Shown here: positions 1 to 64,000 of the stretch, piece by piece
How the letters are laid out: each line of letters opens with the position of its first letter
How positions within the stretch are numbered: position 1 is the stretch's first letter
Assembly (NCBI RefSeq): GCF_022846255.1
Contig: NZ_AP025682.1
Source of the DNA: Escherichia coli
Lineage (GTDB): Bacteria; Pseudomonadota; Gammaproteobacteria; Enterobacterales; Enterobacteriaceae
Direction: 5' to 3' (one strand)
Length of the DNA: 64,000 nucleotides
Notes under the pieces: generated by a model
The model's database searches: none
Told to the model about the DNA's origin: nothing
The model's input: only the letters and a program-made list of their open reading frames with translations
Translations under genes and position numbers: made by a program

Positions 1-19
1 TCGTCAGGAGGAGATTTAA

Positions 20-1741
20 ATGCGCGCTTTGCTACCCTATCTGGCACTGTATAAACGTCATAAATGGATGTTAAGTCTTGGTATTGTGCTGGCAATTGTC
101 ACGCTGCTCGCCAGTATCGGTCTGTTGACACTTTCCGGCTGGTTCCTCTCCGCCTCAGCGGTAGCGGGGGTTGCCGGACTGTACAGCTTCAACTATATGC
201 TACCCGCTGCGGGCGTGCGTGGCGCAGCAATCACCCGTACTGCCGGGCGCTATTTTGAACGCCTGGTAAGTCACGATGCGACTTTCCGCGTGTTGCAGCA
301 TCTGCGCATTTACACCTTCAGCAAATTACTGCCCCTCTCCCCTGCCGGACTGGCGCGCTATCGTCAGGGCGAATTACTCAACCGCGTGGTGGCGGATGTT
401 GATACGCTCGATCATCTTTACCTGCGCGTTATCTCACCGCTGGTAGGCGCTTTTGTGGTGATTATGGTGGTGACAATCGGGTTAAGTTTCCTTGATTTCA
501 CCCTCGCCTTTACGCTGGGCGGCATTATGTTACTGACGCTTTTCCTGATGCCACCACTGTTTTATCGTGCGGGAAAAAGCACCGGGCAAAATCTGACTCA
601 TCTTCGCGGGCAGTATCGCCAACAACTGACGGCCTGGCTGCAAGGGCAAGCTGAGCTGACCATTTTTGGTGCCAGCGATCGTTATCGCACGCAGTTAGAG
701 AATACCGAAATTCAGTGGCTGGAAGCGCAACGTCGTCAATCTGAACTCACCGCATTATCGCAAGCGATAATGCTGCTCATTGGCGCGTTAGCGGTGATCC
801 TGATGCTGTGGATGGCGTCTGGCGGCGTTGGCGGCAATGCTCAACCCGGCGCGTTAATTGCCCTGTTTGTCTTCTGCGCGTTAGCCGCGTTTGAAGCACT
901 GGCACCAGTAACGGGTGCATTTCAGCATCTGGGGCAAGTCATTGCCTCTGCCGTACGGATCACTGACTTAACGGATCAAAAACCGGAAGTCACCTTCCCT
1001 GATACCCAAACTCGTGTTGCCGATCGCGTTTCGCTGACGTTACGGGATGTTCAGTTCACTTATCCGGAGCAATCCCAACAGGCACTTAAAGGGATTTCTC
1101 TTCAGGTAAACGCCGGGGAACATATAGCGATTCTCGGGCGAACCGGATGCGGCAAATCAACACTGTTACAACTGCTGACCCGCGCATGGGACCCGCAACA
1201 AGGCAAGATTTTGCTTAACGATAGCCCCATAGCCAGCCTGAATGAAGCGACTCTACGACAGACCATCAGCGTTGTGCCACAGCGAGTGCATCTGTTTAGC
1301 GCCACGCTGCGTGATAATCTGTTACTCGCCTCACCTGGCAGTAGTGATGAGGCTCTGGCGGAGATCTTACGTCGCGTTGGTCTGGAGAAGCTGCTCGAGG
1401 ATGCAGGTCTCAACAGTTGGTTAGGTGAAGGCGGACGCCAGCTCTCCGGTGGTGAACTGCGCCGTCTGGCTATCGCCCGTGCGCTGTTACATGATGCGCC
1501 TCTGGTATTGCTGGATGAACCTACAGAAGGCTTAGATGCCACAACCGAAAGTCAGATCCTTGAATTGCTTGCAGAAATGATGCATGAGAAAACGGTGTTA
1601 ATGGTCACCCATCGACTTCGCGGACTCTCTCGTTTCCAACAAATAATAGTGATGGACAACGGGCAAATTATTGAGCAAGGTACTCACGCAGAACTGCTTG
1701 CCAGACAGGGGCGTTATTACCAGTTTAAGCAGGGTTTGTAA
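20..1741 (+). CDS. cydC: ABC transporter CydC (cysteine/glutathione exporter, ATP-binding/permease fusion)
   Basis: 573-aa ORF with N-terminal transmembrane region and C-terminal ABC ATPase motifs (GRTGCGKST Walker A, LSGGELRR signature); position upstream of aat/infA matches recalled K-12 order. Confidence 0.9.
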   Translation: MRALLPYLALYKRHKWMLSLGIVLAIVTLLASIGLLTLSGWFLSASAVAGVAGLYSFNYMLPAAGVRGAAITRTAGRYFERLVSHDATFRVLQHLRIYTFSKLLPLSPAGLARYRQGELLNRVVADVDTLDHLYLRVISPLVGAFVVIMVVTIGLSFLDFTLAFTLGGIMLLTLFLMPPLFYRAGKSTGQNLTHLRGQYRQQLTAWLQGQAELTIFGASDRYRTQLENTEIQWLEAQRRQSELTALSQAIMLLIGALAVILMLWMASGGVGGNAQPGALIALFVFCALAAFEALAPVTGAFQHLGQVIASAVRITDLTDQKPEVTFPDTQTRVADRVSLTLRDVQFTYPEQSQQALKGISLQVNAGEHIAILGRTGCGKSTLLQLLTRAWDPQQGKILLNDSPIASLNEATLRQTISVVPQRVHLFSATLRDNLLLASPGSSDEALAEILRRVGLEKLLEDAGLNSWLGEGGRQLSGGELRRLAIARALLHDAPLVLLDEPTEGLDATTESQILELLAEMMHEKTVLMVTHRLRGLSRFQQIIVMDNGQIIEQGTHAELLARQGRYYQFKQGL

Positions 1742-1782
1742 GCTATTATTGAACGATCCGACTTGCGTGGAGTTTTGCGGTC

Positions 1783-2487
1783 ATGCGCCTGGTTCAGCTT
1801 TCTCGCCATTCAATAGCCTTCCCTTCCCCGGAAGGCGCATTACGTGAGCCTAACGGCCTGCTGGCACTGGGGGGCGATCTTAGCCCTGCGCGCCTGTTAA
1901 TGGCTTACCAGCGTGGTATTTTTCCGTGGTTTTCTCCAGGTGACCCCATCCTCTGGTGGTCGCCCGATCCCCGCGCGGTGCTTTGGCCTGAATCACTGCA
2001 TATCAGCCGTAGTATGAAGCGATTTCATAAACGCTCGCCCTATAGTGTCACGATGAATTACGCTTTTGGTCAGGTCATTGAAGGCTGTGCCAGCGATCGC
2101 GAAGAAGGAACCTGGATCACGCGTGGCGTGGTCGAAGCCTACCATCGCCTTCACGAACTCGGTCATGCCCACTCTATTGAAGTCTGGCGTGAAGATGAGC
2201 TTGTCGGCGGTATGTACGGCGTGGCCCAGGGAACGCTATTTTGTGGCGAGTCCATGTTCAGCCGGATGGAAAATGCGTCTAAAACGGCGCTTCTGGTATT
2301 CTGTGAGGAATTTATCGGTCATGGCGGTAAGCTTATCGACTGCCAGGTCCTTAACGATCACACAGCGTCGCTTGGTGCCTGCGAAATTCCCCGCCGGGAT
2401 TACCTTAATTATCTCAATCAAATGCGCCTCGGACGATTGCCGAATAATTTCTGGGTACCACGGTGCTTGTTTTCACCACAAGAATGA
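1783..2487 (+). CDS. aat: leucyl/phenylalanyl-tRNA--protein transferase
   Basis: 234-aa ORF; size and position between cydC and infA match recalled K-12 Aat. Confidence 0.88.
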
Positions 2488-2494
2488 ATGTTTT

Positions 2495-2523
2495 CGGCAC
2501 ATTTCTCCCCAGAGTGTTATAAT
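2495..2523 (+). promoter_or_regulatory. candidate sigma70 promoter with extended -10 (TGtTATAAT at 2515-2523) upstream of infA
   Basis: sequence motif read directly; function inferred. Confidence 0.3.
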
Positions 2524-2768
2524 TGCGGTCGCAGAGTTGGTTACGCTCATTACCCCGCTGCCGATAAGGAATTTTTCGCGTCAGGTAACGCCCATCGTTT
2601 ATCTCACCGCTCCCTTATACGTTGCGCTTTTGGTGCGGCTTAGCCGTGTGTTTTCGGAGTAATGTGCCGAACCTGTTTGTTGCGATTTAGCGCGCAAATC
2701 TTTACTTATTTACAGAACTTCGGCATTATCTTGCCGGTTCAAATTACGGTAGTGATACCCCAGAGGAT

Positions 2769-2990
<222 letters not shown>

Positions 2991-3031
2991 TTGTTTTACC
3001 GCCTGATGGGCGAAGAGAAAGAACGAGTAAA

Positions 3032-3056
3032 AGGTCGGTTTAACCGGCCTTTTTTG
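3032..3056 (+). terminator. rho-independent terminator candidate downstream of infA
   Basis: hairpin AGGTCGG-TTTAA-CCGGCCT followed by TTTTT. Confidence 0.5.
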
Positions 3057-3102
3057 CGTCTGAGAGTTACGGGGAATAAATATTCCAGGATGGAGTATTG
3101 AG

Positions 3103-4152
3103 TTTGAAAACTGCCTGTACGGCAGTGAACAGCGCCCGCTTTTTTACCGCGTCAGCGCAGCGTTTCTAAGCTGCCTGTACGGCAGTGAACTCCCTGATTC
3201 AGTTGCGCTCCCCGACGAGCTGTTTCTAAGCTGCCTGTACGGCAGTGAACCGTTGGCGTTTCGCGGCAACAGGTTTTTCAATTTTCTAAGCTGCCTGTAC
3301 GGCAGTGAACGTAGTTTTGATTCCAGCGATAACTGCCTATTTATTTCTAAGCTGCCTGTACGGCAGTGAACGTAGTTTTGATTCCAGCGATAACTGCCTA
3401 TTTATTTCTAAGCTGCCTGTACGGCAGTGAACGATCAGGCCCGGCTTTCCCCACACGTTCGTATTTTCTAAGCTGCCTGTACGGCAGTGAACCGCCTGCC
3501 ATTCAACCTGCAAATAGTTTTCGATTTCTAAGCTGCCTGTACGGCAGTGAACGAACTGTGGCACGAGGTTGCAGGCGTAAGACTTTTCTAAGCTGCCTGT
3601 ACGGCAGTGAACGCCATCTTTGAATATAACGCCCCGATTGTGATTTTCTAAGCTGCCTGTACGGCAGTGAACCCCTACCGTTTTAATAAATGGGATTTGC
3701 ATTATTTCTAAGCTGCCTGTACGGCAGTGAACGCTGAGGTGTTTACAATGCGTGCCGTGCTGGTTTTCTAAGCTGCCTGTACGGCAGTGAACTCTGTTTT
3801 TCGTCAGCAGGATTAAACCAGGCATTTCTAAGCTGCCTGTACGGCAGTGAACTCTCATCAATTACGGGTTCGTTGGCTGGATCTTTTCTAAGCTGCCTGT
3901 ATGGCAGTGAACGTCTTCTGCGCATCCGTACCACTCACCAATGATTTCTAAGCTGCCTGTATGGCAGTGAACTTAATCGGTAACGTTGCTCTAATTCCCC
4001 CTCTTTTCTAAGCTGCCTGTATGGCAGTGAACCCAGCGAGAATTGAGGCTGTTTGCCGTGTGCTTTTCTAAGCTGCCTGTATGGCAGTGAACATAAACGC
4101 GCGCAGGTTGTTGAGGTGCTCGAGTTTCTAAGCTGCCTGTATGGCAGTGAAC
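3103..4152 (-). CRISPR. CRISPR array 1, type I-F repeat; 18 repeats / 17 spacers
   Basis: 28-bp unit TTTCTAAGCTGCCTGTACGGCAGTGAAC on the + strand (reverse complement of the I-F consensus GTTCACTGCCGTACAGGCAGCTTAGAAA) at 60-bp period; repeat starts 3103, 3163, 3223, 3283, 3344, 3405, 3465 ... 4125; spacers 32 bp except a duplicated 33-bp spacer; degenerate terminal repeat at 3103-3130 marks the leader-distal end. Confidence 0.97.
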
Positions 4153-4400
4153 TGGAATAATAGCAGACTATCCGATTGATTTACTGTTAAAACTTACAAA
4201 ATCGCAGATTCAAACCCTTTTTCCAGACTTCAAAACAGAAATAAACAAAATCAATGAGTTACATTTCGCCCTAAAAAAAGGGTCGATTTGGTATTTCTTC
4301 AATCTCATATTTTCTGCATAGCTTTTGATAAACAATTGACCAGAACACATACGGTCATAATCTCCGTCCCGCGAACAGCGTGTTCATTGCGTAACCAAAC
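4153..4400 (-). promoter_or_regulatory. putative CRISPR array 1 leader (AT-rich)
   Basis: AT-rich sequence abutting the conserved end of the array; the degenerate repeat is at the opposite end; promoter not mapped. Confidence 0.45.
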
Positions 4401-4423
4401 AAATCAATCTATATAAATTCTTC

Positions 4424-4452
4424 TTGACCGTTTCACTCCAACTCCCTATAGT
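4424..4452 (+). promoter_or_regulatory. candidate sigma70 promoter of tRNA-Ser (TTGACC -35, 17-bp spacer, TATAGT -10, GC-rich discriminator)
   Basis: motifs read directly, about 45 bp upstream of the tRNA 5' end. Confidence 0.5.
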
Positions 4453-4495
4453 AGCGCCCCGTTGCCACCTATGAGGTCTGGCAGCAAAACAATTT

Positions 4496-4583
4496 GGTGA
4501 GGTGTCCGAGTGGCTGAAGGAGCACGCCTGGAAAGTGTGTATACGGCAACGTATCCGGGGTTCGAATCCCCGCCTCACCGCCA
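4496..4583 (+). tRNA. serW: tRNA-Ser (anticodon GGA)
   Basis: 88-nt sequence GGTGAGGTGTCCGAGTGGCTGAAGGAGCACGCCTGGAAAGTGTGTATACGGCAACGTATCCGGGGTTCGAATCCCCGCCTCACCGCCA; long variable arm, CUGGAAA anticodon loop, encoded CCA. Confidence 0.93.
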
Positions 4584-4596
4584 TCTTTAAAGAAGA

Positions 4597-4624
4597 GCTC
4601 GTACGAAAGTACGGGCTTTTTTTT
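4597..4624 (+). terminator. rho-independent terminator downstream of tRNA-Ser
   Basis: hairpin GCTCGTAC-GAAA-GTACGGGC followed by a T8 tract. Confidence 0.55.
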
Positions 4625-4642
4625 CGCATTGATGCACCTTAA

Positions 4643-4677
4643 ATAAAAAACACGTACTTCCTCTTCGAAAGTACGTG
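4643..4677 (-). terminator. terminator candidate for the fimbrial operon (minus strand)
   Basis: perfect 8-bp inverted repeat CACGTACT/AGTACGTG; on the minus strand it is followed by TTTTTTTATTT. Confidence 0.45.
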
Positions 4678-4704
4678 AAAATCAGTGGCTGATTACCATA
4701 CCCA

Positions 4705-5718
4705 CTAGTCGTAGGATACGGCAAATATGGCTTTGCTTTGGACTTCTCCAGGCTGTAGTGCTTCCTCCTTCACGCGGACATATTTCGCGGTAATCGGGAA
4801 GGTGTACTGATTCTCAATGGCCGCCATTTTAGTTAGTTTGTTCATCAGAGTATCACCCAGCTTTAACGGTGTTGTTGCGTTACCATTATAAATCTGGAAC
4901 CCAACCCCCTTAGCACCATTAAGCGATGTGTTTTTCAGAATGGTTCCACTATCATCCCATTCACCGCGCGCAACTTTAAAAGTCACTGGATTAGTCGTGA
5001 CGTTATAAACACTGTCACAATTTAAAACCAGATCTATAGAACCTGATTTCGTGTTATTGGCAGATTGCATCTCACTTACCGTTGTTTCTGGCATTCTTAT
5101 TTCGTAAATCGGTTGCGAAAAACTACAGGTTGTGGGTTTGTGTTTGATGCTAAATTCTATATTCTGAGTGTAAGAAACATCACTATTTAGTCGCCCAGTA
5201 ACCCAACATAAAAGCCATGATATGATATTATTATTGCAAGAGTTATCTGTTAGTATGCTAATAGCGGGGCGCGGGATGGTTATCTTGTCGATATTGGTGG
5301 TTATAGTATGGTCTACTTTACTCGTTGGCCCAACATATTCTGCCTTAAGAGTGAACGGTTTGGTATTTATCACATCCTGAGTGTTATATTCTTTTGGAGA
5401 AGCACCCAAGGAGTCAGTTCCAGTAGAAACAGGAAAACTACTACTCTCAAGGTTAAATTTCATAAAAATTGATTTCCCCGAATCCGACTCTCTAAGTTCA
5501 ACGATATAATCTTTTAACGGTGTTGCATAATACATTTTATCGCTTGCTGCATTACATGTGAACGTATCGACTAAGTTTGTATGAATTACAGCCGTTACCG
5601 TATCTTGTGCCATATCCAGTTCTATCGTTTGGCTTGCTGTTGTATTAGGCCCCAAGGTACATTTAGCCTGCCCCAAAAAAGGCAAAGCCAGTAAAAACAA
5701 AAACCAATATTTCTTCAT
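4705..5718 (-). CDS. fimbrial tip adhesin-like protein (two-domain, FimH-like organisation)
   Basis: ORF 4705..5739; start trimmed to the ATG at 5718 preceded by AAAGGA; signal peptide MKKYWFLFLLALPFLGQA; C-terminal pilin-like end AIFAVSYD; last gene of a chaperone-usher operon. Confidence 0.7.
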   Translation of the reverse strand: MKKYWFLFLLALPFLGQAKCTLGPNTTASQTIELDMAQDTVTAVIHTNLVDTFTCNAASDKMYYATPLKDYIVELRESDSGKSIFMKFNLESSSFPVSTGTDSLGASPKEYNTQDVINTKPFTLKAEYVGPTSKVDHTITTNIDKITIPRPAISILTDNSCNNNIISWLLCWVTGRLNSDVSYTQNIEFSIKHKPTTCSFSQPIYEIRMPETTVSEMQSANNTKSGSIDLVLNCDSVYNVTTNPVTFKVARGEWDDSGTILKNTSLNGAKGVGFQIYNGNATTPLKLGDTLMNKLTKMAAIENQYTFPITAKYVRVKEEALQPGEVQSKAIFAVSYD

Positions 5719-5729
5719 AAACAAATCCT

Positions 5730-8222
5730 TTAACGACAAATATAAACTTTATTCTCATCAATAACGTTATCAAAGGTAATAGTGCAGAATTGTTCCTGCT
5801 GTTTATTAACCGAGACGCGAATCGACGCGGGAACATCATTGGTGCGAATAAATATCCGACTTCCCTGTCCTACTAAGCCCACATTATTGCCACTTTCATC
5901 TTCAACCTCATAACCAAACGGCAACGGAGAGCCATCAGGTCGTTGGGAGATGAAATACCAGGGCTTGCGTTTATCAGTCTCAAACTGCGTCATCACTACC
6001 GCACCACGATAAGGAACGGTGTTTTTACGGTTACCCAGTAGCGCCACATCGCTTTTACTGTCGGCAATATCCAACATCAACGTATTTTCACGATACGGCG
6101 TCAGGTTGTCATAAATAGCGTAGCCTCTGCTATCCGTGGTCAAGTAACGATATCCCTGCACCGCAGCCCCCTCCAGCCCAGGTGCTTTGACAATGGCAAA
6201 CGTATCGGAAAGTCTGGGAGCCAGTGCCACCCCGTCCGACCACGCGACGAAACCGCCTTGAATATTACCGCTAACCTGTTGATATCTTTTCGACTGGCTA
6301 TAGCTGCCACCAATAGTCGCCAATGGCGCACGCCAGGTCAGGTTTCCACCTGCTGTTGTTTCGCTGCCCTGGTGTTGATGGCTCAAGTTTGCCCCGTAGC
6401 TGAACTGATCGCGGCTCCCCGCTACACCGCTGAGGCTGGTATTATTCGACCGATAGCCGTCTTTATCAAAAGTGGTCGAGTTAGAAACAAATAAATCTCG
6501 TCGTTTTTCAGTGATTCCATCGCCCCACGAGAAGGGAATTGAGAAATATAAGTTAATGCGTCTATCTTCGCGGTTATCTTCGTCGTAGGTCTGGCTAACA
6601 GACAAGGTATAACTAAGGCGTTCCCAGGAGTTCGAATAGCTGAGTTGATAATCTTTCCCTGTCCCGCTGCGTTCCCAATAATCCCGCCATTGACCGCTGA
6701 CCGACAGATATCCCCAATTTTCCGGTAATGACTGGTTTATATTTACAGAAAAGCTGTTCTTACGACCAAAATCGTACTGATAATAGTCGGCGATATCATA
6801 AACTGAGTCATCTTCTCGATTATAACTTTTCCTGTTATTTGCCCTCACGTGATCGTTAAAAGTACGATAATCTCGAGAAGAATAACGCCAGGCCGCCAGC
6901 GAAAATTGCGTTCCACTTTGAGAGAGATATTTGTTCCACGCAATCTGATAACTTTGACCATTAAACACATCACCGTTATCTTGTTCACTGTGGGAATGGG
7001 TAAAATCAACAGATACCGCACCAATCGGTGTATTCCATCCCGTGCCGAGAACAAACGATGAGTAATTATCAGACAACTGCGTGCCAGCATAGAGAGTCAG
7101 CAAATTATTAAGGCCATACTGATAGCTTCCCTGAATAAAATCTGACTGATCGCTGGCTCCCTCAATACGGCTACGTCCGACAGCAAATTCATATTTCGAA
7201 ACGCCCGGTTGCAACATATTTGGTACCGATGAATAAGGTACACGATAACGCGACACCGAACCGTCAGCTTCTTTAACGGTAACTTCCAGATCGGCACCAC
7301 CACCTGCAAGTTGCAAATCATCAATGGCGAATGGACCTGGCGGAACTTCTTTCTGGTAAACCACAAAGCCATTTTGTTCGATAGTGACAAGTGCGTTACT
7401 TTGGGCAACACCACGCACCACAGGCGTAAAATTCTGTTTAGAGTTCGGCAACATCTGCATATCGCGCCAAAGGCGTACACCGCGAAAACGCACGGAGTCA
7501 AAAACATCAGAACCGGTATACATTTCACCAGCACGCAATGTGCCAAGAATATGTGGAATTCCGCGCTCCAGATATAACGTGTTACTCTTCCATTTACCGC
7601 TGTTATCGTCACTTTTCGTATAATTGGCATTTGAATGCAACTGCCAGCCCAGCAGATTCAAACCACTATTCAGATTTAAATAGCTACTTTTATTATCTCC
7701 TCCGTGCTTATAATTACTGTAATACTGACTGGCATAATAAGAAGTATATAATGCGTTAATCCCACGATCCCATGCCTCAGGTGGAACATATCCGCGTTCA
7801 TACTCAACAACATAGGCCTGGGGTACACTCAACTTCAGGTTAAAATGCCCAATATCATAGTCAACGCTACCTCCCTGTACTGCATCCCGAAGAGGTACGC
7901 ATTCTACGCCTTTATCAATATTAATTCCTTCAGTGAGGATACCTATTTGCTTTAACTGCTCCCAAGATAAACATGTCGCATCCGGATCATCTTTAATGTC
8001 GACATTATAGTGTCCGCGCCACTGATTATTCAGGTAAACATCCATATCATAGATACCTGGCATCGGCTTATCACTATCAATATGATAGTCAGAAATTTTT
8101 TCCCCATTTAATCCGCCAATCATAAAATGGGTGTCAAATGTTTCATCTTCCGCCCATGCAAGCGACGTTGCCAACACCGACAGGATAGCCAGCGTAATAG
8201 AATTAAGTTTAGACATAATCAA
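5730..8222 (-). CDS. fimbrial outer-membrane usher protein
   Basis: 830-aa ORF with signal peptide; size and position after the chaperone are typical of PapC/FimD-family ushers. Confidence 0.9.
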   Translation of the reverse strand: MIMSKLNSITLAILSVLATSLAWAEDETFDTHFMIGGLNGEKISDYHIDSDKPMPGIYDMDVYLNNQWRGHYNVDIKDDPDATCLSWEQLKQIGILTEGINIDKGVECVPLRDAVQGGSVDYDIGHFNLKLSVPQAYVVEYERGYVPPEAWDRGINALYTSYYASQYYSNYKHGGDNKSSYLNLNSGLNLLGWQLHSNANYTKSDDNSGKWKSNTLYLERGIPHILGTLRAGEMYTGSDVFDSVRFRGVRLWRDMQMLPNSKQNFTPVVRGVAQSNALVTIEQNGFVVYQKEVPPGPFAIDDLQLAGGGADLEVTVKEADGSVSRYRVPYSSVPNMLQPGVSKYEFAVGRSRIEGASDQSDFIQGSYQYGLNNLLTLYAGTQLSDNYSSFVLGTGWNTPIGAVSVDFTHSHSEQDNGDVFNGQSYQIAWNKYLSQSGTQFSLAAWRYSSRDYRTFNDHVRANNRKSYNREDDSVYDIADYYQYDFGRKNSFSVNINQSLPENWGYLSVSGQWRDYWERSGTGKDYQLSYSNSWERLSYTLSVSQTYDEDNREDRRINLYFSIPFSWGDGITEKRRDLFVSNSTTFDKDGYRSNNTSLSGVAGSRDQFSYGANLSHQHQGSETTAGGNLTWRAPLATIGGSYSQSKRYQQVSGNIQGGFVAWSDGVALAPRLSDTFAIVKAPGLEGAAVQGYRYLTTDSRGYAIYDNLTPYRENTLMLDIADSKSDVALLGNRKNTVPYRGAVVMTQFETDKRKPWYFISQRPDGSPLPFGYEVEDESGNNVGLVGQGSRIFIRTNDVPASIRVSVNKQQEQFCTITFDNVIDENKVYICR

Positions 8223-8230
8223 TCCCTGAT

Positions 8231-8911
8231 CTATTTGACGGTTTTTACTTTTTCACTCAAATAGTTCCCATGGTCATCAATCAGCGTAATTGTATATTGA
8301 TTGATGGCTAAGGCTGTGGTGATAGTCTTATCTGACCAGGGGGCTAATAACAACGTTTCGTGATTTATTTTTCCACTTCCCATCAACTCAGGAATAGTTA
8401 TCCAGTTTGCGGAGTTGTTTTTGATATTAATACCACCATTGGCATGCTTAATGCTCAGACGACGAAAACTTTCTTTATCTACGCCAGTAAGTCCCTCTGG
8501 GCGGTAGATAAATTTAATACGATTCTGCATGGCGAATTTTATGCCATTCTTATCTTCTAATTCGGGGCAATTAGGTGGGATGTCTAGCACATTAAGGAAG
8601 AATAGGCTTTCGCGATCTTTTGGTAGTGTATTCGCCAATTTTTTGATTTTGAGTTGTTGCCCTTCCCCCCCTTTTACGTGAGCGACCGGTGGCGTCAACA
8701 CAAACGGAACATGAATTTTTTCTGGGGGTAGACTGGTATCGCCATCATCAATCCATGACTGAACCAGGGCGCTACGATTACCTTCATTCATTAACTGAAC
8801 GGTAATCTCTTTTTTCTTTTCTGGATAAATAACACGAGTGCCGTAGATATAGACACCACTCCACGCAGGCGTGACTATGCCGGCCAGCAAGAAGGCTATT
8901 AATTTTTTCAT
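8231..8911 (-). CDS. fimbrial periplasmic chaperone (PapD/FimC family)
   Basis: 226-aa ORF with signal peptide MKKLIAFLLAGIVTPAWS; size and operon position. Confidence 0.88.
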   Translation of the reverse strand: MKKLIAFLLAGIVTPAWSGVYIYGTRVIYPEKKKEITVQLMNEGNRSALVQSWIDDGDTSLPPEKIHVPFVLTPPVAHVKGGEGQQLKIKKLANTLPKDRESLFFLNVLDIPPNCPELEDKNGIKFAMQNRIKFIYRPEGLTGVDKESFRRLSIKHANGGINIKNNSANWITIPELMGSGKINHETLLLAPWSDKTITTALAINQYTITLIDDHGNYLSEKVKTVK

Positions 8912-8964
8912 TAAACAATCCTTGTTTGAGAAATCGGCGACCGAAGCCGCCGATAAACACGATA

Positions 8965-9513
8965 TTAATCTGTCACGACAGTCATTGTCAGAGCAGAGTT
9001 AACCGGGCCAGCAGTCACCGCATCACCTGATTGCGCGTATTTCGCACTGAAATTTAGTGTATATTCATTAGAGCTGTTTTTTTCTAACTCAATACTTTTA
9101 TCACCGTCAATCTGTTGAGATTGCCCATCTGCACTCTCATAGTAGACAGCAAAACCAGCACCATTTGGGTTTGCCACAGTATTAATGGTGATATCGCTAC
9201 GATTTGCATCAAACTGACTTCTGGAAAACGTAATTCTGGGAGTCTCATCTCCTGTACATTTGACCGTCAGCGGTACAGTTGTTTTATTTGAATAACCATC
9301 ATAAATATAACCAGCGCTCTTACCATCAAATTGATCAGCACCAATATCGTTCATAGCAATAGTAGCCTGGCTATTTCCGATAAATTGACAAGTAGTTCCA
9401 ACCACATTACCGGTAATAACTAACTCACCCTGTTCACTCCCCTCCTCTGCAAAAGCCCCTGCACTCATAAAAAGAGAAGATAATACTGCAACTGCAATAA
9501 TTGAACGTTTCAT
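8965..9513 (-). CDS. fimbrial major subunit (type 1 pilin-like)
   Basis: 182-aa ORF with signal peptide ending AFA, paired Cys residues, first gene of the operon. Confidence 0.85.
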   Translation of the reverse strand: MKRSIIAVAVLSSLFMSAGAFAEEGSEQGELVITGNVVGTTCQFIGNSQATIAMNDIGADQFDGKSAGYIYDGYSNKTTVPLTVKCTGDETPRITFSRSQFDANRSDITINTVANPNGAGFAVYYESADGQSQQIDGDKSIELEKNSSNEYTLNFSAKYAQSGDAVTAGPVNSALTMTVVTD

Positions 9514-9840
9514 AGTCTATTCCTTAACTAATTTATTCCAGGTGATCAAGAGTCTTTTTCCTCTCGGAAATGAATTTCGCAAATTACATTTTCTATCGCA
9601 ATGTAAACAATTTGTTTTTGTGATTTAAATCAAATTATCAAAAGCATATAACAAACAAAAACATCTACAAAAAATATTTTCCTTGTTTACTATTCGGCAT
9701 TATTTGATGTCTTTGCAAGGTAAATTAATACGTATAATTAATTGTGGTTTTTTATTTTAAATAAACATCCGCATACTGATAAAAGTGTAGGGCATTGAAT
9801 TATTTATTCTATTTCCAGCCAGAAATAGGCTTTTCAATAG

Positions 9841-9870
9841 ACAAAAAGACCTGACAGCAAGGCCAGGTCT
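9841..9870 (-). terminator. terminator candidate downstream of cas6f (end of the cas operon)
   Basis: 7-bp stem AGACCTG/CAGGTCT; on the minus strand it is followed by TTTTTGT. Confidence 0.45.
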
Positions 9871-9892
9871 TTTATACATTACAACTTACTAA

Positions 9893-10447
9893 TCAAAACC
9901 AGGGAATAGTGGCGGTTGCGCTTAATCCGTAACTACTAAATTCCCCTTTAACCGGTTCAGTAAGCAAATCACCATGACGGATAAACAGCTTGAACTGCTG
10001 CTGACTCGACAAACTATTCATATTAAGAAAGGGTAAATCGGTCCGCTGTTCAGCCTGCGTCGCCAGTCGCTCAATCGCCTGTTCTTCAGTTAGCCAGCCT
10101 TTTTTCACTGAACGCCTTAACAGACGCTGAGGGTTACTTTTTACCTGTACACGACTTACGACTCGCCAGCCTTTAATTTCAGGTACTAGCGTGACAGGCG
10201 AACATTGGCAGTAATCAGTAAGCCCTTTACGCCACGTAGAGGCTTCAAGTTCTTGCAATGCGGGGGCACTGCCGTGCAAGCGTAAACGCGCTCCCGGCGT
10301 AACATTCACGTCCGGGAAACTCACGCCGATATCACCTTGCCCTCTTGCACCTAATGCCCGATGCAATTTGGCAAATAACGCCGCCATCAACATTTCGCTC
10401 GAAAATTCAGGATCTGGCAGAACGCGGATCTCAAGGTAGTGATCCAT
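9893..10447 (-). CDS. cas6f: Cas6f / Csy4 crRNA endoribonuclease
   Basis: ORF 9893..10489 trimmed to MDHYLEIRVLPDPEF..., the recalled Csy4 N-terminus; AGGAG RBS 7 nt upstream of the ATG at 10447. Confidence 0.92.
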   Translation of the reverse strand: MDHYLEIRVLPDPEFSSEMLMAALFAKLHRALGARGQGDIGVSFPDVNVTPGARLRLHGSAPALQELEASTWRKGLTDYCQCSPVTLVPEIKGWRVVSRVQVKSNPQRLLRRSVKKGWLTEEQAIERLATQAEQRTDLPFLNMNSLSSQQQFKLFIRHGDLLTEPVKGEFSSYGLSATATIPWF

Positions 10448-10457
10448 TGGCAGCTCC

Positions 10458-11459
10458 TTATTCCGATTTCTCACCAAAGACACCGCCACGGATCAGCACA
10501 GCCATCACGTAGCGCTGCTGATCAACGTCTGGTTTCATCCCTTTAGTCACCCAATTGTCCAGTAAGGTATAAAAGTCGAGTTTTTCTTTCGGTTGACGGC
10601 AGGCCACACCGCGACTGGTTACAGAACCGTAAGGTTCCACGGCTATAGCCCCCAATTCATCAACCTTTGGATGCCAGGTATCAATGGTACGTAAAGCATT
10701 GCCAATCTTCTGAGAGTGAATACCGGCAATGCCAGCCACCTGGTATAACACGCGACTTTTACTACTGTTGCTGTCGAGTACCAGCTCCTGCGACGGAAAA
10801 ACTTCTTGCCCGGCACCAAGACGAACCTGCGCTTCAACGGTAAGCATCACCCACTCTTTTGCGCTTAATCCTTGCTCTATAATGGCCGCCAGCTGCGTGA
10901 CCGCTGCCTGTCCCTGGTCAAATTGACGTAAAGAGAAGTCATGGCTGTTAAAAGTCCAGGAAGTGTCGTTAGCAGTAACTTTCACCTGGATCTGCTCAGC
11001 ACCAATGCGGTTGCGCCACAGAAAACGACCATTTGCCAGATTCAGCGCATAGCGAAGCGCCAGCTCTTTAAAGCCATGTTCGCTGATGTAACCTTCAATG
11101 ACCCCGGAAAGCGCCTCCTGGTAAGCCATATCATTACATACTGACGGTGTGGATAAATTACCCAGCACACGCAGCGTAAACACCACCTTTAACGTATCCG
11201 CATCTACCGGAAGCGAAGCCACATCCACCCGTTGCAGGTTAGCTTTTTGGATTTCAGCATCCAGTTTTGTGGAGTCACTGGTAATCGTATTTTTCAAGCG
11301 ATTAGAGATAGTTCCGCGAACCGCTTTCTCCTGAATCTCAATGGGTTGCCATACATTTCCTTGCCAGTTACCTGCGTACATTACCGCGTCAGATGTTGCC
11401 AGTTTGCGCTCAAATGCCAGTACCGATGCCGTTTTTATTACTACAGGAGCCTTTGCCAT
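10458..11459 (-). CDS. cas7f: Cas7f / Csy3 (Csy complex backbone)
   Basis: 333-aa ORF; size and operon position between csy2 and csy4. Confidence 0.9.
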
Positions 11460-11469
11460 AATTATGTCC

Positions 11470-12393
11470 TTATTCTAAATCGTCATATTCATTAAAAGTA
11501 AAATCATCACCAGCTGGCATTGCCGAGCAATAGTAGCCAGTGTCCGTTGTGCGGTAACGCCACATCAGCGGTTGCAAGTCAGTTATGCGATGTAATCCGC
11601 GCCATTCGCCGATGCCATATACCGCTTCGGCAAAAGCAAATGGCGTCACGGTGTCGCGCGCATTTTCAACTTCACCGGGTGCGTAAACAGGAGAAATGCG
11701 TTGGTAGCCACACATTAACGGTACCAGGAAACCAGGCATTGGCTTCGGCTGATATGTCCATTTTGCGCTGTTGTCTTCTGCCGGAGATTCGGCCTGATAT
11801 TTAACGGCAGCAAAATCAAGCCAGGCATCCAGCAATGAGATGTCGGGATGTTGTTGGTGATGTTCAGCCAGCCATTCACTGCGATCGTAAAGCGCATAGC
11901 CAGGCATTAAACGCCAGATGATTTTACGCAGTTGCTTTTCATCTTCAGGCGCATGAAAAAGCTGTGGTTCGCGCATGTCAACAATGCTGCCGCCCGCCAG
12001 TTTGTGGCTCTGGCAGAGCATTTTCAGATGGTCACACAGAGCTTTTCTGCCATATTCACCATTGGTGATTTCCCCTTCACATTCAATGAGCAAAGATACC
12101 GTCAGATGCATACGGCCCTCTTCATTGAACGAAGCGGTTTTACCTTCTCTGGTTAGTGGGTTACGGGTGAGAGCAAACTGAAAATACCGCCCAGAGCTAT
12201 ATGCCTGAATATGTTGTTCATGGCTAACTACCGCGCAACCGTCAAAACTTACGCCAAAATCATCCGCCACTTTGCGAGAAAGCGCATGAACATAGCCGAG
12301 AAAATGGGTCATCGCCGGGAATCCCCAGGTCAACCCGGAGACGGCGTTAGCGTTTTCGATACGTATATGGGGTAACAAGAGCAGATAACTCAT
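11470..12393 (-). CDS. cas5f: Cas5f / Csy2
   Basis: 307-aa ORF; 4-bp overlap with csy1; operon position. Confidence 0.88.
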
Positions 12394-13697
12394 TTCAGCG
12401 CCTCCTGCAAAACAGCTTCCATTTCACGCATCCGTTGAGCGAACAGAGACTGGCTGCGCCATTCTCTTTGCTCGACAGCGCCCACGTCGAAACTGGATTT
12501 TTTCAGGCGATAGTTGAGCCAGCGCGCAAAATCATCGGCCACCGCCCCCTGCCAGTCGTTTTTCTCCCGCTCCAGTTTGAAAACCTCATCGGACAGGCTT
12601 CGCCACGGATCCAGCCAAAGCTGCTGATGGCGAGGTAAATCTTGCGATTGCGCTGACCATCCCTGCCATTTTTCTTGCTGAAAAGCGGATGCCTGCATGA
12701 ACAGCAGATCGATCAACTCATCAATATATTTCGCCCGCGCAGTTCGGATATGAACATTATTTATGTCAACCTTCAACAGGTAAGTCATCCGGGCGATAAT
12801 GCCCGAAGCCGCCCTATTGAAATCGCCGCGTAAGGCAAAAATACTGAGCATGTTTTGTGGTGCGCGATCCAGCGTCGCCCAGGTAGGCGGCATTGACGGC
12901 AACAGCCAGACGCGCCCCCCACGCACACTATTGAGCAATGAAATATTTTGCGGTTTTGTGCCTCCGAAATGCATTTCAGCAAGATTCGGGAAACGAATAT
13001 CTGGCTGTGAGTGCCATTTACCTGCTTTGTGCGCTTCGCGAATGGCTTTCGATTCCTCACTAAAGCGCACGGCGGTTAGCTTTTCATACATCGCCTGCGC
13101 CAGTGAACTGGAAAACAGTGGGCATAAGAGGTGATAACCATCCGCAACAGGGAAATAGATTTGTTTTGCCAGTTTATGGCTGGCAGGCCGTCCAGTTGTC
13201 CATGCCTGGCTAAACCCAGCTACCCACTGCTCCAGTTGCGCTTTATCCTCTGCAAACGTACTTAATGCCTGATAATCACCACGCTTCAGGCTGGCAAGCA
13301 GTGAATCTCCGTTCACATCAGTTTGTAGCAACTTTGCGACGTCAAGTGCAGCGGCGTTACCAATCGCGTCAGTAGCGACATTCGCCAACGATGCCGTGTT
13401 TAAATAGCTTTCGTTAGCGGAGGTTTCCAGATAAAAGCTACTGGCTTTAGAATCACCATGACTGAATTTAGCGCCATGAGTGACTAATTTGATTTGCCCG
13501 GCACGCTTTGCCGCATCCGTTAACCAGTGACGAGGCAGGTAGCGTGCCTCGAGTTCCTGCCGCTCCTGAGCGATGACGCTGGCATCCTCGCCCTGTTCCA
13601 GTCGCTTTGTTGCTTCTTTTTCAAAGGCCTCGACTTTGGGTTGCCTTCGCGAAGCGATATAGTCAGTGATAAATTGTATTAGCGCCGTTTTTTCCAT
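12390..13697 (-). CDS. cas8f: Cas8f / Csy1 (large subunit)
   Basis: 435-aa ORF; AGGAG RBS upstream; operon position. Confidence 0.9.
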   Translation of the reverse strand: MEKTALIQFITDYIASRRQPKVEAFEKEATKRLEQGEDASVIAQERQELEARYLPRHWLTDAAKRAGQIKLVTHGAKFSHGDSKASSFYLETSANESYLNTASLANVATDAIGNAAALDVAKLLQTDVNGDSLLASLKRGDYQALSTFAEDKAQLEQWVAGFSQAWTTGRPASHKLAKQIYFPVADGYHLLCPLFSSSLAQAMYEKLTAVRFSEESKAIREAHKAGKWHSQPDIRFPNLAEMHFGGTKPQNISLLNSVRGGRVWLLPSMPPTWATLDRAPQNMLSIFALRGDFNRAASGIIARMTYLLKVDINNVHIRTARAKYIDELIDLLFMQASAFQQEKWQGWSAQSQDLPRHQQLWLDPWRSLSDEVFKLEREKNDWQGAVADDFARWLNYRLKKSSFDVGAVEQREWRSQSLFAQRMREMEAVLQEALK

Positions 13698-13940
13698 CTC
13701 GGCTCCTTTCGTTAATCCATCAAATTGAAGTTGCTCCCTGACTTCACTGAAAAATCTCCGTAGCCCAACCAGGCTTCAGTACAACGACGCATACAGCAAA
13801 AGGGACAACACCCGTGGTGATAATCATGGATAGCTCACCTAGAGGTATCTACGTTTTAATCTAGTAAAATCCATGCAATAACCAATAGTGATATTACCAT
13901 GCATGAAATATTTGCCACACAATGATTTAAAAACTAACAT

Positions 13941-14016
13941 TCACGCACTGCCGTTGGCAGCTTAGAAATAGAGGTATCTCCGGATACGGACTTGTAAACT
14001 GCCGTACAGGCAGCCC
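13941..14016 (+). repeat. two degenerate CRISPR repeat-like sequences in the cas3-csy1 intergenic gap, inverted relative to both arrays
   Basis: 13946-13968 CACTGCCGT-T-GGCAGCTTAGAAA (loop shortened from 5 to 3 nt); 13998-14014 ACTGCCGTACAGGCAGC (17-nt exact repeat core); consensus orientation is on the + strand, opposite to the arrays. Confidence 0.6.
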
Positions 14017-14024
14017 GCGCCCCT

Positions 14025-17000
14025 TCACGGGGCGCGGTACACACCTAACCAGGGGTGATAACGCCAGTCATCGACCACATCTTCTTCACTGACGGGTACT
14101 CTCACCTCAGCAAACTTTTCCCCAACGCTTGCTATCTCACAACCTTGCTTATCAGCTAAATTCAACAAAACGTGTTGGTAATCCATCACGCCCCAGCAAG
14201 CGACACCGCTGGCGCATCTCACCTCTTCTCGCCTGAAATTCCCTTGCGCTTTACGCTCGTTGTCGCCCGTACGGGAATAGAAACGCGCTTCGCTTTCTTC
14301 ATCATCCATATGCAGAAAAAATACCGCCTCCGGCAAAGGGGAATAACGAAATGGCGTCTGGCGCTGTATCCAGCCGTTCCAGCTTAGCGGTGCACGCCAC
14401 CATTGCGCCGCCACCACATGTTTGCTTTTACTGCTCATCAATTCGGCGGATAAACGACTATGTTCTAGCTCCGCCAGTTTGTTGGCATTATTGGCAGACA
14501 GGATCCGCGGCAAGGCGTTAATCGTCCGGTAGTCCGCGATCGGAATCAGTTCGCAAATATCGTGGCTATTCAGCAAGTGTTCTTTTGTTTCGAAACCAGG
14601 CTTACAAAATGCGGGGGCTTTTTTCTGCAATGATTTGATATTGCTACGCAAAATAACCAGATTCTCACTGGTCGGCACATTTCTACGGTGGCGCTGAATA
14701 CGTCCGGCAAATTGAATTATCGAACGCATGGAGCTTGGTTCGATAATTCCCCAATCCGCATCCCAGTCACGCCCCACTTCTATAACCGATGTCCCCAACA
14801 CCACAAACAGATGGTGCGATTCCGGACGGTTATGTAAGGCATCTGCGATATCTTCGTTGTTCCAGAAATCGAGTTCGTTATGACGGGTAAAAGCGCGGTC
14901 CAGTCGCTTCTCAATATCTGAACGCACCGCCAGCGGGTGTCGGGAGTGGTAAACACAATAATGAATACAAACATTTTCTGGTGAAGGAATGGCAATCAGG
15001 GCTTTGGTCACTGCAACCAGTGGATTGATATTCGCGAAGCGCACCAGGCCCAGCGAAACGGTTTTACCGCTTTCGTGTAGCTGGCGATGCGCCTGATGCA
15101 ACTTCAGCATTTGCGTATGCACCGTCTGGGCCACACTTTCGGTAACATCCTGGATTGCAACTGATGCAGATGAAATCGAAGCAACACGCCCGAAATGCAG
15201 CCGCTCTTTTTCAGCCAGCATTACCGCCCGCCTGGCAACAAATTTTGTATGCGCATCGCGAAAGGCCGCTCCATCGCTAATTTGCGTGGCATCAGCATCG
15301 TTTTCGTCAAACCAGGCACAGCAAATATTGACGGGCCTGCCGTTGGTACCACAAGACGCCTGCCACATTTTACGCCCGGCAAGATAAGCCGCGAACAGCG
15401 CCTGAATCAGGCCTGGCGGAAGCGTCGCCGAAGAGAGTAACACCCGCGTTCCCAGCATCCCGGCCCAGTTCATCAAACGACATACCGCATGAAGATCAGC
15501 AATATCAAAGTCGTCGGGTTCGTCGAGCACTAAATCGCTGGTTAACAGACGCAACATCGCCGGAAGCTGTTTCCCGCCACGCACACCCTCGGTCGCGGAA
15601 ATAAGATGATCAATTGTCGCGACCAGAATCGGCGCGCTCACTAACGCCTTAAGTTTGCTGTCATCCTTCAACCATTTTTCCAGCGCCCCGGTATGCAGGC
15701 TGCCTTCGTACTTAACGAACTGTTGCTCCTCTGCCGGCGACTCTTGCGAGGCACTTCCACAATCATTGTCTATTTTTTCCTGCTGCCAGAGCTGTTTAAC
15801 TGCCGCCGAACCAATTAATACCGCCAGCTCATCCTCACCGAGTCCAAGTCGACTACGCAGAGCATCGCCGGTTTGCAAAGTCAGCGTACGCAATCCCAGC
15901 GCGACGGTAAAACGGCACCCTTCCCGCTCATCGGCAAGCGCATACATAATGCGGGCGTTCGCAAAGGTTTTACCGCACCCCGTCGAGGCCATATTAACGC
16001 CGAAAAATCCCTCCTCCCGGCTTCGTTCACGTAACGCTCGCGCCACATCCGAGGCTTTATCCTGCCAGCGATATTTCGCATCTGTAGCTCGCTGGCTAAA
16101 ACCTTTATGTCGGGCAATTGCCGGAAGAGAAGCCCGTGTGCGCATCAGCTGCCGCCCAAGCAAAAACGCATGATGTGCGACGCCGACCAGGTGCTCGTCC
16201 ACCCGTTGTTTGAGTGCGCCACTTTGCCTATCGCTATTTGCCCAGACGATATAATCCGGCTCCTGCCATTTTTGCTGCGCATCGCTTGAGGAATAGTAAT
16301 GATCGGCAAGCATCAGGCAAAAACGCGCCATATGTGAGGGGAACAACTGTTCCATCAGCCCGTATGTCTTTAAACCGAGCGCGTTACTTGCCCGGCGGGA
16401 AATCTGATGTGCTTTTTCTCGCCAGCTAGCACTCTGAAGCGGTGTTCCAGCCGGAAATTGCCAGACGTGCGCAAAATCCTGTTGTAACCAGTCATCTCTG
16501 CGGTGGTTAACGGCATTCCAGTCAGCATTAAGTTGCCTTTCCAGCCAACTTTCACACCCTTTGCAAGATTGTTCCGGTTGTGGCGAAAGATTCTCCGGAA
16601 TTCGATGATGGGAAAGGATCAGCCAACCTACCGTTTTGGCTAGCGGTTGCAGCGAAGTAAATGGGCTATCTGAAAATTGAGGCGTGTCTTTTAGCAGGCG
16701 TTCCAGAATCGCAGATTCATCATCTGCCGTAAGTTCGCCAAGCTTCGCCAGCCACACATCGTCGGGCCGATCACCGACAAACGCCTGAAAGAGCCGCAGT
16801 GAGATCCATTCATGTCGGTATGGTTGATAACTGCGGGCATTCTTTTGGGTCAGGCTTTGCTGAAAGCTGCGTCCGGATTTTCCAAAATCATGAAATAACC
16901 CGGCGATGGCTGCCAGCAGCGCAATGCTTTCCGCACATTGCCAGCGGTTTTCTTCCTTGTTCACCAGGCTGGTTTGCGTTGTGCGATTTGTGGGAACGCG

Positions 17001-17258
17001 CCCCTGAGCATTAAAACGACGAATATTACCCACAATCCACATCAACTCAATTTGTCCATTCTTCTTTAGCCAGTGACATGCCACTGCGGTATTTCGCCTG
17101 GCAGTTTTGCGCAGTAAACGGCGGAGTGTATTAACGCCTTCCAGAGTAATCACTGTTTGCCATGCGGCATCACCTGTACGTTCAGCAAACTGATCAATAA
17201 TACGGCAGCTTTCCACGCGGGCGTTTTTTGTACAGCGCGAGATAATCAGAACATTCAT
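14025..17258 (-). CDS. cas3: Cas2-Cas3 fusion (Cas3f: N-terminal Cas2, HD nuclease, helicase)
   Basis: 1077-aa ORF; N-terminus MNVLIISRC...FAERTGDAAWQT resembles recalled I-F Cas2/3; HD motif LFHDFGK; 4-bp overlap with cas1. Confidence 0.95.
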   Translation of the reverse strand: MNVLIISRCTKNARVESCRIIDQFAERTGDAAWQTVITLEGVNTLRRLLRKTARRNTAVACHWLKKNGQIELMWIVGNIRRFNAQGRVPTNRTTQTSLVNKEENRWQCAESIALLAAIAGLFHDFGKSGRSFQQSLTQKNARSYQPYRHEWISLRLFQAFVGDRPDDVWLAKLGELTADDESAILERLLKDTPQFSDSPFTSLQPLAKTVGWLILSHHRIPENLSPQPEQSCKGCESWLERQLNADWNAVNHRRDDWLQQDFAHVWQFPAGTPLQSASWREKAHQISRRASNALGLKTYGLMEQLFPSHMARFCLMLADHYYSSSDAQQKWQEPDYIVWANSDRQSGALKQRVDEHLVGVAHHAFLLGRQLMRTRASLPAIARHKGFSQRATDAKYRWQDKASDVARALRERSREEGFFGVNMASTGCGKTFANARIMYALADEREGCRFTVALGLRTLTLQTGDALRSRLGLGEDELAVLIGSAAVKQLWQQEKIDNDCGSASQESPAEEQQFVKYEGSLHTGALEKWLKDDSKLKALVSAPILVATIDHLISATEGVRGGKQLPAMLRLLTSDLVLDEPDDFDIADLHAVCRLMNWAGMLGTRVLLSSATLPPGLIQALFAAYLAGRKMWQASCGTNGRPVNICCAWFDENDADATQISDGAAFRDAHTKFVARRAVMLAEKERLHFGRVASISSASVAIQDVTESVAQTVHTQMLKLHQAHRQLHESGKTVSLGLVRFANINPLVAVTKALIAIPSPENVCIHYCVYHSRHPLAVRSDIEKRLDRAFTRHNELDFWNNEDIADALHNRPESHHLFVVLGTSVIEVGRDWDADWGIIEPSSMRSIIQFAGRIQRHRRNVPTSENLVILRSNIKSLQKKAPAFCKPGFETKEHLLNSHDICELIPIADYRTINALPRILSANNANKLAELEHSRLSAELMSSKSKHVVAAQWWRAPLSWNGWIQRQTPFRYSPLPEAVFFLHMDDEESEARFYSRTGDNERKAQGNFRREEVRCASGVACWGVMDYQHVLLNLADKQGCEIASVGEKFAEVRVPVSEEDVVDDWRYHPWLGVYRAP

Positions 17259-18244
17259 TGATCAGCCTTAGCCAGTGCCTGGGCAGTTTCCTGCAAAGAG
17301 GTGATCATGACATCCAGCGCATCCGTTTGTTGAAAGATATTGATGCAGCGTAGACGAAACTCCTGGGCATCTTCACCTGCCATCGCGGCGATAAATGCTT
17401 GCGGCATCACAAGGGCATCTTTAATCAGATCGGCAAGGTCAAAAACCAGCCCGCCGCGACGTGTTTTACCGTGCATTACTGCTAAACCGTGCGGGATCCC
17501 GGTTACCCACGCCGCCACTGCTGCCAGTCCATAAGCCAGATAATTCCCTTGATCGAGGAAGCGGTTGGCCATATCAATACCACCGCCCCGTTTTGCGCGA
17601 GTGAAATCGCCATACCCCACTGTTTGACTGACCATTTTGTATAACGCTTTAGTCAATTTGGCCTCTACGAGCATAAGCTGCGTATGGTTTTCTGCCGCGT
17701 CTATTTCTTCACGAGTACGATTCAGGAGGGTATGCAGCGCATTAACATCAGGTTGAAATGCGTGTTCACGCTGCATTTTCGAGCTGGACCAGTGCTTATC
17801 GATATGTGTCAGGCGGATTAACTGAAAACGTTTCGCGGCGGCAAGTCGTTTATCTTCAGCAAACCAAAAAGAAACCCACTGCTGGAGATACTCTGTAGGG
17901 CGATATTCACTTTGTGGGCTGAGCCAGGAGACATCAACATCCACTTCATTTGCCGAATACAGCGGCGTGCCATCCGTACCACAAAAGCCCACCATCACCC
18001 CGGCATGAGCAAATTCACGCATCGCCGCCTGAGTAACGGAAGTTCCCATTCCCAACATCAATGCCGTGGTATTCGCAATGGGGATATTCCAGTAGTACGA
18101 CTCTTTACCTTCGCTGGTGACATACTCCACCCGCCCACCATTCACCTGTACCCGGCATTTTTCCAGATAATAAATATTGGCGCGTTTGGAGTGGAGAATG
18201 GTTTTGAGATCGGAAGGCGTGAGGTAATTCGAAGACATAAACAC
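17255..18244 (-). CDS. cas1: Cas1 integrase (type I-F)
   Basis: 329-aa ORF; SDLKTILHSKRANIYYLEKCRVQVNGGRVEYV resembles recalled I-F Cas1. Confidence 0.95.
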   Translation of the reverse strand: MFMSSNYLTPSDLKTILHSKRANIYYLEKCRVQVNGGRVEYVTSEGKESYYWNIPIANTTALMLGMGTSVTQAAMREFAHAGVMVGFCGTDGTPLYSANEVDVDVSWLSPQSEYRPTEYLQQWVSFWFAEDKRLAAAKRFQLIRLTHIDKHWSSSKMQREHAFQPDVNALHTLLNRTREEIDAAENHTQLMLVEAKLTKALYKMVSQTVGYGDFTRAKRGGGIDMANRFLDQGNYLAYGLAAVAAWVTGIPHGLAVMHGKTRRGGLVFDLADLIKDALVMPQAFIAAMAGEDAQEFRLRCINIFQQTDALDVMITSLQETAQALAKADQ

Positions 18245-18409
18245 ATCCTGTGATTATTTTATATTTGAAGGTATTGGGCTTAGTACAGCATTGATTTATG
18301 TGCTGAAAATTGATTTCTGTCGCAATTATTACGATTGTTATTGTATGCTGAAGCTAATGGTTTGAAGTTGAGAGCGTCATGATATGACCAAACGTCTACC
18401 ATTATCGTA

Positions 18410-19277
18410 TTGTGAAACTACCTGTACGGCAGTGAACCGCGTAGAGCTGCTGCGCAAACTCGACACTCATTTCTAAGCTGCCTGTACGGCAGTGAACCCT
18501 CGTTCATCAAGGTGCTCAAAGCTTGACATTTTCTAAGCTGCCTGTACGGCAGTGAACGCCAAGAACGCTGTTACCGCTTCCCTGTGCGCTTTCTAAGCTG
18601 TCTGTACGGCAGTGAACCCAGATTGCCGAAAACATCGCCTTTGATGAACTTTCTAAGCTGCCTGTACGGCAGTGAACGGGCGCGGTGTCGTCCAGGATTT
18701 GGAGGCAACTTTCTAAGCTGCCTGTACGGCAGTGAACAACAGGTCGTCCAGCGCATCCCACGGATCCGGTTTCTAAGCTGCCTGTACGGCAGTGAACATC
18801 GCGCACACGCAGTCTTACATTTGCCACCATTTCTAAGCTGCCTGTACGGCAGTGAACGAGTGATTATTATGGCCCAATCGGACGATGACTTTCTAAGCTG
18901 CCTGTACGGCAGTGAACCTCCACCCGTGGTAAGCAGAAAGGGCCGTAACTTTCTAAGCTGCCTGTACGGCAGTGAACTGATCTGTTGCGATACTGACAGT
19001 ATCGTTAGCTTTCTAAGCTGCCTGTACGGCAGTGAACTGTTTTTTTGACGTGTAAACCGGGCGGTTTTTTTTCTAAGCTGCCTGTACGGCAGTGAACATC
19101 TCCGTATTTACTGTCCTCCCTGCTATCCATTTCTAAGCTGCCTGTACGGCAGTGAACTGCCAGTTTCGAAAACGTGCAGCAAATGCAGTTTTCTAAGCTG
19201 CCTGTACGGCAGTGAACTACCTTAATTTGAAATGAACCTTTGCCGCATATTTCTAAGCTGCCTGTACGGCAGTGAAC
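18410..19277 (-). CRISPR. CRISPR array 2, type I-F repeat; 15 repeats / 14 spacers
   Basis: same 28-bp repeat at a strict 60-bp period (starts 18410, 18470 ... 19250); all spacers 32 bp; degenerate terminal repeat at 18410-18437 (cas1-proximal); one variant repeat at 18590-18617. Confidence 0.97.
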
Positions 19278-19425
19278 TCAAATACTACACGTTTAGCTCG
19301 TTGTTGATAAAGAAAAATCATCTCATTTTCCTGCTGCCACCCTTTTTTATTCTTACCTTCCAGCACCATTAATTATCAACAACTTACCTTCACCTCCAAA
19401 AATAGGGTTTTCACCGTTCCCCCCT
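19278..19425 (-). promoter_or_regulatory. putative CRISPR array 2 leader
   Basis: AT-rich sequence next to the conserved end of the array, between the array and the clpA terminator; promoter not mapped. Confidence 0.4.
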
Positions 19426-19464
19426 ACAAACAAAAAGTCCGTAACCTCTTTCGAGATTACGGAC
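19426..19464 (-). terminator. rho-independent terminator of clpA
   Basis: 8-bp stem GTCCGTAA/TTACGGAC; on the minus strand it is followed by a T-rich tract. Confidence 0.6.
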
Positions 19465-19489
19465 TTCACCAACCTACCTAACAATTAGA

Positions 19490-21766
19490 TTAATGCGCTG
19501 CTTCCGCCTTGTGCTTTTGTGCACTCTGGAATCCGTAAGTCAGCTCATTTTTATCTTTATCCAGCGCAACCGTCACCTGACCGCCGTCCACCAGCGAACC
19601 AAACAACAGTTCGTTGGCGAGCGGTTTTTTCAGGTTGTCCTGGATGACACGCGCCATCGGACGTGCGCCCATTGCCCGGTCGTAACCTTTCTCGGCCAGC
19701 CAGTTACGCGCTTCCTGGCTCACTTCCAGAGAAACACCTTTCTGATCCAGCTGAACCTGCAACTCGACGATGAATTTATCCACTACCTGATGGATCACGT
19801 CGGTGGAGAGATGATCGAACCAGATAATGTTGTCGAGACGGTTACGAAACTCCGGCGTAAAGATCTTCTTGATCTCTTCCATCGCATCAGTGCTGTTGTC
19901 CTGGTGGATAAGACCAATCGATTTACGCTCAGTTTCTCGTACCCCAGCGTTGGTGGTCATCACCAATACCACGTTACGGAAGTCCGCTTTGCGTCCGTTG
20001 TTATCGGTCAGCGTACCGTTGTCCATCACCTGCAACAGAATATTGAACACGTCCGGATGCGCTTTCTCGATTTCGTCCAGCAGCAGTACCGCGTGCGGAT
20101 GCTTGATGACCGCATCGGTCAGCAGCCCCCCCTGATCAAAACCAACGTATCCCGGAGGCGCACCAATCAGACGGCTGACGGTATGGCGTTCCATATACTC
20201 GGACATATCAAAGCGCAGAAGCTCAATGCCCAAAGCTTTCGAAAGCTGTACCGTCACCTCTGTTTTCCCGACCCCGGTAGGACCGGCAAACAGGAACGAA
20301 CCGACCGGTTTATGTTCGTGACCTAAACCTGCACGCGCCATCTTAATGGCTTCAGTCAGCGCCTCAATGGCTTTATCCTGACCGAAGACCAGCATTTTCA
20401 GGCGATCGCCGAGGTTTTTCAGGGTATCGCGGTCACTCTGCGAAACACTCTTCTCTGGAATGCGCGCAATACGGGCCACCACGGACTCAATATCCGCCAC
20501 ATTAACGGTTTTCTTGCGTTTGCTTACCGGCATCAGGCGTGCGCGAGCGCCCGCTTCGTCGATAACGTCAATGGCTTTATCCGGCAGATGACGATCGTTA
20601 ATGTATTTCACCGCCAGCTCTACCGCTGCACGCACCGCTTTTGCGGTATAACGCACGTCGTGGTGCGCTTCATACTTCGGTTTCAGGCCATTGATGATCT
20701 GTACGGTTTCTTCTATCGACGGTTCAGTAATATCAATTTTCTGGAAGCGACGCGCCAGAGCACGGTCTTTCTCGAAAATGTTGCTGAACTCCTGATAGGT
20801 TGTCGAACCAATTACGCGGATTTTACCGCTGGAGAGCAACGGTTTAATCAGGTTAGCCGCATCGACCTGGCCACCAGACGCTGCACCCGCACCGATAATG
20901 GTGTGGATCTCATCAATAAACAGGATGCTGTTAGTGTCCTGCTCCAACTGCTTGAGCAACGCTTTAAAACGTTTTTCAAAGTCGCCGCGATATTTTGTGC
21001 CCGCTAACAGAGAACCGATATCGAGAGAGTAAATCGTACAGTCAGCCATCACTTCCGGCACATCGCCCTGAACAATTCGCCAGGCAAGCCCCTCCGCAAT
21101 CGCGGTTTTACCGACACCAGACTCCCCCACCAGCAGCGGGTTGTTTTTACGGCGACGGCAGAGAACCTGAATAGCACGCTCCAGCTCCTTCTCACGACCA
21201 ATCAGTGGGTCGATTCCGCCCACTCGCGCAAGCTGATTCAGGTTCGTCGTGAAATTCTCCATACGTTCCTCCCCACCAGCTTGTTCTTCGCTGTTTGGCT
21301 GGCTGCCAGGATCAGAAGACTGTGTCGGCTCGTCTTTACGCGTGCCATGAGAGATAAAGTTCACCACATCGAGACGGCTGACTTCATGTTTGCGCAACAG
21401 ATATGCCGCCTGCGACTCCTGTTCGCTAAAGATAGCGACCAGAACGTTTGCACCGGTAACCTCATTGCGACCGGAGGACTGGACATGGAAGACCGCACGT
21501 TGCAGTACACGCTGAAAACTCAGCGTCGGCTGTGTGTCGCGCTCCTCTTCACTGGCAGGCAGAACGGGTGTGGTTTGTTCAATAAAGGCTTCCAGTTCCT
21601 GACGGAGCGCAACCAAATCCACAGAACACGCTTCCAGCGCCTCCCGGGCAGATGGGTTACTGAGCAGCGCCAGTAACAAGTGCTCGACGGTCATAAACTC
21701 ATGACGGTGCTCGCGCGCTCTGGCGAAAGCCATATTTAAACTGAGTTCCAGTTCTTGATTGAGCAT
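19490..21766 (-). CDS. clpA: ATP-dependent Clp protease ATP-binding subunit ClpA
   Basis: ORF 19490..21781 trimmed to [24 protein letters not shown]...; two AAA+ modules. Confidence 0.95.
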
Positions 21767-21796
21767 AGGCACCTCCCCCAATTTTTATGCCTGCAT

Positions 21797-22117
21797 TCAG
21801 GCTTTTTCTAGCGTACACAGCAATGGATGCTCATTCTCCCTCGCGTACTTGTTCACCATCGCCACTTTGGTTTCTGCAACCTCAGCGGTAAAGACTCCGC
21901 AAATGGCCTTCCCCTGGTAGTGAACAGCGAGCATCAATTGCGTTGCACGTTCTACATCATAAGAAAAGAATTTTTGTAACACGTCAATAACAAACTCCAT
22001 CGGAGTATAATCATCATTGACTAATATCACTTTATACATAGATGGCGGTTTTAGCGCGTCGCGAACTTTTTCTTCCGCCAGTTGATCAAAGTCCAGCCAG
22101 TCGTTCGTTTTACCCAT
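21797..22117 (-). CDS. clpS: ClpS adaptor protein
   Basis: 106-aa [50 protein letters not shown]... Confidence 0.95.
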
Positions 22118-22439
22118 TGTCAGTTATCATCTTCGGTTACGGTTATCGGCAGAACGCCCTGCCGCTGACAAGAGCTTATTTGCCTGACCAATCTACTCCA
22201 CATGATAGATAACTATCATCTATCGTTGGCATCAGCGACATCTGTCACATTCCTGTCAATAGCGTTAACTGCTTCAAATTTTTGATTCATACCTGCCCCC
22301 TGGCCCCTGTCAAATGCTTGACGGCTCGCCCTAATTCTCTAAATTGTATTTCTAGAGTTGGCGAGGTTTTGAACAGCCCCCTCTCTGACCCCGGTTTATT
22401 CCATCTTACTTGTATAAGATTTGCGAAGGATGTCGAAGC

Positions 22440-22664
22440 ATGGAAAAGGGTACTGTTAAGTGGTTCAACAATGCCAAAGGGTTTGGTTTCATCTGCCCTG
22501 AAGGCGGCGGCGAAGATATTTTCGCTCATTATTCCACCATTCAGATGGATGGTTACAGAACGCTAAAAGCTGGACAATCCGTTCAGTTTGATGTCCACCA
22601 GGGGCCAAAAGGCAATCACGCCAGTGTTATTGTGCCCGTCGAAGTAGAAGCGGCAGTCGCGTAG
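22440..22664 (+). CDS. cspD: cold-shock-like protein CspD
   Basis: ORF trimmed to MEKGTVKWFNNAKGFGFICPEGGGEDIFAHYSTIQMDGYRTLKAGQSVQF... (74 aa). Confidence 0.92.
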   Translation: MEKGTVKWFNNAKGFGFICPEGGGEDIFAHYSTIQMDGYRTLKAGQSVQFDVHQGPKGNHASVIVPVEVEAAVA

Positions 22665-22701
22665 CTCTTCTGTCTCATTGTGTACATCCTAAAGGCAAAA
22701 T

Positions 22702-22727
22702 GCCAGCCCGATCGGCTGGCATTTTTA
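22702..22727. terminator. bidirectional terminator between cspD and macB
   Basis: hairpin GCCAGCC-CGATC-GGCTGGC flanked by T-tracts on both strands. Confidence 0.5.
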
Positions 22728-22738
22728 TCCCAAACAAA

Positions 22739-24685
22739 TTACTCTCGTGCCAGAGCATCTACTGGATCCAGTCGTGCCGCATTTCGTGCGGGTAACCAGC
22801 CAAATAAAATCCCGGTGACCGTCGAGCAAAGAAACGCCAGCAGCAGTGCCAACGGTGAAAAACCAATCTCCCAGCCGGGTAAGAAAAGCTGCAAGGTGAA
22901 AGCAATTAACAGTGACAGTGTTATTCCCAACGCGCCACCAACCAGGCAAACCAGTACGGCTTCGATCAAAAACTGTTGCAAAACATCGCTTGCTCGCGCA
23001 CCTACAGCCATGCGAATGCCAATTTCCCGCGTCCGCTCGGTCACTGACACCAGCATAATATTCATTACACCAATACCGCCCACCACCAGCGAAATCACCG
23101 CAACCAGCGTCAGAAACAGTTGTAAAGTACGTGTGGTCTTTTCAACGGTTTTCAAGACGCCATCCATGTTCCAGGTAAAGAAATCCTTCTTACCGTGGCG
23201 CAGTGAAAGTAAACGCGTGAGTTGCTGTTCCGCCTCAGCGCTGTCAAAGCCTTCTTTCACCCTGACAGTAATGGAGTTCAGCCACGACTGCCCCATAACT
23301 CGCCCGGACATCGTGCTGTATGGCAGCCAGACACGCAGCACTTTACTGCTACCAAACATCGACTGTTTTTCTTCCGCCACACCAATGACTCTGGCGGGCA
23401 TATTGCCGACCAGAATCACCTCGCCAACCACATCTGCTTTATGGGGGAAAAGCTGGCGGCGAGTATTACTGTCGAGAACCACGACCTGCGCACGACCGTT
23501 CAGCTGCTCCTGATTAAAGGTGTTCCCTTCACTGAAGGTCATGCCATAGACATTAAAATAATCGCCGCTCACGCCATTGGCACTGGCAGCCACATCAACA
23601 TTGTTATAACGCAGGCGCAGGTTTTGCGAGACGGCGGGCGTGGCAGAGGCAACCCACGGTTGTTTTTGGATGGCGATTAAGTCGTCGTACTTCAGCGCCT
23701 GCTGATATTGCGGATCGTCATCGCCAAAATCTTTCCCGGGATAGACATCAATAGTATTCGTACCAATAGAACGAATATCCGCCAGCACCATTTGTTTAGC
23801 GGCGTCGCCCACCACGACAATGGAAACCACCGACGCAATACCGATAATAATCCCCAGCATGGTCAGTAAAGTACGCATTTTATTCGCTGCCAGCGCCCGC
23901 CATGCCATCGTCAGCGCCTCGTTAAAACCGCTGACAAACTGCCGCCAGCCAGACGCCGTGTTGACAACAGGTTCCGTTCCGCCAGTAGCATTCACTTTTT
24001 CAACGGCGGGAGGATTGCGCACAATTTCGCCGTCGCGAATTTCGATCACCCGCTCGGCCTGAGCAGCAACCTGCGGATCGTGGGTGACGATAATCACCGT
24101 ATGCCCGCGATCGCGCAGCTGATGCAGGATCGCCATCACCTCTTCGCCAGAATGGCTGTCCAGTGCGCCGGTCGGTTCATCGGCAAGAATTACCTGACCG
24201 CCGTTCATCAATGCCCGCGCGATACTGACGCGCTGTTGCTGGCCACCCGAAAGCTGTGCCGGGTAATACTCTGTACGGTCTTCCAGCCCCAGTCGTTGCA
24301 GTAACTCCTGGGCGCGAAGCAGCCGCTGTTTCCGCTCAAGACCGGCATAGACGGCGGGTACTTCAACGTTCTGCTCGGCGGTTAAATGCGAAAGCAAATG
24401 GTAACGCTGGAAAATAAAGCCGAAATGCTCGCGGCGCAGTTGCGCCAGCGCATCGGCGTCCAGCGTGGCAACATCCTGACCGGCGACGCGATAGGTGCCG
24501 CTGGTGGCCTTATCCAGGCAGCCGAGAATATTCATCAGGGTCGATTTACCGGAACCCGAAGCGCCGACAATCGCCACCATCTCACCGGCATAAATATCGA
24601 GGCTGATGCCCTTCAGCACCTCAACCTGCTCATCACCGGCAGGATAGCTGCGACGAATATCCTTTAATTCGAGCAAGGGCGTCAT
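22739..24685 (-). CDS. macB: macrolide export ABC transporter MacB (ATPase/permease)
   Basis: 648-aa ORF with N-terminal ABC ATPase (GASGSGKST) and C-terminal FtsX-like permease. Confidence 0.95.
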
Positions 24686-25797
24686 TGCGCAGCTCCTGGT
24701 TTGGCCTCACCAATCACCACTTCATCGCCCGCTTCCAGCCCTTTGACAATCTCAACATCGGTATCGTTACGTGCGCCAATCGTCACTTCACGCTCGCGTG
24801 TTTCACCATTACGCAACAATTTGACTTTATAACGATTATCGCCAACCGGATCGCCTAACGCCGACAGAGGGATCGTCAGCACATTTTTCACATCGGTGAG
24901 CTGAATATGCACTTGCGCGGTCATATCCAGCCGCAGTAAACCATTGGGGTTGGGTACTTCAAAACGGGCGTAATAGAAAATAGCGTCGTTAATCTTTTCC
25001 GGCGTCGGTAGCACATCCTTGATTTGCCCCTCGTAGCGCGTCAGTGGATCGCCAAGCACCGTAAACCAGGCTTTTTGCCCCGGCTTCAGGTGGATTACAT
25101 CCGCTTCAGAAACCTGCGCTTTTACCAGCATGGTGCTCATATCTGCCAGCGTCAGAATGTTCGGTGCTTGTTGTGCGGCAATCACCGTCTGGCCTTGCAG
25201 AGTGGTGATTTGCGTGACTTCCCCGGCCATCGGGGCAACGATGCGGGTGTAATCGAGATTGGTTTTAGCCGTATCGAGAGAGGCCTGATTGCGCTTGATT
25301 TGCGCGTCAATGGTGCCAATTTGCGCCTGTTTCACAGCCATCTCCGTCGCGGCGTTATCGAGATCCTGCTGTGAAACCGCTTGCGTTTGTGCAAGACGTT
25401 GCTGACGGGAATACGTCACCCGCGCCAGTTTCAGCTCCGCTTCCGCCTGCTGCCGCTGCGCGCGTAGCTCCATCAGCGTTGCTTCCACCTCCTTGATCTG
25501 GTTTTCAGCCTGTTCAGGATCAATAACCCCTAAAAGCTGGTCTTTTTTTACTTTATCGCCAATCGCCACCGACAGCGTTTTCAACTGACCGCTGACCTGC
25601 GCGCCCACGTCAACCTTACGCAGCGCGTCCAGCTTTCCGGTCGCCAGCACGCTTTGCTGTAAATCACCGGGGCGCACAATCAGCGTCTGATAAGTCGGCA
25701 CCGGTGCGTTAAGAATTCTCCATAACGTAATCAGCCCGGCGATGACTAACACCATCGCAATAACGTAACGCTTCTTCACGGTTTTCCGCTTTTTCAT
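24682..25797 (-). CDS. macA: macrolide efflux periplasmic adaptor MacA
   Basis: ORF 24682..25824 trimmed to [18 protein letters not shown]...; 4-bp overlap with macB. Confidence 0.9.
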
Positions 25798-25911
25798 AAA
25801 TATTCTGAATACTCCATATGCCAATCCGGGTCATTAACTTCAACGAAATATCAACAAAATCCTAAAATTTACGTTAGTAATCACACTATTGATGTTTGGT
25901 TAAGATACGCA

Positions 25912-26904
25912 ATGGTGAAATCGACGTCATGTATAACCATTGATTTAATGAATATGTCGCAGCTAACTGAACGGACCTTTACGCCATCTGAATCTCTCAG
26001 CAGCCTGTCACTTTTTCTTAGTCTGGCACGTGGACAGTGTCGGCCGGGTAAATTCTGGCATCGCCGTAGTTTTCGCCAGAAATTTTTGCTGCGCTCGTTG
26101 ATTATGCCGCGTTTAAGCGTTGAGTGGATGAACGAACTTTCCCACTGGCCTAATCTCAATGTGTTGTTAACGCGCCAGCCGCGACTGCCTGTGCGTCTGC
26201 ATCGCCCTTACCTTGCGGCGAATCTTAGCCGTAAGCAATTGCTGGAGGCGTTACGTTACCATTATGCGTTACTCCGCGGGTGTATGTCGGCGGAAGAATT
26301 CAGCTTATATTTGAATACCCCCGGGCTGCAACTGGCGAAGCTGGAAGGCAAAAACGGCGAGCAGTTCACACTTGAGCTGACCATGATGATCTCAATGGAT
26401 AAAGAAGGTGACAGCACAATCCTGTTTCGCAACAGCGAAGGTATTCCTCTGGCAGAGATCACGTTTACCCTGTGTGAATATCAGGGGAAAAGAACAATGT
26501 TTATTGGCGGACTGCAAGGCGCAAAATGGGAAATCCCACATCAGGAAATCCAGAATGCGACGAAAGCCTGCCACGGGCTATTTCCCAAACGCCTCGTGAT
26601 GGAAGCGGCCTGTCTGTTTGCCCAACGTTTGCAGGTAGAGCAGATTATTGCCGTCAGCAATGAAACGCATATTTACCGCAGCCTGCGTTATCGTGATAAA
26701 GAAGGCAAGATCCATGCCGATTACAACGCGTTCTGGGAGTCGGTTGGCGGCGTATGTGATGCTGAACGTCATTACCGCCTTCCAGCACAGATAGCACGAA
26801 AAGAGATTGCCGAAATCGCCAGTAAAAAACGGGCTGAATACCGTCGGCGCTATGAGATGCTCGACGCTATTCAGCCACAAATGGCCACGATGTTTCGCGG
26901 TTAA
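25912..26904 (+). CDS. ybjX: DUF535/VirK-like protein YbjX
   Basis: 330-aa ORF in the recalled K-12 position between macA and ybjD; start not verified (alternative MSQLTERTF...). Confidence 0.75.
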   Translation: MVKSTSCITIDLMNMSQLTERTFTPSESLSSLSLFLSLARGQCRPGKFWHRRSFRQKFLLRSLIMPRLSVEWMNELSHWPNLNVLLTRQPRLPVRLHRPYLAANLSRKQLLEALRYHYALLRGCMSAEEFSLYLNTPGLQLAKLEGKNGEQFTLELTMMISMDKEGDSTILFRNSEGIPLAEITFTLCEYQGKRTMFIGGLQGAKWEIPHQEIQNATKACHGLFPKRLVMEAACLFAQRLQVEQIIAVSNETHIYRSLRYRDKEGKIHADYNAFWESVGGVCDAERHYRLPAQIARKEIAEIASKKRAEYRRRYEMLDAIQPQMATMFRG

Positions 26905-28559
26905 TCCGCGCGACCGCGCGCCAGCCACAGCACGCGTGAGAACATTTTTTTCAGCAGCGTCGGTACGGAATCCACACCACGACGTCCGGCCTCCATTGCC
27001 ACTTCAATGGCAAGATCGGGTTTGGAAGAGCGATGGATCGCTTTCGAGATAATTTTGCGCAGATTCATCGGTACATTTTCCGGGATTTGCGCCACGCGGT
27101 GGAACACATCGGAAAATCCCTGGCGATACATAAAATGTTCCATATCCAGCGCCGGTAACGCCGTTAAATGTTCTCGTTCGGCTTCCCGATCATTATTCAA
27201 CAGGCTGCGTACCGTAGCGGCATATTTCTTCCCTGCTTCATCGCCATCGACCAGTACATGCCATTCAATCCCCATTCGCCGGGCAAATTTAACCAGTGGC
27301 TTTAGCCCGGACTGGGCAAACTCAATGACCTTGATCCCTTCGGCATCAAAATGATGTCCGCACTGACGCGCCAGTTCATTGATAACCCAGGTTTCCGTTT
27401 CCCCTTCCACCAGCAGCCAACAGCGGGCAAACAGCGATGACGGACGGTTAAAACGAATGTGAAAGGAGATGCGTCGGCTATCTTCGGTACTCAAGCCACT
27501 CGGTCCCAGACGCCAGGCGGCAACGCGAGAGGACTCACGTACCAGTCGGCAAACATGCTCTACCGGCGTTAACGAAAGCAACTCTCCCGAGTTGGTAGTA
27601 GCGATGCGCTGCAATGGCAGAAGGTTCAACAGATGCCAGGCAACTGAAAGCATAATGGGGTGCAAACGGGTTTCTGGATCTTCGATCAGCAACAATGGAC
27701 GGGCGTCTTTATCCAGCCGCAATGTGCCTTTTGCCTGCAATAAAGTAGCAAACAGACCGAGCAAAATAACCCGATACGAGCGCCCACCAGGTCGGTCAAT
27801 CATCCGGTTGATGATATCCAGATAGCGCCAGCTTCGTTGCTCATTGCTGGCTCGCCGCCGCATTAAACGATATCGCGCCTGTCCGGCCCCCTGCTCAGAG
27901 AAATAATGCTCAAGCAGCTGTACCATTGCGGAAAGTCCCTGACGAATCTGTCCATCAGAGAGATTTTGCGGATGTGAGGACAACTCACGGGCGAGGAAAT
28001 CGAGCTGGCGCGCGGTGACTTCCACATTAGGGACATTTGGCACCGTGCCATTACGAATACGGCGCATAAAACGGGCATCACGCAAGCGCAGCACCGGCAT
28101 TAAACGCACCAGATGGCGTGCCTGATCGTTAATATCCTCGACATCAATCGGATGTCCGTCTTTATCGAGAAAACTGCGGAGTGTCATCACGCTGCCGTCT
28201 TCCGCACTCTCCCCTTCCAGACGATAAAAAATACGGTGATAGCCATCGGTGCATGGCGTCCAGCACGCTTCCAGTGGCCGATAGCGGCGTACCCGATGTC
28301 GGCCTGGCAGCGATTCGCGGAAGGTCAAAATAATATGCAGATGATGTTCCCGTCCGTTGATATCTCCCGGCGGGAACCAGAAATCGTCGCGCTCAAAATG
28401 GTAGAGATCTGATTCTGGCGATAGCAGCAGGGTTAAGGCGTCCAGCAAGCTGGATTTACCCCACGCGTTCTCCCCAATCAGGACGTTGTTTTGTTCCAGC
28501 ATCAACGACAAACGGTTGATACCGCGAAAACCCACAATTTCAACGCGCTCAAGAATCAT
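26901..28559 (-). CDS. ybjD: OLD-family ATP-dependent endonuclease-like protein YbjD
   Basis: 552-aa ORF; N-terminal AAA/ABC-type ATPase (GENAWGKSSLLDAL), C-terminal Toprim-like region. Confidence 0.85.
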   Translation of the reverse strand: MILERVEIVGFRGINRLSLMLEQNNVLIGENAWGKSSLLDALTLLLSPESDLYHFERDDFWFPPGDINGREHHLHIILTFRESLPGRHRVRRYRPLEACWTPCTDGYHRIFYRLEGESAEDGSVMTLRSFLDKDGHPIDVEDINDQARHLVRLMPVLRLRDARFMRRIRNGTVPNVPNVEVTARQLDFLARELSSHPQNLSDGQIRQGLSAMVQLLEHYFSEQGAGQARYRLMRRRASNEQRSWRYLDIINRMIDRPGGRSYRVILLGLFATLLQAKGTLRLDKDARPLLLIEDPETRLHPIMLSVAWHLLNLLPLQRIATTNSGELLSLTPVEHVCRLVRESSRVAAWRLGPSGLSTEDSRRISFHIRFNRPSSLFARCWLLVEGETETWVINELARQCGHHFDAEGIKVIEFAQSGLKPLVKFARRMGIEWHVLVDGDEAGKKYAATVRSLLNNDREAEREHLTALPALDMEHFMYRQGFSDVFHRVAQIPENVPMNLRKIISKAIHRSSKPDLAIEVAMEAGRRGVDSVPTLLKKMFSRVLWLARGRAD

Positions 28560-28984
28560 ATCCCCTCCAGAAATATGTGACTTATCCTTTACGCTGGCAG
28601 TATAACGGGAAAGGCCATGCTAATACGTGATGACATCACATTTAAGCATGGCAAATGTCTGAAAAATGAGCGAATAATCGCGTTATACTCCCTCTTGCTG
28701 ATAAGCCTGCAAAAACAACAAAATCAAATAATTAGCATGATAAATTATTTTTTATTACGCCTAAAGGATTAAATCTTTTGCTTGCACTACACTGTCAATC
28801 AGACAAATGACTATATGGGGCAACCCGCTGTTGCCCTAAATCAAATTTACTGGATTTATTTATCTGGTGAATGACTCGCCTTCGTTTTTAAAATAGCCGC
28901 GCATTATTTCCGTCGTCACTTTTTTACGACGACCCTATAAAACGACCATATTTTTCACAGGGTCAATTTTTAATTGAGGTGGAT

Positions 28985-29680
28985 ATGTTCAGAAAATTAG
29001 CAGCTGAATGTTTTGGTACTTTCTGGCTTGTTTTTGGTGGCTGTGGTAGTGCCGTACTGGCCGCAGGCTTCCCGGAATTAGGCATTGGTTTTGCCGGCGT
29101 GGCGCTGGCATTCGGTCTGACCGTTCTGACGATGGCCTTTGCTGTTGGTCATATTTCTGGTGGTCATTTTAACCCGGCGGTCACTATTGGTTTATGGGCT
29201 GGCGGACGTTTCCCGGCAAAAGAAGTCGTTGGCTACGTAATTGCCCAGGTTGTCGGCGGTATTGTTGCGGCGGCGCTGCTGTATTTAATTGCCAGTGGTA
29301 AAACGGGTTTTGACGCGGCAGCCAGCGGTTTTGCTTCTAACGGTTATGGCGAGCATTCGCCAGGCGGTTATTCCATGCTTTCCGCGCTGGTAGTTGAACT
29401 GGTATTGAGTGCAGGTTTCCTGCTGGTGATCCACGGCGCAACCGACAAATTCGCTCCTGCTGGTTTTGCGCCGATCGCTATTGGTCTGGCCTTAACCCTG
29501 ATTCACTTAATCAGTATTCCGGTGACTAACACTTCTGTTAACCCGGCGCGCAGCACCGCGGTTGCTATCTTCCAGGGCGGCTGGGCGTTAGAACAACTGT
29601 GGTTCTTCTGGGTGGTGCCAATTGTCGGCGGTATTATCGGTGGTCTGATTTACCGGACCCTGCTGGAAAAACGTAATTAA
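28985..29680 (+). CDS. aqpZ: aquaporin Z
   Basis: ORF trimmed to [24 protein letters not shown]...; two NPA motifs (NPAVT, NPARS). Confidence 0.95.
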
Positions 29681-29998
29681 TTAGCATTGGCATTTTATCT
29701 GCCCTGGTTGTTTTATCTTCGACGTTACAAACCGCACGGGTGTTGGTGGCGTCAAAATCGCTGAAGCGTTCCCCGAAGGCCGGGGCAGCCCACATGGATG
29801 TGGGCTGAGGGCGCGTCTTACAGGGACGTTACCTCGCGCCCGACCCGGTAGCCGAAGGGGATAAGCTGAAGGTACCGCGCAGCGGCGATTTTGTTCGCCA
29901 GAGCCCGGGGGTGCAGGGGGCGGCGGCGACTGGCCGCCCCCTGCGCGCTCCCTGCGCCAGTGGCTTTATATGGCATTGCACATGAAAGGAGCGCAACA

Positions 29999-30037
29999 AT
30001 GCTAAACACTCATATAGAATTAAAAATCCCCCTCTGA
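29999..30037 (+). other. 12-codon mini-ORF (MLNTHIELKIPL) with a strong RBS inside a GC-rich structured intergenic element
   Basis: AAAGGAG 7 nt upstream of ATG; coding status unproven. Confidence 0.15.
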
Positions 30038-30137
30038 TGCATAACATTTCCTTTTAATTGCAACTTTACTCGTCCTTCCGCTTTCAGTAGTGTGTCATCG
30101 CGCATTTCGACTTCATCTTTGCAAGGACTGGGTTTTC

Positions 30138-31037
30138 ATGTTTTCTGGGCTGTTAATCATTCTGGTTCCCCTGATTTTGGGTTACCTCATTCCGCTTCGC
30201 CAAAAAGCTGCATTAAAAGTTATTAATCAGCTATTAAGTTGGATGGTTTACCTCATTCTCTTTTTTATGGGTATCAGTCTGGCGTTTCTCGATAACCTCG
30301 CCAGTAACCTGTTGGCGATTCTGCATTATTCTGCTGTCAGTATTACCGTTATTTTACTGTGTAATATTGCCGCCCTGATGTGGCTGGAGCGCGGTCTGCC
30401 GTGGCGCAACTACCACCAGCAAGAAAAACTCCCATCGCGTATTGCGATGGCGCTGGAGTCGCTAAAACTGTGCGGCGTAGTAGTGATTGGTTTTGCCATT
30501 GGCCTGAGTGGACTGGCTTTCTTACAACACGCGACCGAAGCCAGTGAATACACCTTAATTCTGCTACTTTTCCTCGTCGGTATTCAGTTGCGCAATAATG
30601 GCATGACCTTAAAGCAGATTGTCCTTAATCGCCGGGGAATGATTGTCGCCGTGGTGGTGGTTGCCAGTTCATTAATTGGTGGTTTAATTAACGCCTTTAT
30701 TCTTGATCTTCCCATCAATACCGCGCTGGCAATGGCCTCCGGTTTCGGCTGGTATTCTCTTTCCGGTATTTTATTGACCGAATCTTTTGGTCCTGTAATC
30801 GGGAGCGCGGCGTTTTTTAATGATCTGGCCCGTGAGCTGATTGCTATTATGTTAATCCCTGGGCTGATTCGCCGTAGCCGCTCTACTGCACTGGGCTTAT
30901 GCGGTGCGACGTCGATGGATTTCACCCTGCCCGTTCTTCAACGTACAGGCGGGCTGGATATGGTCCCGGCGGCGATTGTTCACGGTTTTATTCTTAGTCT
31001 GTTAGTGCCGATTCTCATCGCCTTTTTCTCTGCATAA
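30138..31037 (+). CDS. lysO: lysine exporter LysO (YbjE)
   Basis: ORF 30090..31037 trimmed to MFSGLLIILVPLILGYLIPL... (299 aa). Confidence 0.88.
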   Translation: MFSGLLIILVPLILGYLIPLRQKAALKVINQLLSWMVYLILFFMGISLAFLDNLASNLLAILHYSAVSITVILLCNIAALMWLERGLPWRNYHQQEKLPSRIAMALESLKLCGVVVIGFAIGLSGLAFLQHATEASEYTLILLLFLVGIQLRNNGMTLKQIVLNRRGMIVAVVVVASSLIGGLINAFILDLPINTALAMASGFGWYSLSGILLTESFGPVIGSAAFFNDLARELIAIMLIPGLIRRSRSTALGLCGATSMDFTLPVLQRTGGLDMVPAAIVHGFILSLLVPILIAFFSA

Positions 31038-31180
31038 TACCTCTCTGGCGGTAGATCTCTGCCGCCAAAATTGCGCTAAATCAATCTCCCTTAAAGTTGC
31101 ATTAAAAATCTCTTTTATCCCCGCGTTAAGCGTCTTAACCTTAAACATGTATATTAAATATAACTTTAAAAGGTGTGATC

Positions 31181-32833
31181 ATGTTTTGTGTGCAATGTGA
31201 ACAAACTATCCGTACTCCGGCAGGAAACGGCTGCTCATACGCGCAGGGGATGTGTGGTAAAACGGCGGAAACCTCTGACCTTCAGGATTTACTCATCGCG
31301 ACGCTGCAAGGGCTTTCGGCCTGGGCAGTGAAAGCACGTGAATACGGCATCATCAACCACGATGTAGACAGCTTTGCGCCACGTGCCTTTTTCTCAACCC
31401 TGACCAACGTTAACTTCGATTCTCCGCGTATTGTCGGCTACGCTCGTGAAGCGATTGCCCTGCGCGAGGCGCTGAAAGCACAGTGCCTGGCTGTAGATGC
31501 CAACGCCCGCGTCGATAACCCGATGGCTGACCTGCAACTGGTGAGTGACGATCTCGGCGAGCTGCAACGTCAGGCGGCGGAATTTACTCCCAATAAAGAT
31601 AAAGCGGCGATTGGCGAAAACATTCTCGGCCTGCGTCTGCTCTGCCTGTATGGCCTGAAAGGTGCGGCGGCCTATATGGAACACGCACACGTTCTCGGTC
31701 AATACGACAACGATATTTATGCACAGTACCATAAAATCATGGCGTGGCTGGGGACCTGGCCTGCCGATATGAACGCGCTTCTTGAGTGTTCAATGGAAAT
31801 CGGCCAGATGAACTTCAAAGTGATGAGCATTCTGGATGCAGGCGAAACCAGTAAATACGGTCACCCGACGCCAACCCAGGTCAACGTCAAAGCGACGGCA
31901 GGTAAATGCATTCTGATTTCCGGTCACGATCTCAAAGATCTCTACAACCTGCTGGAACAGACCGAAGGCACGGGCGTTAATGTCTACACCCACGGTGAAA
32001 TGCTGCCTGCGCATGGCTACCCGGAGCTGCGTAAATTCAAGCATCTGGTCGGTAACTACGGCAGCGGCTGGCAGAATCAGCAAGTGGAGTTCGCTCGTTT
32101 CCCTGGCCCCATCGTGATGACCTCGAACTGCATCATCGACCCAACCGTAGGCGCTTATGACGATCGTATCTGGACCCGCAGCATCGTTGGCTGGCCGGGT
32201 GTGCGTCATCTGGATGGCGAAGATTTCTCTGCGGTCATCGCCCAGGCGCAACAGATGGCGGGCTTCCCGTACAGCGAAATTCCGCACCTGATCACCGTGG
32301 GCTTTGGTCGCCAGACACTGCTTGGCGCAGCCGATACGCTGATTGATCTGGTGAGCCGTGAAAAACTGCGTCATATCTTCCTGCTTGGCGGCTGTGACGG
32401 CGCACGCGGCGAGCGTCACTACTTCACCGATTTCGCCACCAGCGTGCCGGATGACTGCCTGATCCTGACCCTCGCTTGCGGTAAATATCGCTTTAATAAA
32501 CTTGAGTTTGGCGATATCGAAGGTCTGCCGCGTCTGGTAGATGCTGGTCAGTGTAACGATGCTTACTCAGCAATTATTCTGGCGGTAACGCTGGCAGAGA
32601 AACTGGGCTGCGGAGTCAACGATCTGCCGCTGTCGCTGGTGCTCTCCTGGTTTGAACAGAAAGCGATTGTCATTCTGCTGACGCTGCTTTCTCTGGGTGT
32701 GAAAAATATCGTCACCGGCCCGACTGCACCTGGTTTCCTGACACCAGACCTGCTGGCGGTGCTGAACGAGAAATTCGGCCTGCGTTCTATCACCACTGTT
32801 GAAGAAGACATGAAGCAACTGTTGAGCGCGTAA
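31181..32833 (+). CDS. hcp: hydroxylamine reductase / hybrid-cluster protein Hcp
   Basis: ORF trimmed to [27 protein letters not shown]... (550 aa). Confidence 0.96.
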
Positions 32834-32844
32834 GGAGTTTGTCG

Positions 32845-33813
32845 ATGACGATGCCAACGAATCAATGCCCGTGGCGGATGCAGGTTCATCACATTACGCA
32901 AGAAACGCCGGATGTGTGGACGATTTCCCTGATTTGCCACGATTACTACCCATATCGCGCCGGGCAATATGCACTGGTCAGCGTGCGTAACTCAGCGGAA
33001 ACGCTGCGTGCTTACACCATTTCCTCCACGCCAGGCGTGAGTGAATACATTACCCTGACTGTGCGGCGGATTGATGACGGTGTCGGCTCCCAGTGGCTGA
33101 CGCGCGATGTAAAACGCGGTGATTATCTCTGGCTTTCGGACGCGATGGGGGAATTTACCTGCGACGATAAAGCAGAAGATAAATTCCTGTTGCTGGCGGC
33201 AGGCTGCGGCGTTACGCCGATTATGTCGATGCGTCGCTGGCTGGCGAAGAACCGTCCACAGGCCGATGTGCAGGTGATCTACAACGTGCGTACGCCGCAG
33301 GATGTGATTTTCGCCGATGAGTGGCGTAACTATCCGGTAACGCTGGTGGCGGAAAATAACGTTACCGAAGGCTTTATCGCTGGTCGTCTCACTCGCGAAC
33401 TGCTGGCAGGTGTCCCTGATTTAGCCTCACGTACCGTGATGACCTGTGGCCCTGCTCCATATATGGATTGGGTAGAGCAGGAAGTGAAAACGCTCGGCGT
33501 GACGCGTTTCTTTAAAGAGAAATTCTTCACCCCAGTAGCGGAAGCGGCGACCAGCGGTCTGAAATTCACCAAACTGCAACCGGCACGAGAATTTTACGCT
33601 CCGGTTGGCACCACGCTACTGGAGGCGCTGGAAAGCAATAACGTTCCGGTTGTCGCCGCCTGCCGTGCGGGTGTTTGCGGCTGCTGTAAGACGAAAGTGA
33701 TTTCCGGTGAATATACGGTGAGCAGCACAATGACGCTGACCGACGCCGAAATCGCTGAAGGTTACGTACTGGCCTGCTCCTGCCATCCGCAGGGGGATTT
33801 GGTTCTCGCATAA
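32845..33813 (+). CDS. hcr: NADH oxidoreductase for Hcp (Hcr)
   Basis: ORF trimmed to MTMPTNQCPWRMQVHH...; AAGGAG RBS; C-terminal 2Fe-2S Cys cluster. Confidence 0.95.
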   Translation: MTMPTNQCPWRMQVHHITQETPDVWTISLICHDYYPYRAGQYALVSVRNSAETLRAYTISSTPGVSEYITLTVRRIDDGVGSQWLTRDVKRGDYLWLSDAMGEFTCDDKAEDKFLLLAAGCGVTPIMSMRRWLAKNRPQADVQVIYNVRTPQDVIFADEWRNYPVTLVAENNVTEGFIAGRLTRELLAGVPDLASRTVMTCGPAPYMDWVEQEVKTLGVTRFFKEKFFTPVAEAATSGLKFTKLQPAREFYAPVGTTLLEALESNNVPVVAACRAGVCGCCKTKVISGEYTVSSTMTLTDAEIAEGYVLACSCHPQGDLVLA

Positions 33814-33822
33814 TCGCCTGAT

Positions 33823-33853
33823 GCCCGATGATATTCCTTTCATCGGGCTATTT
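33823..33853 (+). terminator. rho-independent terminator downstream of hcr
   Basis: 9-bp stem GCCCGATGA/TCATCGGGC followed by TATTT. Confidence 0.5.
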
Positions 33854-33945
33854 AACCGTTAGTGCCTCCTTTTTCTCCCATCCCTTCCCCCTCCGTCAGA
33901 TGAACTAAACTTGTTACCGTTATCACATTCAGGAGATGGAGAACC

Positions 33946-35664
33946 ATGAAACAAACGGTTGCAGCTTATATCGCCAAAACACTCGAATCGGCAGGCGTGA
34001 AACGCATCTGGGGAGTCACGGGCGACTCTCTGAACGGTCTTAGTGACAGTCTTAATCGCATGGGCACCATCGAGTGGATGTCCACCCGGCATGAAGAAGT
34101 GGCGGCGTTTGCCGCTGGCGCTGAAGCACAACTTAGCGGAGAACTGGCGGTCTGTGCCGGATCGTGCGGCCCCGGCAACCTGCACTTAATCAACGGCCTG
34201 TTCGATTGCCACCGCAATCACGTTCCGGTACTGGCGATTGCCGCTCATATTCCCTCCAGCGAAATTGGCAGCGGCTATTTCCAGGAAACCCACCCACAAG
34301 AGCTATTCCGCGAATGTAGTCACTATTGCGAGCTGGTTTCCAGCCCGGAGCAGATCCCACAAGTGCTGGCAATTGCTATGCGCAAAGCAGTGCTAAACCG
34401 TGGCGTTTCCGTTGTCGTGTTACCGGGCGACGTGGCGTTAAAACCTGCACCAGAAGGGGCAACTACCCACTGGTATCATGCGCCACAGCCAGTCGTGACG
34501 CCGGAAGAAGAAGAGTTACGCAAACTGGCGCAACTGCTGCGTTACTCCAGCAATATCGCCCTGATGTGCGGCAGTGGCTGCGCGGGGGCGCATAAAGAGT
34601 TAGTTGAGTTTGCCGGGAAAATTAAAGCGCCTATTGTTCATGCCCTGCGCGGTAAAGAGCATGTCGAATACGATAATCCATATGATGTCGGAATGACGGG
34701 ATTAATCGGCTTCTCGTCAGGTTTCCATACCATGATGAATGCCGATACGTTAGTGCTGCTCGGCACGCAATTTCCCTACCGCGCGTTCTACCCGACCGAT
34801 GCCAAAATTATTCAGATTGATATCAACCCAGCCAGCATCGGCGCGCATAGCAAGGTAGATATGGCGCTGGTCGGCGATATCAAATCAACCCTGCGGGCAT
34901 TGCTGCCACTGGTGGAAGAAAAAACCGATCGCAAGTTTCTGGATAAAGCGCTGGAAGATTACCGCGACGCCCGCAAAGGGCTGGATGATTTAGCTAAACC
35001 GAGCGAGAAAGCCATTCACCCGCAATATCTGGCGCAGCAAATTAGTCATTTTGCCGCCGATGACGCCATCTTTACCTGTGACGTTGGTACGCCAACGGTG
35101 TGGGCGGCACGTTATCTGAAAATGAACGGCAAGCGTCGTCTGTTAGGTTCGTTTAACCACGGTTCGATGGCTAACGCCATGCCGCAGGCGCTGGGTGCGC
35201 AGGCAACCGAGCCGGAACGTCAGGTGGTCGCCATGTGCGGCGATGGCGGTTTCAGTATGTTGATGGGCGATTTCCTCTCAGTAATGCAGATGAAATTGCC
35301 AGTGAAAATTATCGTCTTTAATAACAGCGTGCTGGGCTTTGTGGCGATGGAGATGAAAGCTGGAGGCTACCTGACAGACGGTACTGAGCTGCACGACACC
35401 AACTTTGCCCGCATTGCCGAAGCGTGCGGAATTACGGGTATTCGCGTGGAAAAAGCCTCTGAAGTCGATGAAGCCCTGCAACGCGCCTTTTCCATCGACG
35501 GTCCGGTGTTGGTGGATGTGGTAGTAGCCAAAGAAGAGTTAGCCATTCCACCGCAGATCAAACTTGAACAGGCCAAAGGATTTAGCTTGTATATGTTGCG
35601 CGCAATCATCAGCGGACGCGGTGATGAAGTGATCGAACTGGCGAAAACGAACTGGCTAAGGTAA
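33946..35664 (+). CDS. poxB: pyruvate oxidase (ubiquinone) PoxB
   Basis: 572-aa [35 protein letters not shown]...; TPP-enzyme architecture. Confidence 0.96.
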
Positions 35665-35700
35665 AAAGGGTGGCATTTCCCGTCATAATAAGGACATGCC

Positions 35701-36702
35701 ATGATTGATTTACGCAGTGATACCGTTACCCGACCGAGCCGCGCCATGCTCGAAGCAATGATGGCCGCCCCGGTTGGGGACGACGTTTACGGAGACGACC
35801 CTACCGTTAATGCTCTGCAGGACTATGCGGCAGAGCTTTCCGGTAAAGAAGCCGCCATTTTTCTGCCGACCGGCACCCAGGCTAACCTGGTCGCTCTGCT
35901 CAGTCACTGCGAACGCGGCGAAGAGTATATTGTCGGTCAGGCCGCACACAACTATCTGTTTGAAGCCGGTGGCGCAGCGGTGCTGGGCAGTATTCAACCG
36001 CAACCCATCGACGCGGCTGCCGACGGCACGCTACCGCTGGATAAAGTGGCGATGAAAATCAAACCCGACGATATCCATTTCGCCCGCACCAAATTACTCA
36101 GTCTGGAAAACACTCACAACGGCAAAGTGCTGCCGCGTGAATACCTCAAAGAAGCATGGGAATTTACCCGCGAGCGCAATCTGGCGCTGCATGTGGACGG
36201 TGCGCGCATCTTTAATGCCGTGGTGGCTTACGGCTGCGAACTGAAAGAGATCACACAATATTGTGATTCGTTCACCATTTGCCTGTCGAAAGGTCTTGGG
36301 ACGCCAGTCGGTTCATTACTCGTCGGTAATCGTGATTACATTAAACGTGCCATTCGCTGGCGGAAAATGACCGGTGGCGGGATGCGCCAGTCCGGCATTC
36401 TGGCTGCCGCCGGGCTGTATGCCCTGAAAAATAACGTCGCGCGCTTACAGGAAGACCACGACAACGCCGCCTGGATGGCGGAGCAGTTGCGTGAAGCAGG
36501 CGCGGATGTGATGCGTCAGGACACCAATATGCTGTTTGTTCGCGTCGGGGAAGAAAATGCTGCCGCGTTAGGCGAATACATGAAAGCGAGAAACGTGTTG
36601 ATTAACGCCTCGCCGATTGTCCGCCTGGTGACCCATCTTGACGTCTCGCGTGCACAACTGGCGGAAGTCGCCGCCCACTGGCGCGCATTCCTGGCGCGTT
36701 AA
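35701..36702 (+). CDS. ltaE: low-specificity L-threonine aldolase
   Basis: 333-aa [43 protein letters not shown]... Confidence 0.95.
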
Positions 36703-36712
36703 GGAGGGAGAC

Positions 36713-38143
36713 GTGCCGCAACGCATTTTAGTTCTCGGTGCCAGTGGCTACATTGGTCAGCATCTGGTGCACACACTCAGCCAGCAAGGGCATCAGATCC
36801 TGGCGGCGGCACGTCACGTCGACAGACTTGCAAAACTGCAACTGGCTAATGTCAGTTGCCATAAAGTCGATCTCAACTGGCCGGATAACCTTCCGGCCCT
36901 GTTGCAGAATATTGATACTGTCTATTTTCTGGTGCACAGCATGGGCGAAGGCGGTGATTTTATCGCTCAGGAGCGCCAGGTGGCTCTCAACGTCCGCGAT
37001 GCGCTACGCGAAGTGCCAGTTAAACAATTAATCTTTCTCAGTTCGTTGCAGGCTCCGCCACATGAGCAGTCTGACCATCTGCGCGCCCGTCAGGCTACGG
37101 CGGATATTCTTCGTGAAGCGGGTGTCCCGGTGACCGAATTGCGTGCCGGAATAATCGTTGGTGCAGGTTCAGCGGCGTTCGAAGTCATGCGCGATATGGT
37201 CTACAACCTGCCAGTGTTAACGCCGCCACGCTGGGTTCGTTCACGCACCACGCCCATCGCGCTGGAAAACTTGCTGCACTATCTGGTGGCGCTGTTAGAT
37301 CATCCGGCCAGCGAACATCGCATCTTCGAAGCCGCCGGACCAGAAGTGCTCAGTTATCAGCAACAGTTTGAACATTTTATGGCGGTGAGCGGTAAGCGCC
37401 GCTGGTTGCTCCCCATCCCCTTTCCCACCCGCTGGATTTCGGTGTGGTTTCTCAATGTGATTACTTCCGTACCGCCCACCACCGCCAAAGCGTTGATTCA
37501 GGGGCTGAAACACGATCTGCTGGCGGATGACACCGCGCTACGTGCGCTCATCCCACAACGGCTGATCGCTTTCGATGACGCGGTACGTAGCACGTTGAAA
37601 GAGGAAGAAAAACTGGTCAACTCCAGCGACTGGGGCTACGACGCGCAGGCTTTTGCCCGCTGGCGACCGGAGTACGGTTATTTTGCCAAACAGGCGGGGT
37701 TTACCGTTAAAACGTCTGCTAGCCTTCAGGCGCTATGGCGGGTGGTCAATCAAATCGGCGGTAAAGAGCGTTATTTCTTTGGCAATATTTTGTGGCAAAC
37801 CCGGGCGTTGATGGACCGCGCGATCGGGCATAAGCTGGCGAAAGGCCGCCCGGAACGTGAATATTTGCAGACCGGAGATGCGGTGGATAGCTGGAAAGTG
37901 ATTGTCGTTGAACCGCAAAAACAACTTACGCTGTTATTTGGCATGAAAGCGCCGGGGCTGGGACGACTGTGTTTTACCCTGGAAGATAAAGGTGACTGTC
38001 GTACTATCGATGTTCGCGCATTCTGGCATCCGCACGGTATGCCGGGGCTGTTTTACTGGTTATTGATGATCCCCGCGCATCTGTTTATTTTTCGCGGAAT
38101 GGCAAAACAAATCGCCAGACTGGCAGAACAAAGCACAGATTAA
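36713..38143 (+). CDS. ybjT: NAD(P)-binding Rossmann-fold protein YbjT
   Basis: ORF 36638..38143 trimmed to the GTG at 36713 ([16 protein letters not shown]) preceded by AAGGAGGG; gives 476 aa. Confidence 0.8.
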
Positions 38144-38241
38144 TCGACAAAACCTGCGTTATTCTTTCATGTTTCCCATTGCATCATGGGGGAAATCACG
38201 GAAGAATGCGCACGTTATTTTCTCAACAACAGTGGATTGAT

Positions 38242-39255
38242 ATGAAGGTACTGGTTACCGGCGCCACCAGCGGCTTAGGTCGAAACGCGGTAGAGTTTTT
38301 ATGCCAGAAAGGCATCAGCGTGCGAGCGACCGGTCGCAACGAGGCAATGGGTAAATTGCTGGAAAAAATGGGCGCAGAGTTTGTTCCGGCGGATCTGACC
38401 GAGCTGGTCTCATCACAAGCTAAAGTGATGCTCGCGGGCATTGATACGCTGTGGCACTGCTCCAGCTTTACCTCGCCCTGGGGGACACAACAGGCTTTCG
38501 ATCTGGCTAACGTTCGCGCCACTCGCCGCCTGGGTGAATGGGCTGTCGCCTGGGGTGTGCGTAACTTTATTCATATCTCTTCCCCCTCCCTGTACTTCGA
38601 TTATCACCACCATCGCGATATTAAAGAAGATTTTCGCCCTCACCGCTTCGCCAACGAGTTTGCCCGCAGCAAAGCAGCCAGCGAAGAGGTGATCAATATG
38701 CTTTCGCAGGCGAATCCACAAACGCGCTTTACTATTCTGCGCCCACAAAGTCTGTTCGGACCGCACGATAAAGTCTTTATCCCCCGTCTGGCGCATATGA
38801 TGCACCACTATGGCAGCATTCTGTTACCGCATGGCGGCAGTGCGCTGGTGGATATGACCTACTATGAAAATGCCGTGCACGCCATGTGGCTGGCAAGCCA
38901 GGAAGCCTGCGATAAGCTACCTTCCGGGCGTGTGTACAACATCACCAATGGCGAGCATCGCACACTGCGCAGCATCGTGCAGAAGCTGATCGACGAGTTG
39001 AATATTGACTGTCGTATTCGTTCCGTCCCCTACCCGATGCTGGATATGATCGCCCGCAGCATGGAGCGTTTAGGTCGCAAGTCAGCTAAAGAGCCGCCGC
39101 TAACCCACTACGGCGTCTCCAAGTTGAATTTTGACTTTACGCTGGATATTACGCGCGCGCAGGAAGAGCTAGGTTATCAGCCAGTCCTTACCCTGGATGA
39201 AGGTATCGAGAAAACTGCCGCCTGGCTACGCGACCACGGAAAACTGCCGCGCTAA
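38242..39255 (+). CDS. ybjS: NAD-dependent epimerase/dehydratase-family protein YbjS
   Basis: ORF trimmed to [20 protein letters not shown]... (337 aa). Confidence 0.85.
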
Positions 39256-40082
39256 TCCTGCCCGTATTTCTCCAGCAACGCTTCGGCAATCGCCTGAGTT
39301 TCTGCATCCGCTTCGCCGTTATATAACGTCGGGCGGAAATGCATCTGGAACGCCATAATCACGCGCCGCTGCTCGCGCGGTGTCATATCAGGTTTTACGT
39401 CATAACCGTAGCGCGCCAAAAGCTCCAGTAATGATGCGGTATCTACCGGTGTGTGCGGCGCGCGCCCGGCAAGGTAAAAGTTCACCCGCTGCGCATCCGG
39501 CCAGGCACCAATCCCCTGCTGCGCCAGTTGTTGCCAGGGGAATAACGGCCCCGGATCGTCTTTGCGCTGCGGCGCAATATCCGCATGTGCCACTACGTTT
39601 TCCGGCTTGATGTGATAACGGACAATAATATCTTTCGCCAGCGGAATAAGCGCCTGAATCTGTGCCTGTTCAAACGGGGCAAAATATTTCACTCCGGCTG
39701 ATTTCTGCCAGCCACGGTTTTCCAGCTCAATGCCAATAGAGGTGTCGTTAAGACGCGTTGCCCCGCGCCAGGCGCTAATTCCCGCATGCCAGGCCAGTTC
39801 CTGTTCCGGCACCAGTTGCCAGATGCGCGGTTTACCGTTGTATCGCGGTGGTACCGCAGGGACCAGATAATGCGAGCTGACCTGCTTATCGGTCAGTGTC
39901 GCCAGCGAGCTATCAAAATCATCTGCGGTGTAGTGGATCACCAGCACTTTAATGCGCGGATACGCCGCCTGCGCCTGGCGTCGGGTATCAAGCTGATATC
40001 CCTCTTTCTCGACAATGCCTTTTTCGCCTGTGCACCCTGCCAGTAACAGAGCGGCAGCGACCAGCCAGAAGACTCTTCTCAT
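39252..40082 (-). CDS. amiD: N-acetylmuramoyl-L-alanine amidase AmiD (lipoprotein)
   Basis: 276-aa ORF with lipobox LLAGC. Confidence 0.9.
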
Positions 40083-40402
40083 CGACGCGTTTTCACCGCC
40101 GTACCGCTGACGCTAACCATCAGCATACTGCCGTTTTGCCCGACCGTTTCGTAGTCGATATCAATACCGACGACGGCATCAGCCCCCAGCGCTCGCGCCT
40201 GGGAGCCGAGCTCCTCAAAGGCAATCTCCCGCGCTTTACGCAGTTCTTTTTCGTAGGCACCGGAGCGTCCGCCAACGATATCGCGGATACCGGCAAAGAA
40301 ATCACGGAAAATATTCGCGCCTAAAATCGCTTCGCCAGTCACCACACCGCAATATTCAACGATGGTCTGGCCTTCCAGAGTTGGGGTTGTAGAAAATTGC
40401 AT
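40079..40402 (-). CDS. ybjQ: UPF0145-family protein YbjQ
   Basis: 107-aa ORF; 4-bp overlap with amiD. Confidence 0.88.
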
Positions 40403-40527
40403 GATCGATCTCCTTGTTTGCTAAGCCTTCGATCTTCAAAGCATTATCGGACTGATACGCTATTATTGAAAGGATATCATTATTATCGTAGAACGCTTTC
40501 AAGGTGTTCGCTTATAAGGAAATCATC

Positions 40528-41043
40528 ATGCGCTATAGCAAATTGACCATGCTTATCCCTTGCGCACTGCTACTCAGTGCCTGTACCACCGTCACGCCAG
40601 CTTATAAAGATAACGGCCCCCGCACCGGTTCCTGTGTCCAGGGGGGGCCTGATAGCGTGGCTCAACAGTTCTATGACTACCGCATTCAACATCGCGGCAA
40701 TGACATTACCGCTCTGCGCCCCTATTTGAGTGACAAACTGGCAACCCTACTTAGCGATGCCAGCCGCGATAATAGTCATCGTGAATTGTTAAGCAGCGAT
40801 CCGTTCTCCAGTCGAACCACCTTGCCAGACAGCGCCCACGTTGCCAGTGCATCTACTATCCCTAATCGTGATGCCCGTAACATTCCATTGCGCGTGGATC
40901 TCAAGCAGGGTGACCAGGGCTGGCAGGATGAAGTGTTAATGATTCAGGAAGGCCAGTGTTGGGTCATCGACGATGTGCGCTACTTAGGCGGTAGCGTTCA
41001 TGCCACGGCGGGTACGCTCCGTCAGTCCATCGAGAATCGCTAA
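40528..41043 (+). CDS. ybjP: lipoprotein YbjP
   Basis: ORF trimmed to MRYSKLTMLIPCALLLSAC... (lipobox). Confidence 0.85.
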   Translation: MRYSKLTMLIPCALLLSACTTVTPAYKDNGPRTGSCVQGGPDSVAQQFYDYRIQHRGNDITALRPYLSDKLATLLSDASRDNSHRELLSSDPFSSRTTLPDSAHVASASTIPNRDARNIPLRVDLKQGDQGWQDEVLMIQEGQCWVIDDVRYLGGSVHATAGTLRQSIENR

Positions 41044-41260
41044 CGTCTTGATCAACCAATAAACCCCGTAAATTGTCCGGCATTTCGTGAGGAATGCCGA
41101 CATTTATGCTCGCCGACCACCGCCCCCGTTATTTTGTGCTATGTTTATTGAATAATGCGCTTTGCTTTTAACTTTTAAAGCAGAAATATTGCATAATTAT
41201 TCTGTCAAAGGTACTATCTTCGACCTCAATAGCTATCAGACTGCCAGTATACGAGTGTCA

Positions 41261-41989
41261 ATGAGTATTCAATTAAACGGCATTAATTGCTTCTACGGCG
41301 CGCATCAGGCGCTGTTCGATATCACGCTGGATTGCCCACAGGGCGAAACGCTGGTGTTACTTGGCCCCAGCGGCGCGGGTAAAAGCTCGCTGCTGCGTGT
41401 ACTCAATCTGCTTGAGATGCCGCGCTCCGGTACGCTCAACATTGCAGGCAACCATTTCGATTTCACCAAAACCCCCTCTGACAAAGCGATTCGCGATTTG
41501 CGTCGTAACGTTGGCATGGTGTTTCAGCAATACAACCTGTGGCCGCATCTGACCGTGCAGCAAAACCTGATTGAAGCGCCCTGTCGTGTACTGGGGTTGA
41601 GTAAAGATCAGGCGCTGGCCCGTGCAGAAAAACTGCTGGAACGTCTGCGTCTCAAACCTTATAGCGATCGTTACCCGCTGCATCTTTCTGGTGGTCAGCA
41701 GCAGCGTGTTGCTATTGCCCGTGCGTTGATGATGGAACCGCAGGTACTGCTGTTCGATGAACCGACCGCCGCACTGGACCCCGAAATTACGGCACAAATC
41801 GTCAGCATCATTCGTGAGCTGGCAGAAACGAATATTACCCAGGTGATCGTCACCCACGAAGTTGAAGTGGCGCGTAAAACCGCCAGCCGAGTGGTGTATA
41901 TGGAAAACGGTCATATCGTAGAACAAGGCGACGCGAGCTGCTTTACCGAGCCGCAAACCGAAGCATTTAAAAACTATCTCTCTCACTAA
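41261..41989 (+). CDS. artP: arginine ABC transporter ATP-binding protein ArtP
   Basis: ORF 41162..41989 trimmed to [23 protein letters not shown]... (242 aa); Walker [10 protein letters not shown]. Confidence 0.95.
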
Positions 41990-42006
41990 GATTCGGGATA
42001 ACAACA

Positions 42007-42738
42007 ATGAAAAAAGTTCTGATTGCCGCGTTAATTGCAGGTTTTAGTCTTTCCGCCACAGCAGCCGAAACCATTCGTTTTGCCACCGAAGCCTCCTATC
42101 CTCCGTTTGAATCGATTGATGCAAACAACCAGATCGTTGGTTTTGATGTCGACCTGGCGCAGGCATTGTGTAAAGAGATTGATGCAACCTGCACTTTCTC
42201 TAACCAGGCGTTTGACAGCCTGATCCCAAGCCTGAAATTCCGTCGCGTAGAAGCAGTGATGGCGGGCATGGATATCACTCCGGAGCGTGAAAAGCAGGTG
42301 CTGTTTACCACCCCGTACTATGACAACTCTGCCCTGTTTGTGGGTCAGCAAGGCAAATACACCAGTGTTGATCAGCTGAAAGGCAAAAAAGTCGGCGTTC
42401 AGAACGGGACGACACACCAGAAGTTCATTATGGATAAGCATCCGGAAATCACTACCGTGCCATATGACAGTTACCAGAACGCAAAACTGGATCTGCAAAA
42501 CGGTCGTATCGACAGCGTATTTGGTGACACCGCAGTGGTAACCGAATGGCTGAAAGATAACCCGAAACTGGCGGCAGTGGGCGATAAAGTGACCGATAAA
42601 GATTACTTCGGTACTGGCCTCGGCATCGCAGTACGCCAGGGCAACACTGAACTGCAGCAGAAACTCAACACTGCGCTGGAAAAAGTGAAGAAAGATGGCA
42701 CTTACGAAACCATCTACAACAAATGGTTCCAGAAGTAA
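42007..42738 (+). CDS. artI: arginine-binding periplasmic protein ArtI
   Basis: 243-aa ORF with signal peptide. Confidence 0.95.
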   Translation: MKKVLIAALIAGFSLSATAAETIRFATEASYPPFESIDANNQIVGFDVDLAQALCKEIDATCTFSNQAFDSLIPSLKFRRVEAVMAGMDITPEREKQVLFTTPYYDNSALFVGQQGKYTSVDQLKGKKVGVQNGTTHQKFIMDKHPEITTVPYDSYQNAKLDLQNGRIDSVFGDTAVVTEWLKDNPKLAAVGDKVTDKDYFGTGLGIAVRQGNTELQQKLNTALEKVKKDGTYETIYNKWFQK

Positions 42739-42744
42739 TTCCTG

Positions 42745-43461
42745 ATGAATGAATTTTTTCCTTTAGCAAGCGCCGCCGGGATGACCGTCGGCCTTGCCGT
42801 TTGTGCATTGATTGTCGGGCTGGCGCTGGCGATGTTCTTTGCGGTATGGGAGTCTGCGAAATGGCGTCCTGTCGCGTGGGCAGGTTCAGCGCTGGTAACC
42901 ATTCTGCGTGGCCTGCCAGAAATTCTGGTGGTGCTGTTTATCTATTTTGGCTCCTCGCAGCTGCTGCTGACGCTTTCGGATGGCTTCACTATCAATCTTG
43001 GGTTCGTGCAGATCCCGGTGCAGATGGACATTGAGAACTTCGACGTTAGCCCGTTCCTTTGTGGTGTCATCGCACTGTCACTGCTGTATGCCGCCTATGC
43101 CTCGCAAACGCTGCGTGGTGCATTAAAAGCGGTGCCGGTGGGTCAGTGGGAATCCGGTCAGGCGCTGGGGCTGTCGAAATCGGCTATCTTTTTCCGTCTG
43201 GTGATGCCGCAGATGTGGCGTCATGCGCTGCCGGGTCTCGGTAACCAGTGGCTGGTGCTGCTGAAAGATACCGCGCTGGTCAGTTTGATTAGTGTGAATG
43301 ATTTAATGCTACAAACCAAAAGCATCGCTACCCGTACACAGGAACCGTTTACCTGGTACATTGTGGCGGCGGTGATTTACCTGGTGATCACCCTGCTCAG
43401 TCAGTACATTCTCAAACGCATTGACCTGCGCGCGACACGTTTTGAGCGGAGGCCCAGCTAA
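42745..43461 (+). CDS. artQ: arginine ABC transporter permease ArtQ
   Basis: 238-aa membrane ORF. Confidence 0.95.
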
Positions 43462-44129
43462 TGTTTGAGTATTTACCCGAACTGATGAAAGGGCTGCACA
43501 CCAGCCTGACGCTAACCGTTGCCTCGCTGATTGTGGCACTGATTCTGGCATTGATTTTTACCATCATCCTGACGCTGAAAACGCCGGTGCTGGTGTGGCT
43601 GGTGCGGGGCTATATCACGCTGTTTACCGGTACGCCGCTGCTGGTGCAGATCTTCCTGATTTATTACGGACCGGGCCAGTTCCCAATGTTGCAGGAGTAT
43701 CCGGCACTGTGGCATTTGTTGTCAGAACCGTGGTTATGTGCGCTGATTGCGTTGTCGCTGAACAGTGCGGCGTACACCACGCAGCTGTTTTACGGTGCGA
43801 TTCGCGCGATCCCGGAAGGTCAATGGCAGTCCTGTAGCGCCCTGGGAATGAGCAAAAAAGATACGCTGGCGATCCTGCTACCGTACGCGTTTAAACGCTC
43901 GCTCTCTTCTTATTCCAACGAAGTGGTGCTGGTGTTCAAAAGTACCTCTCTGGCTTACACCATTACGCTCATGGAAGTGATGGGATACAGCCAGTTGTTG
44001 TACGGACGCACCTACGATGTCATGGTGTTCGGTGCGGCAGGGATTATTTACCTGGTCGTCAACGGCCTGCTGACGCTGATGATGCGTCTGATCGAGCGTA
44101 AAGCACTGGCATTCGAACGGCGGAATTAA
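43461..44129 (+). CDS. artM: arginine ABC transporter permease ArtM
   Basis: 222-aa membrane ORF. Confidence 0.95.
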   Translation: MFEYLPELMKGLHTSLTLTVASLIVALILALIFTIILTLKTPVLVWLVRGYITLFTGTPLLVQIFLIYYGPGQFPMLQEYPALWHLLSEPWLCALIALSLNSAAYTTQLFYGAIRAIPEGQWQSCSALGMSKKDTLAILLPYAFKRSLSSYSNEVVLVFKSTSLAYTITLMEVMGYSQLLYGRTYDVMVFGAAGIIYLVVNGLLTLMMRLIERKALAFERRN

Positions 44130-44139
44130 TGTAGCTGCA

Positions 44140-44182
44140 TGCTGATGCCGGATGCGGCGTGAACGCCTTATCCGGCCTACAT
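44140..44182. repeat. REP (repetitive extragenic palindromic) element
   Basis: GCCGGATGCGGCGTGAACGCCTTATCCGGCCTAC matches the canonical E. coli REP consensus. Confidence 0.75.
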
Positions 44183-44205
44183 AGTGCATAAATTCTTATT
44201 ATGAA

Positions 44206-44240
44206 GACGGACAACCCACTAAGTTGTCCGTCTTTTTTTA
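44206..44240 (+). terminator. rho-independent terminator after the artPIQM operon
   Basis: hairpin GACGGACAAC-CCACTAA-GTTGTCCGTC followed by a T7 tract. Confidence 0.65.
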
Positions 44241-44354
44241 TTTCATACAAATTATTTACTCATATTTATTGCATATAAATTCACTTGATGGCATTGTTAT
44301 CCCATGCCGCAGACACGGCCAAAAATCATAAGATTGACAGACGGGAGTTCCATC

Positions 44355-45086
44355 ATGAAAAAGTTAGTTCTTGCCGCATTACTTACTTCCTTTACTTTCG
44401 GTGCTTCTGCCGCAGAGAAAATCAATTTTGGCGTTTCAGCCACCTATCCACCCTTTGAATCTATAGGTGCTAATAATGAGATTGTCGGCTTTGATATCGA
44501 CCTGGCAAAAGCCTTGTGCAAACAAATGCAGGCAGAATGTACTTTTACTAATCACGCGTTCGACAGCCTGATCCCGTCACTGAAATTCAGAAAATATGAC
44601 GCCGTAATCTCCGGAATGGATATCACGCCGGAGCGTAGCAAACAGGTATCGTTTACCACGCCCTACTATGAAAACTCAGCCGTCGTGATTGCCAAAAAAG
44701 ATACCTACAAAACGTTTGCCGATCTGAAAGGCAAACGTATTGGGATGGAAAACGGCACCACGCACCAGAAATATATTCAGGATCAGCACCCGGAAGTGAA
44801 AACTGTCTCCTATGACAGTTATCAGAATGCCTTTATCGATCTGAAAAATGGCCGTATTGATGGCGTATTTGGTGACACCGCAGTGGTAAACGAATGGCTG
44901 AAAACCAATCCGCAACTGGGCGTTGCTACTGAAAAAGTGACCGATCCGCAATACTTCGGCACCGGCCTGGGTATCGCTGTACGTCCGGATAACAAAGCTC
45001 TGCTGGAAAAACTGAATAACGCGCTGGCAGCAATTAAAGCTGACGGTACATATCAGAAAATCAATGACCAGTGGTTCCCACAGTAA
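44355..45086 (+). CDS. artJ: arginine-binding periplasmic protein ArtJ
   Basis: ORF trimmed to MKKLVLAALLTSFTFGASA... (243 aa). Confidence 0.95.
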   Translation: MKKLVLAALLTSFTFGASAAEKINFGVSATYPPFESIGANNEIVGFDIDLAKALCKQMQAECTFTNHAFDSLIPSLKFRKYDAVISGMDITPERSKQVSFTTPYYENSAVVIAKKDTYKTFADLKGKRIGMENGTTHQKYIQDQHPEVKTVSYDSYQNAFIDLKNGRIDGVFGDTAVVNEWLKTNPQLGVATEKVTDPQYFGTGLGIAVRPDNKALLEKLNNALAAIKADGTYQKINDQWFPQ

Positions 45087-45092
45087 GATTCA

Positions 45093-45116
45093 GAAAGCCG
45101 CACCTGCGGCTTTTTT
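45093..45116. terminator. bidirectional terminator between convergent artJ and rlmC
   Basis: hairpin AAGCCGCA-CC-TGCGGCTT followed by a T6 tract. Confidence 0.5.
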
Positions 45117-46242
45117 ATTGCTTCACCAGCAGCGTCAGCACTTCATAGTGCGCGGTGTGCGGGAACATATCAAAAAGCTGTACCCGTTCGATGCGATAAC
45201 CAGGCAGTTCGCGGATATCTTTCGCCATAGTTTGGGCGTTACAGCTGGAGTAGATAATAAAACGCGGTGCCATCGTTGAGAGATAATCACACAGCGGTTT
45301 ACCGATGCCGCGGCGCGGCGGGTTAACCAGCACCAGCTCCGGCACTTCCCCCTGAGCGGTGGCAAACTGCGTAGAGTCCAGCGCCTGAAATTGCAAACGC
45401 GTTAAGCCCAGTTCAGCGGCTGACTGCTTCGCACAGGCAATGGCCTCTGGTGCAATTTCGATCCCGGTTAACTGCATGTCAGGCGTCGCGCAGTGTAAAC
45501 CAAAGCCACCCACACCGCAGAACAGATCCCACATATGTTTAACCGGCAGCTGTCGTACCCAGTCGCGCGCGGTGGCGTACAGCTGGCTGGCGACCGCCGG
45601 ATTAGTCTGGAAGAAACTTTGCGGACGGATCCACAGCGGTACGTCATTAAAACGCTCTGCCAGTGCCTGTTGTTCGGTCAGGTAGATCTCCGTCTCCCCT
45701 TCCATAATCGCCATATGTACCGGCTGAATATTGACGGTAATAACTTTCAGCTGCGGTAATTGTTCCTGTAACCACGGCAGCGCCTTACGCAGTTGCGCCA
45801 GTTTGGTATCAGAACGCAGTACAAAACGCAGCATCATGCCGCCATCGCTCTGGCTTTCAGTCAGCAGAATGTATTTCAGTTCACCACGTTTACGCGCCAC
45901 GTTGTAAGGCGTTAAACCCGCACGGGCGATAAACGGTTTTAGCGCCGCAAAAACGGGCGCAAATGAGGCTGGATAAAGCGGGCAGTCACAAAGGTCTTCC
46001 GGTGTACCATCCCGATGCAGCATACCGAGCAGTGGTTTTTCAACGCTACCACTCACCACCATTTTGGCTTTATTACGAAACCCTTGTTCCGGGCCTGACA
46101 CCGGCGCACACCATTCCTCAACCGGAAAATCGGCGAGCAGATTTTTAAGATCGACGGTTTTAGCGGAGAGTTGCTCTGGAATCGGCTGCGTTATCCACTG
46201 ACAGGAACGACAGCGACCCGCGTCGTAAAGTGCGCACTGCAT
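45115..46242 (-). CDS. rlmC: 23S rRNA (uracil747-C5)-methyltransferase RlmC
   Basis: 375-aa ORF with N-terminal Cys cluster ([13 protein letters not shown]) and SAM-methyltransferase fold. Confidence 0.93.
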
Positions 46243-46282
46243 ACATTGACCTTCACATCATCAGGGGCGACGATTATACACA

Positions 46283-46771
46283 TTATTGCAACTGGAAGAA
46301 CCGCCGACTGGTCGAGGGAACGAACAGCAGCATCAGGATGAGCATATCCGGCAGCTTCTGCAGCATCAGGCTATGGAAGATTTCACGTTTTGATTCACCG
46401 GGAATGCTGAACAGCTCCGGATAACCATACCCCAGCGAGGCCGCCCACAAGTAACTTGCGGCTGTGATTTGTGTCAACAGATACAGCCAGCGCGCCCAGC
46501 GACGCCCTTTCACCAGTGAAAACGCACACCAGATCTCAATGAAAACCAGCACCAGACTGCTCAAAAAGACCAGCGTTAAACTCCAGGTTTGTACGCTGCG
46601 ATGAATGAACTCGCCAATACCGCGCACGCCCAGCGTATTGAAAATCATCAGCACGTCGAGGCCACGGATCATAATAATGGCGAGCGCCGCCACCTGCACC
46701 AGCGCAGGCACATTCAGGCGAGCATGAGATGAAGATGTTTTCTTAAAAAATCCCAACGTTTCGTCTTCCAT
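46283..46771 (-). CDS. ybjO: inner-membrane protein YbjO
   Basis: 162-aa hydrophobic ORF in the recalled K-12 position. Confidence 0.85.
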   Translation of the reverse strand: MEDETLGFFKKTSSSHARLNVPALVQVAALAIIMIRGLDVLMIFNTLGVRGIGEFIHRSVQTWSLTLVFLSSLVLVFIEIWCAFSLVKGRRWARWLYLLTQITAASYLWAASLGYGYPELFSIPGESKREIFHSLMLQKLPDMLILMLLFVPSTSRRFFQLQ

Positions 46772-46830
46772 GAAAACAATGCCGCGACATGCGCGGCATT
46801 ATGTAGCCAGGTTGGCAAATTTTAGTGTCT

Positions 46831-47676
46831 TCAGCCACGTCTTGCACGCTGGATGTCGCGTATCCGCTGTTTTTCTGCGCGCGCCATCAGATACCAGGCG
46901 ATAAATCCGACAATTCCGACCGCGCCGAGGATCAATGTTGCCAGGGCGTTGATTTCCGGATTCACCCCCATCCGCACGCTGGAAAAGACCAGCATCGGTA
47001 AAGTGGTGGCTCCCGGCCCGGAAACAAAGCTGGCGATCACCAGATCATCAAGCGACAAAGTAAAAGCCAGTAACCAGCCAGAAATGATCGCGGGCATGAT
47101 CATCGGTAGCGTAATGACAAAAAACACTTTCAGCGGCGTCGCACCGAGATCCATCGCGGCTTCTTCTATCGAGCGATCCAGTTCCCGCAGACGCGACGAA
47201 ATAACGACTGCCACATAAGCCGTACAGAAAGTGACATGCGCCAGCCAGATGGTGAGCATACCGCGGTCCGCAGGCCAGCCAATAGCATGAGCAAGCGCGA
47301 CGAATAACAACAACAGCGACAAACCCGTGATGACATCTGGCATCACCAGCGGCGCGGTGATCATAAAGGCAAAACCATTTGATCCGCGAAACCTGCCAAA
47401 ACGCACCAACACCACCGCCGCAATCGTCCCGAGGATCGCCGCTGCCGTTGCCGCACAGGCTGCAATTGTCAGACTTAAACCAACCGCACTCATCATCGCG
47501 TCATCGCGCAATAATTCGCCATACCAGCGCGTTGACCAGCCGGCCCACACCGTCACCAGTTTCGAGCTGTTGAATGAATAGATAACCAGCATCAGCATTG
47601 GCGCGTAGAGAAAGGTGAAGCCCAGCAGCAAAATCACAATCCGCCAGGGCGAACGAACAACCGGTAAATTATTCAT
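46831..47676 (-). CDS. potI: putrescine ABC transporter permease PotI
   Basis: ORF trimmed to MNNLPVVRSPWRIVILLLGF... (281 aa); 4-bp overlap with potH. Confidence 0.9.
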   Translation of the reverse strand: MNNLPVVRSPWRIVILLLGFTFLYAPMLMLVIYSFNSSKLVTVWAGWSTRWYGELLRDDAMMSAVGLSLTIAACAATAAAILGTIAAVVLVRFGRFRGSNGFAFMITAPLVMPDVITGLSLLLLFVALAHAIGWPADRGMLTIWLAHVTFCTAYVAVVISSRLRELDRSIEEAAMDLGATPLKVFFVITLPMIMPAIISGWLLAFTLSLDDLVIASFVSGPGATTLPMLVFSSVRMGVNPEINALATLILGAVGIVGFIAWYLMARAEKQRIRDIQRARRG

Positions 47677-48626
47677 CCGTGTTCTCCCACGCTTTTTTGC
47701 TGGTGTTTGTGAAACCACATTATCGGCACAATTAGCAGCAGCAACATGATGATCGCTACCGCCGAGGCTACCGGCCAGTCGCGGTTGTTAAAGAACTCCT
47801 GCCACAGCACGCGCCCGATCATGATGCTGTCCGGGCCACCGAGCAGTTCCGGGATCACAAACTCGCCCACAGCAGGGATAAACACCAGCATCGATCCGGC
47901 AATAATCCCCCCTTTGGTGAGTGGCATGATCACGGTAAAGAACGTTTTCAGCGGTCGTGCACCGAGATCCAGTGCCGCTTCTACCAGCGAATAATCAATA
48001 CGAATCAACGCGGTGTAAATCGGCAGCACCATAAACGGCACGTAGGCGTAAACAATGCCAATATAAACCGCAAAGTTGGTATGCAGAATGGTCAGCGGTT
48101 GATCGATAACCCCCAGCCACAGCAGAAAATTATTCAGCACACCGTTGTTTTTTAATATTCCCATCCAGGCGTAGACACGAATCAGAAACGAGGTCCACGA
48201 CGGCAGGATCACCAGTAGTAATAAGATATTACGGGTCGAAGGCTTACTGTGCGCCACCGCCCACGCCAGCGGATAGCCGATCAGTAAACAGCAAATAGTC
48301 GAAATCGCCGCCACCTGTAACGACTGGAGATAAGCATCAAAATAGAGCGGATCGTCGGTCAGTTGCAGAAAATTACCGAGATTAAGAGTGATAGAAAGTT
48401 GCCCGTCAGCCCACTCCATCAATTCGGTATAAGGTGGAATAGCGCGCGCCATCTCCGCCAGGCTTATTTTAAAGACGATCAGAAATGGCAGCAGAAACAG
48501 CAAGATCAACCAGATATATGGCAACGCAATGACCAGTTTGCGCCCATGCTTCATTTGCAGCTGCGACAACCACAGCTTAAATCCGCCCGGCGGTTTCGAC
48601 TGGGCAGCAGGTTCAAGTGTACTCAT
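47673..48626 (-). CDS. potH: putrescine ABC transporter permease PotH
   Basis: 317-aa membrane ORF. Confidence 0.93.
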   Translation of the reverse strand: MSTLEPAAQSKPPGGFKLWLSQLQMKHGRKLVIALPYIWLILLFLLPFLIVFKISLAEMARAIPPYTELMEWADGQLSITLNLGNFLQLTDDPLYFDAYLQSLQVAAISTICCLLIGYPLAWAVAHSKPSTRNILLLLVILPSWTSFLIRVYAWMGILKNNGVLNNFLLWLGVIDQPLTILHTNFAVYIGIVYAYVPFMVLPIYTALIRIDYSLVEAALDLGARPLKTFFTVIMPLTKGGIIAGSMLVFIPAVGEFVIPELLGGPDSIMIGRVLWQEFFNNRDWPVASAVAIIMLLLLIVPIMWFHKHQQKSVGEHG

Positions 48627-48635
48627 CTTTGCTCC

Positions 48636-49769
48636 TTAAACCGTCAGCACCACACAGCTGTCCACTTCCCAGCACAAACGTACTTCGTCGCCCCAGGTCG
48701 GTAACCCTTTACGATGACGATGGGCGTTTTGTAGCTGGGCGCTGATCATCTGCCCACTTTTCAGACGAACGTGATACACCGAAAGATCGCCGAGATAGGC
48801 AATGTGTATCACCTCCCCCACCGCGAAGTTACAACCATTGGCGGGCGGCTCTTCGCAAAGCATGATTTTTTCCGGACGCAGCGCTACGTGTACCGGCACG
48901 TTATCAACCACTGAAGCATCTGCATCGACTTTCAGTGGGTGCACCAGTCCCGGCGAATAAAGCACCAGACCATCTTCCTGACGCTCTTTGAGTACACCTT
49001 CAAAGACATTAACCGAACCGATAAATTCAGCGCTATAGCGGGTGGTCGGATGCTCGTAGATCTCTTCCGGTTCGCCAATCTGGACAAATTTCCCACGATT
49101 CATAATGGCGATACGCCCCGCCATGGTCATCGCCTCTTCCTGATCGTGGGTGACCATCACACAAGTCACACCGACACGCTCCAGAATATCCACCACTTCA
49201 AGCTGCATCCGGTCACGCAGCTTTTTATCCAGCGCGCCCATCGGCTCATCGAGCAGTAATAGTTTCGGGCGCTTGGCAAGGCTTCTGGCCAGGGCCACAC
49301 GCTGACGCTGACCACCGGAAAGCTGATGCGGTTTGCGTTTGGCGAACTCCTGCATATGCACCAGCCCAAGCATCTCATTGACCCGGCTGGCAATTTCCGC
49401 TTTCGGTAGTTTGTCCTGTTTCAGGCCAAAAGCGATGTTCTGTTCCACGGTCATATGCGGAAACAGCGCGTAAGACTGAAACATCATATTGATGGGGCGC
49501 AGGTAAGGCGGCACCTGTGACAAATCGACGCCATCGAGCATAATCTGCCCGGCAGAAGGTTGTTCAAAACCTGCCAGCATACGCAGCAGCGTGGACTTGC
49601 CACAGCCGGATGCGCCCAGCAGCGCGAAGATTTCACCTTTGTAGATGGTCAGGCTGACATCATCCACCGCATGTTGACCATCGTAGGATTTGGTCAGGTT
49701 ACGGATTTCTAATAGCGGCGTCAGCGCCTTACGGGTTTTCGCCTGCGGGCGAGGGATAGCGTCATTCAC
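48636..49769 (-). CDS. potG: putrescine ABC transporter ATP-binding protein PotG
   Basis: ORF 48636..49850 trimmed to the GTG at 49769 (VNDAIPRPQAKTRK...), 377 aa; Walker A GASGCGKST. Confidence 0.9.
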   Translation of the reverse strand: MNDAIPRPQAKTRKALTPLLEIRNLTKSYDGQHAVDDVSLTIYKGEIFALLGASGCGKSTLLRMLAGFEQPSAGQIMLDGVDLSQVPPYLRPINMMFQSYALFPHMTVEQNIAFGLKQDKLPKAEIASRVNEMLGLVHMQEFAKRKPHQLSGGQRQRVALARSLAKRPKLLLLDEPMGALDKKLRDRMQLEVVDILERVGVTCVMVTHDQEEAMTMAGRIAIMNRGKFVQIGEPEEIYEHPTTRYSAEFIGSVNVFEGVLKERQEDGLVLYSPGLVHPLKVDADASVVDNVPVHVALRPEKIMLCEEPPANGCNFAVGEVIHIAYLGDLSVYHVRLKSGQMISAQLQNAHRHRKGLPTWGDEVRLCWEVDSCVVLTV

Positions 49770-49863
49770 GGCTGCTCTCCGGCATTGAATGTGTGCAAGC
49801 GCACCATGATGGTGCGAATTGCCGGCGGGTGTGGTGCGCCCGTCCGGCATCTACGGCTGCGGA

Positions 49864-50976
49864 TTATTTTCCGCTCTTCACTTTGGTCCACGCGCGGGTG
49901 CGCACACGGTCGATTTTCGGGTCCTGCACTTTCAGAGTGAACAGCTTCGCACGAACATCCGCAGGCGGATAAATACCCGGGTTATCACGGACTTCCGCAC
50001 TCACCAGCGGCGTGGCTGCTTTATTGGCGTTAGCATAGAACACATGGTCAGAGATATGTGCCACCACATCAGGACGCAGCAGGTAATTCAGGAACTGATA
50101 GGCTTCGTCTTTGTTTTTGGCATCCGCAGGCATGGCGAATACATCAAAGAACGCCATCGCCCCTTCTTTTGGAATCGAGAACGAGACATTCACGCCATTC
50201 TTCGCTTCCTTCGCGCGGTTTGACGCCTGCCAGACATCGCCCGCCCAGCCAATAGCGACACAGATGTCACCATTCGCCAGATCATTGATGTATTGGGATG
50301 AATGGAAATAACGAATGTTCGGGCGCAGCTTTAACAGCAGATCGGTAGCCGGTCCGGTGTAATCATCCGCTTTAGTGCTGTTAGGATCTTTGCCGAGATA
50401 ATTCAGCACGGTAGCAAACACTTCTTCTGGCGCATCGAGGAAAGAGACACCGCAGCTTTTCAGTTTTTCCAGATTTTCAGGTTTGAGGATCAAGTCCCAG
50501 CTATCGACGGGCGCGTTTTCGCCCAGCACCGCTTTAACTTTATCGACGTTATAGCCAATCCCGGTCGTCGCCCACATATAGGGCATAGCAAATTTATTGT
50601 CGGGATCGTGTTTGGCGACCAACTTCAGCAGCTCCGGATCGAGATTCTTCCACTCCGGCAATTTGCTTTTATCCAGCGGCTGGAAAACTCCCGCTGTCAG
50701 CTGGCGCTCAAGAAAGCTTGCTGACGGCACCACCAGATCAAAGCCGGTGCTCCCCGCCATTAATTTGCCTTCCAGTACTTCGTTAGAATCGAAAACATCG
50801 TAGACGACTTTAATACCGGTTTCTTTTTCAAAGTTGGCCACCGTGTCCGGGGCGATATAATCAGACCAGTTATAAATGTGGAGTGTTTTTTGTTCAGCCG
50901 CGAGCGTGCTGACAGAGACGGCCATCAGAGCCCCCGCAACCAGACCCGATAGCCATTTTTTATTTAAGGCGGTCAT
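49864..50976 (-). CDS. potF: putrescine-binding periplasmic protein PotF
   Basis: ORF 49864..51120 trimmed to MTALNKKWLSGLVAGALMAVSVSTLAA... (370 aa); RBS present. Confidence 0.92.
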   Translation of the reverse strand: MTALNKKWLSGLVAGALMAVSVSTLAAEQKTLHIYNWSDYIAPDTVANFEKETGIKVVYDVFDSNEVLEGKLMAGSTGFDLVVPSASFLERQLTAGVFQPLDKSKLPEWKNLDPELLKLVAKHDPDNKFAMPYMWATTGIGYNVDKVKAVLGENAPVDSWDLILKPENLEKLKSCGVSFLDAPEEVFATVLNYLGKDPNSTKADDYTGPATDLLLKLRPNIRYFHSSQYINDLANGDICVAIGWAGDVWQASNRAKEAKNGVNVSFSIPKEGAMAFFDVFAMPADAKNKDEAYQFLNYLLRPDVVAHISDHVFYANANKAATPLVSAEVRDNPGIYPPADVRAKLFTLKVQDPKIDRVRTRAWTKVKSGK

Positions 50977-51034
50977 ATCTCTTTCCTTCTGAAAATTCGT
51001 TAACAAACGAACAAAAGTTGTCACACTGAAAGAT

Positions 51035-51051
51035 ATGCAATAAACGTGCAT
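51035..51051 (-). promoter_or_regulatory. candidate sigma54 (-24/-12) promoter for potFGHI
   Basis: minus strand reads aTGCACG-TTTA-TTGCAt, a partial match to TGGCACG-N4-TTGCW; potFGHI recalled as Ntr-regulated. Confidence 0.3.
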
Positions 51052-51325
51052 ATTTTTATCGGCGCGGTGTAAGAAAAGAGAACTCTCTCCCGGCCTGCAC
51101 TGCTCACTATATAAAAGCATCGCAAGAATAACTTTAGCCAGGGTTTGAGACTATAGCTCGGATTAAAAAACGGTATTTAACAAATTTTTATGCGTATTTG
51201 CTCTATGTGATAAAGCCAAATCGGCACAAGAGAAGTGAATTAATCTTTAATAAAAGGTTAAAAACAGCGGATAATTTTGCGGCACGCAGTCACTGCGGCA
51301 GCGACTGCGTGCTCGAAAGGAGTTA

Positions 51326-51802
51326 TCAGTGGAGGAAATAGTTTTCGGTAACGTTATTTTGCCCTTCATCGTCAGTCGGTAACAGCAGTTGATGGGCATT
51401 AGCTTCAAGAATGACCATCGAAATCTGCTCTTCGCTCTGACGCACGAACCATGCAAACTGCTCATAGGTTACGCCCTGCATAACGGATAAAGACTGGCAA
51501 ACCACCAGCTTTGGCAGATTATCATCCTGCATATCAAGAAATGCTTTCACGGTCAGCGAACTGGCATTGATGGCTGATAAATCCGCCGCCAGCGGCAATA
51601 CAGCTGAAGGTCGGACTTCCGCCATGGCAGAAAACAGGATCGTGTTATCGATCAGATCGATTTTAGCATCAAAGACACCGTCGAAATTCTGCATATGGGG
51701 CAGATGCAGAGCCTGACAGTTATCACATTCAAAAAAACTCATCCCCAGGTCATCGAGCCATTGACGCAACGTATCCAGACCAGGAACGACCAGCGATGTC
51801 AT
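51326..51802 (-). CDS. ybjN: YbjN-family protein (putative sensory transduction regulator)
   Basis: ORF trimmed to MTSLVVPGLDTLRQWLDDL... (158 aa). Confidence 0.85.
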   Translation of the reverse strand: MTSLVVPGLDTLRQWLDDLGMSFFECDNCQALHLPHMQNFDGVFDAKIDLIDNTILFSAMAEVRPSAVLPLAADLSAINASSLTVKAFLDMQDDNLPKLVVCQSLSVMQGVTYEQFAWFVRQSEEQISMVILEANAHQLLLPTDDEGQNNVTENYFLH

Positions 51803-51889
51803 AATTTTGTACAACCTCTTCCGATAAAAAGACCGGCACAGCTTACGCAAAAAGCGCAGGCAAAACCATGATCAGTAATGTGATTGCGA

Positions 51890-52792
51890 CTAACCACCCG
51901 TTTTCAGGCAATATTCTGTCGTAGCGTGGCGTTCGATCCAGCGGATCATTTTACCCGCGATGTCGATACCGGTGGTTTTTTCTATTCCTTCCAGCCCTGG
52001 CGACGCATTCACTTCCATCACCAACGGCCCGCGATTAGCACGCAGAATATCCACACCAGCAACGTCCAGCGCCATCGTTCGCGCGGCTTTTATCGCGATT
52101 TCACGCTCCTGTGGTGTGATACTGGCGACGCTTGCCGCGCCGCCACGATGCAAATTGGAACGAAAATCGCCCTCTTTCGCTCGCCGTTCAATCGCAGCGA
52201 CTACTTCATCGCCAACAACCAGACAGCGGATATCGCACCCTTGCGCCTCTTTGATATATTCCTGCACCAGAATATGCGCGTTCAGACCGCGGAAAGCGTC
52301 AATCACGCTTTCGGCCGCCTGACGCGTCTCCGCCAGCACGACACCAATTCCCTGCGTGCCTTCAACCAGCTTGACCACCAGCGGCGCACCACCGACCATG
52401 TCGATTAAATCGCTGGTATCATCCGGCGAATGCGCAATGCCCGTGACAGGCAGGTCGATGCCCTGACGCGCCAGCAGTTGCATGGAACGCAATTTGTCAC
52501 GCGCCCGGGCAATGGCGACCGACTCATTGAGCGGATAGCTCCCCAGCATCTCGAACTGGCGCAGTGCCGCCGTCCCATAAAAGGTAATGGCGGTGCCAAT
52601 ACGCGGGATCACTGCGTCAAAATGGGGTAACTTGCGGCCTTTGTAGTGAATAGAAGACGCCGCAGGATTTATGTTCATGTAGCAAGAAAGCGGATCAAGA
52701 ATTTCAACCAGGTGACCACGCTGTATAGCGGCTTCACGCAGCCGCTTACACGAATAGAGCGTTCCATCCCGGGACAATATGGCAATTTTCAC
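51890..52792 (-). CDS. rimK: ribosomal protein S6 glutamate ligase RimK
   Basis: 300-aa ORF with ATP-grasp fold. Confidence 0.95.
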
Positions 52793-52852
52793 CCTGCACC
52801 TCTCTGTCAGACCTGGTCAAAAGCCCGCGTATCATACATCGACGTGGCAGTT

Positions 52853-53575
52853 TTAGCGCGTCGCCCAACCCTGTTTGTGCAAATAATCCAGAATAAATGG
52901 GCGGCTTTCTTTAATGATTGTTCGGCGGATATGATCGCTCCAGGTATCCCGGCGATTATTGCTGCCACGGGTGAGGTAATATTCCGCCAGTTGCTCGTCA
53001 TACTGCGCCAGTGCGTCTTTATCCAGCGGTTGATAGCTGTTTTCATGCACCAAAATGGAGGCTGGTAAACGCGGCTTAAGATCCGGATTATCCGCAGGCC
53101 AGCCAAGGCACAGCCCAAACAGCGGCAGAACATGCTGCGGTAATTTCAGCAGTTCCGTCACCGCTTCAATATTATTGCGCAGGCCGCCGATATATACCCC
53201 GCCCAATCCCAGCGATTCCGCTGCGGTTAATGCATTCTGCGCCATCATTGCCGTATCAACGACACCGAGCAACAGTTGTTCCGCCAGGCCGAGCTGAGCA
53301 TCCGGACAGATCTGTAAATGGCGGTTAAAGTCGGCACAGAACACCCAAAACTCCGCCGCTTGCGCTACGTGTTTTTGCCTGCCGGTCAGCGTTACCAGTT
53401 CTTCACGTAACGCTTTGTCGGTAATGCGAATAATGCTACTGCACTGCAAAAAACTGGAACTGGACGTCGCACGGGCGCTGTTAATAATCGCCTCACGCTG
53501 CGCTTCGGAAATGGGTTCATCAGTGAAATGGCGAATGGAGCGATGGCCACAAATAAGTTCAATGGTTGGCGTCAT
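52853..53575 (-). CDS. nfsA: oxygen-insensitive NADPH nitroreductase NfsA
   Basis: 240-aa ORF MTPTIELICGHRSIRHFTDEPISEAQREAIINSARA... Confidence 0.95.
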   Translation of the reverse strand: MTPTIELICGHRSIRHFTDEPISEAQREAIINSARATSSSSFLQCSSIIRITDKALREELVTLTGRQKHVAQAAEFWVFCADFNRHLQICPDAQLGLAEQLLLGVVDTAMMAQNALTAAESLGLGGVYIGGLRNNIEAVTELLKLPQHVLPLFGLCLGWPADNPDLKPRLPASILVHENSYQPLDKDALAQYDEQLAEYYLTRGSNNRRDTWSDHIRRTIIKESRPFILDYLHKQGWATR

Positions 53576-53846
53576 TATCTTTTTCTCTTTCTGAACGTGA
53601 ATATTGCGGTGGATGGTTCATCAGCTGTGGGGCAAGACGTTTTGCCACCTGAAGAATAACCACCACCGCAGCGGGAATCATGAGCAAAACACCGAGAAAA
53701 ATCATCAGAATCTGCACTTCTGGCCGAGAAAATGGCTCAGGTAGCGACAGGGAGTCGCTTACCGACAGCAGCGCCACCGCCAGCAACATCATTCCGATAA
53801 ATTCCAGTATCAACACGCTTTTAGGCAATTTACCGATCGCGCGCAT
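53559..53846 (-). CDS. ybjC: small membrane protein YbjC
   Basis: 95-aa hydrophobic ORF overlapping the nfsA start. Confidence 0.85.
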   Translation of the reverse strand: MRAIGKLPKSVLILEFIGMMLLAVALLSVSDSLSLPEPFSRPEVQILMIFLGVLLMIPAAVVVILQVAKRLAPQLMNHPPQYSRSEREKDNDANH

Positions 53847-54005
53847 ACGCTTCCCTCTGCAAAGTGAGCCTTCAGTCTAAAACTTTTCACTGTATTGTGT
53901 TTAACAGTTATAGCTTTTAGCAATTAATGCAACAGGTTAAACCTACTTTCAGCGAATACATTTTAGCGTGATCATTACAGGTATAAATCTATGAGGAGAG
54001 AAATA

Positions 54006-54263
54006 ATGCAAACCGTTATTTTTGGTCGTCCGGGTTGCCCTTACTGTGTGCGTGCAAAAGATCTGGCTGAGAAATTGAGCAATGAACGCGATGATTTCCA
54101 GTATCAGTATGTAGATATTCGTGCGGAAGGGATCACTAAAGAAGATCTACAACAAAAGGCAGGAAAACCCGTAGAAACCGTGCCGCAGATTTTTGTCGAT
54201 CAGCAACATATCGGCGGCTATACCGATTTTGCTGCATGGGTGAAAGAGAATCTGGACGCCTGA
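54006..54263 (+). CDS. grxA: glutaredoxin 1
   Basis: ORF trimmed to MQTVIFGRPGCPYCVRAKDLAEKL... (85 aa); CPYC active site. Confidence 0.95.
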   Translation: MQTVIFGRPGCPYCVRAKDLAEKLSNERDDFQYQYVDIRAEGITKEDLQQKAGKPVETVPQIFVDQQHIGGYTDFAAWVKENLDA

Positions 54264-54274
54264 TCGTCTGACAA

Positions 54275-54298
54275 GCCCTCGCGTTGAGGGCTTTATTG
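54275..54298. terminator. terminator between convergent grxA and ybjM
   Basis: hairpin GCCCTC-GCGTT-GAGGGC followed by TTTATTGATTTTTT. Confidence 0.5.
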
Positions 54299-54670
54299 AT
54301 TTTTTCTGTGCTGTGGTTTAAACAAACTACTGATAAATAAGAAACACAATGCCCCCAGCGCACACCAGAACACCGCACTTAATAACCATGCCAGCTCTTG
54401 CCAGAATGAGCGCGTCGGTGAAAAAAACAGCCGCATAATGAGCATCGAACAGGGTGCCGCCAGCATTGCGCCAAACAGAGGTTTCAGGACTTCTCTACGA
54501 TGTGAAAAGAAGCTGGCAACTGCACCAGGAAGAATGAAAAATAGCAAACCGATTTCAGGATGCCCGGCAGCCCGAAAAGCGCCTTTCATGTGCGTCGCCA
54601 GAAAAAGACACACCACAATGAAGAGGACAAAACAGCAGATTGCCCCCGCCCAACGTTGTTTATGTTTCAC
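54293..54670 (-). CDS. ybjM: inner-membrane protein YbjM
   Basis: 125-aa hydrophobic ORF. Confidence 0.85.
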   Translation of the reverse strand: MKHKQRWAGAICCFVLFIVVCLFLATHMKGAFRAAGHPEIGLLFFILPGAVASFFSHRREVLKPLFGAMLAAPCSMLIMRLFFSPTRSFWQELAWLLSAVFWCALGALCFLFISSLFKPQHRKNQ

Positions 54671-54939
54671 TCGTTCCTCCTGACACTGCGTCTATCGAAC
54701 ACATTTTTCGCCAGTGTGGCGTTCAGTAAGATAAAGCCGCTTCGCATTCCATGCTAATATAGGCCAACGCAATTCATATAGCCGTTGATACCTAATGTGA
54801 TTACACTAGTAAAATATATTGTTACTTTACTATCGTTTAGGTGCGCTGAATGAATCTGCGCCCTGAATTCTGGTAAAAAACATTATCGTAAATTACCATT
54901 TCTTTCAACAGCTTACTAGTAAACAAGAAGTTAGCCTCC

Positions 54940-56625
54940 GTGAATATAAACGTCGCCGAATTGTTAAATGGGAATTACATTCTGTTATTATTTGTGGTCC
55001 TCGCGCTTGGGCTATGTCTCGGGAAATTACGACTTGGTTCGATCCAACTGGGTAATTCCATTGGCGTTTTAGTCGTATCGCTGTTATTAGGCCAACAACA
55101 TTTCAGCATTAACACCGACGCGCTTAATCTTGGCTTTATGCTGTTTATTTTCTGCGTCGGGGTCGAAGCCGGACCGAACTTTTTTTCCATTTTTTTTCGC
55201 GATGGGAAAAATTACCTAATGTTAGCACTGGTGATGGTTGGCAGTGCGCTGGTGATCGCCTTAGGGTTAGGTAAGCTGTTTGGCTGGGATATTGGCCTGA
55301 CGGCCGGTATGTTAGCTGGCTCTATGACGTCGACACCGGTTCTGGTCGGTGCTGGCGATACACTGCGTCATTCCGGCATGGAAAGCAGGCAGCTCTCACT
55401 GGCACTGGATAATCTGAGCCTCGGGTATGCCTTAACCTATTTAATCGGTCTGGTGAGTTTGATTGTTGGTGCGCGTTACTTGCCGAAATTGCAGCATCAG
55501 GACTTACAGACCAGCGCCCAGCAAATCGCCCGCGAACGTGGCCTGGACACTGATGCCAACCGTAAGGTTTATTTACCGGTGATCCGCGCCTACCGCGTCG
55601 GCCCGGAGCTGGTGGCCTGGACCGACGGCAAAAATCTGCGTGAACTGGGTATTTATCGACAAACTGGCTGCTACATTGAACGTATTCGACGTAACGGGAT
55701 TCTGGCAAATCCAGACGGTGATGCTGTGCTACAAATGGGCGATGAAATAGCGTTGGTAGGCTATCCCGACGCCCACGCACGACTCGATCCCAGCTTCCGT
55801 AACGGCAAAGAAGTTTTCGATCGCGACCTTCTCGATATGCGTATCGTCACTGAAGAAGTGGTCGTTAAAAACCATAACGCTGTAGGTAAACGTCTCGCAC
55901 AACTGAAGTTGACCGATCACGGTTGCTTCCTTAACCGCGTCATTCGTAGCCAGATTGAGATGCCGATAGATGACAACGTCGTGCTTAACAAAGGTGACGT
56001 TTTACAAGTCAGCGGCGATGCCCGCCGCGTAAAAACCATCGCCGATCGCATCGGCTTTATCTCGATTCACAGCCAGGTCACTGACCTGCTGGCATTCTGC
56101 GCCTTCTTTGTTATTGGGCTGATGATCGGGATGATCACCTTCCAGTTCAGCACATTCAGTTTCGGCATGGGGAACGCTGCCGGGTTGTTATTCGCCGGAA
56201 TTATGCTGGGCTTTATGCGTGCTAACCACCCGACCTTCGGTTACATTCCGCAAGGTGCATTAAGCATGGTGAAAGAGTTCGGCTTGATGGTGTTTATGGC
56301 AGGCGTTGGTCTGAGCGCCGGTAGCGGTATTAATAACGGCCTGGGCGCGATTGGCGGTCAAATGTTGATTGCCGGATTGATTGTCAGTCTGGTGCCCGTG
56401 GTTATCTGTTTCTTGTTCGGTGCTTATGTATTGCGAATGAACCGCGCACTGTTGTTCGGCGCAATGATGGGCGCACGCACCTGCGCGCCGGCAATGGAGA
56501 TCATCAGTGATACAGCTCGCAGTAACATCCCGGCGCTGGGCTATGCGGGCACCTATGCAATCGCCAACGTCCTGCTGACGCTGGCAGGGACAATCATCGT
56601 CATGGTATGGCCAGGATTAGGATAA
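54940..56625 (+). CDS. ybjL: putative transport protein YbjL (AAE-family architecture with TrkA-C domains)
   Basis: 561-aa ORF with GTG start; [25 protein letters not shown]... Confidence 0.9.
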
Positions 56626-56668
56626 AACTGAAGTTGCCCTGAAAATGAAATTTTTTTGCACAACCGCA

Positions 56669-56695
56669 GAACTTTTCCGCAGGGCATCAGTCTTA
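56669..56695 (+). promoter_or_regulatory. sigmaE-type promoter of rybB (GAACTT -35, 16-bp spacer, TCTTA -10)
   Basis: motifs read directly, immediately upstream of the RybB 5' end; RybB recalled as a sigmaE-regulon sRNA. Confidence 0.6.
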
Positions 56696-56701
56696 ATTAG
56701 T

Positions 56702-56780
56702 GCCACTGCTTTTCTTTGATGTCCCCATTTTGTGGAGCCCATCAACCCCGCCATTTCGGTTCAAGGTTGATGGGTTTTTT
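56702..56780 (+). ncRNA. rybB: Hfq-dependent sRNA RybB
   Basis: GCCACTGCTTTTCTTTGATGTCCCCATTTTGTGGAGCCCATCAACCCCGCCATTTCGGTTCAAGGTTGATGGGTTTTTT matches the recalled RybB sequence, including seed and terminator hairpin; lies between ybjL and rcdA as in K-12. Confidence 0.85.
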
Positions 56781-56799
56781 GTTGCCTGAAATTTATCTA

Positions 56800-57336
56800 C
56801 TACCCAGCAATCCTCTCAACCATCCTCAAAATCTCCTCGCGTGATAGCGGCTTACGGTCGGTGACAAAATGCAGCGTCATCCCCTCAATAAACGCATCAA
56901 GCGCGCGGGCGGTTCCGGGTTCAAACCATTGTTCGAGCGTTTGCTGACTGCGCTGCATCCAGTTTTGCATTACCGTTTTTAATAGCGGTTTTCGGCTAGC
57001 CAGCGCGTAGAGCTGGTACATCAGCTCCATGTTATCCGGCGTTGCAACCTGTGAGCTGTAAATCATATCGGTGATAGCCTGGCATGCGCCCGGAGCATCA
57101 CTAACATCGCTAAAAAATGCCTGATATTGCCGGGACATGATCTCAGTAAAACGGCTGAACGCCTCCAGCAACAACTCATCTATTCCTGAAAAGTAGTAGG
57201 TCATCGATCCCAACGGTACCCCGGCAAGGGTAGCAATTTTGCGGTGTGTAACAGCATGTATTCCATAAAGTTTCACCGCCTCCAGCGTGGCCTGGATAAT
57301 TTTTTCTCGCCGTTGCGGATCGTTAGCGCGACGCAT
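56800..57336 (-). CDS. rcdA: TetR-family transcriptional regulator RcdA (YbjK)
   Basis: ORF trimmed to [35 protein letters not shown]... (178 aa). Confidence 0.9.
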
Positions 57337-57419
57337 GTCATTTCCTCTCTCTGCAATTGTGTACAAATGTACACAACCTTGCTAATGTTGTCTTCCCTCT
57401 TCTTATTTTGACGTGATCT

Positions 57420-58628
57420 ATGACCGTAAATTCTTCACGTAATGCATTGAAACGCCGAACCTGGGCGCTGTTTATGTTCTTCTTTTTGCCGGGCCTGTTA
57501 ATGGCGTCCTGGGCAACCCGTACGCCTGCTATCCGCGATATTCTTTCTGTCTCGATCGCTGAAATGGGTGGAGTCCTCTTTGGTCTGTCGATCGGTTCAA
57601 TGAGCGGTATTCTCTGCTCGGCGTGGTTAGTGAAACGCTTTGGGACGCGTAATGTCATCCTTGTGACGATGTCCTGCGCATTGATTGGGATGATGATACT
57701 AAGTCTGGCACTCTGGCTGACATCGCCCCTGCTCTTCGCGGTTGGTCTCGGCGTCTTTGGGGCAAGTTTTGGTTCTGCGGAAGTGGCGATAAACGTTGAA
57801 GGTGCTGCCGTTGAGCGAGAAATGAATAAGACGGTTTTGCCGATGATGCACGGTTTTTATAGCCTGGGCACGCTGGCAGGCGCTGGTGTCGGGATGGCAC
57901 TGACGGCCTTTGGCGTTCCGGCAACGGTGCACATTTTATTGGCGGCGCTGGTAGGCATCGCGCCTATTTATATCGCCATTCAGGCAATCCCTGACGGTAC
58001 GGGCAAAAATGCTGCCGATGGCACCCAGCATGGCGAAAAAGGCGTTCCTTTTTATCGCGATATCCAGTTGCTGTTGATTGGTGTTGTAGTGCTGGCGATG
58101 GCCTTTGCCGAAGGTTCTGCCAACGACTGGTTACCCTTATTAATGGTTGATGGTCACGGTTTTAGCCCTACTTCCGGCTCGCTGATTTATGCCGGTTTTA
58201 CCCTGGGGATGACCGTTGGACGCTTTACCGGCGGTTGGTTCATTGACCGTTACAGTCGCGTTGCCGTGGTTCGGGCCAGTGCACTAATGGGGGCGTTGGG
58301 TATTGGGCTGATTATTTTTGTCGATAGCGCCTGGGTTGCTGGGGTGTCTGTTGTACTTTGGGGACTGGGTGCCTCGCTGGGCTTCCCGCTGACCATTTCT
58401 GCCGCCAGCGATACCGGCCCCGATGCACCAACCCGCGTCAGTGTGGTAGCAACGACCGGTTATCTGGCTTTCCTCGTCGGGCCGCCGCTGCTGGGCTATC
58501 TCGGCGAACATTATGGATTACGTAGTGCAATGCTGGTTGTACTGGCGCTGGTTATTCTCGCGGCTATTGTCGCGAAAGCCGTCGCCAAACCCGATACCAA
58601 AACGCAGACGGCGATGGAGAATAGTTGA
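57420..58628 (+). CDS. ybjJ: MFS transporter YbjJ
   Basis: 402-aa ORF with about 12 predicted TM segments. Confidence 0.88.
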
Positions 58629-59443
58629 TGAGCATTAAATTAATTGCGGTAGACATGGATGGTACTTTCTTAAGCGATCAAAAAACCTATAACCGTGAGC
58701 GGTTTATGGCTCAGTATCAGCAAATGAAAGCACAAGGCATTCGCTTTGTGGTCGCCAGCGGGAATCAATATTATCAGTTGATCTCTTTCTTTCCTGAAAT
58801 TGCTAATGAAATTGCCTTTGTGGCTGAAAACGGCGGCTGGGTAGTGAGCGAAGGCAAAGATGTTTTTAATGGCGAGCTGTCGAAGGATGCGTTTACTACT
58901 GTCGTGGAACATTTGCTGACGCGCCCGGAAGTGGAAATTATTGCCTGCGGAAAAAATAGCGCCTATACACTCAAAAAATATGACGATGCCATGAAAACGG
59001 TGGCGGAAATGTATTATCACCGTCTGGAATACGTCGATAACTTTGACAACTTAGAAGATATCTTCTTTAAGTTTGGTCTGAATCTTTCCGATGAACTGAT
59101 TCCACAAGTACAAAAAGCATTACATGAGGCCATCGGCGATATTATGGTGCCGGTCCACACCGGCAACGGCAGCATCGATCTGATTATCCCCGGCGTACAT
59201 AAAGCCAATGGCCTTCGCCAACTGCAGAAATTATGGGGAATAGACGACAGCGAAGTGGTGGTCTTTGGCGATGGCGGTAACGATATTGAGATGCTGCGTC
59301 AGGCAGGCTTTAGTTTTGCAATGGAAAATGCCGGCAGCGCGGTCGTCGCAGCGGCAAAATACCGGGCAGGCTCCAATAACCGTGAAGGCGTACTGGATGT
59401 GATCGATAAAGTGCTTAAACACGAAGCGCCATTTAACCAATAA
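58628..59443 (+). CDS. ybjI: HAD-family phosphatase YbjI (Cof-like)
   Basis: ORF trimmed to [17 protein letters not shown]... (DxDGT HAD motif). Confidence 0.9.
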   Translation: MSIKLIAVDMDGTFLSDQKTYNRERFMAQYQQMKAQGIRFVVASGNQYYQLISFFPEIANEIAFVAENGGWVVSEGKDVFNGELSKDAFTTVVEHLLTRPEVEIIACGKNSAYTLKKYDDAMKTVAEMYYHRLEYVDNFDNLEDIFFKFGLNLSDELIPQVQKALHEAIGDIMVPVHTGNGSIDLIIPGVHKANGLRQLQKLWGIDDSEVVVFGDGGNDIEMLRQAGFSFAMENAGSAVVAAAKYRAGSNNREGVLDVIDKVLKHEAPFNQ

Positions 59444-59533
59444 AACGGCAGCACGCCCGGCAACACAATGCCTGAATGAAGATTGCATAATTCGCGGAAA
59501 TTAACCCGCTGCATTATTTCAGGCGAAATGATT

Positions 59534-59812
59534 ATGAAAAATTGTCTACTGTTGGGCGCGCTTTTAATGGGCTTTACTGGTGTGGCGATGGCGCAAAGTG
59601 TCACCGTCGATGTGCCGAGTGGATACAAAGTGGTTGTGGTTCCTGATTCAGTCAGCGTTCCACAAGCGGTCAGCGTCGCGACTGTGCCGCAAACCGTCTA
59701 TGTGGCTCCTGCACCAGCTCCGGCTTACCGCCCGCATCCTTATGTTCGCCATCTTGCCAGCGTAGGTGAAGGGATGGTTATCGAACACCAGATTGACGAC
59801 CATCACCATTAA
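59534..59812 (+). CDS. ybjH: small secreted protein YbjH
   Basis: ORF trimmed to MKNCLLLGALLMGFTGVAMA... (signal peptide). Confidence 0.8.
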   Translation: MKNCLLLGALLMGFTGVAMAQSVTVDVPSGYKVVVVPDSVSVPQAVSVATVPQTVYVAPAPAPAYRPHPYVRHLASVGEGMVIEHQIDDHHH

Positions 59813-59819
59813 TTCGAGA

Positions 59820-59855
59820 ATGCCTGATCGCACAAAGCAATCAGGCATTTTTTTA
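59820..59855. terminator. bidirectional terminator between convergent ybjH and mdfA
   Basis: hairpin ATGCCTGAT-(loop)-ATCAGGCAT followed by a T7 tract. Confidence 0.55.
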
Positions 59856-61085
59856 CCCTTCGTGAGAATTTCCCATCTGTTTATCTTTTAAAAAGATAAC
59901 CATCAGCGACAGCCACAAAATGCCGTTGACAAGGTTGAAGAGATTAAACAGTCCGTTGCCCCCGTTCAGCCAGGCATGTTTGCTGATTTCAATACCGACG
60001 GTAAAGATCAGCATTTGCAGCATCCCCATCGCCGCAGAAACCGTACCTTTACTCATATCGCTGGCAAACAGGGTTAATCGCACCAGTCCCGCATTCGCCA
60101 GACCAATACCGAAAGCATAAATACTTAACCCGGCGGTCATCCATAAATACGCGTGCGATGAGATAACCGTTGCCGCAGCAGCGACCAACAGACCAATCAT
60201 AATCGGCCAGCCGCCCATAATAATCAGCGAACGTACGGTGCGGCGCGAGGTCAGACGCGCTAACAGCAAGTTACCCGCAATTAACGCCCCAAAAATAGGC
60301 ACTTGCAGCAAGCCATATTCATAGCTGCTCAACTGCTCACCGGTAATAATGATAATCGGCGACTGGGCGATCCACGCCAACAACGGCAGGCTAACGAATC
60401 CCAGCGCCAGCGCCCCCGCCACAAAGCGGCCGTTCTTCAGCACCAGCTTATAGTCACGACCGAGTTCTTTCAGCGACAGTTTCTCGCCTATACGCGTGGC
60501 GGTTTCAGGCATAGCTCGTTGCAGACCGAAAAAGGAGATCGCTGCCAATGCGGCAAACAAGACAAACATCCCTTCCCAGGGCAGCACATGGATCCACGCC
60601 GCGCCCACCAGCGGACCAAGTAGTGGAGCAATCAGCGCCACGTTCGCCATTAGCGCGGTGATCTTGATACAAACGGCCTCTTCGAAGGATTCCTGAATTG
60701 CGGCGTATCCCACAGCGCCAATGAAGCAGAGGCTTATGCCCTGCAAGAAGCGCAACAGGGTGAATTGTTCAATGTTTTGCGCCAGTAATATTGCCAGACA
60801 GGTGACGATAAACCACACCACTCCCGCCAACATCACCGGACGGCGGCCAATACGATCCGACAACGGCCCCAGGAGCCATTGTAAAAACATCCCGCCCGCC
60901 AGATACGCAGTCATCGAAGTAGGAACCCAATCAATGCCCGCCTGATATTGTTCCACCACGACCAACATACCGGGTTGAATCATATCGTTGCCGATATAGG
61001 TTGAAAATTCGTAAAGCACCAGACAGAGAGGGAAAAGTAACGCCTGACGTCCAAGCCTGGCACCGGAAGCTAATTTATTTTGCAT
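59853..61085 (-). CDS. mdfA: MFS multidrug efflux transporter MdfA (Cmr)
   Basis: ORF trimmed to [40 protein letters not shown]... (410 aa). Confidence 0.95.
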
Positions 61086-61369
61086 GCAATTTCTTCGCCA
61101 ATAATAATCGCGCAAAGTTTAATAAAAGCGCAGCTAACGAGAAAGCGAATTTTGTAGCTGAAACCACGGTTAAGCACATTCTTACATTATTGCGAGTATA
61201 GCTACGCTTTCTTTAAGTTTTATTTAACCTTTGCCCGTTACAATCACCTACCGTAAACAGGGCGCTTGAGGGAAATAAGACGATGCCGCTTTACCCAGTT
61301 TAACCTGCACTTTATTCTCAACGACTTGCCTGTATTGGCTCCCTTTTAATCACTTTGCGTCGGGAAGTT

Positions 61370-61966
61370 ATGCTGGAAAATTTGAATCTCTCTCTATTCT
61401 CTCTTATTAACGCAACGCCAGACTCTGCGCCGTGGATGATCTCGTTGGCGATTTTTATTGCTAAAGATTTGATTACCGTGGTGCCGTTGCTGGCCGCAGT
61501 ACTTTGGTTGTGGGGGCTTACAGCACAACGGCAACTGGTGATAAAAATCGCTATCGCGCTGGCGGTCAGCCTGTTTGTGTCCTGGACGATGGGACATCTT
61601 TTTCCGCACGACCGACCCTTTGTCGAAAATATCGGCTATAACTTCCTGCATCATGCGGCGGATGACTCATTCCCGAGCGATCACGGTACGGTGATTTTCA
61701 CCTTTGCACTGGCATTTTTATGCTGGCATCGCCTGTGGTCCGGCTCACTTTTAATGGTGCTGGCCGTCGTCATTGCCTGGTCGCGCGTTTATCTTGGCGT
61801 CCACTGGCCGCTGGATATGCTCGGTGGATTGCTGGCAGGTATGATTGGCTGCCTTAGCGCCCAGATTATCTGGCAAGCGATGGGGCATAAACTCTATCAA
61901 CGTCTGCAATCGTGGTATCGCTTCTGTTTTGCATTACCGATCCGCAAAGGCTGGGTGCGTGACTGA
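61370..61966 (+). CDS. ybjG: undecaprenyl-diphosphate phosphatase YbjG (PAP2 family)
   Basis: ORF trimmed to MLENLNLSLFSLINATPDSAPWM...; PAP2 motifs (PSDHG, SRVYLGVHWPLD). Confidence 0.9.
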   Translation: MLENLNLSLFSLINATPDSAPWMISLAIFIAKDLITVVPLLAAVLWLWGLTAQRQLVIKIAIALAVSLFVSWTMGHLFPHDRPFVENIGYNFLHHAADDSFPSDHGTVIFTFALAFLCWHRLWSGSLLMVLAVVIAWSRVYLGVHWPLDMLGGLLAGMIGCLSAQIIWQAMGHKLYQRLQSWYRFCFALPIRKGWVRD

Positions 61967-62023
61967 TCTCTGCTAAAAAGTGTAGTATTGAGCGGCTCGC
62001 TTCAATAACTATTCAGAGGGATT

Positions 62024-62782
62024 ATGGAAACACGTCGCGAAGAGCGTATCGGGCAGCTGCTGCAAGAATTAAAACGCAGTGATAAGTTACATCTTAAAGA
62101 CGCCGCCGCCCTGCTTGGGGTTTCGGAGATGACGATTCGTCGCGATCTGAACAACCACAGTGCGCCCGTCGTTTTGCTCGGCGGCTATATTGTTCTGGAA
62201 CCACGCAGCGCCAGCCATTACCTGTTAAGCGATCAAAAATCCCGCCTGGTGGAAGAAAAACGCCGGGCGGCAAAACTGGCTGCGACGCTGGTAGAACCCG
62301 ATCAGACCCTCTTTTTTGACTGTGGCACCACCACGCCGTGGATTATTGAAGCAATTGATAATGAAATCCCTTTTACCGCCGTTTGTTATTCGCTAAATAC
62401 CTTTCTGGCGCTGAAAGAGAAACCCCATTGCCGCGCGTTTCTTTGCGGTGGTGAATTTCACGCCAGCAACGCCATTTTCAAACCCATCGATTTTCAGCAA
62501 ACGCTGAATAATTTTTGCCCGGATATCGCTTTTTATTCCGCTGCGGGCGTGCATGTCAGTAAAGGCGCTACCTGCTTTAATCTTGAAGAGTTGCCGGTAA
62601 AACACTGGGCCATGTCGATGGCGCAAAAGCATGTGCTGGTTGTCGACCACAGTAAATTTGGCAAGGTGCGTCCGGCGCGCATGGGTGACCTGAAACGCTT
62701 TGATATTGTTGTGAGCGATTGTTGCCCGGAAGATGAGTATGTGAAGTACGCGCAGACGCAGCGTATTAAGTTGATGTATTAA
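62024..62782 (+). CDS. deoR: deoxyribose operon repressor DeoR
   Basis: 252-aa ORF METRREERIGQLLQELKRSDKLHLKDAAALLGVSEMTIRRDL... (HTH plus sugar-binding domain). Confidence 0.95.
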   Translation: METRREERIGQLLQELKRSDKLHLKDAAALLGVSEMTIRRDLNNHSAPVVLLGGYIVLEPRSASHYLLSDQKSRLVEEKRRAAKLAATLVEPDQTLFFDCGTTTPWIIEAIDNEIPFTAVCYSLNTFLALKEKPHCRAFLCGGEFHASNAIFKPIDFQQTLNNFCPDIAFYSAAGVHVSKGATCFNLEELPVKHWAMSMAQKHVLVVDHSKFGKVRPARMGDLKRFDIVVSDCCPEDEYVKYAQTQRIKLMY

Positions 62783-62788
62783 TGACGT

Positions 62789-62823
62789 ATAACCGGATGA
62801 CGTTTCGCGCCATCCGGTTATCA
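62789..62823. other. intergenic hairpin (REP-like palindrome) between convergent deoR and dacC
   Basis: AACCGGATG-(loop)-CATCCGGTT; no clear T-tract on either strand. Confidence 0.3.
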
Positions 62824-62828
62824 GAAGA

Positions 62829-64000
62829 TTAAGAGAACCAGCTGCCGAACCACTGATGGAATTTCATCATCACGAAATCCCACATCCGACCAAAGAATCC
62901 GCCCTCTTCCACATTTTCCATCACGATCAGCGGACGCTGCTCAATGGATTTACCGTTAAGCTGGAAATCAATGGTGCCGACAACCTGACCTTTTTTCAGC
63001 GGTGCGGTAAGCTGCGGTTCCATTAACGTATAACTCGCCTTCAGGTTTTTCAGCTGCCCACGCGGTATGGTCACTGAGCCCGCTTCGCCTGCCCCGAGAT
63101 TCACTTCGCTCTTATCACCAAACCAGACGCGCTGAGTCACAAATGTGGCATCAGGTTTAATTGGCGTCACGGTTTCAAAGAAGCGGAAACCCCAGGTCAA
63201 TAATTTCTCAGACTCATTAAAACGGATACGGTCAGTTTTCGCCCCCAGCACTACGGAGATTAAACGCATATCGCCCTGGGTAGCCGAAGCAACCAGATTA
63301 TATCCCGCGCCTGCCGTGGTTCCTGTCTTCATGCCATCAACATTCAGATTGCTGCTCCACAGCAGACGATTACGGTTAGGCTGACGAATTTTGTTGAAGG
63401 TGAACTCTTTCTCTTTATGAATGGCGTACTCTTCCGGCACATCGTGGATCAATGCTTTACCCAGCAATGCCATATCGCGCGCGGTACTGAACTGCCCCGG
63501 CGCATCCAGGCCGTGCACCGTCTGGAAGGTAGTGTTGGTCAGACCCAGTTTTTTGGCATAACCATTCATCAAACCAATAAATGACTCCTGGCTCCCGGCA
63601 ACGTAATCAGCCAGCGCAATACAGGCGTCATTACCGGACTGGATAATCACACCTTTGTTCAAGTCTGCCACCGAAACCTGATCGCCCGGTTTGAGGAACA
63701 TTACCGATGAACCACGCAGTGCCGGATTTCCCGTCGCCCAGGCATCTTTACCGACCGTCACCATATCGGTGAGTTTAATCTTATCGGCCTTAAGCGCCTG
63801 CCCAACCACATAGCTGGTCATGATTTTAGTCAGGCTCGCGGGATCCAGTTTCTCATCCGCATTGCCTTCTGCCAGCACTTTACCGCTGGCGTAATCCATT
63901 AAAATCCATGCACGCGCATCCACGCTCGGCGCTTCAACGGTTTGTTCCGCCGCGAATGCCGTTGGGGCAAAAAGGAATAAAAATGCAGAACCCGCTGCAA
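62829..64000 (-). CDS. dacC: D-alanyl-D-alanine carboxypeptidase DacC (PBP6); 5' end runs past the window edge
   Basis: C-terminal portion through the stop at 62829; in-frame minus-strand reading continues to position 64000 and encodes ...[24 protein letters not shown]..., a signal-peptide region; the start codon is outside the window. Confidence 0.9.

Follow-up and report, generated by a model that had tools for sequence, protein, structure and literature searches.

Organization of the type I-F locus

The window, that is, the whole 64,000-nucleotide stretch of Escherichia coli DNA analysed here, carries a complete Escherichia type I-F CRISPR-Cas locus, in which every defining feature that was tested was found. 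The locus is bounded by infA (2774-2992) and clpA (19490-21781), as is the I-F locus annotated in E. coli genomes. Its cas operon (9893-18244, minus strand) is intact, with ORF lengths equal to those of the annotated E. coli genes, and consists of cas6f (9893-10489), csy3 (10458-11459), csy2 (11470-12393), csy1 (12390-13697), cas2-3 (14025-17258) and cas1 (17255-18244), all on the minus strand. The identities of the products were established through the Pfam families Cas_Csy1-4 (E-values of 1e-65 to 1e-145) and Cas3_I-F_Cas2, and through the PADLOC Cas1f model (E-value 2.6e-165).

CRISPR array 1 lies on the infA side (3103-4152, minus strand) and comprises 18 repeats of 28 nt and 17 spacers, with the leader at the high-coordinate end. 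That it is read on the minus strand is clear from the degenerate repeat at its 3103-3130 end, from the leader identity found by the repeat at 4125-4152, and from the 5'-CC PAMs of the protospacers described below. On the plus strand the repeat is TTTCTAAGCTGCCTGTACGGCAGTGAAC, the reverse complement of GTTCACTGCCGTACAGGCAGCTTAGAAA, and the latter is predicted to form a hairpin with a 5-bp stem, .....(((((.....)))))........ in bracket notation. Matches to the repeat with at most three mismatches number 32 across the two arrays, to which a degenerate fifteenth repeat of array 2 (18410-18437) is to be added. The degenerate terminal repeat of array 1, on the trailer side (3103-3130, minus strand), is GTTCACTGCCGTACAGGCAGTTTTCAAA. 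The leader occupies 4153-4495 on the same strand; its last ~85 nt (about 4153-4240) are those of other E. coli infA-side I-F leaders, and the gap between the array and the tRNA-Ser gene is as long as that of the comparator loci.

The five leader-proximal repeats, which together with the four newest spacers span 3885-4152 (minus strand), differ from the others by a G-to-A change in the loop of the hairpin. These variant repeats start at 3885, 3945, 4005, 4065 and 4125 and read GTTCACTGCCATACAGG... in the crRNA sense, while every older repeat has G at this place; the predicted 5-bp stem is kept. The pattern fits a mutation that arose in the first repeat and was passed on with each of the four most recent acquisitions.

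CRISPR array 2 lies on the clpA side (18410-19277, minus strand) and has 15 repeats and 14 spacers, all of 32 nt and without a duplication. One of its internal repeats (18590-18617) shows a stem change from GGCAG to GACAG in the crRNA sense, so that the Cas6f hairpin would lose one base pair. At 18950-19277, Tandem Repeats Finder detected a period of 180 with 78% matches, a hint of resemblance between spacers separated by three units; this candidate for a second duplication was discarded as chance, the best such pair ranking only 7th of 464 in a pairwise alignment of the spacers.

Between tRNA-Ser (4496-4583) and cas6f the window holds a four-gene chaperone-usher fimbrial operon, in an interval of 5.3 kb (4584-9892). 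Its ORFs, all on the minus strand, encode a fimbrial protein (4705-5739), an usher (5730-8222), a PapD-like chaperone (8231-8911) and a YehD-like subunit (8965-9513). The tRNA-Ser to cas6f interval is only ~110 nt long in the 19 comparator I-F loci. The operon is present in 31 of 5,426 complete E. coli genomes at ~94% identity, and its places elsewhere are ~99-kb plasmids or an IS1-flanked island, always adjoining tRNA-Ser or a tRNA-like fragment. The cas operon itself shares only 94.2% identity with the closest of the 240 I-F-positive complete E. coli genomes, whereas the flanking core genes reach 97-99%. Judged by these identities and by its spacers, found in no array of those genomes, the I-F locus of the window appears to represent a divergent, unsampled I-F lineage.

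A 61-bp spacer-repeat unit is doubled in array 1

Two identical 33-mers, each GTAGTTTTGATTCCAGCGATAACTGCCTATTTA, are found in array 1 at 3311-3343 and 3372-3404; this 33-mer occurs twice in the window and not once in 100 shuffles. An earlier note on this DNA had described them as identical spacers of 33 rather than 32 bp, and its coordinates, sequence and description all turned out to be exact. Both copies are on the minus strand and read TAAATAGGCAGTTATCGCTGGAATCAAAACTAC (33 nt) in the crRNA sense, the trailer-nearer copy (3311-3343) being spacer 14 and the leader-nearer copy (3372-3404) spacer 13 of the 17 counted from the leader. The doubled unit is thus old and internal, with twelve younger spacers above it.

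The identity extends beyond the spacers. The 61-bp spacer-plus-repeat unit stands in tandem, 3283-3343 being 100% identical to 3344-3404, and Tandem Repeats Finder gives a period of 61 for 3283-3433, with 2.5 copies, 100% matches and no indels. The distance from one repeat start to the next is 60 throughout array 1, save for two consecutive values of 61 at this place, as the note had also stated in giving a period of 61 bp for two units. Among the 31 spacers of both arrays, 29 have 32 nt, and the one 33-nt spacer is present twice. The three repeats around the two copies, namely the trailer-side flank (3283-3310), the repeat between the identical spacers, a junction that the duplication either created or shares (3344-3371), and the leader-side flank (3405-3432), lie on the minus strand and all equal the consensus. 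The structure is therefore an exact, in-register tandem duplication of a spacer-repeat unit with adjacent copies, and this reading of the earlier note stands.

Could the second copy have been made by the assembly? The genome would then be single-copy, and either an assembler would have gone twice around the repeat loop or a long-read consensus would have expanded the unit. As reckoned from the coordinates, a single read shorter than ~152 nt (three repeats of 28 nt and two spacers of 33 nt, plus anchors) could not resolve the copy number. Assembly errors at short tandem repeats, on the other hand, are usually collapses and not expansions; the junctions here are perfectly in register without a mismatch or indel; and adjacent duplications exist in independent complete genomes (see below), so that the structure is in no way implausible. 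We therefore regard an artefact of this kind as quite improbable.

We also considered whether the repeats themselves could mark or date the event. They cannot serve in this way, since the three surrounding repeats are identical and the sole repeat variant of array 1 is far off, at the leader-proximal end. Two simple sources of the extra base were likewise considered. Uptake of the PAM C at the 5' end through a slip of +1 is not supported, as the spacer starts with T in the crRNA sense. The extra base might also belong to the repeat rather than to the spacer, although 33-nt spacers form a normal class of 9-12% in I-F systems.

Relatives and targets of the spacers

The duplicated 33-mer was absent, in exact searches, from 5,426 complete E. 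coli genomes, as well as from viral contigs, metagenome contigs and one genome each of 100,044 species. Relaxing the search to its 21- and 22-mers gave no match in the viral, metagenome and genome contigs, and sensitive blastn against plasmids and phages returned chance-level partial matches only (E-values of at least 1). Neither a relative with this spacer nor a protospacer for it was thus found in these collections. The same held for shared arrays: of the 30 unique spacers that the two arrays contain, not one recurs in an array of the 5,426 complete E. coli genomes, where the only matches were protospacers of three spacers other than the doubled one, and no array 1 spacer was found within an array on any genome, plasmid, phage or metagenome contig of the collections searched. 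That the spacers of the window are found in no other array is probably because the lineage of this locus is unrepresented in the collection, as the 94.2% identity of its cas operon against 97-99% for the flanks suggests.

Three other spacers have perfect protospacers, and in all three cases the PAM is 5'-CC in the minus-strand or crRNA sense (GG on the target strand). Spacer 3433-3464 matches a SprT-like gene of plasmids that are often ~34 kb in size, and 42 of the 46 matched places are plasmid-borne. Spacer 3853-3884 matches a type I restriction endonuclease gene on two STEC chromosomes, and spacer 18618-18649 of array 2 matches a DUF3164 gene on two chromosomes.

Spacer lengths and doubled spacers in other E. 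coli I-F arrays

As a comparator set we used 19 other E. coli I-F loci with 38 arrays, from which every spacer was extracted. The 160 unique spacers obtained are mostly of 32 nt (143, or 89%), followed by 33 nt (14, 8.75%), 34 nt (2, 1.25%) and 31 nt (1, 0.6%). Experimental I-F acquisition gave two classes of 87% and 12% among 351 spacers, the 33-nt spacers making up the 12% (Richter 2014, PMC4117759). Since the 8.75% of the comparator loci is in line with this experimental 12%, spacers of 33 nt are normal in I-F systems, though a minority.

These numbers bear upon a second route to the structure, in which Cas1-Cas2/3 would have integrated the same protospacer twice in succession at the leader end, for example during a single burst, primed or driven by interference, from an invader present in many copies, the twelve further spacers being added later. 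If every acquisition fixes the spacer length anew, a second capture would match the 33 nt of the first only about one time in ten (9-12%), which speaks against such a double acquisition; the argument fails if length is fixed by the protospacer sequence.

Adjacent doubled spacers were found in two of the 19 comparator loci, MINF_1D (L007, NZ_LR890198.1) and A36 (L011, NZ_CP028739.1), both in the infA-side array. In MINF_1D, spacers 10 and 11 are both TCATTCTGTACAGAAAGATCAACCATAATATT, a spacer of which five related arrays (L001, L012, L013, L016 and L019) have one copy each, among them that of the early-diverging NRG 857C (L001). MINF_1D has its newest leader-end spacers in common with PSUO2 (L014, NZ_CP011915.1) and is therefore nested within its group. 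Given this nested position and the single copy in the five relatives, the doubling in MINF_1D is derived and arose long after acquisition. PSUO2, its closest sister, is without exactly the TCATTCTGTACAGAAAGATCAACCATAATATT unit, so that one of the two sister arrays has gained a copy of it while the other has lost it; misalignment of the kind that doubled the unit in MINF_1D can also end in a deletion, as in PSUO2. In A36, spacers 6 and 7 are both ACATTTAAACTAACAATTGGTGAGCCTGATAT, which is single in the sole relative, A20 (L015, NZ_CP028755.1). Counting the window, duplications occur in 3 of 20 infA-side arrays and in none of 20 clpA-side arrays, numbers too small to call a bias.

The comparison thus adds two further points against a double acquisition in the window. 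In MINF_1D, the only comparable E. coli duplication whose relatives are informative, the spacer was doubled after acquisition, and non-adjacent recurrence of any spacer, which would be expected from occasional later re-acquisition, was seen in none of the 40 arrays examined.

Origin of the doubled unit

The sequence alone leaves the route undecided, since leader integration also duplicates the first repeat and would yield exactly the structure observed, and the three identical repeats are markerless. Double acquisition also draws some support from the state of the locus, with its intact cas operon and an array whose past activity is indicated by its 17 spacers and by the repeat variant propagated through the four newest units. 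Furthermore, I-F priming is known to re-sample protospacers, with 105 new spacers representing 85 unique sequences in one study (PMC4117759). The frequencies of the two events in arrays at large point the other way. Among 805 repeated-spacer candidates analysed with SpacerPlacer 2024 (PMC11472070, Table 2), 86.3% were duplications, 1.0% reacquisitions and 0.9% independent insertions, so that the last two together account for only ~2% of such cases, against 86% for duplications. Weighing these points, we consider it unlikely that the spacer was captured twice.

By far the better account, and probably the correct one, is that a spacer-repeat unit, presumably single at first, was duplicated in situ some time after its acquisition, when it was already part of the array, by repeat misalignment or unequal exchange. 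It is favoured because a length class of ~10% would otherwise have to be drawn twice, because derived analogues exist at the same type of locus, and because it agrees with the SpacerPlacer statistics and with the standard misalignment model. In this model, a nascent strand or a sister chromatid would, during replication, pair with the adjacent copy of the 28-bp repeat, which has the same sequence, and thereby be displaced by one unit (61 bp). This unit would then be synthesised or exchanged twice, giving repeat-spacer-repeat-spacer-repeat with the sequence unchanged. The process could be a RecA-independent replication misalignment or an unequal exchange between adjacent direct repeats; the window copy would have originated through misalignment of one or the other form, slippage or unequal exchange.

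The standard explanation for the duplication and deletion of internal units is a misalignment of repeats that are short and close to each other (PMC8047081; PMC4524480). Such duplications and deletions of internal units are documented in the Garrett 2021 review (PMC8047081), which presents a replication-misalignment model; the same review notes that slippage in CRISPR arrays has yet to be proven directly at the level of mechanism. The explanations listed by the earlier note (recombination or slippage between repeats, and double acquisition, with an assembly error as the refutation) therefore form a correct and complete list, in which the 33-nt length, the derived E. coli analogues and the published event statistics shift the weight to recombination or slippage.

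Expected consequences of the duplication

The duplication in the window is a real but ordinary and well-documented array rearrangement, and as a phenomenon it is already known. After cleavage by Cas6f, each pre-crRNA would be expected to yield two identical 61-nt crRNAs, and the expected effect would be a doubled dose of this guide, otherwise neutral. A non-neutral history would require either that the I-F integrase had captured one prespacer twice in a row, or that selection had kept a duplication, the doubled crRNA dose being of use against a recurrent, not-yet-sequenced invader; we hold a history of either kind to be very doubtful.

Because the duplicate provides longer homology, the unit should be prone to collapse back to one copy. 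Duplicated units also break the rule that spacer order is acquisition order, and must therefore be recognised in strain typing and in the reconstruction of array histories. They moreover flag places where short-read assemblies may carry a wrong copy number. Beyond such bookkeeping, the duplication in the window is of little importance. The TCATTCTGTACAGAAAGATCAACCATAATATT unit, present twice in MINF_1D, absent from PSUO2 and single in the rest, offers a natural example of misalignment in both directions in an E. coli I-F array.

Comparison with known systems

Repeated-spacer candidates make up ~3% of the spacers in CRISPRCasdb groups, and 86% of them are classed as duplications (PMC4524480; PMC11472070; PMC8047081). 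The duplications described by Kupczok et al. 2015 (PMC4524480) and in the two later works (PMC11472070; PMC8047081) are likewise internal, with an identical spacer repeated at exact repeat boundaries, and have been attributed to repeat misalignment. Nothing substantive sets the window apart from these published spacer-repeat duplications, although no relative shares its array. The duplications of MINF_1D and A36 are closer still, since they concern the same locus, the same repeat and the same array side, and in each of them one internal unit is doubled in tandem. They differ from the window in that their doubled spacers are of 32 nt and the event can be dated from relatives with one copy, whereas the doubled spacer of the window is of 33 nt and private to this genome.

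As for the host system, the I-F locus of NRG 857C (L001) resembles that of the window in its gene order (cas1, cas2-3, csy1-4) and in its two flanking arrays, and E. coli I-F loci of this type also share with it the 28-nt repeat, the leader, the leader-adjacent tRNA-Ser and the 5'-CC PAM. The window is unlike the known E. coli I-F loci in the 94.2% identity of its cas genes, in its 5.3-kb fimbrial operon and in its 30 unique spacers, all absent from the arrays of the E. coli genomes searched.

The closest mechanistic parallel is slippage during replication at direct repeats that are short and close together (Lovett 2004, as presented in PMC8047081), where, in the account given there, RecA-independent slippage yields both deletions and duplications. 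With 28 bp of perfect homology placed 61 bp apart, the repeats of the window fall into this short-close-repeat regime and, by analogy with it, the duplication may have arisen through RecA-independent slippage of the same kind.

Follow-up and report, generated by a model that had tools for sequence, protein, structure and literature searches.

We analysed a window of 64,000 nucleotides of Escherichia coli DNA in which a type I-F CRISPR-Cas locus lies between infA and clpA. The gene order is cydC-aat-infA (infA at 2774-2992, plus strand), CRISPR array 1, a tRNA-Ser gene (4496-4583), a fimbrial operon, a cas operon, CRISPR array 2 and clpA. This is the E. coli type I-F ("Ypest") clpA-infA locus, in which array 1 corresponds to the CRISPR4 of Touchon and Rocha (2010), separated from the cas genes by the tRNA-Ser gene. 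The repeat (CRISPR-DR4), the flanking genes, the leader known from E. coli NRG 857C, the six cas genes and a CC PAM are all shared with that locus.

The cas operon (9893-18244, minus strand) is complete, and all six genes pass the NCBIfam curated cut-offs (equivalog or exception). On the minus strand we identified cas1 (17255-18244), cas3f, a cas2-3 fusion (14025-17258), csy1 (12390-13697), csy2 (11470-12393), csy3 (10458-11459) and cas6f (9893-10447), the last of which matches solved Csy4 structures with E-values from 1e-48 to 1e-59. Between the tRNA-Ser gene and cas6f lies a chaperone-usher fimbrial operon of four genes (4705-9513, minus strand) with products of 182, 226, 828 and 337 amino acids. 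Its Pfam families were assigned on the equivalent operon of another assembly (L017, GCA_035828735.1), whose four products have equal lengths and whose last gene product is identical. The operon was also found in L017-L025, and no fimbrial operon intervenes in E. coli NRG 857C (L016), where the distance between cas6f and the tRNA gene is about 110 nt. Identity to E. coli O103:H2 is 99.2% across aat-infA (1931-3054) versus 95.6% across clpA and the array 2 leader (19249-20781), and the difference suggests that a recombination boundary lies around the type I-F locus.

Array 2 (about 18410-19277, minus strand), the one nearer clpA, comprises 14 full repeats and a degenerate terminal repeat near 18410. 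The AUACA loop change described below for array 1 is absent from all of its full repeats. One internal repeat (18590-18617) carries a single G>A substitution at crRNA position 17 (GGCAG to GACAG) that breaks the Cas6f stem and raises the predicted folding energy from -8.6 to -2.2 kcal/mol. On this folding model, the crRNAs neighbouring the repeat may be poorly processed.

Array 1 (3103-4152, minus strand) lies between infA and tRNA-Ser. Its 18 type I-F repeats, each 28 nt long, alternate with 17 spacers of 32-33 nt at a regular period of 60-61 nt. All 18 repeats exceed the gathering cut-off (35) of the Rfam family CRISPR-DR4 (RF01317), with minus-strand matches of 50.1 bits for the consensus repeat, 45.8 for the variant described below and 39.4 for the terminal repeat. 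Just one of the 17 spacers is duplicated. The identical 33-nt spacer occurs twice in tandem (S13 and S14, counted from the leader; 3311-3343 and 3372-3404) with a 61-nt period, as a duplicated repeat-spacer unit, and three related contigs from independent metagenome assemblies (L018, L021 and L022) all end at that duplication.

A pattern search with the consensus repeat divided the array into 12 exact consensus repeats, five variant repeats and one degenerate terminal repeat. The sequence-only reading had reported a loop variant, GUACA to AUACA, shared by the five leader-proximal repeats, and the search recovered all five, starting at 3885, 3945, 4005, 4065 and 4125. Each reads TTTCTAAGCTGCCTGTACGGCAGTGAAC with one identical C>T substitution, at plus-strand positions 3902, 3962, 4022, 4082 and 4142, which is repeat position 18 on the plus strand. 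In crRNA sense the variant repeat is GTTCACTGCC[G>A]TACAGGCAGCTTAGAAA, a change of G11, the first base of the loop, to A. The variant block occupies 3885-4152 (minus strand); with v marking a variant repeat, it runs from R1v at 4125-4152 through R2v (4065-4092), R3v (4005-4032) and R4v (3945-3972) to R5v (3885-3912). Within it are spacers S1 to S4 (4093-4124, 4033-4064, 3973-4004 and 3913-3944; together 3913-4124). The next spacer, S5 (3853-3884), marks the boundary: the adjoining repeat towards the leader is a variant one, and that on the distal side, R6 (3825-3852), is consensus. The accompanying statement that the older repeats are all consensus holds for 12 of them, and the repeat at 3103-3130, GTTCACTGCCGTACAGGCAGTTTTCAAA in crRNA sense, is degenerate with three mismatches. 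The variant repeats are thus identical and contiguous and abut the leader; the probability that five variants among 18 repeats would form a single contiguous block at the leader end is 1/8568.

Placement of the leader on the 4153 side is supported by five independent lines of evidence in agreement. The repeats, in crRNA sense, lie on the minus strand, and the degenerate terminal repeat is at 3103, the end opposite to 4153. The sequence beside 4152 (leader, 4153-4400, minus strand) is AT-rich, and alignment showed about 250 nt of it to be almost identical to the infA-side leader of E. coli NRG 857C and L017; blocks of it are also shared with the leaders of array 2 and of orphan arrays. The cas operon is on the minus strand, as is the crRNA sense of array 1. 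The PAM evidence comes from the two spacers with perfect protospacers: S5 matches 32/32 within a type I restriction endonuclease gene of E. coli STEC384 and STEC379, and S12 (3433-3464) matches 32/32 within a gene for a SprT-like domain protein on E. coli plasmids, most of them about 34 kb. Both protospacers have a 5'-CC PAM in the minus-strand (crRNA) sense. A simple, strict scan of 4153-4400 found no sigma-70-like promoter on the minus strand, which is a weak negative.

Related arrays were located via the exact sequence of the fimbrial protein adjoining the leader (4708-5718), and we wrote them in crRNA sense, counting spacers from the leader. In this notation (L, leader; R, repeat; Rdeg, degenerate terminal repeat) the window reads L-Rv-S1-Rv-S2-Rv-S3-Rv-S4-Rv-S5-R-S6 ... 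S17-Rdeg. L018 (ENA ERZ929318) is the same as far as the contig end, with the five variant repeats and one SNP in S12. L021 (ERZ17811667) and L022 (ERZ926436) read L-Rv-X-Rv-S4-Rv-S5-R-S6-R-S7-R-S12-R-S13 ..., so that S4 to S7 and the boundary between variant and consensus repeats at S5 are the same as in the window, and a different spacer, X, takes the place of S1-S3. The 540 nt on the leader side are identical in all three and in the window. At the same locus in L017 the spacers are unrelated and the loop is GUACA in 18/18 repeats; two leader-distal repeats of that array differ outside the loop.

As the S5 boundary occurs in the window, L018, L021 and L022, it must have been inherited. After S4 the lineages acquired different spacers, one gaining S3 to S1 and the other X, and in every case a variant repeat was added too, which means that new repeats copy the mutated leader-proximal repeat. 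Alternatively, L021 and L022 may represent the window type after loss of S1-S3, and even then X came in together with a variant repeat. Either history, divergence or deletion, requires that a variant first repeat was copied and that the array grew at its leader end. The comparison of spacer order and repeat variants in related strains, proposed as a check on the sequence-only reading, therefore came out in its favour. Variant repeats in leader-distal positions, which would have told against it, were seen only singly in unrelated orphan arrays and not in the true relatives.

Searches of 5,426 complete E. coli genomes, for which the array, its variant block and its spacers joined together served as queries, found no array sharing spacers with array 1 and returned only protospacers and orphan-array repeats. 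The absence of this spacer set, together with the four-gene fimbrial operon between the tRNA gene and cas6f, distinguishes the locus from the known "Ypest" locus. Likewise, none of the arrays in these genomes contains S1-S4 or X. A metagenome scan for S6 with its repeat flanks gave no match, and for an ORF that the gene caller placed inside the array, the window version had no match and the L018 version matched L018 alone. Spacers S1-S4 had no match in plasmid or phage collections, nor did S5 in those collections; X has a match of about 28/32 in a gene for the small subunit of a phage terminase. Given these results, there is no sign of a primed burst of acquisition from one element.

We consider it very probable that the variant block was built by copying of a mutated leader-proximal repeat during successive acquisitions. 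In this scheme array 1 is read and extended from the 4153 side, and a G>A change at the first base of the loop, crRNA position 11, would have appeared in its leader-proximal repeat. During integration by Cas1-Cas2/3 the two strands of the first repeat would separate and each be filled in, so that both daughter repeats copy the first repeat; this strand-separation step is taken from published type I-E and I-F work. Each later acquisition would then lay down one more variant repeat. Mutations in internal repeats stay single, as in the array 2 repeat at 18590 and in repeat 32 of 37 in E. coli E69, so a change in a repeat other than the first is not propagated, which fits this model.

The count of events needs one adjustment. 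The variant repeat had been proposed to have been copied during the five most recent acquisitions, making the five adjacent spacers the newest and younger than the mutation. Copying is borne out, but five variant repeats enclose four spacers, so the later acquisitions number four (S1-S4). S1-S4 are younger than the repeat change, and S5, whose distal repeat is consensus, is older than the change or entered in the same integration event. The array before the next acquisition was thus L-Rv-S5-R. The change may have arisen after S5 was integrated or during its integration, for example through a fill-in error or a lesion in the strand destined to become the leader-proximal daughter repeat. An ancestral array (leader-R-S5 or leader-Rv-S5) was not found among the relatives, so the moment of change is bracketed rather than observed.

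We then considered whether the AUACA repeat is functional. Both the consensus and the variant repeat are predicted to form a 5-bp stem with a 5-nt loop, and the same structure has a predicted folding energy of -7.8 kcal/mol for the variant versus -8.6 kcal/mol for the consensus. The CUGCC/GGCAG stem of 5 bp and the 5-nt loop are those of the Pseudomonas aeruginosa Cas6f (Csy4) hairpin and other type I-F repeats; unlike the P. aeruginosa loop, GUAUA, the array 1 variant has A rather than G as its first loop base. Because Cas6f processing in type I-F systems leaves each crRNA with a 3' hairpin from the repeat downstream of its spacer, AUACA would be confined to the crRNAs of S1-S4, and that of S5 would have the consensus hairpin. 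G11 reportedly forms a sheared pair with A15, so that A11 would alter the geometry of the loop, but natural arrays with AUACA throughout argue that the change is tolerated.

Such arrays occur in several bacteria. In Providencia alcalifaciens, an array adjoining csy1-4 and cas3f has AUACA in its 17 leader-proximal repeats. AUACA is present, too, in six leader-proximal repeats of a Providencia rettgeri array, in all 18 repeats of an array in an Acinetobacter metagenome-assembled genome, and in runs of up to 37 repeats in metagenome contigs. Uniform arrays of this kind indicate that AUACA is a natural allele and probably functional; the Cas6f of Providencia has only 31% identity to that of the array 1 host. 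Among the type I-F arrays that we fetched, variation is concentrated at loop positions 11-14, which account for 21/38 differences even when position 11, the selection criterion for these arrays, is left out. The change accordingly lies in the least constrained part of the repeat. In addition, the variant first repeat is competent for integration, having accepted four or more spacers in one lineage and a single spacer in another. Judging from these comparisons and the predicted hairpin, the AUACA repeat is probably still processed by Cas6f.

The same allele is also present elsewhere in E. coli, where it occurs in the orphan clpA-side arrays of 56 complete genomes. In the five of these that we inspected, it is always in a short orphan array that has the tRNA gene on one side and clpA on the other, and three types could be distinguished. 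The O103:H2 type reads L-Rv-spacer-Rdeg, that of AW1.7 (L002) and ABWA45 (L014) reads L-R-spacer-Rv-spacer-Rdeg, with the variant repeat internal, behind a consensus first repeat, and that of FDAARGOS_1277 reads L-Rv-spacer-R-spacer-R-spacer-Rdeg. These belong with the cas-less E. coli orphan type I-F arrays with anti-cas spacers of Touchon and Rocha (2010) and share the identical AUACA repeat with array 1. They differ from it in having two to four repeats, including the degenerate terminal one, in lacking cas genes, in lying beside a clpA-side leader, and in carrying a single variant repeat, first or second from the leader. Elsewhere, one lone internal repeat with AUACA was found in arrays of E. 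coli E69, Serratia, Chimaeribacter and metagenomes. None of the complete E. coli genomes in the collection has more than one variant repeat per array, in contrast to the run of five in array 1. Its occurrence in orphan and distant arrays indicates that the transition recurs or that it moves between arrays.

Several other features of the orphan arrays were observed. A spacer of the O103:H2 array matches cas3f of the window 32/32 (15955-15986), and spacers of the AW1.7 array match cas1 at 32/32 and 29/32 (17932-17963 and 18110-18141); these are the anti-cas spacers of Touchon and Rocha (2010). Between tRNA-Ser and the orphan array, E. coli AW1.7 has tandem units of about 180 nt that repeat the 3' end of tRNA-Ser (L002, 1075-1440). 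A similar region next to tRNA-Ser in ABWA45 is annotated as RtT sRNA, and the window has no tandem units.

Two alternatives were rejected. The first, that the leader is next to infA and the variant repeats are then the oldest of the array, we regard as hardly credible. Beyond the promoter scan without a minus-strand promoter in 4153-4400, we found no other support for it. It conflicts with the degenerate repeat at 3103, the minus-strand sense of the repeats, the CC PAM, which is compatible with that sense only, and the conserved leader at 4153-4400, and also with the pattern among the relatives, which diverge at the 4152 end and have the inner spacers in common. On these grounds it was rejected, and the polarity assumed in the sequence-only reading stands. 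Five independent mutations, or an artefact of assembly or sequencing, can be dismissed with similar assurance. The recurrence of the same transition in unrelated arrays does show a site that mutates repeatedly, but the arrangement in one leader-end block (1/8568) is against it. Moreover, three independent assemblies (L018, L021 and L022) have the same variant repeats beside the same spacers, so the block is not a sequencing or assembly error.

Other alternatives concern only where the first variant repeat came from. AUACA could have reached the leader-proximal repeat, alone or with a whole leader-proximal segment, through recombination or gene conversion with an AUACA-bearing type I-F array, and then been propagated. 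In favour of this are the identical repeat in the 56 genomes with orphan clpA-side arrays, its standing as the standard repeat of the Providencia and Acinetobacter arrays, and the mosaic identity around the locus to other E. coli (aat-infA versus clpA). We nevertheless think import quite unlikely, as S1-S4 and X are absent from other arrays of the 5,426 E. coli genomes, the array 1 leader is a normal infA-side leader, and a single transition is the simpler explanation. Import would alter the origin of the first variant repeat and not the building of the block. Hence, of the proposal that the variant arose by mutation in the leader-proximal repeat, the copying from that repeat is upheld, and a new mutation is unproven for an allele present in 56 genomes. 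A further possibility, which we put forward tentatively as an unlikely one, is that G11>A is a recurrent product of spacer integration itself, through cytosine deamination that gap filling would fix in the very repeat serving as the next template. Of the hairpin-loop bases on the strand complementary to the crRNA, only the changed one is a cytosine, and that strand would be single-stranded in the gapped intermediate and would become the leader-proximal daughter repeat. If true, deamination would explain the same transition in the orphan-array types, E. coli E69, Serratia, Chimaeribacter and metagenome arrays, as well as the concentration of type I-F repeat variation at loop positions 11-14, where any mutational hotspot at position 11 has to be read in light of the selection of the comparison arrays for a position-11 variant.

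Copying of the leader-proximal repeat during acquisition, our preferred explanation for the block, is a phenomenon already known, and array 1 is a clean natural instance of it. In the type I-E system, a labelled-repeat experiment showed that new repeats are templated by the first one (Yosef 2012; PMC3384332). Stretches of repeat variants have been taken to imply duplication of the adjacent repeat, with a Salmonella type I-E array as the example (Touchon and Rocha, 2010; PMC2886076). For type I-F, a study citing earlier work describes integration as duplicating the leader-proximal repeat (Staals 2016; PMC5059440), and background rates of repeat mutation in type I-F arrays are available (Mitrofanov et al., 2026; PMC12839519). 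As in the type I-E cases, a single-base label in the first repeat of array 1 was inherited by later repeats, and the block abuts the leader. Unlike the engineered label of Yosef (2012), that of array 1 is natural, belongs to a type I-F system, and is backed by sister lineages that added different spacers once the label was present.

The block leaves the known picture of CRISPR adaptation unchanged. For the lineage that carries array 1, it serves as a built-in relative clock, with S1-S4 younger than the repeat change, and is useful for ordering strains and reading the history of the array. For type I-F systems, array 1 provides natural confirmation of two points: the leader-proximal repeat is the one copied into new repeats, and a first repeat with the AUACA loop still accepts spacers.

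Follow-up and report, generated by a model that had tools for sequence, protein, structure and literature searches.

Spacers of a chromosomal type I-F1 CRISPR-Cas system of Escherichia coli match temperate phages, prophages and plasmids

Introduction

Pectobacterium atrosepticum and Pseudomonas aeruginosa provide the models for priming and interference by type I-F CRISPR-Cas systems, and their systems share the cas gene set, the repeat family and the CC PAM with the locus described here. Among E. coli systems, type I-F has been reported as constitutively active in strain LF82 (PMC3506596), and type I-E is reported to be silenced by H-NS, with I-F again described as constitutive (PMC8148099). 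High turnover has been reported for the I-F arrays of this species (PMC8148099). The spacers of E. coli mostly target prophages, and those of type I-F also target conserved plasmid regions (PMC10910852; PMC8148099).

Here, we analysed the two CRISPR arrays in a 64-kb stretch of E. coli DNA (64,000 nucleotides; 'the window' in short) and searched their spacers against phages, plasmids (PLSDB), 5,426 complete E. coli genomes, IMG/VR and other collections. The arrays very likely serve an intact type I-F1 system of the E. coli chromosome (CRISPR3/CRISPR4) as its immune memory.

Results and discussion

Anatomy of the arrays and the cas operon

Approximate matching of the 28-nt repeat delimited the two arrays and reproduced the spacer counts (17 and 14) and outer coordinates proposed in an initial annotation of this DNA. 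Spacers are numbered from the leader (A1_s01 onwards in array 1, A2_s01 onwards in array 2).

3103..4152, minus strand: CRISPR array 1, 18 repeats and 17 spacers (16 unique)
3103-3130: degenerate terminal repeat of array 1
3311..3404, minus strand: duplicated unit of a 33-nt spacer plus repeat (A1_s13 = A1_s14), tandem copies at 3311-3343 and 3372-3404
3885-4152: loop variant (G to A) in the five leader-proximal repeats of array 1
4153..4495, minus strand: predicted AT-rich leader of array 1, from the first repeat to serW
4496-4583, plus strand: serW, tRNA-Ser
18410..19277, minus strand: CRISPR array 2, 15 repeats and 14 spacers
18410-18437: degenerate terminal repeat of array 2
18590-18617: repeat of array 2 with a stem mismatch
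19278..19489, minus strand: predicted leader of array 2, from the first repeat to the clpA stop codon

The repeats are almost invariant across both arrays, and 24 of the 33 are identical to the minus-strand consensus GTTCACTGCCGTACAGGCAGCTTAGAAA (28 nt, with an internal 5-bp stem). Such a series of 33 near-identical 28-mers at 60-nt spacing far exceeds chance. All spacers are 32 nt long except the two 33-nt copies of the duplicated spacer, and because this spacer occurs twice, the 31 spacers amount to 30 unique sequences. No target of the duplicated spacer was found in the databases searched, including the IMG/VR pattern scan. The four spacers that had been quoted as examples (A1_s10, A1_s07, A2_s09 and A2_s07) are present as written; the quoted letters are those of the plus strand and must be reverse-complemented to read as crRNA. 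The degenerate terminal repeats and the orientation of the PAM (see below) establish the minus-strand polarity of both arrays.

An intact cas operon lies between the arrays, and each of its genes corresponds to an NCBIfam I-F equivalog:

9893..18244, minus strand: type I-F cas operon, intact
17255-18244, minus strand: cas1f
14025-17258, minus strand: cas2/3f (fused)
12390-13697, minus strand: csy1 (cas8f)
11470-12393, minus strand: csy2 (cas5f)
10458-11459, minus strand: csy3 (cas7f)
9893-10450, minus strand: cas6f

All six genes scored far above the curated NCBIfam cut-offs with full-length alignments, which makes up the type I-F1 gene set. Pfam domains, taken from contigs encoding an identical Csy1, agree with this assignment, and the exact Csy1 sequence carries the annotation E. 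coli Csy1. Comparison of flanking genes places the locus on the chromosome between infA-serW and clpA, the position of E. coli CRISPR3/CRISPR4. The genes cydC, aat, clpA and clpS share 97.6-99% identity with their E. coli counterparts and are collinear with those of strain 2014C-3097; overall identity of the region is ~93% because csy1 and the cas region are divergent. On the strength of these housekeeping genes and of the Csy1 annotation, E. albertii and a cryptic Escherichia clade were rejected as the host. A fimbrial insertion of 5.3 kb separates cas6f from array 1.

We propose that transcription of both arrays starts in the leaders at their high-coordinate ends and follows the minus strand. 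Judging from the protein families, Cas6f would cleave the repeat hairpins and free the crRNAs, the Csy1-4 complex would locate DNA that pairs with a spacer and adjoins a CC PAM, and Cas2/3 would degrade the DNA so found.

Spacer matches in mobile elements

Ten of the 30 unique spacers matched mobile elements (prophages, phages and mostly conjugative plasmids), two further spacers (A1_s10 and A2_s12) matched other CRISPR arrays only, and 18 had no match anywhere. The initial annotation had listed all targets as unknown, which no longer holds for the ten. Its expectation that a search would reveal the mobile elements met by this lineage was borne out, these being prophages, phages and mostly conjugative plasmids. 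Eight of the ten matches were as follows:

3433..3464, minus strand: A1_s12, 32/32, GCC flank; SprT-like gene downstream of stbC in ~91 PLSDB plasmids
3853..3884, minus strand: A1_s05, 32/32, ACC flank; lambdoid prophage at ttcA in E. coli STEC379 and STEC384
3973..4004, minus strand: A1_s03, 28/32, GCC flank; tail-tip J-like gene of the JNE151685 prophage
4033..4064, minus strand: A1_s02, 30/32, ACC flank; tail module of a prophage in E. coli JNE151685
18438..18469, minus strand: A2_s14 (oldest of array 2), 31/32 with the mismatch at position 24, GCC flank; STEC379 lambdoid prophage
18618..18649, minus strand: A2_s11, 32/32, ACC flank; DUF3164 gene of a Mu-like transposable prophage
18738..18769, minus strand: A2_s09, 28/32, CG flank; large-terminase gene of phage vB_EcoM-ep3, BLAST E about 2
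19218..19249, minus strand: A2_s01 (newest of array 2), 30/32, TCC flank; phage CharmingMan and prophages of E. coli B27 and others

Among the records matching A1_s12, 89 of 93 were typed as conjugative, and the single plasmid inspected, from E. albertii, was IncN, MOBF and MPF_T. An IncN-typed plasmid is thus added to the plasmid families targeted by E. coli I-F spacers. Beyond A1_s12, the plasmid search returned a single 23-mer in a Mycolicibacterium plasmid, which was dismissed as chance. The gene targeted by A1_s05 adjoins the repressor and is annotated as 'type I restriction endonuclease', and in E. coli A35 and OkiPb01694 the Mu-like prophage matched by A2_s11 lies beside ybjC. The repeat that gives the A2_s11 crRNA its 3' hairpin is the one with the stem mismatch. 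Partial perfect matches of A2_s01 (23-25 nt) were seen in HK544, Emek, ev099, Ss-VASD and many E. coli prophages. Of the four mismatches of A2_s09, those at positions 3, 21 and 24 fall on every-third positions, as does the non-C flank base, which points to vB_EcoM-ep3 being a relative of the true target.

The identifiable targets are all enterobacterial mobile elements, namely lambdoid, Mu-like and P2-tailed myovirus temperate phages or prophages and a plasmid backbone gene. For this lineage, they amount to a record of encounters with temperate phages of the lambdoid, Mu-like and P2-tailed kinds and with a group of mostly conjugative plasmids, one of them typed as IncN.

Several elements were matched more than once. 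The protospacers of A1_s05 and A2_s14 lie 6.7 kb apart on the same strand of the STEC379 prophage, those of A1_s02 and A1_s03 lie 2.55 kb apart on the same strand of the JNE151685 prophage, and a third pair, described below, lies 0.42 kb apart on opposite strands; three pairs are too few for statistics. Two or three elements are thus hit by two spacers each, in two cases by one spacer per array, so both arrays drew on the same elements and the same adaptation machinery fed both. The match of the adjacent spacers A1_s02 and A1_s03 to one prophage is consistent with primed adaptation. No further spacer matched, at up to 10 mismatches, in the STEC379, JNE151685, OkiPb01694 or B27 prophages, CharmingMan or the IncN plasmid.

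The dinucleotide CC was found immediately 5' of the protospacer (crRNA-sense strand; protospacer-GG in target-strand notation) in seven of the ten cases, against a background of 0.059 (P = 2-4e-7); the remaining three carry GT (A1_s08), CT (A2_s07) and CG (A2_s09). None of the seven CC-flanked protospacers has C at -3, and the published E. coli I-F PAM logo likewise lacks it (PMC3506596). These statistics independently confirm the orientation of the arrays and their I-F identity. Together with the cas genes, they agree with the earlier designation of the arrays as type I-F with a CC PAM 5' of the protospacer.

Two spacers resembled spacers of other arrays:

3553..3584, minus strand: A1_s10, matches type I-E spacers only, 29-nt overlap offset by 2 nt, same strand
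18558..18589, minus strand: A2_s12, 1-nt-offset overlap with an I-F array spacer of Escherichia sp. E1V33

The I-E spacers resembling A1_s10 come from two E. coli strains, WL297 and 2013C-4282, where they sit in CRISPR2, and from one metagenome contig. The A1_s10 target itself was not found, and a metagenome scan with its core returned another I-E array; nor was the target of A2_s12 found in the databases searched. In IMG/VR, scans for A1_s01, the A1_s10 core, A1_s13, A2_s02, A2_s09 and the A2_s12 core (exact patterns or N at every sixth base) gave no match, and negatives from exact-pattern scans of these six spacers are weak. A scan of genome contigs for A2_s14 also gave none.

These two array-only spacers, and the individually weak match of A2_s09 (28/32, BLAST E about 2), would suit the view that the matches reflect chance similarity or other CRISPR arrays instead of true protospacers. 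We consider this extremely improbable. Random expectation per database is <1e-7 for 32/32 hits and <5e-4 (at most 4e-4) for hits with <=2 mismatches, all the other hits lie within annotated phage or plasmid genes and not in repeats, and the PAM enrichment has a P of about 4e-7. Control DNA gave no hits either: 630 kb of unrelated chromosomal loci yielded nothing at <=7 mismatches except a spacer in another CRISPR array. For nine of the ten matched spacers, the chance reading is effectively refuted.

A myovirus prophage matched from both arrays

The initial annotation had raised a match to the adjacent fimbrial block or other chromosomal DNA as a possible sign of self-targeting. No such match was found in the fimbrial block, the cas genes, the 64-kb window or the conserved E. 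coli chromosome. Within the window, in line with the annotators' inspection by eye, blastn-short (word size 7) returned only the duplicated spacer and 14-15-nt hits with one mismatch (E 0.3-1.1). Hits in the 5,426 complete E. coli genomes were confined to prophages, plasmids and other CRISPR arrays, with none in the conserved chromosome.

The remaining two matches are perfect, lack the CC flank and converge on one prophage:

3673..3704, minus strand: A1_s08, 32/32, GT flank; same 182-aa gene as the A2_s07 site
18858..18889, minus strand: A2_s07, 32/32, CT flank; junction of the 182-aa gene and baseplate gene V

The two sites are 420 bp apart on opposite strands of an uncharacterised myovirus prophage with a P2-like tail, seen in IMGVR_UViG_2529293142_000021 as well as in 12 or more draft contigs of E. 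coli. A2_s07 also matches E24377A-type prophages at 28/32, and a 26/27 core of its site is present in ~430 complete E. coli genomes. The absence of CC from this pair is the sole mildly unusual point of the spacer set, which is otherwise ordinary for arrays of this kind.

The pair could mean that some spacers are self-targeting, with the myovirus prophage resident in the chromosome and tolerated through its non-CC flanks or through a repressed or inhibited system. In favour of this, both spacers match at 32/32 only 420 bp apart without CC, against CC in seven of the eight other protospacers, and no CC-bearing variant was found among the IMG/VR relatives of the prophage or in a second protein allele. 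Some self-targeting spacer has also been reported in ~10% of complete E. coli genomes (PMC10910852). However, the prophage is absent from the 64-kb window, and exact-protein look-ups gave no sample with both arrays and the prophage among the matches listed. No complete RefSeq E. coli genome (5,426) has either perfect protospacer, so the prophage variant is rare and chance co-residence unlikely. Written on the target strand, the flanks are AGC and ACG; E. coli LF82 showed interference with AGC equal to that with GGC, a G at position 3 being enough (PMC3506596), so the sites may be targetable and not tolerated. Imprecise acquisition from an infecting phage fits the data equally well. Self-targeting is improbable, and so is its specific form, a resident myovirus prophage targeted from both arrays and restrained by non-canonical flanks or an unrecognised prophage-borne inhibitor. 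The perfect non-CC pair on one prophage gene is nevertheless the only lead that deserves follow-up: should the prophage sit in the same genome, it would provide a natural system in which to study tolerated self-targeting or anti-CRISPR activity.

Immune memory or inert remnants

As argued for many E. coli CRISPR loci, the arrays might also be inert fossils of old encounters, with acquisition and interference lost. About 11 contigs from independent assemblies carry identical arrays, <=1 SNP apart, so the arrays are stable; several matches contain 2-4 mismatches, and the 5.3-kb fimbrial insertion parts cas6f from array 1. Yet every cas gene is full length, the repeats have hardly diverged, and five spacers match perfectly in circulating elements. 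None of the 5,426 complete E. coli genomes shares spacers with these arrays, which fits the reported turnover, and the constitutive activity reported for the LF82 I-F system also speaks against decay. We regard the fossil interpretation as unlikely and retain the reading of the arrays as memory of an intact system.

Comparison with known systems

With the I-F systems of P. atrosepticum and P. aeruginosa as reference, the several spacers per element and the 1-nt-offset spacer seen here would fit primed adaptation and 'slipped' acquisition, the paired hits being only suggestive. The I-F1 system known from E. coli (CRISPR3/CRISPR4 arrays between infA and clpA), which has been studied in strain LF82, has in common with the present locus the order array, serW, cas6f-csy3-csy2-csy1-cas2/3-cas1, array, clpA, the 28-nt repeat and 32-nt spacers, a leader-proximal GG/CC PAM that excludes C at -3, and phages and conserved plasmid regions as targets. 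The present locus differs in the Yeh/Stc-type fimbrial operon inserted between serW and cas6f, in a csy1 that is only 83% identical (nucleotide) to that of E. coli 2014C-3097, and in a spacer set found in 0 of 5,426 complete genomes. Its targets include an IncN-typed plasmid, whereas earlier reports named IncI1, IncFII and IncFIB backbones (PMC8148099). The type I-E system of E. coli (CRISPR1/2) differs in repeat, PAM (AAG-type) and cas genes, but its target spectrum is likewise dominated by temperate phages, including the E24377A-type prophage family, and an I-E spacer of other strains shares a 29-nt overlap with A1_s10.

CRISPR arrays and their orientation

The two arrays with 31 spacers observed in the initial annotation were confirmed by repeat search and spacer extraction. 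Searching with the 28-nt repeat (GTTCACTGCCGTACAGGCAGCTTAGAAA in minus-strand reading) returned the same numbers, 17 and 14, and the four spacers cited as examples were all found as written, on the plus strand. The repeat spacing is 60 nt in both arrays. The features are:

3103-4152, minus strand: array 1, 18 repeat copies and 17 spacers
4153-4495, minus strand: leader of array 1, placed by repeat polarity
18410-19277, minus strand: array 2, 15 repeat copies and 14 spacers
19278-19489, minus strand: leader of array 2, placed by repeat polarity

Each array is terminated at its low-coordinate end (3103; 18410) by a degenerate repeat, and in array 1 the five repeats closest to the opposite end (3885-4152) have a derived G-to-A loop variant in common. 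This polarity places the leaders at the high-coordinate ends, and both arrays are accordingly predicted to be transcribed on the minus strand. The loop variant in the five leader-proximal repeats fits a process in which each new acquisition copies the first repeat. Spacers were named by array (A1, A2) and numbered from the leader. The number of unique spacers is 30, as a single 33-nt spacer is present twice in tandem (3311-3343 and 3372-3404). This duplication of a spacer together with its repeat (A1_s13 = A1_s14, 3311-3404) more likely arose by slippage or recombination than by two independent acquisitions. In array 2, the repeat at 18590-18617, which would form the 3' hairpin of the A2_s11 crRNA, carries a stem mismatch (GGCAG to GACAG).

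Cas genes and genomic setting

Between the arrays lie cas1f, cas2/3f, csy1, csy2, csy3 and cas6f, all of full length and scoring far over the cut-off against the respective NCBIfam type I-F equivalogs. The flanks of the locus, cydC-aat-infA and clpA-clpS, share 97.6-99% identity with E. coli, and E. coli 2014C-3097 has an annotated I-F locus with which they are collinear. The remainder of the window follows the E. coli gene order up to ybjC at 98% identity, and the identical Csy1 protein has an E. coli record (WP_137501653.1 / BDH34086.1). At the nucleotide level csy1 (cas8f, 12390-13697) is only 83% identical to that of 2014C-3097, compared with 95-98% for the other five cas genes; the window seems to carry a locally divergent allele for this PAM-reading subunit.

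The cas operon is parted from the array-1 leader by a chaperone-usher fimbrial operon of the Yeh/Stc type (4584-9892), whose four genes lie on the minus strand (ORFs 4705-9513). It forms a 5.3-kb insertion between the tRNA-Ser gene serW and cas6f, where 2014C-3097 has ~110 bp. In 35 complete E. coli genomes a ~94% identical block is carried by plasmids of 99-121 kb or lies elsewhere in the chromosome. The block likewise adjoins I-F cas genes in Escherichia sp. E1V33 and in E. whittamii.

The same arrays were found in ~11 contigs from other assemblies among the matches listed. They are identical across assemblies except for an A-to-G change at position 7 of A1_s12 in a metagenome copy of array 1 (ENA ERZ929318 contig). 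No window spacer was common to any of 5,426 complete RefSeq E. coli genomes.

Mobile elements matched by the spacers

The spacers, oriented as in the crRNA and concatenated with N linkers, were searched against phage, plasmid and E. coli collections, and each match was realigned over its full length together with its flanks. This search, which had been proposed in the initial annotation, identified mobile elements met by the lineage. The targets had been described as unknown; this no longer applies to 10 of the 30 unique spacers, now matched to mobile elements. Eighteen gave no match in the collections searched.

Spacer matches to mobile elements (spacer; identity; bases directly 5' of the protospacer; target)
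A1_s02; 30/32; ACC; prophage tail module, E. coli JNE151685
A1_s03; 28/32; GCC; same JNE151685 prophage, 2.55 kb from the A1_s02 site, same strand
A1_s05; 32/32; ACC; lambdoid prophage at ttcA, STEC379 and STEC384
A1_s08; 32/32; GT; same 182-aa gene as A2_s07, 420 bp off, opposite strand
A1_s12; 32/32; GCC; SprT-like gene 3' of stbC, ~91 plasmids
A2_s01; 30/32; TCC; phage CharmingMan and prophages of E. coli B27 and others
A2_s07; 32/32; CT; 182-aa gene just 5' of baseplate V, uncharacterised myovirus prophage
A2_s09; 28/32; CG; large terminase, phage vB_EcoM-ep3
A2_s11; 32/32; ACC; DUF3164 gene, Mu-like prophage adjoining ybjC, E. coli A35 and OkiPb01694
A2_s14; 31/32; GCC; same STEC379 prophage as A1_s05, sites 6.7 kb apart, same strand

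The type I-F motif CC lies directly 5' on the crRNA-sense strand at 7/10 protospacers (background 0.059; P = 2-4e-7), and is still seen at these sites with the divergent csy1. None of these seven has C at -3, in keeping with the published finding that E. coli CRISPR4 PAMs exclude G at position 3 (PMC3506596). Fewer than 5e-4 random matches per database are expected at <=2 mismatches, and when 630 kb of unrelated chromosomal loci were scanned as a control, no match appeared at <=7 mismatches, the E1V33 array spacer excepted.

For A1_s12, 89 of the 93 matching plasmid records are typed conjugative, and the single plasmid inspected is IncN, MOBF and MPF_T. A1_s02 and A1_s03, which share a prophage, are neighbours in array 1. 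Partial perfect matches of 23-25 nt to A2_s01 occur in HK544, Emek, ev099, Ss-VASD and dozens of E. coli prophages. Because three of the four A2_s09 mismatches and the non-C flank base sit at every-third positions, its true target is probably a relative of ep3. The Mu-like prophage matched by A2_s11 is inserted at ybjC/grxA in A35 and OkiPb01694, ~35 kb from the CRISPR locus; its DNA is absent from the window, where homology to the A35 locus ends just past ybjC (53,854).

Two further spacers, A1_s10 and A2_s12, matched only other CRISPR arrays, with no target found in the collections searched. A1_s10 (3553-3584) overlaps a type I-E spacer by 29 nt on the same strand, with a 2-nt offset, in E. 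coli WL297 (CRISPR2; 2998-3029 of the retrieved locus), E. coli 2013C-4282 and one metagenome contig; two CRISPR types appear to have sampled one mobile-element site. A2_s12 (18558-18589) overlaps an I-F spacer of E1V33, which belongs to another Escherichia species (12371-12402 of the retrieved locus), with a 1-nt offset, so that at least one of the pair must carry a 'slipped', non-CC flank. By rough estimate, about one overlap with other arrays would be expected given the thousands of E. coli spacers and the limited prophage pool.

Perfect matches without a CC flank

The myovirus prophage matched by A1_s08 and A2_s07 combines a lambda-type terminase and portal with a P2-type tail. E. coli draft assemblies carry it, and IMG/VR lists it as IMGVR_UViG_2529293142_000021; the phage collection contained no close relative. 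A diverged A2_s07 site (28/32) is present in E24377A-type prophages, a family already reported as a frequent E. coli spacer target (PMC8148099), and its 26/27 core occurs in ~430 complete E. coli genomes.

CC was absent from both sites in every prophage copy sampled, among them a second protein allele and relatives at greater distance. Written for the target strand, the flanks read AGC and ACG. Both spacers may have been acquired imprecisely from an infecting phage. Such flanks could also result from PAM escape, but this is less parsimonious for A1_s08, where two changes are required. Alternatively, the prophage could be resident and the spacers tolerated as self-targeting. In E. coli LF82, however, Almendros et al. 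found interference with AGC equal to that with GGC, a G at position 3 being sufficient (PMC3506596). By analogy, both sites may be targetable despite their flanks, which weakens the explanation by tolerance, and among the samples listed none carried both arrays and this prophage.

Search for self-targets

Against the whole 64-kb window, including the fimbrial block and cas genes, the best non-self matches were 14-15 nt with one mismatch, which is chance level and agrees with the earlier impression that no spacer matched elsewhere in the window. As the host is E. coli, a spacer against the conserved chromosome would match thousands of the 5,426 complete genomes; zero such matches were found, and all matches in these genomes fall in a prophage, plasmid or other CRISPR array. 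Of the self-targets considered possible in the initial annotation, none is demonstrable in the window or the conserved E. coli chromosome.

Comparison with known systems

Constitutive expression and fast array turnover have been reported for the E. coli I-F systems at this locus, whose identifiable spacers match phages as well as conserved regions of plasmids (PMC3506596; PMC8148099). E. coli spacers overall target mainly prophages, and the reported share of spacers with a recovered target lies between a few percent and 60%, according to the databases used (PMC10910852). The 10/30 spacers matched here, all to mobile elements, fit this picture, and the IncN-typed plasmid adds modestly to the plasmid families for which I-F targeting has been reported. 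The arrays represent a well-known system in its ordinary form, and targets are now known for one third of the spacers.

Follow-up and report, generated by a model that had tools for sequence, protein, structure and literature searches.

The window, by which we mean the whole 64-kb stretch of DNA analysed here, is Escherichia coli DNA, and its cydC-aat-infA segment is 99.3% identical to K-12. It carries two CRISPR arrays, a set of cas genes and the tRNA gene serW in the following order:

20-1741, plus strand: cydC
1783-2487, plus strand: aat
2772-2990, plus strand: infA
3103-4152, minus strand: array 1, with 18 I-F repeats and 17 spacers (Rfam CRISPR-DR4; repeat families)
4153-4495: the interval between repeat 1 of array 1 and serW, 343 bp
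4496-4583, plus strand: serW, tRNA-Ser(GGA), found by ARAGORN and by the Rfam tRNA model (52.2 bits)
4705-9513, minus strand: a fimbrial operon
9893-18244, minus strand: cas6f, csy3, csy2, csy1, cas2-3 and cas1
about 18408-19277: array 2, followed by leader 2
19490-21781, minus strand: clpA

LF82, ECOR and other strains are known to carry a CRISPR-III (I-F) locus flanked by clpA and infA (PMC3506596, PMC3903273). The locus in the window is this one, and it comprises CRISPR4.1 and CRISPR4.2 together with the cas-F genes. It shares the gene order of the E. coli CRISPR-III locus and, as there, a leader adjoins each array. Since the CRISPR4.2 leader is the one that adjoins the cas-F genes (PMC3903273), array 1 corresponds to CRISPR4.2. 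The layout of leader, serW and cas6f is identical in LF82. Unlike the CRISPR-III loci of LF82 and ECOR, however, the window has a 5-kb fimbrial operon between serW and cas6f. The name serW does not occur in the two papers that were searched for it.

The fimbrial operon is of the chaperone-usher type (yehD-like), consists of four genes (4705-9513) and is located between serW and cas6f. Typical I-F-positive E. coli lack it and have cas6f ~110 bp from serW. It is present in Escherichia sp. E1V33, with 94% identity. Moreover, the same operon is found as IS1-flanked cargo in 35 E. coli genomes. Two of these records were looked at, one a plasmid with phage genes and the other a chromosome, and in both the cargo contains a 3' fragment of serW.

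In the search with Rfam CRISPR-DR4, each of the 18 repeats of array 1 is assigned to the minus strand. The minus strand is thus the crRNA strand and the leader lies to the right of the array, a position with which the location of the degenerate trailer repeat at the opposite, left end agrees (3103-3130; 39.4 bits vs 50.1). Repeat 1, the leader-proximal repeat, occupies 4125-4152. The five rightmost repeats (3885-4152) have a C-to-T variant in common, which corresponds to a G to A change in the hairpin loop of the crRNA. This variant is not present in the older repeats of the array, and other strains carry a C in repeat 1. Five leader-proximal repeats with a common variant indicate at least four acquisitions after the mutation arose, and a cluster of variants at the right end is what is expected where new repeats copy the leader-proximal one. 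The pattern of repeat variants is indirect evidence that leader 1 directs polar spacer acquisition. Two further observations concern the array itself. A spacer-repeat unit at 3283-3404 is duplicated exactly (61-bp period, 100% identity), its spacer being 33 nt long instead of the usual 32 nt. In E. coli strain 8178, for which no CRISPR feature is annotated, the match to leader 1 begins only ~230 bp past infA, which suggests a minimal array 1 beside intact cas genes.

The first-pass annotation had described an AT-rich interval of ~340 bp between the newest repeat of array 1 and tRNA-Ser. This agrees with what we find, as the 343 bp have a GC content of 37.6%, compared to 50.5% for the window. 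A search of the interval with Rfam returned, above threshold, only the tRNA and the CRISPR repeats and no other RNA family. The part of the interval that adjoins the array contains the following elements:

4153-4288, minus strand: canonical type I-F leader, directly upstream of repeat 1 on the crRNA strand
4169-4181, minus strand: proximal IHF site, AATCAATCGGATA, with one mismatch to WATCAANNNNTTR
4213-4222, minus strand: proximal inverted repeat, AAAAAGGGTT
4249-4261, plus strand: distal IHF site, AATCAATGAGTTA, without mismatch to WATCAANNNNTTR
4273-4284, minus strand: distal inverted repeat, GACCCTTTTTTT, the inverted partner of 4213-4222

An nhmmer profile built from 92 I-F leaders from outside Escherichia matches positions 4288 to 4153 with an E-value of 3.1e-12. 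The sole other strong match of this profile in the window is leader 2 (19416 to 19280, E ~3e-12). To place the individual elements, we used a pattern search of ~100,000 species genomes, which yielded 106 stretches representing 98 distinct leaders; the groups they come from include Enterobacterales and Pseudomonas. Aligned on repeat 1, these leaders show conserved blocks at about -29 to -17, -70 to -61, -101 to -94 and -130 to -121. Conservation ends at -131 to -136, which corresponds to 4283-4288, and in the alignment of the 98 leaders there is none upstream of about -131. The proximal IHF site occupies the block atcAa...gtTa at about -29 to -17, and the distal inverted repeat is the block aCCcTTTTTT at -130 to -121. 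The proximal inverted repeat coincides with the block at -70 to -61, whose conservation is partly circular since the retrieval pattern included AAAGGGT.

Comparisons within Escherichia gave the same picture. Leader 1 and leader 2 are mostly unlike in overall sequence, yet the blocks are found at equal offsets in both, and they also align with the orphan leader of K-12. The two leaders have in common a junction motif TA(T/G)TATTnnA immediately before GTTCAC, an ATCAA core that is the proximal IHF site (4181-4169 in leader 1), AAAAAGGGT as the proximal inverted repeat and ACCCTTTTT as the distal one. Leader 1, leader 2 and the orphan leader of K-12 all carry AAAAAGGGTT unchanged. Perfect matches to WATCAANNNNTTR occur only 10 times in 128 kb; one of them, at 19374, is the equivalent of the distal IHF site in leader 2. 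Across eight Escherichia sequences none of the 17 sites of the distal IHF site is variable, and in leader 1 the two inverted repeats flank it. The proximal site, in contrast, departs from the IHF consensus by its one mismatch. Judged by its sequence, 4153-4288 is a standard type I-F CRISPR leader.

The arrangement resembles that of the P. aeruginosa I-F system, in which the Cas1-2/3-IHF integration complex makes use of two IHF sites and two inverted repeats in ~150 bp of folded DNA (bioRxiv 10.1101/2023.05.26.542337). As in the P. aeruginosa leader, a proximal IHF site, a proximal inverted repeat, a distal IHF site and a distal inverted repeat follow one another, with matching spacing, within ~133 bp of repeat 1, and the repeats belong to the same family, CRISPR-DR4. 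By analogy, IHF would bind the two leader sites and fold the DNA. The folded leader would then present its two inverted repeats to Cas1-Cas2/3, which would insert new spacers at repeat 1.

We then asked how often a leader of this type has a tRNA gene as its neighbour. Among the 98 leaders a tRNA gene lies within 1.2 kb upstream in only one, that of Escherichia sp. E1V33, where tRNA-Ser(GGA) again lies on the opposite strand at a distance of 343 bp. E. whittamii is colinear with the arrangement of leader and serW up to the end of the contig. Leader 1 itself is held by 240 E. coli genomes, of which 234 cover at least 80% of a query spanning 4151-4600. The layout is thus constant wherever leader 1 was found, that is in the 240 E. 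coli genomes, E. whittamii and Escherichia sp. E1V33, and it was not seen in any other I-F leader examined. In at least 14 loci of other genera cas6f is encoded on the same strand, with its stop codon 131-134 bp away from repeat 1. In many genera this stop codon and the distal inverted repeat of the leader that follows share bases (…TGG TTT TGA CCCTTTTTT). Compared to these canonical I-F loci, in which the overlap reads TGACCCTTTTTT, Escherichia departs from the common layout, since a 107-bp linker and an oppositely oriented serW unit, consisting of promoter, gene and terminator, lie between cas6f and the leader. The position of the leader beside serW is probably a lineage-specific accident of where serW lies in Escherichia, and not a general design of I-F systems.

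The remainder of the interval, and the sequence just beyond serW, are made up as follows:

4289-4395, no strand assigned: linker, 107 bp between the leader and the serW promoter
4396-4423, plus strand: AT-rich region upstream of the serW promoter, at the place that an UP element would take
4424-4452, plus strand: serW promoter, with TTGACC (4424-4429), a 17-bp spacer and TATAGT (4447-4452)
4453-4495, plus strand: GC-rich discriminator and 5' leader of the pre-tRNA, with AGCGCCCC after the -10 hexamer
4589-4624, plus strand: intrinsic terminator of serW, -20.4 kcal/mol (z=-5.1), with a tract of eight U behind the hairpin

The sigma-70 promoter sequence TTGACC-17-TATAGT, which had been proposed to fire rightward into the tRNA gene from 4424-4452, was borne out in place and orientation. 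It matches the consensus at 10 of 12 positions and its -10 hexamer ends 44 nt before the mature 5' end of the tRNA. Sites of equal quality occur only seven times in 128 kb, counting both strands, and the chance expectation for one at the right place and in the right orientation upstream of this tRNA gene is ~0.002. The hexamers are identical in K-12, and from the -35 to the -10 hexamer only one of 29 sites is variable across the eight Escherichia sequences. From the spacing after the -10 hexamer we infer a transcription start near 4459-4461. The 23 bases upstream of the -35 hexamer are 83% A+T, and beyond about -64 the sequence differs between I-F-positive and I-F-negative strains. Folding of the 5' leader of the pre-tRNA is no better than that of shuffled sequence (z=-1.4), so that no hairpin was recognized there.

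Promoters of stable RNAs that use sigma-70 typically have a GC-rich discriminator, examples being rrn P1 and tyrT. The serW promoter resembles these in its near-consensus hexamers, its 17-bp spacer, its discriminator containing GCGC and its AT-rich upstream region. By analogy with other stable-RNA promoters, it is predicted to be strong and subject to growth-rate control. The leader likewise has a counterpart in E. coli. The type I-E CRISPR2.1 leader is reportedly AT-rich, holds the array promoter and a single IHF site, and is silenced by H-NS. Leader 1 is similar to it in being AT-rich and in having an IHF site; CRISPR2.1 belongs to a different subtype and is not known to adjoin a tRNA gene. 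Thus, leader and serW promoter are both of known kinds, the locus is already in the literature, and their finding is in itself ordinary.

Conservation among E. coli genomes changes at 4396. From there rightward the sequence, which K-12 also has, finds a match at ~93-94% identity in 5425 of 5426 complete E. coli genomes. The linker, in contrast, is seen only in Escherichia strains that have the I-F system and is absent from K-12 and from ~95% of E. coli. In K-12 the serW promoter is the same, but the 90 bp before it are unrelated. These limits of homology indicate that 4153-4395 is accessory and goes with the I-F system, whereas 4396-4495 belongs to the core genome. E. whittamii and Escherichia sp. 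E1V33 have a colinear linker, and segment 4303-4356 of the linker shows nine variable sites in 54 bp across the eight Escherichia sequences. As it is fairly conserved within Escherichia, the linker may have a function. We also considered that it might be a remnant of the 3' end of cas6f, to which it shows no similarity, or that leader or linker might derive from mobile-element DNA, for which the plasmid and phage collections gave no match.

K-12 has no array between infA and serW. Its orphan I-F array lies between serW and clpA (1740-1819 of the K-12 stretch) and consists of two repeats, one spacer and a homologue of leader 2. As nothing is left in K-12 on the infA side of serW, the I-F system was not lost through one repeat-to-repeat deletion across this gene.

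As the first-pass annotation had pointed out, array 1 is read leftward and the tRNA gene rightward, and this holds; both units must start in or next to the interval. For the array, a strict scan for minus-strand promoters found nothing in the leader, and relaxed scans gave only matches of 8/12. No convincing sigma-70 promoter was found on the minus strand of 4153-4288, the best match there being an extended -10 element that lacks a -35 hexamer. The candidates considered for the start of array 1 are:

4157-4165, minus strand: TGcTATTAT, a candidate for an extended -10 element, whose end is 4 nt from repeat 1
4386 to 4357, minus strand: TGAACA-18-GATTAT, a weak candidate for the crRNA promoter (8/12), with a putative start near 4350
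4436 to 4406, minus strand: weak candidate, the only other two-hexamer match on this strand in the interval

A transcript from the -10 candidate at 4165-4157 would begin inside repeat 1. Leader 2 carries TAGTAT at the equal offset, and hexamers resembling a -10 element are enriched at -12, being found in 29% of the 98 leaders compared to a background of 2.9%, an enrichment that may instead reflect constraints on the leader-repeat junction. We regard TGcTATTAT as a putative -10 element of the crRNA promoter. The two-hexamer candidates both lie near or within the upstream region of serW. Two further possibilities were tried and rejected. A promoter position common to all I-F leaders did not emerge, since only 29 of the 98 match at 9/12 or better and these are without strong clustering. 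Moreover, the distal inverted repeat and distal IHF site, which in some genera form a promoter-like TTGACC-17-TATAAC, are degenerate here (TCGACC, TGTAAC) and lack the critical final T.

Readthrough into the leader from the right is unlikely, since such transcripts would have to pass two hairpin terminators, run antisense across serW and meet serW transcription head-on. One of these terminators is a minus-strand hairpin with a U-run at 4677 to 4651 (-15.6 kcal/mol). The other is the serW terminator, whose hairpin has -9.3 kcal/mol when read on the minus strand and is the weaker barrier. In P. aeruginosa each of the intergenic regions that precede the I-F arrays gives reporter expression (PMC13142298). 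Together with the ~133 bp of canonical leaders and the fact that leader 2 has only ~150 bp before the clpA terminator, this favours a promoter within the short leader. Most likely, therefore, the crRNA promoter lies within or close to 4153-4288. The papers available to us gave no usable mapped start for serW or for E. coli I-F arrays.

We consider the interval to be a mosaic in which two independent units, the leader and the serW unit, point apart, are joined by the linker and owe their juxtaposition to the lineage; we assign this reading a probability of about 0.6. The anatomy of the interval, the boundaries of its segments and their conservation and distribution are observed directly in the genomes compared. 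That the two units act independently, and which site starts crRNA synthesis, the extended -10 element at 4165-4157 being one candidate, is what we infer from them. According to this reading, serW has an ordinary core-genome sigma-70 promoter region (4396-4495) directed rightward into the tRNA, and the linker (4289-4395) keeps it apart from the leader. As leader and serW diverge back to back, their transcripts cannot collide. The conserved elements of the leader are ~136 bp or more away from the -35 hexamer of serW, and this separation makes a direct overlap of regulatory elements unlikely. An overlap with serW elements would arise only if one of the weak candidates at 4386 to 4357 or 4436 to 4406 were real.

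The first of these two candidates is the basis of an alternative in which the array and serW form a true divergent promoter pair. TGAACA-18-GATTAT would then be the crRNA promoter, with a start near 4350 and thus ~110 bp from the serW start. The AT-rich segment 4387-4423 would be the upstream region of both promoters, and RNA polymerase or Fis at serW could modulate the array with growth rate. That the candidate is one of only two minus-strand two-hexamer matches in the interval speaks for this, as does its variation across the eight Escherichia sequences, in which TGAACA and GATTAT are invariant while 11 of the 18 spacer positions vary. This pattern is promoter-like and suggestive, but not statistically compelling, since at the observed variability two invariant hexamers are expected by chance in ~10% of cases and the sample is small. 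A new promoter in the linker would also be plausible because the oppositely oriented serW unit separates the array from the csy operon. However, the match to the consensus is only 8/12, the spacer is 18 bp long and GC-rich, the segment is missing from canonical I-F leaders, and leader 2 does not have the room for an equivalent. We therefore hold a divergent pair to be doubtful.

A second alternative couples the two units without any common sites. Strong rightward transcription of serW, together with leftward transcription of the array, would keep the leader negatively supercoiled. This would help IHF to fold the leader and new spacers to be integrated, or the array promoter to melt. The geometry fits the twin-domain model, an established principle, in that the leader lies directly behind the serW promoter. 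Moreover, the arrangement is constant in all I-F-positive Escherichia examined, and leader 1 has seen the four or more recent acquisitions described above. On the other hand, ~97 other I-F leaders function without a tRNA neighbour, and array 1 is not consistently the larger of the two, with 17 spacers vs 14 in array 2 in the window, but 689 bp vs 808 bp in strain 504838. Taken together, we regard an effect of supercoiling as quite unlikely.

Both alternatives bear on the proposal that the serW promoter couples the array to growth rate, be it via supercoiling or via the common segment 4387-4423 with a crRNA promoter newly arisen in the linker (4386 to 4357). Such coupling would tune leader folding, spacer integration or crRNA synthesis. 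We consider it very unlikely, and an influence of the serW promoter on the leader is at present speculation that has proximity behind it. Least probable of all is that the interval lacks a promoter for array 1, which would then be either essentially silent or reached by readthrough from the fimbrial or csy operon antisense across serW, a possibility that fits with the failure to find a strong minus-strand promoter and with the canonical abutment of leader and same-strand cas6f, where csy readthrough could occur, but that is at odds with the terminators and head-on serW transcription described above, with the recent polar growth of array 1, and with the large arrays of LF82, a strain whose CRISPR4.2 has 22 spacers and whose system has been reported as constitutively active (PMC3506596).

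Returning to the mosaic of independent units, the present value of the analysis is annotational, as it provides exact coordinates for the motifs of an I-F leader in E. coli. In addition, it places a boundary between accessory and core DNA at 4396 and defines the departure of Escherichia from the layout in which the leader abuts cas6f. If coupling were true after all, growth rate would act via a housekeeping tRNA promoter on CRISPR adaptation or on the supply of crRNA in I-F-positive E. coli, which would be a new kind of regulatory input into CRISPR.

Finally, the comparison with K-12 revealed differences along the locus. From serW to the 3' end of clpA the identity is ~95-96% (window positions 4415-4630 and 19249-20663), lower than the 99.3% found over 1644-3054 in the cydC-aat-infA segment. 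This difference suggests that the flanks of the I-F locus represent an old divergent haplotype. serW itself differs from K-12 by a compensated change in the first pair of the T-stem, which is C49:G65 instead of G:C (positions 4555 and 4572). The C49:G65 allele is invariant in the eight aligned I-F-positive Escherichia sequences. It is found in 249 E. coli records, a number close to the 240 genomes that hold leader 1, which indicates that this serW allele travels with the I-F haplotype.

Follow-up and report, generated by a model that had tools for sequence, protein, structure and literature searches.

The window analysed here, a 64,000-nucleotide stretch of Escherichia coli DNA, holds four intact minus-strand genes between positions 4584 and 9892, encoding a major pilin, a PapD-like chaperone, an usher and a two-domain tip adhesin. 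Their neighbours are serW, a tRNA-Ser(GGA) gene (4496..4583, plus strand) that is the sole tRNA found by ARAGORN and the left anchor of the locus, and cas6f (csy4; 9893..10447, minus strand), the last gene of a type I-F cas operon and the constant right neighbour at every native locus examined. The open reading frames (minus strand, 4705–9513), the ARAGORN result and the NCBIfam and Pfam assignments confirm the four-gene chaperone-usher operon that a first-pass annotation had placed between these two genes.

All four frames are unbroken and carry signal peptides. The major pilin (8965..9513, 182 aa), which occupies a hypervariable allele position, matches the NCBIfam YehD equivalog model at 226.6 bits (cut-off 136) and also PF00419. 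The periplasmic chaperone (8231..8911, 226 aa) matches PRK15218 at 393.8 bits (cut-off 372), and PF00345 is found on near-identical proteins. The outer-membrane usher, called at 5730–8222 as 830 aa, has an alternative ATG at 8216 that gives a product of 828 aa (5730..8216); it scores 1500.5 bits on PRK15217 (cut-off 933), and the PapC_N (PF13954), Usher (PF00577) and PapC_C (PF13953) domains are seen on the 99.6% identical usher of a further locus labelled E. coli (L008). The adhesin is called at 4705–5739 as 344 aa, with the Pfam Fimbrial domain at residues 197–344 of that call. An alternative ATG at 5718 gives a protein of 337 aa (4705..5718) with a signal peptide, an N-terminal receptor-binding domain (RBD; approximately residues 19–192) and a C-terminal pilin domain. 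At the gene level, the locus presents what is expected of a classical chaperone-usher operon, namely a chaperone, an usher, a pilin with a signal peptide and a two-domain adhesin, and the family matches agree with the chaperone-usher identity first proposed for it.

Boundaries and upstream region

The fimbrial genes are bracketed by the terminators of their two neighbours. On the left, sequence comparison identifies the serW terminator (4600..4629, plus strand), a hairpin with a T-run and a conserved CGCATT; because sequence shared with K-12 stops here, the fimbrial segment is bounded on the left at about 4630. On the right, the edge is formed by the cas operon terminator (9844..9873, minus strand), a hairpin with a 12-bp stem located 20 bp past the cas6f stop codon. 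A further terminator-like hairpin (4651..4677, minus strand), with an 11-bp stem followed by a T-run, lies 28 bp 3′ of the adhesin stop codon and is the probable end of the fimbrial transcript.

Between the end of CRISPR array 1 (4152) and cas6f, the distance is 5.74 kb, in keeping with the split of about 5.7 kb noted earlier. The corresponding distance is approximately 540 bp in TW10828, a type I-F E. coli without the fimbrial genes, where the serW-to-cas6f gap is 112 bp. The reported AT-richness of the operon and of some 380 bp upstream also holds on measurement, with a GC content of 41.9% in the operon interval compared with 52.3% in the left core genes and 50.5% in the cas genes, and of 28.5% in the 379-bp upstream stretch (9514–9892). 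The AT-rich upstream and promoter region proper (9514..9843, minus strand) contains one sigma-70-like site at 9782–9754. Upstream of the pilin, neither fimS-like inverted repeats nor an invertible switch was found, and a search for Pap-like paired GATC (Dam) sites returned a single GATC. By analogy with other cryptic E. coli pili, expression would probably be silenced or conditional through this 28.5%-GC region, in an H-NS-style manner.

Relationship to the Yeh, Yhl and Salmonella operons

Judged from its genes, this is a complete, minimal chaperone-usher pilus operon, predicted to belong to the Yeh/Stc/Yhl group. The first-pass annotation could not place it among the K-12 fimbrial operons; it can be placed, as a predicted paralogue of K-12 yehDCBA, which the Hultgren laboratory reportedly names yehABCD. 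The two operons have an identical gene order and proteins of near-equal size, and their ushers, chaperones and pilins match the same NCBIfam models. Identity to the window proteins is 34–36% for the pilin, 54–55% for the chaperone, 64% for the usher and 24% for the adhesin (YehA), the last limited to the pilin domain. The K-12 operon occupies a different site, metG-mrp-yehE...rcnB as opposed to serW–cas6f, and its yehE gene (DUF2574) is absent from the window operon. Orthology with K-12 Yeh is ruled out by this difference in site, by the score of the adhesin on the YehA model (NCBIfam PRK15216; 25.1 bits against a cut-off of 452) and by the lack of a sequence match to PDB 9N4G, the structure of the Yeh adhesin RBD.

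A sequence search of the PDB with the adhesin returned no match, and the fold search alone was informative. Fold search and structural alignment assign the Yeh/Yhl fold to the RBD with only 11–13% sequence identity, a combination that suggests a ligand probably different from those of the solved adhesins. In the modelled window adhesin, one main helix (147–155) and a short turn are predicted in place of the two-helix flap described for YehD (PMC12778044). Based on its similarity to YehB and on the assignment of Yeh to usher clade gamma-4 in the literature (PMC12778044, PMC5216030), the window usher is assumed to belong to the same clade.

Pairwise comparison places the window usher at 64% identity to YehB, 82% to the usher of the Salmonella yeh/stc locus and 56% to the usher of Sakai OI-1, an operon that sits between nhaR and rpsT. 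We assume that the OI-1 operon is Yhl; the Yhl paper gives no locus tags. Yhl, short for 'Yeh-like', is the pilus of phylogroup E E. coli whose adhesin RBD is represented by PDB 8V9V. By sequence, the window operon is not a match to the YhlD-type adhesin or usher, and its identification as Yhl was rejected on the usher identity of 56% and on a structural alignment in which the two RBDs are 11% identical. The window operon is a distinct third type, separate from K-12 Yeh and probably also from Yhl.

Its closest relative at any fixed chromosomal locus is an unnamed operon of Salmonella enterica and Citrobacter at the yeh/stc locus, compared for S. enterica in some strains of unassigned subspecies, with identities to the window proteins of 64–65% (pilin), 77% (chaperone), 82% (usher) and 59–70% (adhesin, full length). 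Its chaperone (PRK15218) and pilin (YehD-type) match the same NCBIfam models as those of the window, and the chaperone is not of the S. Typhimurium StcB type (292 bits against a cut-off of 500). The Salmonella/Citrobacter operon differs in its locus, in the presence of yehE upstream and in the absence of cas genes nearby. The window operon may represent a relocated relative of this metG-mrp-yehE...rcnB (yeh/stc) operon, and we infer the direction of the relocation.

The known workings of chaperone-usher pili are unchanged by the locus. By analogy with them, the four products would be exported by Sec, and the chaperone would cap each subunit in the periplasm. The usher would then polymerise the subunits by donor-strand exchange, beginning with the adhesin, so that its N-terminal domain comes to lie at the tip, and adding the major pilin after it.

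Distribution and exchange at the serW–cas6f site

The cas6f–operon–serW arrangement is common to E. albertii, E. marmotae, E. whittamii, Escherichia sp. E1V33 and rare E. coli. Wherever flanking sequence was available, the non-IS1 loci that were read keep one order, running from csy1–3 and cas6f through the four fimbrial genes to tRNA-Ser, CRISPR and infA-aat-cydCD. These native loci are a sample reached via protein look-ups, and derive from genomes and metagenomes labelled E. coli (L008–L015) or Escherichia only (L040–L042), E. marmotae (L028–L030, L044–L047), E. whittamii (L006), Escherichia sp. E1V33 (L007) and E. albertii (L048–L050). Across 5,426 complete RefSeq E. coli genomes, the operon is found at the native site in none; 202 have type I-F cas genes at that locus without the fimbrial genes, and K-12 has neither. 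The operon is accessory in E. coli, as first supposed, and far from being present at this site throughout the species. The core genes of the window are 97.3–99.4% identical to E. coli per kilobase, and the best complete RefSeq genome matches the window at 98.3–98.4% over 24 kb. Whole-segment identity to E. coli genomes is 91–94%, which is low because of the CRISPR arrays and the variable cas genes. Assignment of the window to an Escherichia species other than E. coli, which this range first suggested, was rejected on the per-kilobase values, and NCBI lists the exact proteins under E. coli 'TRECRb50'.

Divergence is distributed unevenly along the locus. Across species, the usher has a dS of 0.12–0.18 and a dN/dS of 0.05–0.11, and the dN/dS of the chaperone is 0.11–0.15. 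In the flanks, dS reaches 0.52–0.60 for aat and 0.29–0.49 for the cas genes. As its dS is well below these values, the usher has been exchanged between species after they split. In the adhesin RBD, dS exceeds 1, the pilin alleles that other genomes carry at this site show 46–97% identity, and the alleles along the operon are arranged as a mosaic. The conserved core, shared recently between species, consists of the usher and the adhesin pilin domain, and the major pilin and the adhesin RBD are old, very divergent alleles. With no mobility genes of its own, the operon would be retained and exchanged through homologous recombination in its conserved flanks.

The onset of the operon about 46 bp past the tRNA, together with its lower GC content, could be read as a classical tRNA-targeted island at the serW 3′ end whose integrase and attachment-site repeat have since been lost, and related operons do occur in integrase islands elsewhere, both of the pheV type (L025) and beside glyW-cysT-leuZ. 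This origin is nonetheless highly improbable. As noted earlier, 4584–9892 contains no integrase or recombinase ORF, and a window-wide search for the last 25 nt of serW, allowing up to 3 mismatches, matched only the tRNA itself. At the right edge stands the cas terminator, where nothing resembles an attachment site, and the recurrence of the same two edges in five species is a better fit to flank recombination than to repeated integration. In E. whittamii and E1V33 the tRNA 3′ end is repeated; these copies were considered as attachment sites and rejected, since they belong to RtT-like tandem units of 182 bp (Rfam RF00391, 41–42 bits, threshold 45). For the suggestion of an old tRNA-adjacent acquisition, the age of the site finds support in its sharing with E. 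albertii, E. marmotae, E. whittamii and E1V33, but the usher has been exchanged recently, and what bears on tRNA-targeted integration is adjacency only.

Joint arrival with the cas block, also raised by the first-pass annotation, would mean that the pilus operon and the type I-F cas genes entered as one composite island and were inherited as a unit. The constant association is consistent with this: type I-F cas genes adjoin every native fimbrial locus seen, including those of deep-branching E. albertii, none of these loci lacks neighbouring cas genes, and cas-less K-12 lacks both. However, the two modules differ in GC content (41.9% for the operon, 50.5% for cas), and their divergence is uncoupled, with the L008 locus 99.3–99.9% identical to the window in its fimbrial genes and 94.3% in cas, and with usher dS below that of the cas genes. 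This mismatch and the 202 genomes with cas alone make the two histories separable. The fimbrial genes have, moreover, moved without cas in the IS1-bounded unit described below, and their closest Salmonella and Citrobacter relatives reside at the yeh/stc site away from cas genes. We regard co-arrival as rather unlikely.

Several lineages carry damaged copies. The pilin has a stop codon in E1V33 and is split in E. marmotae L029, and no usher gene was called in L047; such copies indicate that the operon can be dispensed with and is perhaps cryptic. A decaying, non-functional remnant would be in line with these disruptions, with the silencing suggested by the very AT-rich upstream region and with the loss of the operon from the serW–cas6f site in typical E. 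coli. The intact frames and signal peptides of all four window genes argue against it, as do the low dN/dS values of the usher and chaperone across species and the fact that 31 complete E. coli genomes have re-acquired the operon on mobile elements, with all four genes intact by annotation wherever a copy was examined. Decay is accordingly an improbable account of the window operon.

IS1-bounded copies and phage-plasmids

In these 31 genomes, out of the 5,426 complete RefSeq E. coli assemblies, the operon is bounded by IS1 and lies either on a P1-like phage-plasmid or within a chromosomal island. Homology begins at window positions 4527–4532 in every E. coli copy and ends at about 9829–9830, the IS1 junction on the right; in the 30 matches listed of the 31 with at least 80% coverage, the start falls at 4527–4529. 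Sequence matching and the junction sequence place the onset at 4527 in the serW anticodon loop, and the copy retains 57 nt of serW. The right ends of IS1 face inward on both sides, the inner junctions are the same in all copies, and all four genes are annotated intact in each copy examined. P1 marker domains are present on the carriers, which include plasmids with P1 structural, lysis and Dar genes, and PLSDB contains 15 plasmids with the IS1-bounded operon. A related variant, with an usher of 89% identity, occurs on plasmids with a helicase-primase module that shares 91% identity with that of phage SSU5. A search of the phage collection returned no copy of the operon.

The IS1-borne alleles are themselves mixed. 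The pilin is 54% identical to the window pilin; the chaperone and pilin are nearest to E. marmotae L029 (93% and 90% at the nucleotide level), the adhesin is nearest to the window (97.6%), and the tRNA T-stem is nearest to K-12 and E. albertii. No exact donor was found among the loci compared.

The copy was excised from this site by one IS1 insertion in the serW anticodon loop and another about 60 bp from cas6f, and is now carried by P1-like phage-plasmids and by a chromosomal defence island. The E. coli copies, though not the window, resemble IS1 composite transposons such as Tn9 in having two bracketing IS1 elements. They differ from Tn9-like transposons in carrying a pilus operon and a 57-nt tRNA fragment as cargo rather than a resistance gene, in their inverted IS1 elements and in the absence of a target-site duplication. 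On pBS15R-A_1, no 9-bp duplication surrounds the IS1 unit, whose outer flanks are AAAGCCTGC and GAATGTACA, and the chromosomal copies are rearranged, the search for a duplication being negative in them as well. It is therefore not proven that the segment transposed as one unit; IS1-mediated recombination would give the same structure.

Taken together, we consider it likely that the locus is a relocated pilus operon of the Yeh/Stc/Yhl group, kept at a fixed site by recombination through its flanks and captured by IS1. A further and more tentative proposal, which we hold to be possible but doubtful, is that the serW–cas6f operon is the source of an adhesin module now spread by phage-plasmid infection. 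Two IS1 insertions cut it out, leaving the 57-nt serW fragment as a fossil; P1-like elements carry the unit and SSU5-like elements a sister variant, and livestock and human E. coli would gain new pili with swappable pilin and RBD alleles. The searchable literature on P1-like plasmids makes no mention of two phage-plasmid families with pilus operons as cargo. More broadly, no description of the operon at clpA-infA or on P1-like plasmids was found in a literature search of incomplete coverage, which leaves novelty unproven.

The two solved members of the structural class bind very different targets, pectin from plants in the case of YehD and gut mucosa in the case of YhlD. With the window operon, the Yeh/Yhl class gains a third adhesin type that is so far uncharacterised, and because the solved members differ so widely, its ligand could shed light on where E. 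albertii, E. marmotae and cryptic Escherichia lineages find their niches. The locus displays a pattern in which a conserved assembly core is flanked by old, exchangeable alleles of the surface parts, and the 57-nt serW fragment in the IS1 unit provides an unusually clean record of origin for mobile cargo. If the proposed spread by phage-plasmids is true, it would constitute lysogenic conversion of adhesion and of tissue or host tropism instead of antibiotic resistance.

Identity and relatives of the pilus operon

The pilus operon comprises four minus-strand genes. Its left neighbour is serW, the tRNA-Ser(GGA) gene (4496-4583, plus strand) and the sole tRNA that ARAGORN calls in the window. On the other side of the operon lies cas6f (from 9893), followed by csy3, csy2, csy1, cas3f and cas1f up to 18244. 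The operon encodes a major pilin (8965-9513; 182 aa), a chaperone (8231-8911; 226 aa), an usher (5730-8222; 830 aa, or 828 aa if translation starts with the ATG at 8216) and an adhesin (4705-5739; 344 aa, or 337 aa with the ATG at 5718 as start), all with generic annotations already in public records. At 41.9% GC, the interval 4584-9892 lies below the core genes on its left (52.3%) and the cas genes (50.5%), and the 379-bp stretch upstream of the operon falls to 28.5%. Terminator-like hairpins lie 3′ of the tRNA (4600-4613, with a T-run), the adhesin gene (4677-4651) and cas6f (9873-9844). The first-pass annotation, made from sequence alone, had described the operon correctly in every particular (four chaperone-usher genes, position, low GC), including its AT-richness relative to the flanking core and an AT-rich upstream region of about 380 bp, while its interpretation is supported only in part.

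That annotation could not place the operon among known K-12 fimbriae; protein identities and NCBIfam models now point to the Yeh/Stc/Yhl group. The pilin scores 226.6 bits on the YehD-type pilin model (cut-off 136), the chaperone 393.8 bits on PRK15218 (cut-off 372) and the usher 1500.5 bits on PRK15217 (cut-off 933). The adhesin reaches 25 bits on the NCBIfam YehA model (cut-off 452), and its sole Pfam domain is a C-terminal Fimbrial domain (residues 197-344). K-12 YehD/C/B/A share 34-36% (pilin), 54-55% (chaperone), 64% (usher) and 24% (adhesin, pilin domain only) identity with the window proteins. The O157 Sakai OI-1 operon between nhaR and rpsT, which we take to be Yhl, shares 36%, 50% and 56% for pilin, chaperone and usher, and its adhesin gene is a pseudogene. 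Much closer relatives occupy the canonical yeh/stc site (metG-mrp-yehE...rcnB) of Salmonella enterica and Citrobacter, as judged from identities of 64-65% (pilin), 77% (chaperone), 82% (usher) and 59-70% (adhesin). Their chaperone is of the PRK15218 type and, scoring 292 bits where the cut-off is 500, is not the StcB of S. Typhimurium. We conclude that the window pilus probably represents a third type within the Yeh/Stc/Yhl group, equipped with a receptor-binding domain of its own. Assembly would follow the known chaperone-usher pathway. Published structures identify pectin as the ligand of YehD and gut mucosa as the target of YhlD (PMC12778044).

The upstream region contains one sigma-70-like site (9782-9754) and a single GATC; no fimS-like inverted repeats lie upstream of the operon, and no regulator gene accompanies it. 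By analogy with known cryptic E. coli pili, and given the 28.5% GC, H-NS-type silencing may apply.

A non-coli Escherichia was considered as the source of the window, from whole-segment identities to E. coli of 91-94%, and was ruled out by per-kilobase comparison. Core genes are 97.3-99.4% identical to E. coli, and the low whole-segment values are due to CRISPR arrays and variable cas genes. Across 24 kb of core sequence, the best complete RefSeq E. coli genome reaches at most 98.4%. We therefore place the window in E. coli sensu lato, in a lineage missing from the 5,426 complete genomes.

A native site across Escherichia

The order csy1-3, cas6f, four pilus genes, tRNA-Ser with CRISPR, and infA-aat-cydCD recurs in all non-IS1 loci read with flanks available. 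These native-site loci come from E. coli-labelled genome and metagenome contigs (L008-L015), Escherichia without species label (L040-42), E. marmotae (L028-30, L044-47), E. whittamii (L006), Escherichia sp. E1V33 (L007) and E. albertii (L048-50). Co-occurrence of the pilus and cas modules between serW and clpA, raised in the first-pass annotation, holds in one direction: no native pilus copy among the loci read lacks a neighbouring type I-F cas operon, but none of the 202 complete E. coli genomes (of 5,426) with an I-F locus here has the pilus operon at this site. E. coli TW10828, with cas and no pilus operon, has 112 bp between tRNA and cas6f, and K-12 lacks both modules. The operon is accessory rather than core, as had been proposed.

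K-12 shares 'TTTTTTTTCGCATT' with the window after serW and then has a remnant CRISPR repeat, so that the fimbrial segment has its left edge at ~4630; its right edge is the cas terminator (9844-9873). The operon interval contains no integrase gene, and no second copy of the tRNA 3′ end occurs anywhere in the window, as previously noted. Adjacency to the tRNA is the sole point in favour of classical tRNA-targeted integration, which we consider highly improbable.

In E. whittamii (L006 11116-11718) and E1V33 (L007 10355-10966), serW and the pilus operon are separated by 3.3 tandem 182-bp units, each containing the final 19 nt of the tRNA and its terminator. With scores of 41-42 bits on the RtT model of Rfam (RF00391; threshold 45), they appear to resemble the repeats described in the tyrT operon. 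The unit is absent from the window and present in 9 of 5,426 complete E. coli genomes. CRISPR array 1 (3103-4152) has 18 repeats, minus-strand transcription and its leader toward 4153-4400. Its 33-nt spacer at 3311-3343 recurs at 3372-3404, and the five leader-proximal repeats (3885-4152) share a C-to-T change (CTGTATGGCAG), which looks like a first-repeat mutation recopied with every later spacer acquisition.

Evolution of the operon modules

The pilus and cas modules are separable. L008 is 99.3-99.9% identical to the window across the operon and just 94.3% across cas6f-csy1. In comparisons of the window with E. albertii or E. marmotae, dS is 0.12-0.18 for the usher, far less than the 0.52-0.60 of aat and the 0.29-0.49 of the cas genes. 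The strict linkage of pilus operon and cas at the native site would fit an arrival of the pilus operon together with cas. However, the two differ in GC, their divergence is uncoupled, the 202 genomes carry cas alone and the yeh/stc-site relatives are cas-free, making joint arrival unlikely.

The exposed subunits occur as divergent alleles. Major pilin dS reaches 0.54 in the same comparisons, and at least four pilin allele types (46-97% identity to the window's) occur at the native site. At least three adhesin types are found there, namely those of the window, E. marmotae (77%) and E. albertii (66%). Receptor-binding domain dS between adhesin types is 1.3-1.6, and the E. albertii type still retains 97% nucleotide identity at its pilin-domain end. 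In our reading, a conserved assembly core was passed between species recently via flank recombination, and the exposed parts are old alleles.

Usher dN/dS of 0.05-0.11 (window versus E. albertii or E. marmotae) indicates purifying selection. This strong constraint and the intact reading frames make it improbable that the operon is a dead remnant. Broken copies exist (a pilin stop codon in E1V33, a split pilin in L029, no usher gene called in L047), and the operon is therefore dispensable.

The cas operon varies as well: window 13001-14000 (the csy1 5′ part and cas3-csy1 spacer) is 80.6% identical to TW10828, against 91-98% for adjacent kilobases, and the Csy1 proteins share 84% identity. csy1 is a divergent allele inside an otherwise similar I-F operon. 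The 90%-identity protein cluster containing the window's major pilin (8965-9513) also lists many 333-aa Csy3 proteins, which looks like a database clustering artefact rather than biology.

The IS1-captured copy and its carriers

The operon also occurs in 31 complete E. coli genomes at ~94% identity. All 30 listed matches with coverage of 80% or more begin at window 4527-4529, in the serW anticodon loop; the final 57 nt of serW, with its terminator, are therefore part of the unit. Its other end is at 9829 in every IS1-bounded copy with ends read, and both ends adjoin an inward-facing IS1 right terminal repeat. The serW fragment and the pilus segment ending near cas6f show that the unit was excised from a serW-fim-cas6f locus like that of the window. 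ARAGORN finds no tRNA at this fragment; the 127-143-nt 'tRNA-Ser' or 'tRNA-OTHER' called by PGAP/RefSeq at the IS1/serW junction (L001 11930-12056; L002 11915-12057) is probably an annotation artefact. The cargo is mosaic: its usher (98.6%) and adhesin (97.6%) are close to the window's, its chaperone and pilin (84% and 54% identical to the window's) are nearest to E. marmotae L029 (93% and 90% nucleotide identity), and its tRNA T-stem has the K-12 and E. albertii form. No exact donor was found among the loci compared. Because the unit on plasmid pBS15R-A_1 (L002) has no target-site duplication, whole-unit transposition is only likely.

Plasmid carriers span 60-153 kb (15 plasmids in PLSDB), and those examined encode P1 tail-fibre, Gp16, LydB and DarA domains. 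On pBS15R-A_1 the unit (L002 11235-18069) is flanked by lydA/lydB and the tail-fibre assembly genes, a position taken in phage P1 by the cin invertase. The annotation shows no cin gene at this place, so these phage-plasmids may have lost tail-fibre switching. The second carrier is a chromosomal integrase island adjoining glyW-cysT-leuZ (L001, L051, L052, L053), with abundant defence genes (type I restriction-modification, M48 peptidase, DUF262 proteins, Hhe). Its duplicated IS1 and M48-gene fragments point to IS1-mediated rearrangement.

A sister variant, with 89% identity in the usher and 64-65% in the adhesin, resides on plasmids of 106-218 kb and in a pheV-type integrase island, whose tRNA is assigned from neighbouring genes. 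In the one plasmid examined (114 kb), the helicase-primase module shares 91% identity with that of phage SSU5. A Phd/YefM-Doc(Fic) toxin-antitoxin pair always lies just past the adhesin gene (L025 3748-9380; L031 6281-11886). SSU5-like phage-plasmids and the pheV-type island share this arrangement, which suggests that pilus and toxin-antitoxin pair move together.

The literature searched, with incomplete coverage, contained no description of fixed-site variation or of a serW-carrying IS1 unit. Beyond what the first-pass annotation had recognized, the most interesting features are a genus-wide fixed site with cassette-like variation and an IS1 unit that brings a serW fossil onto P1-like phage-plasmids.
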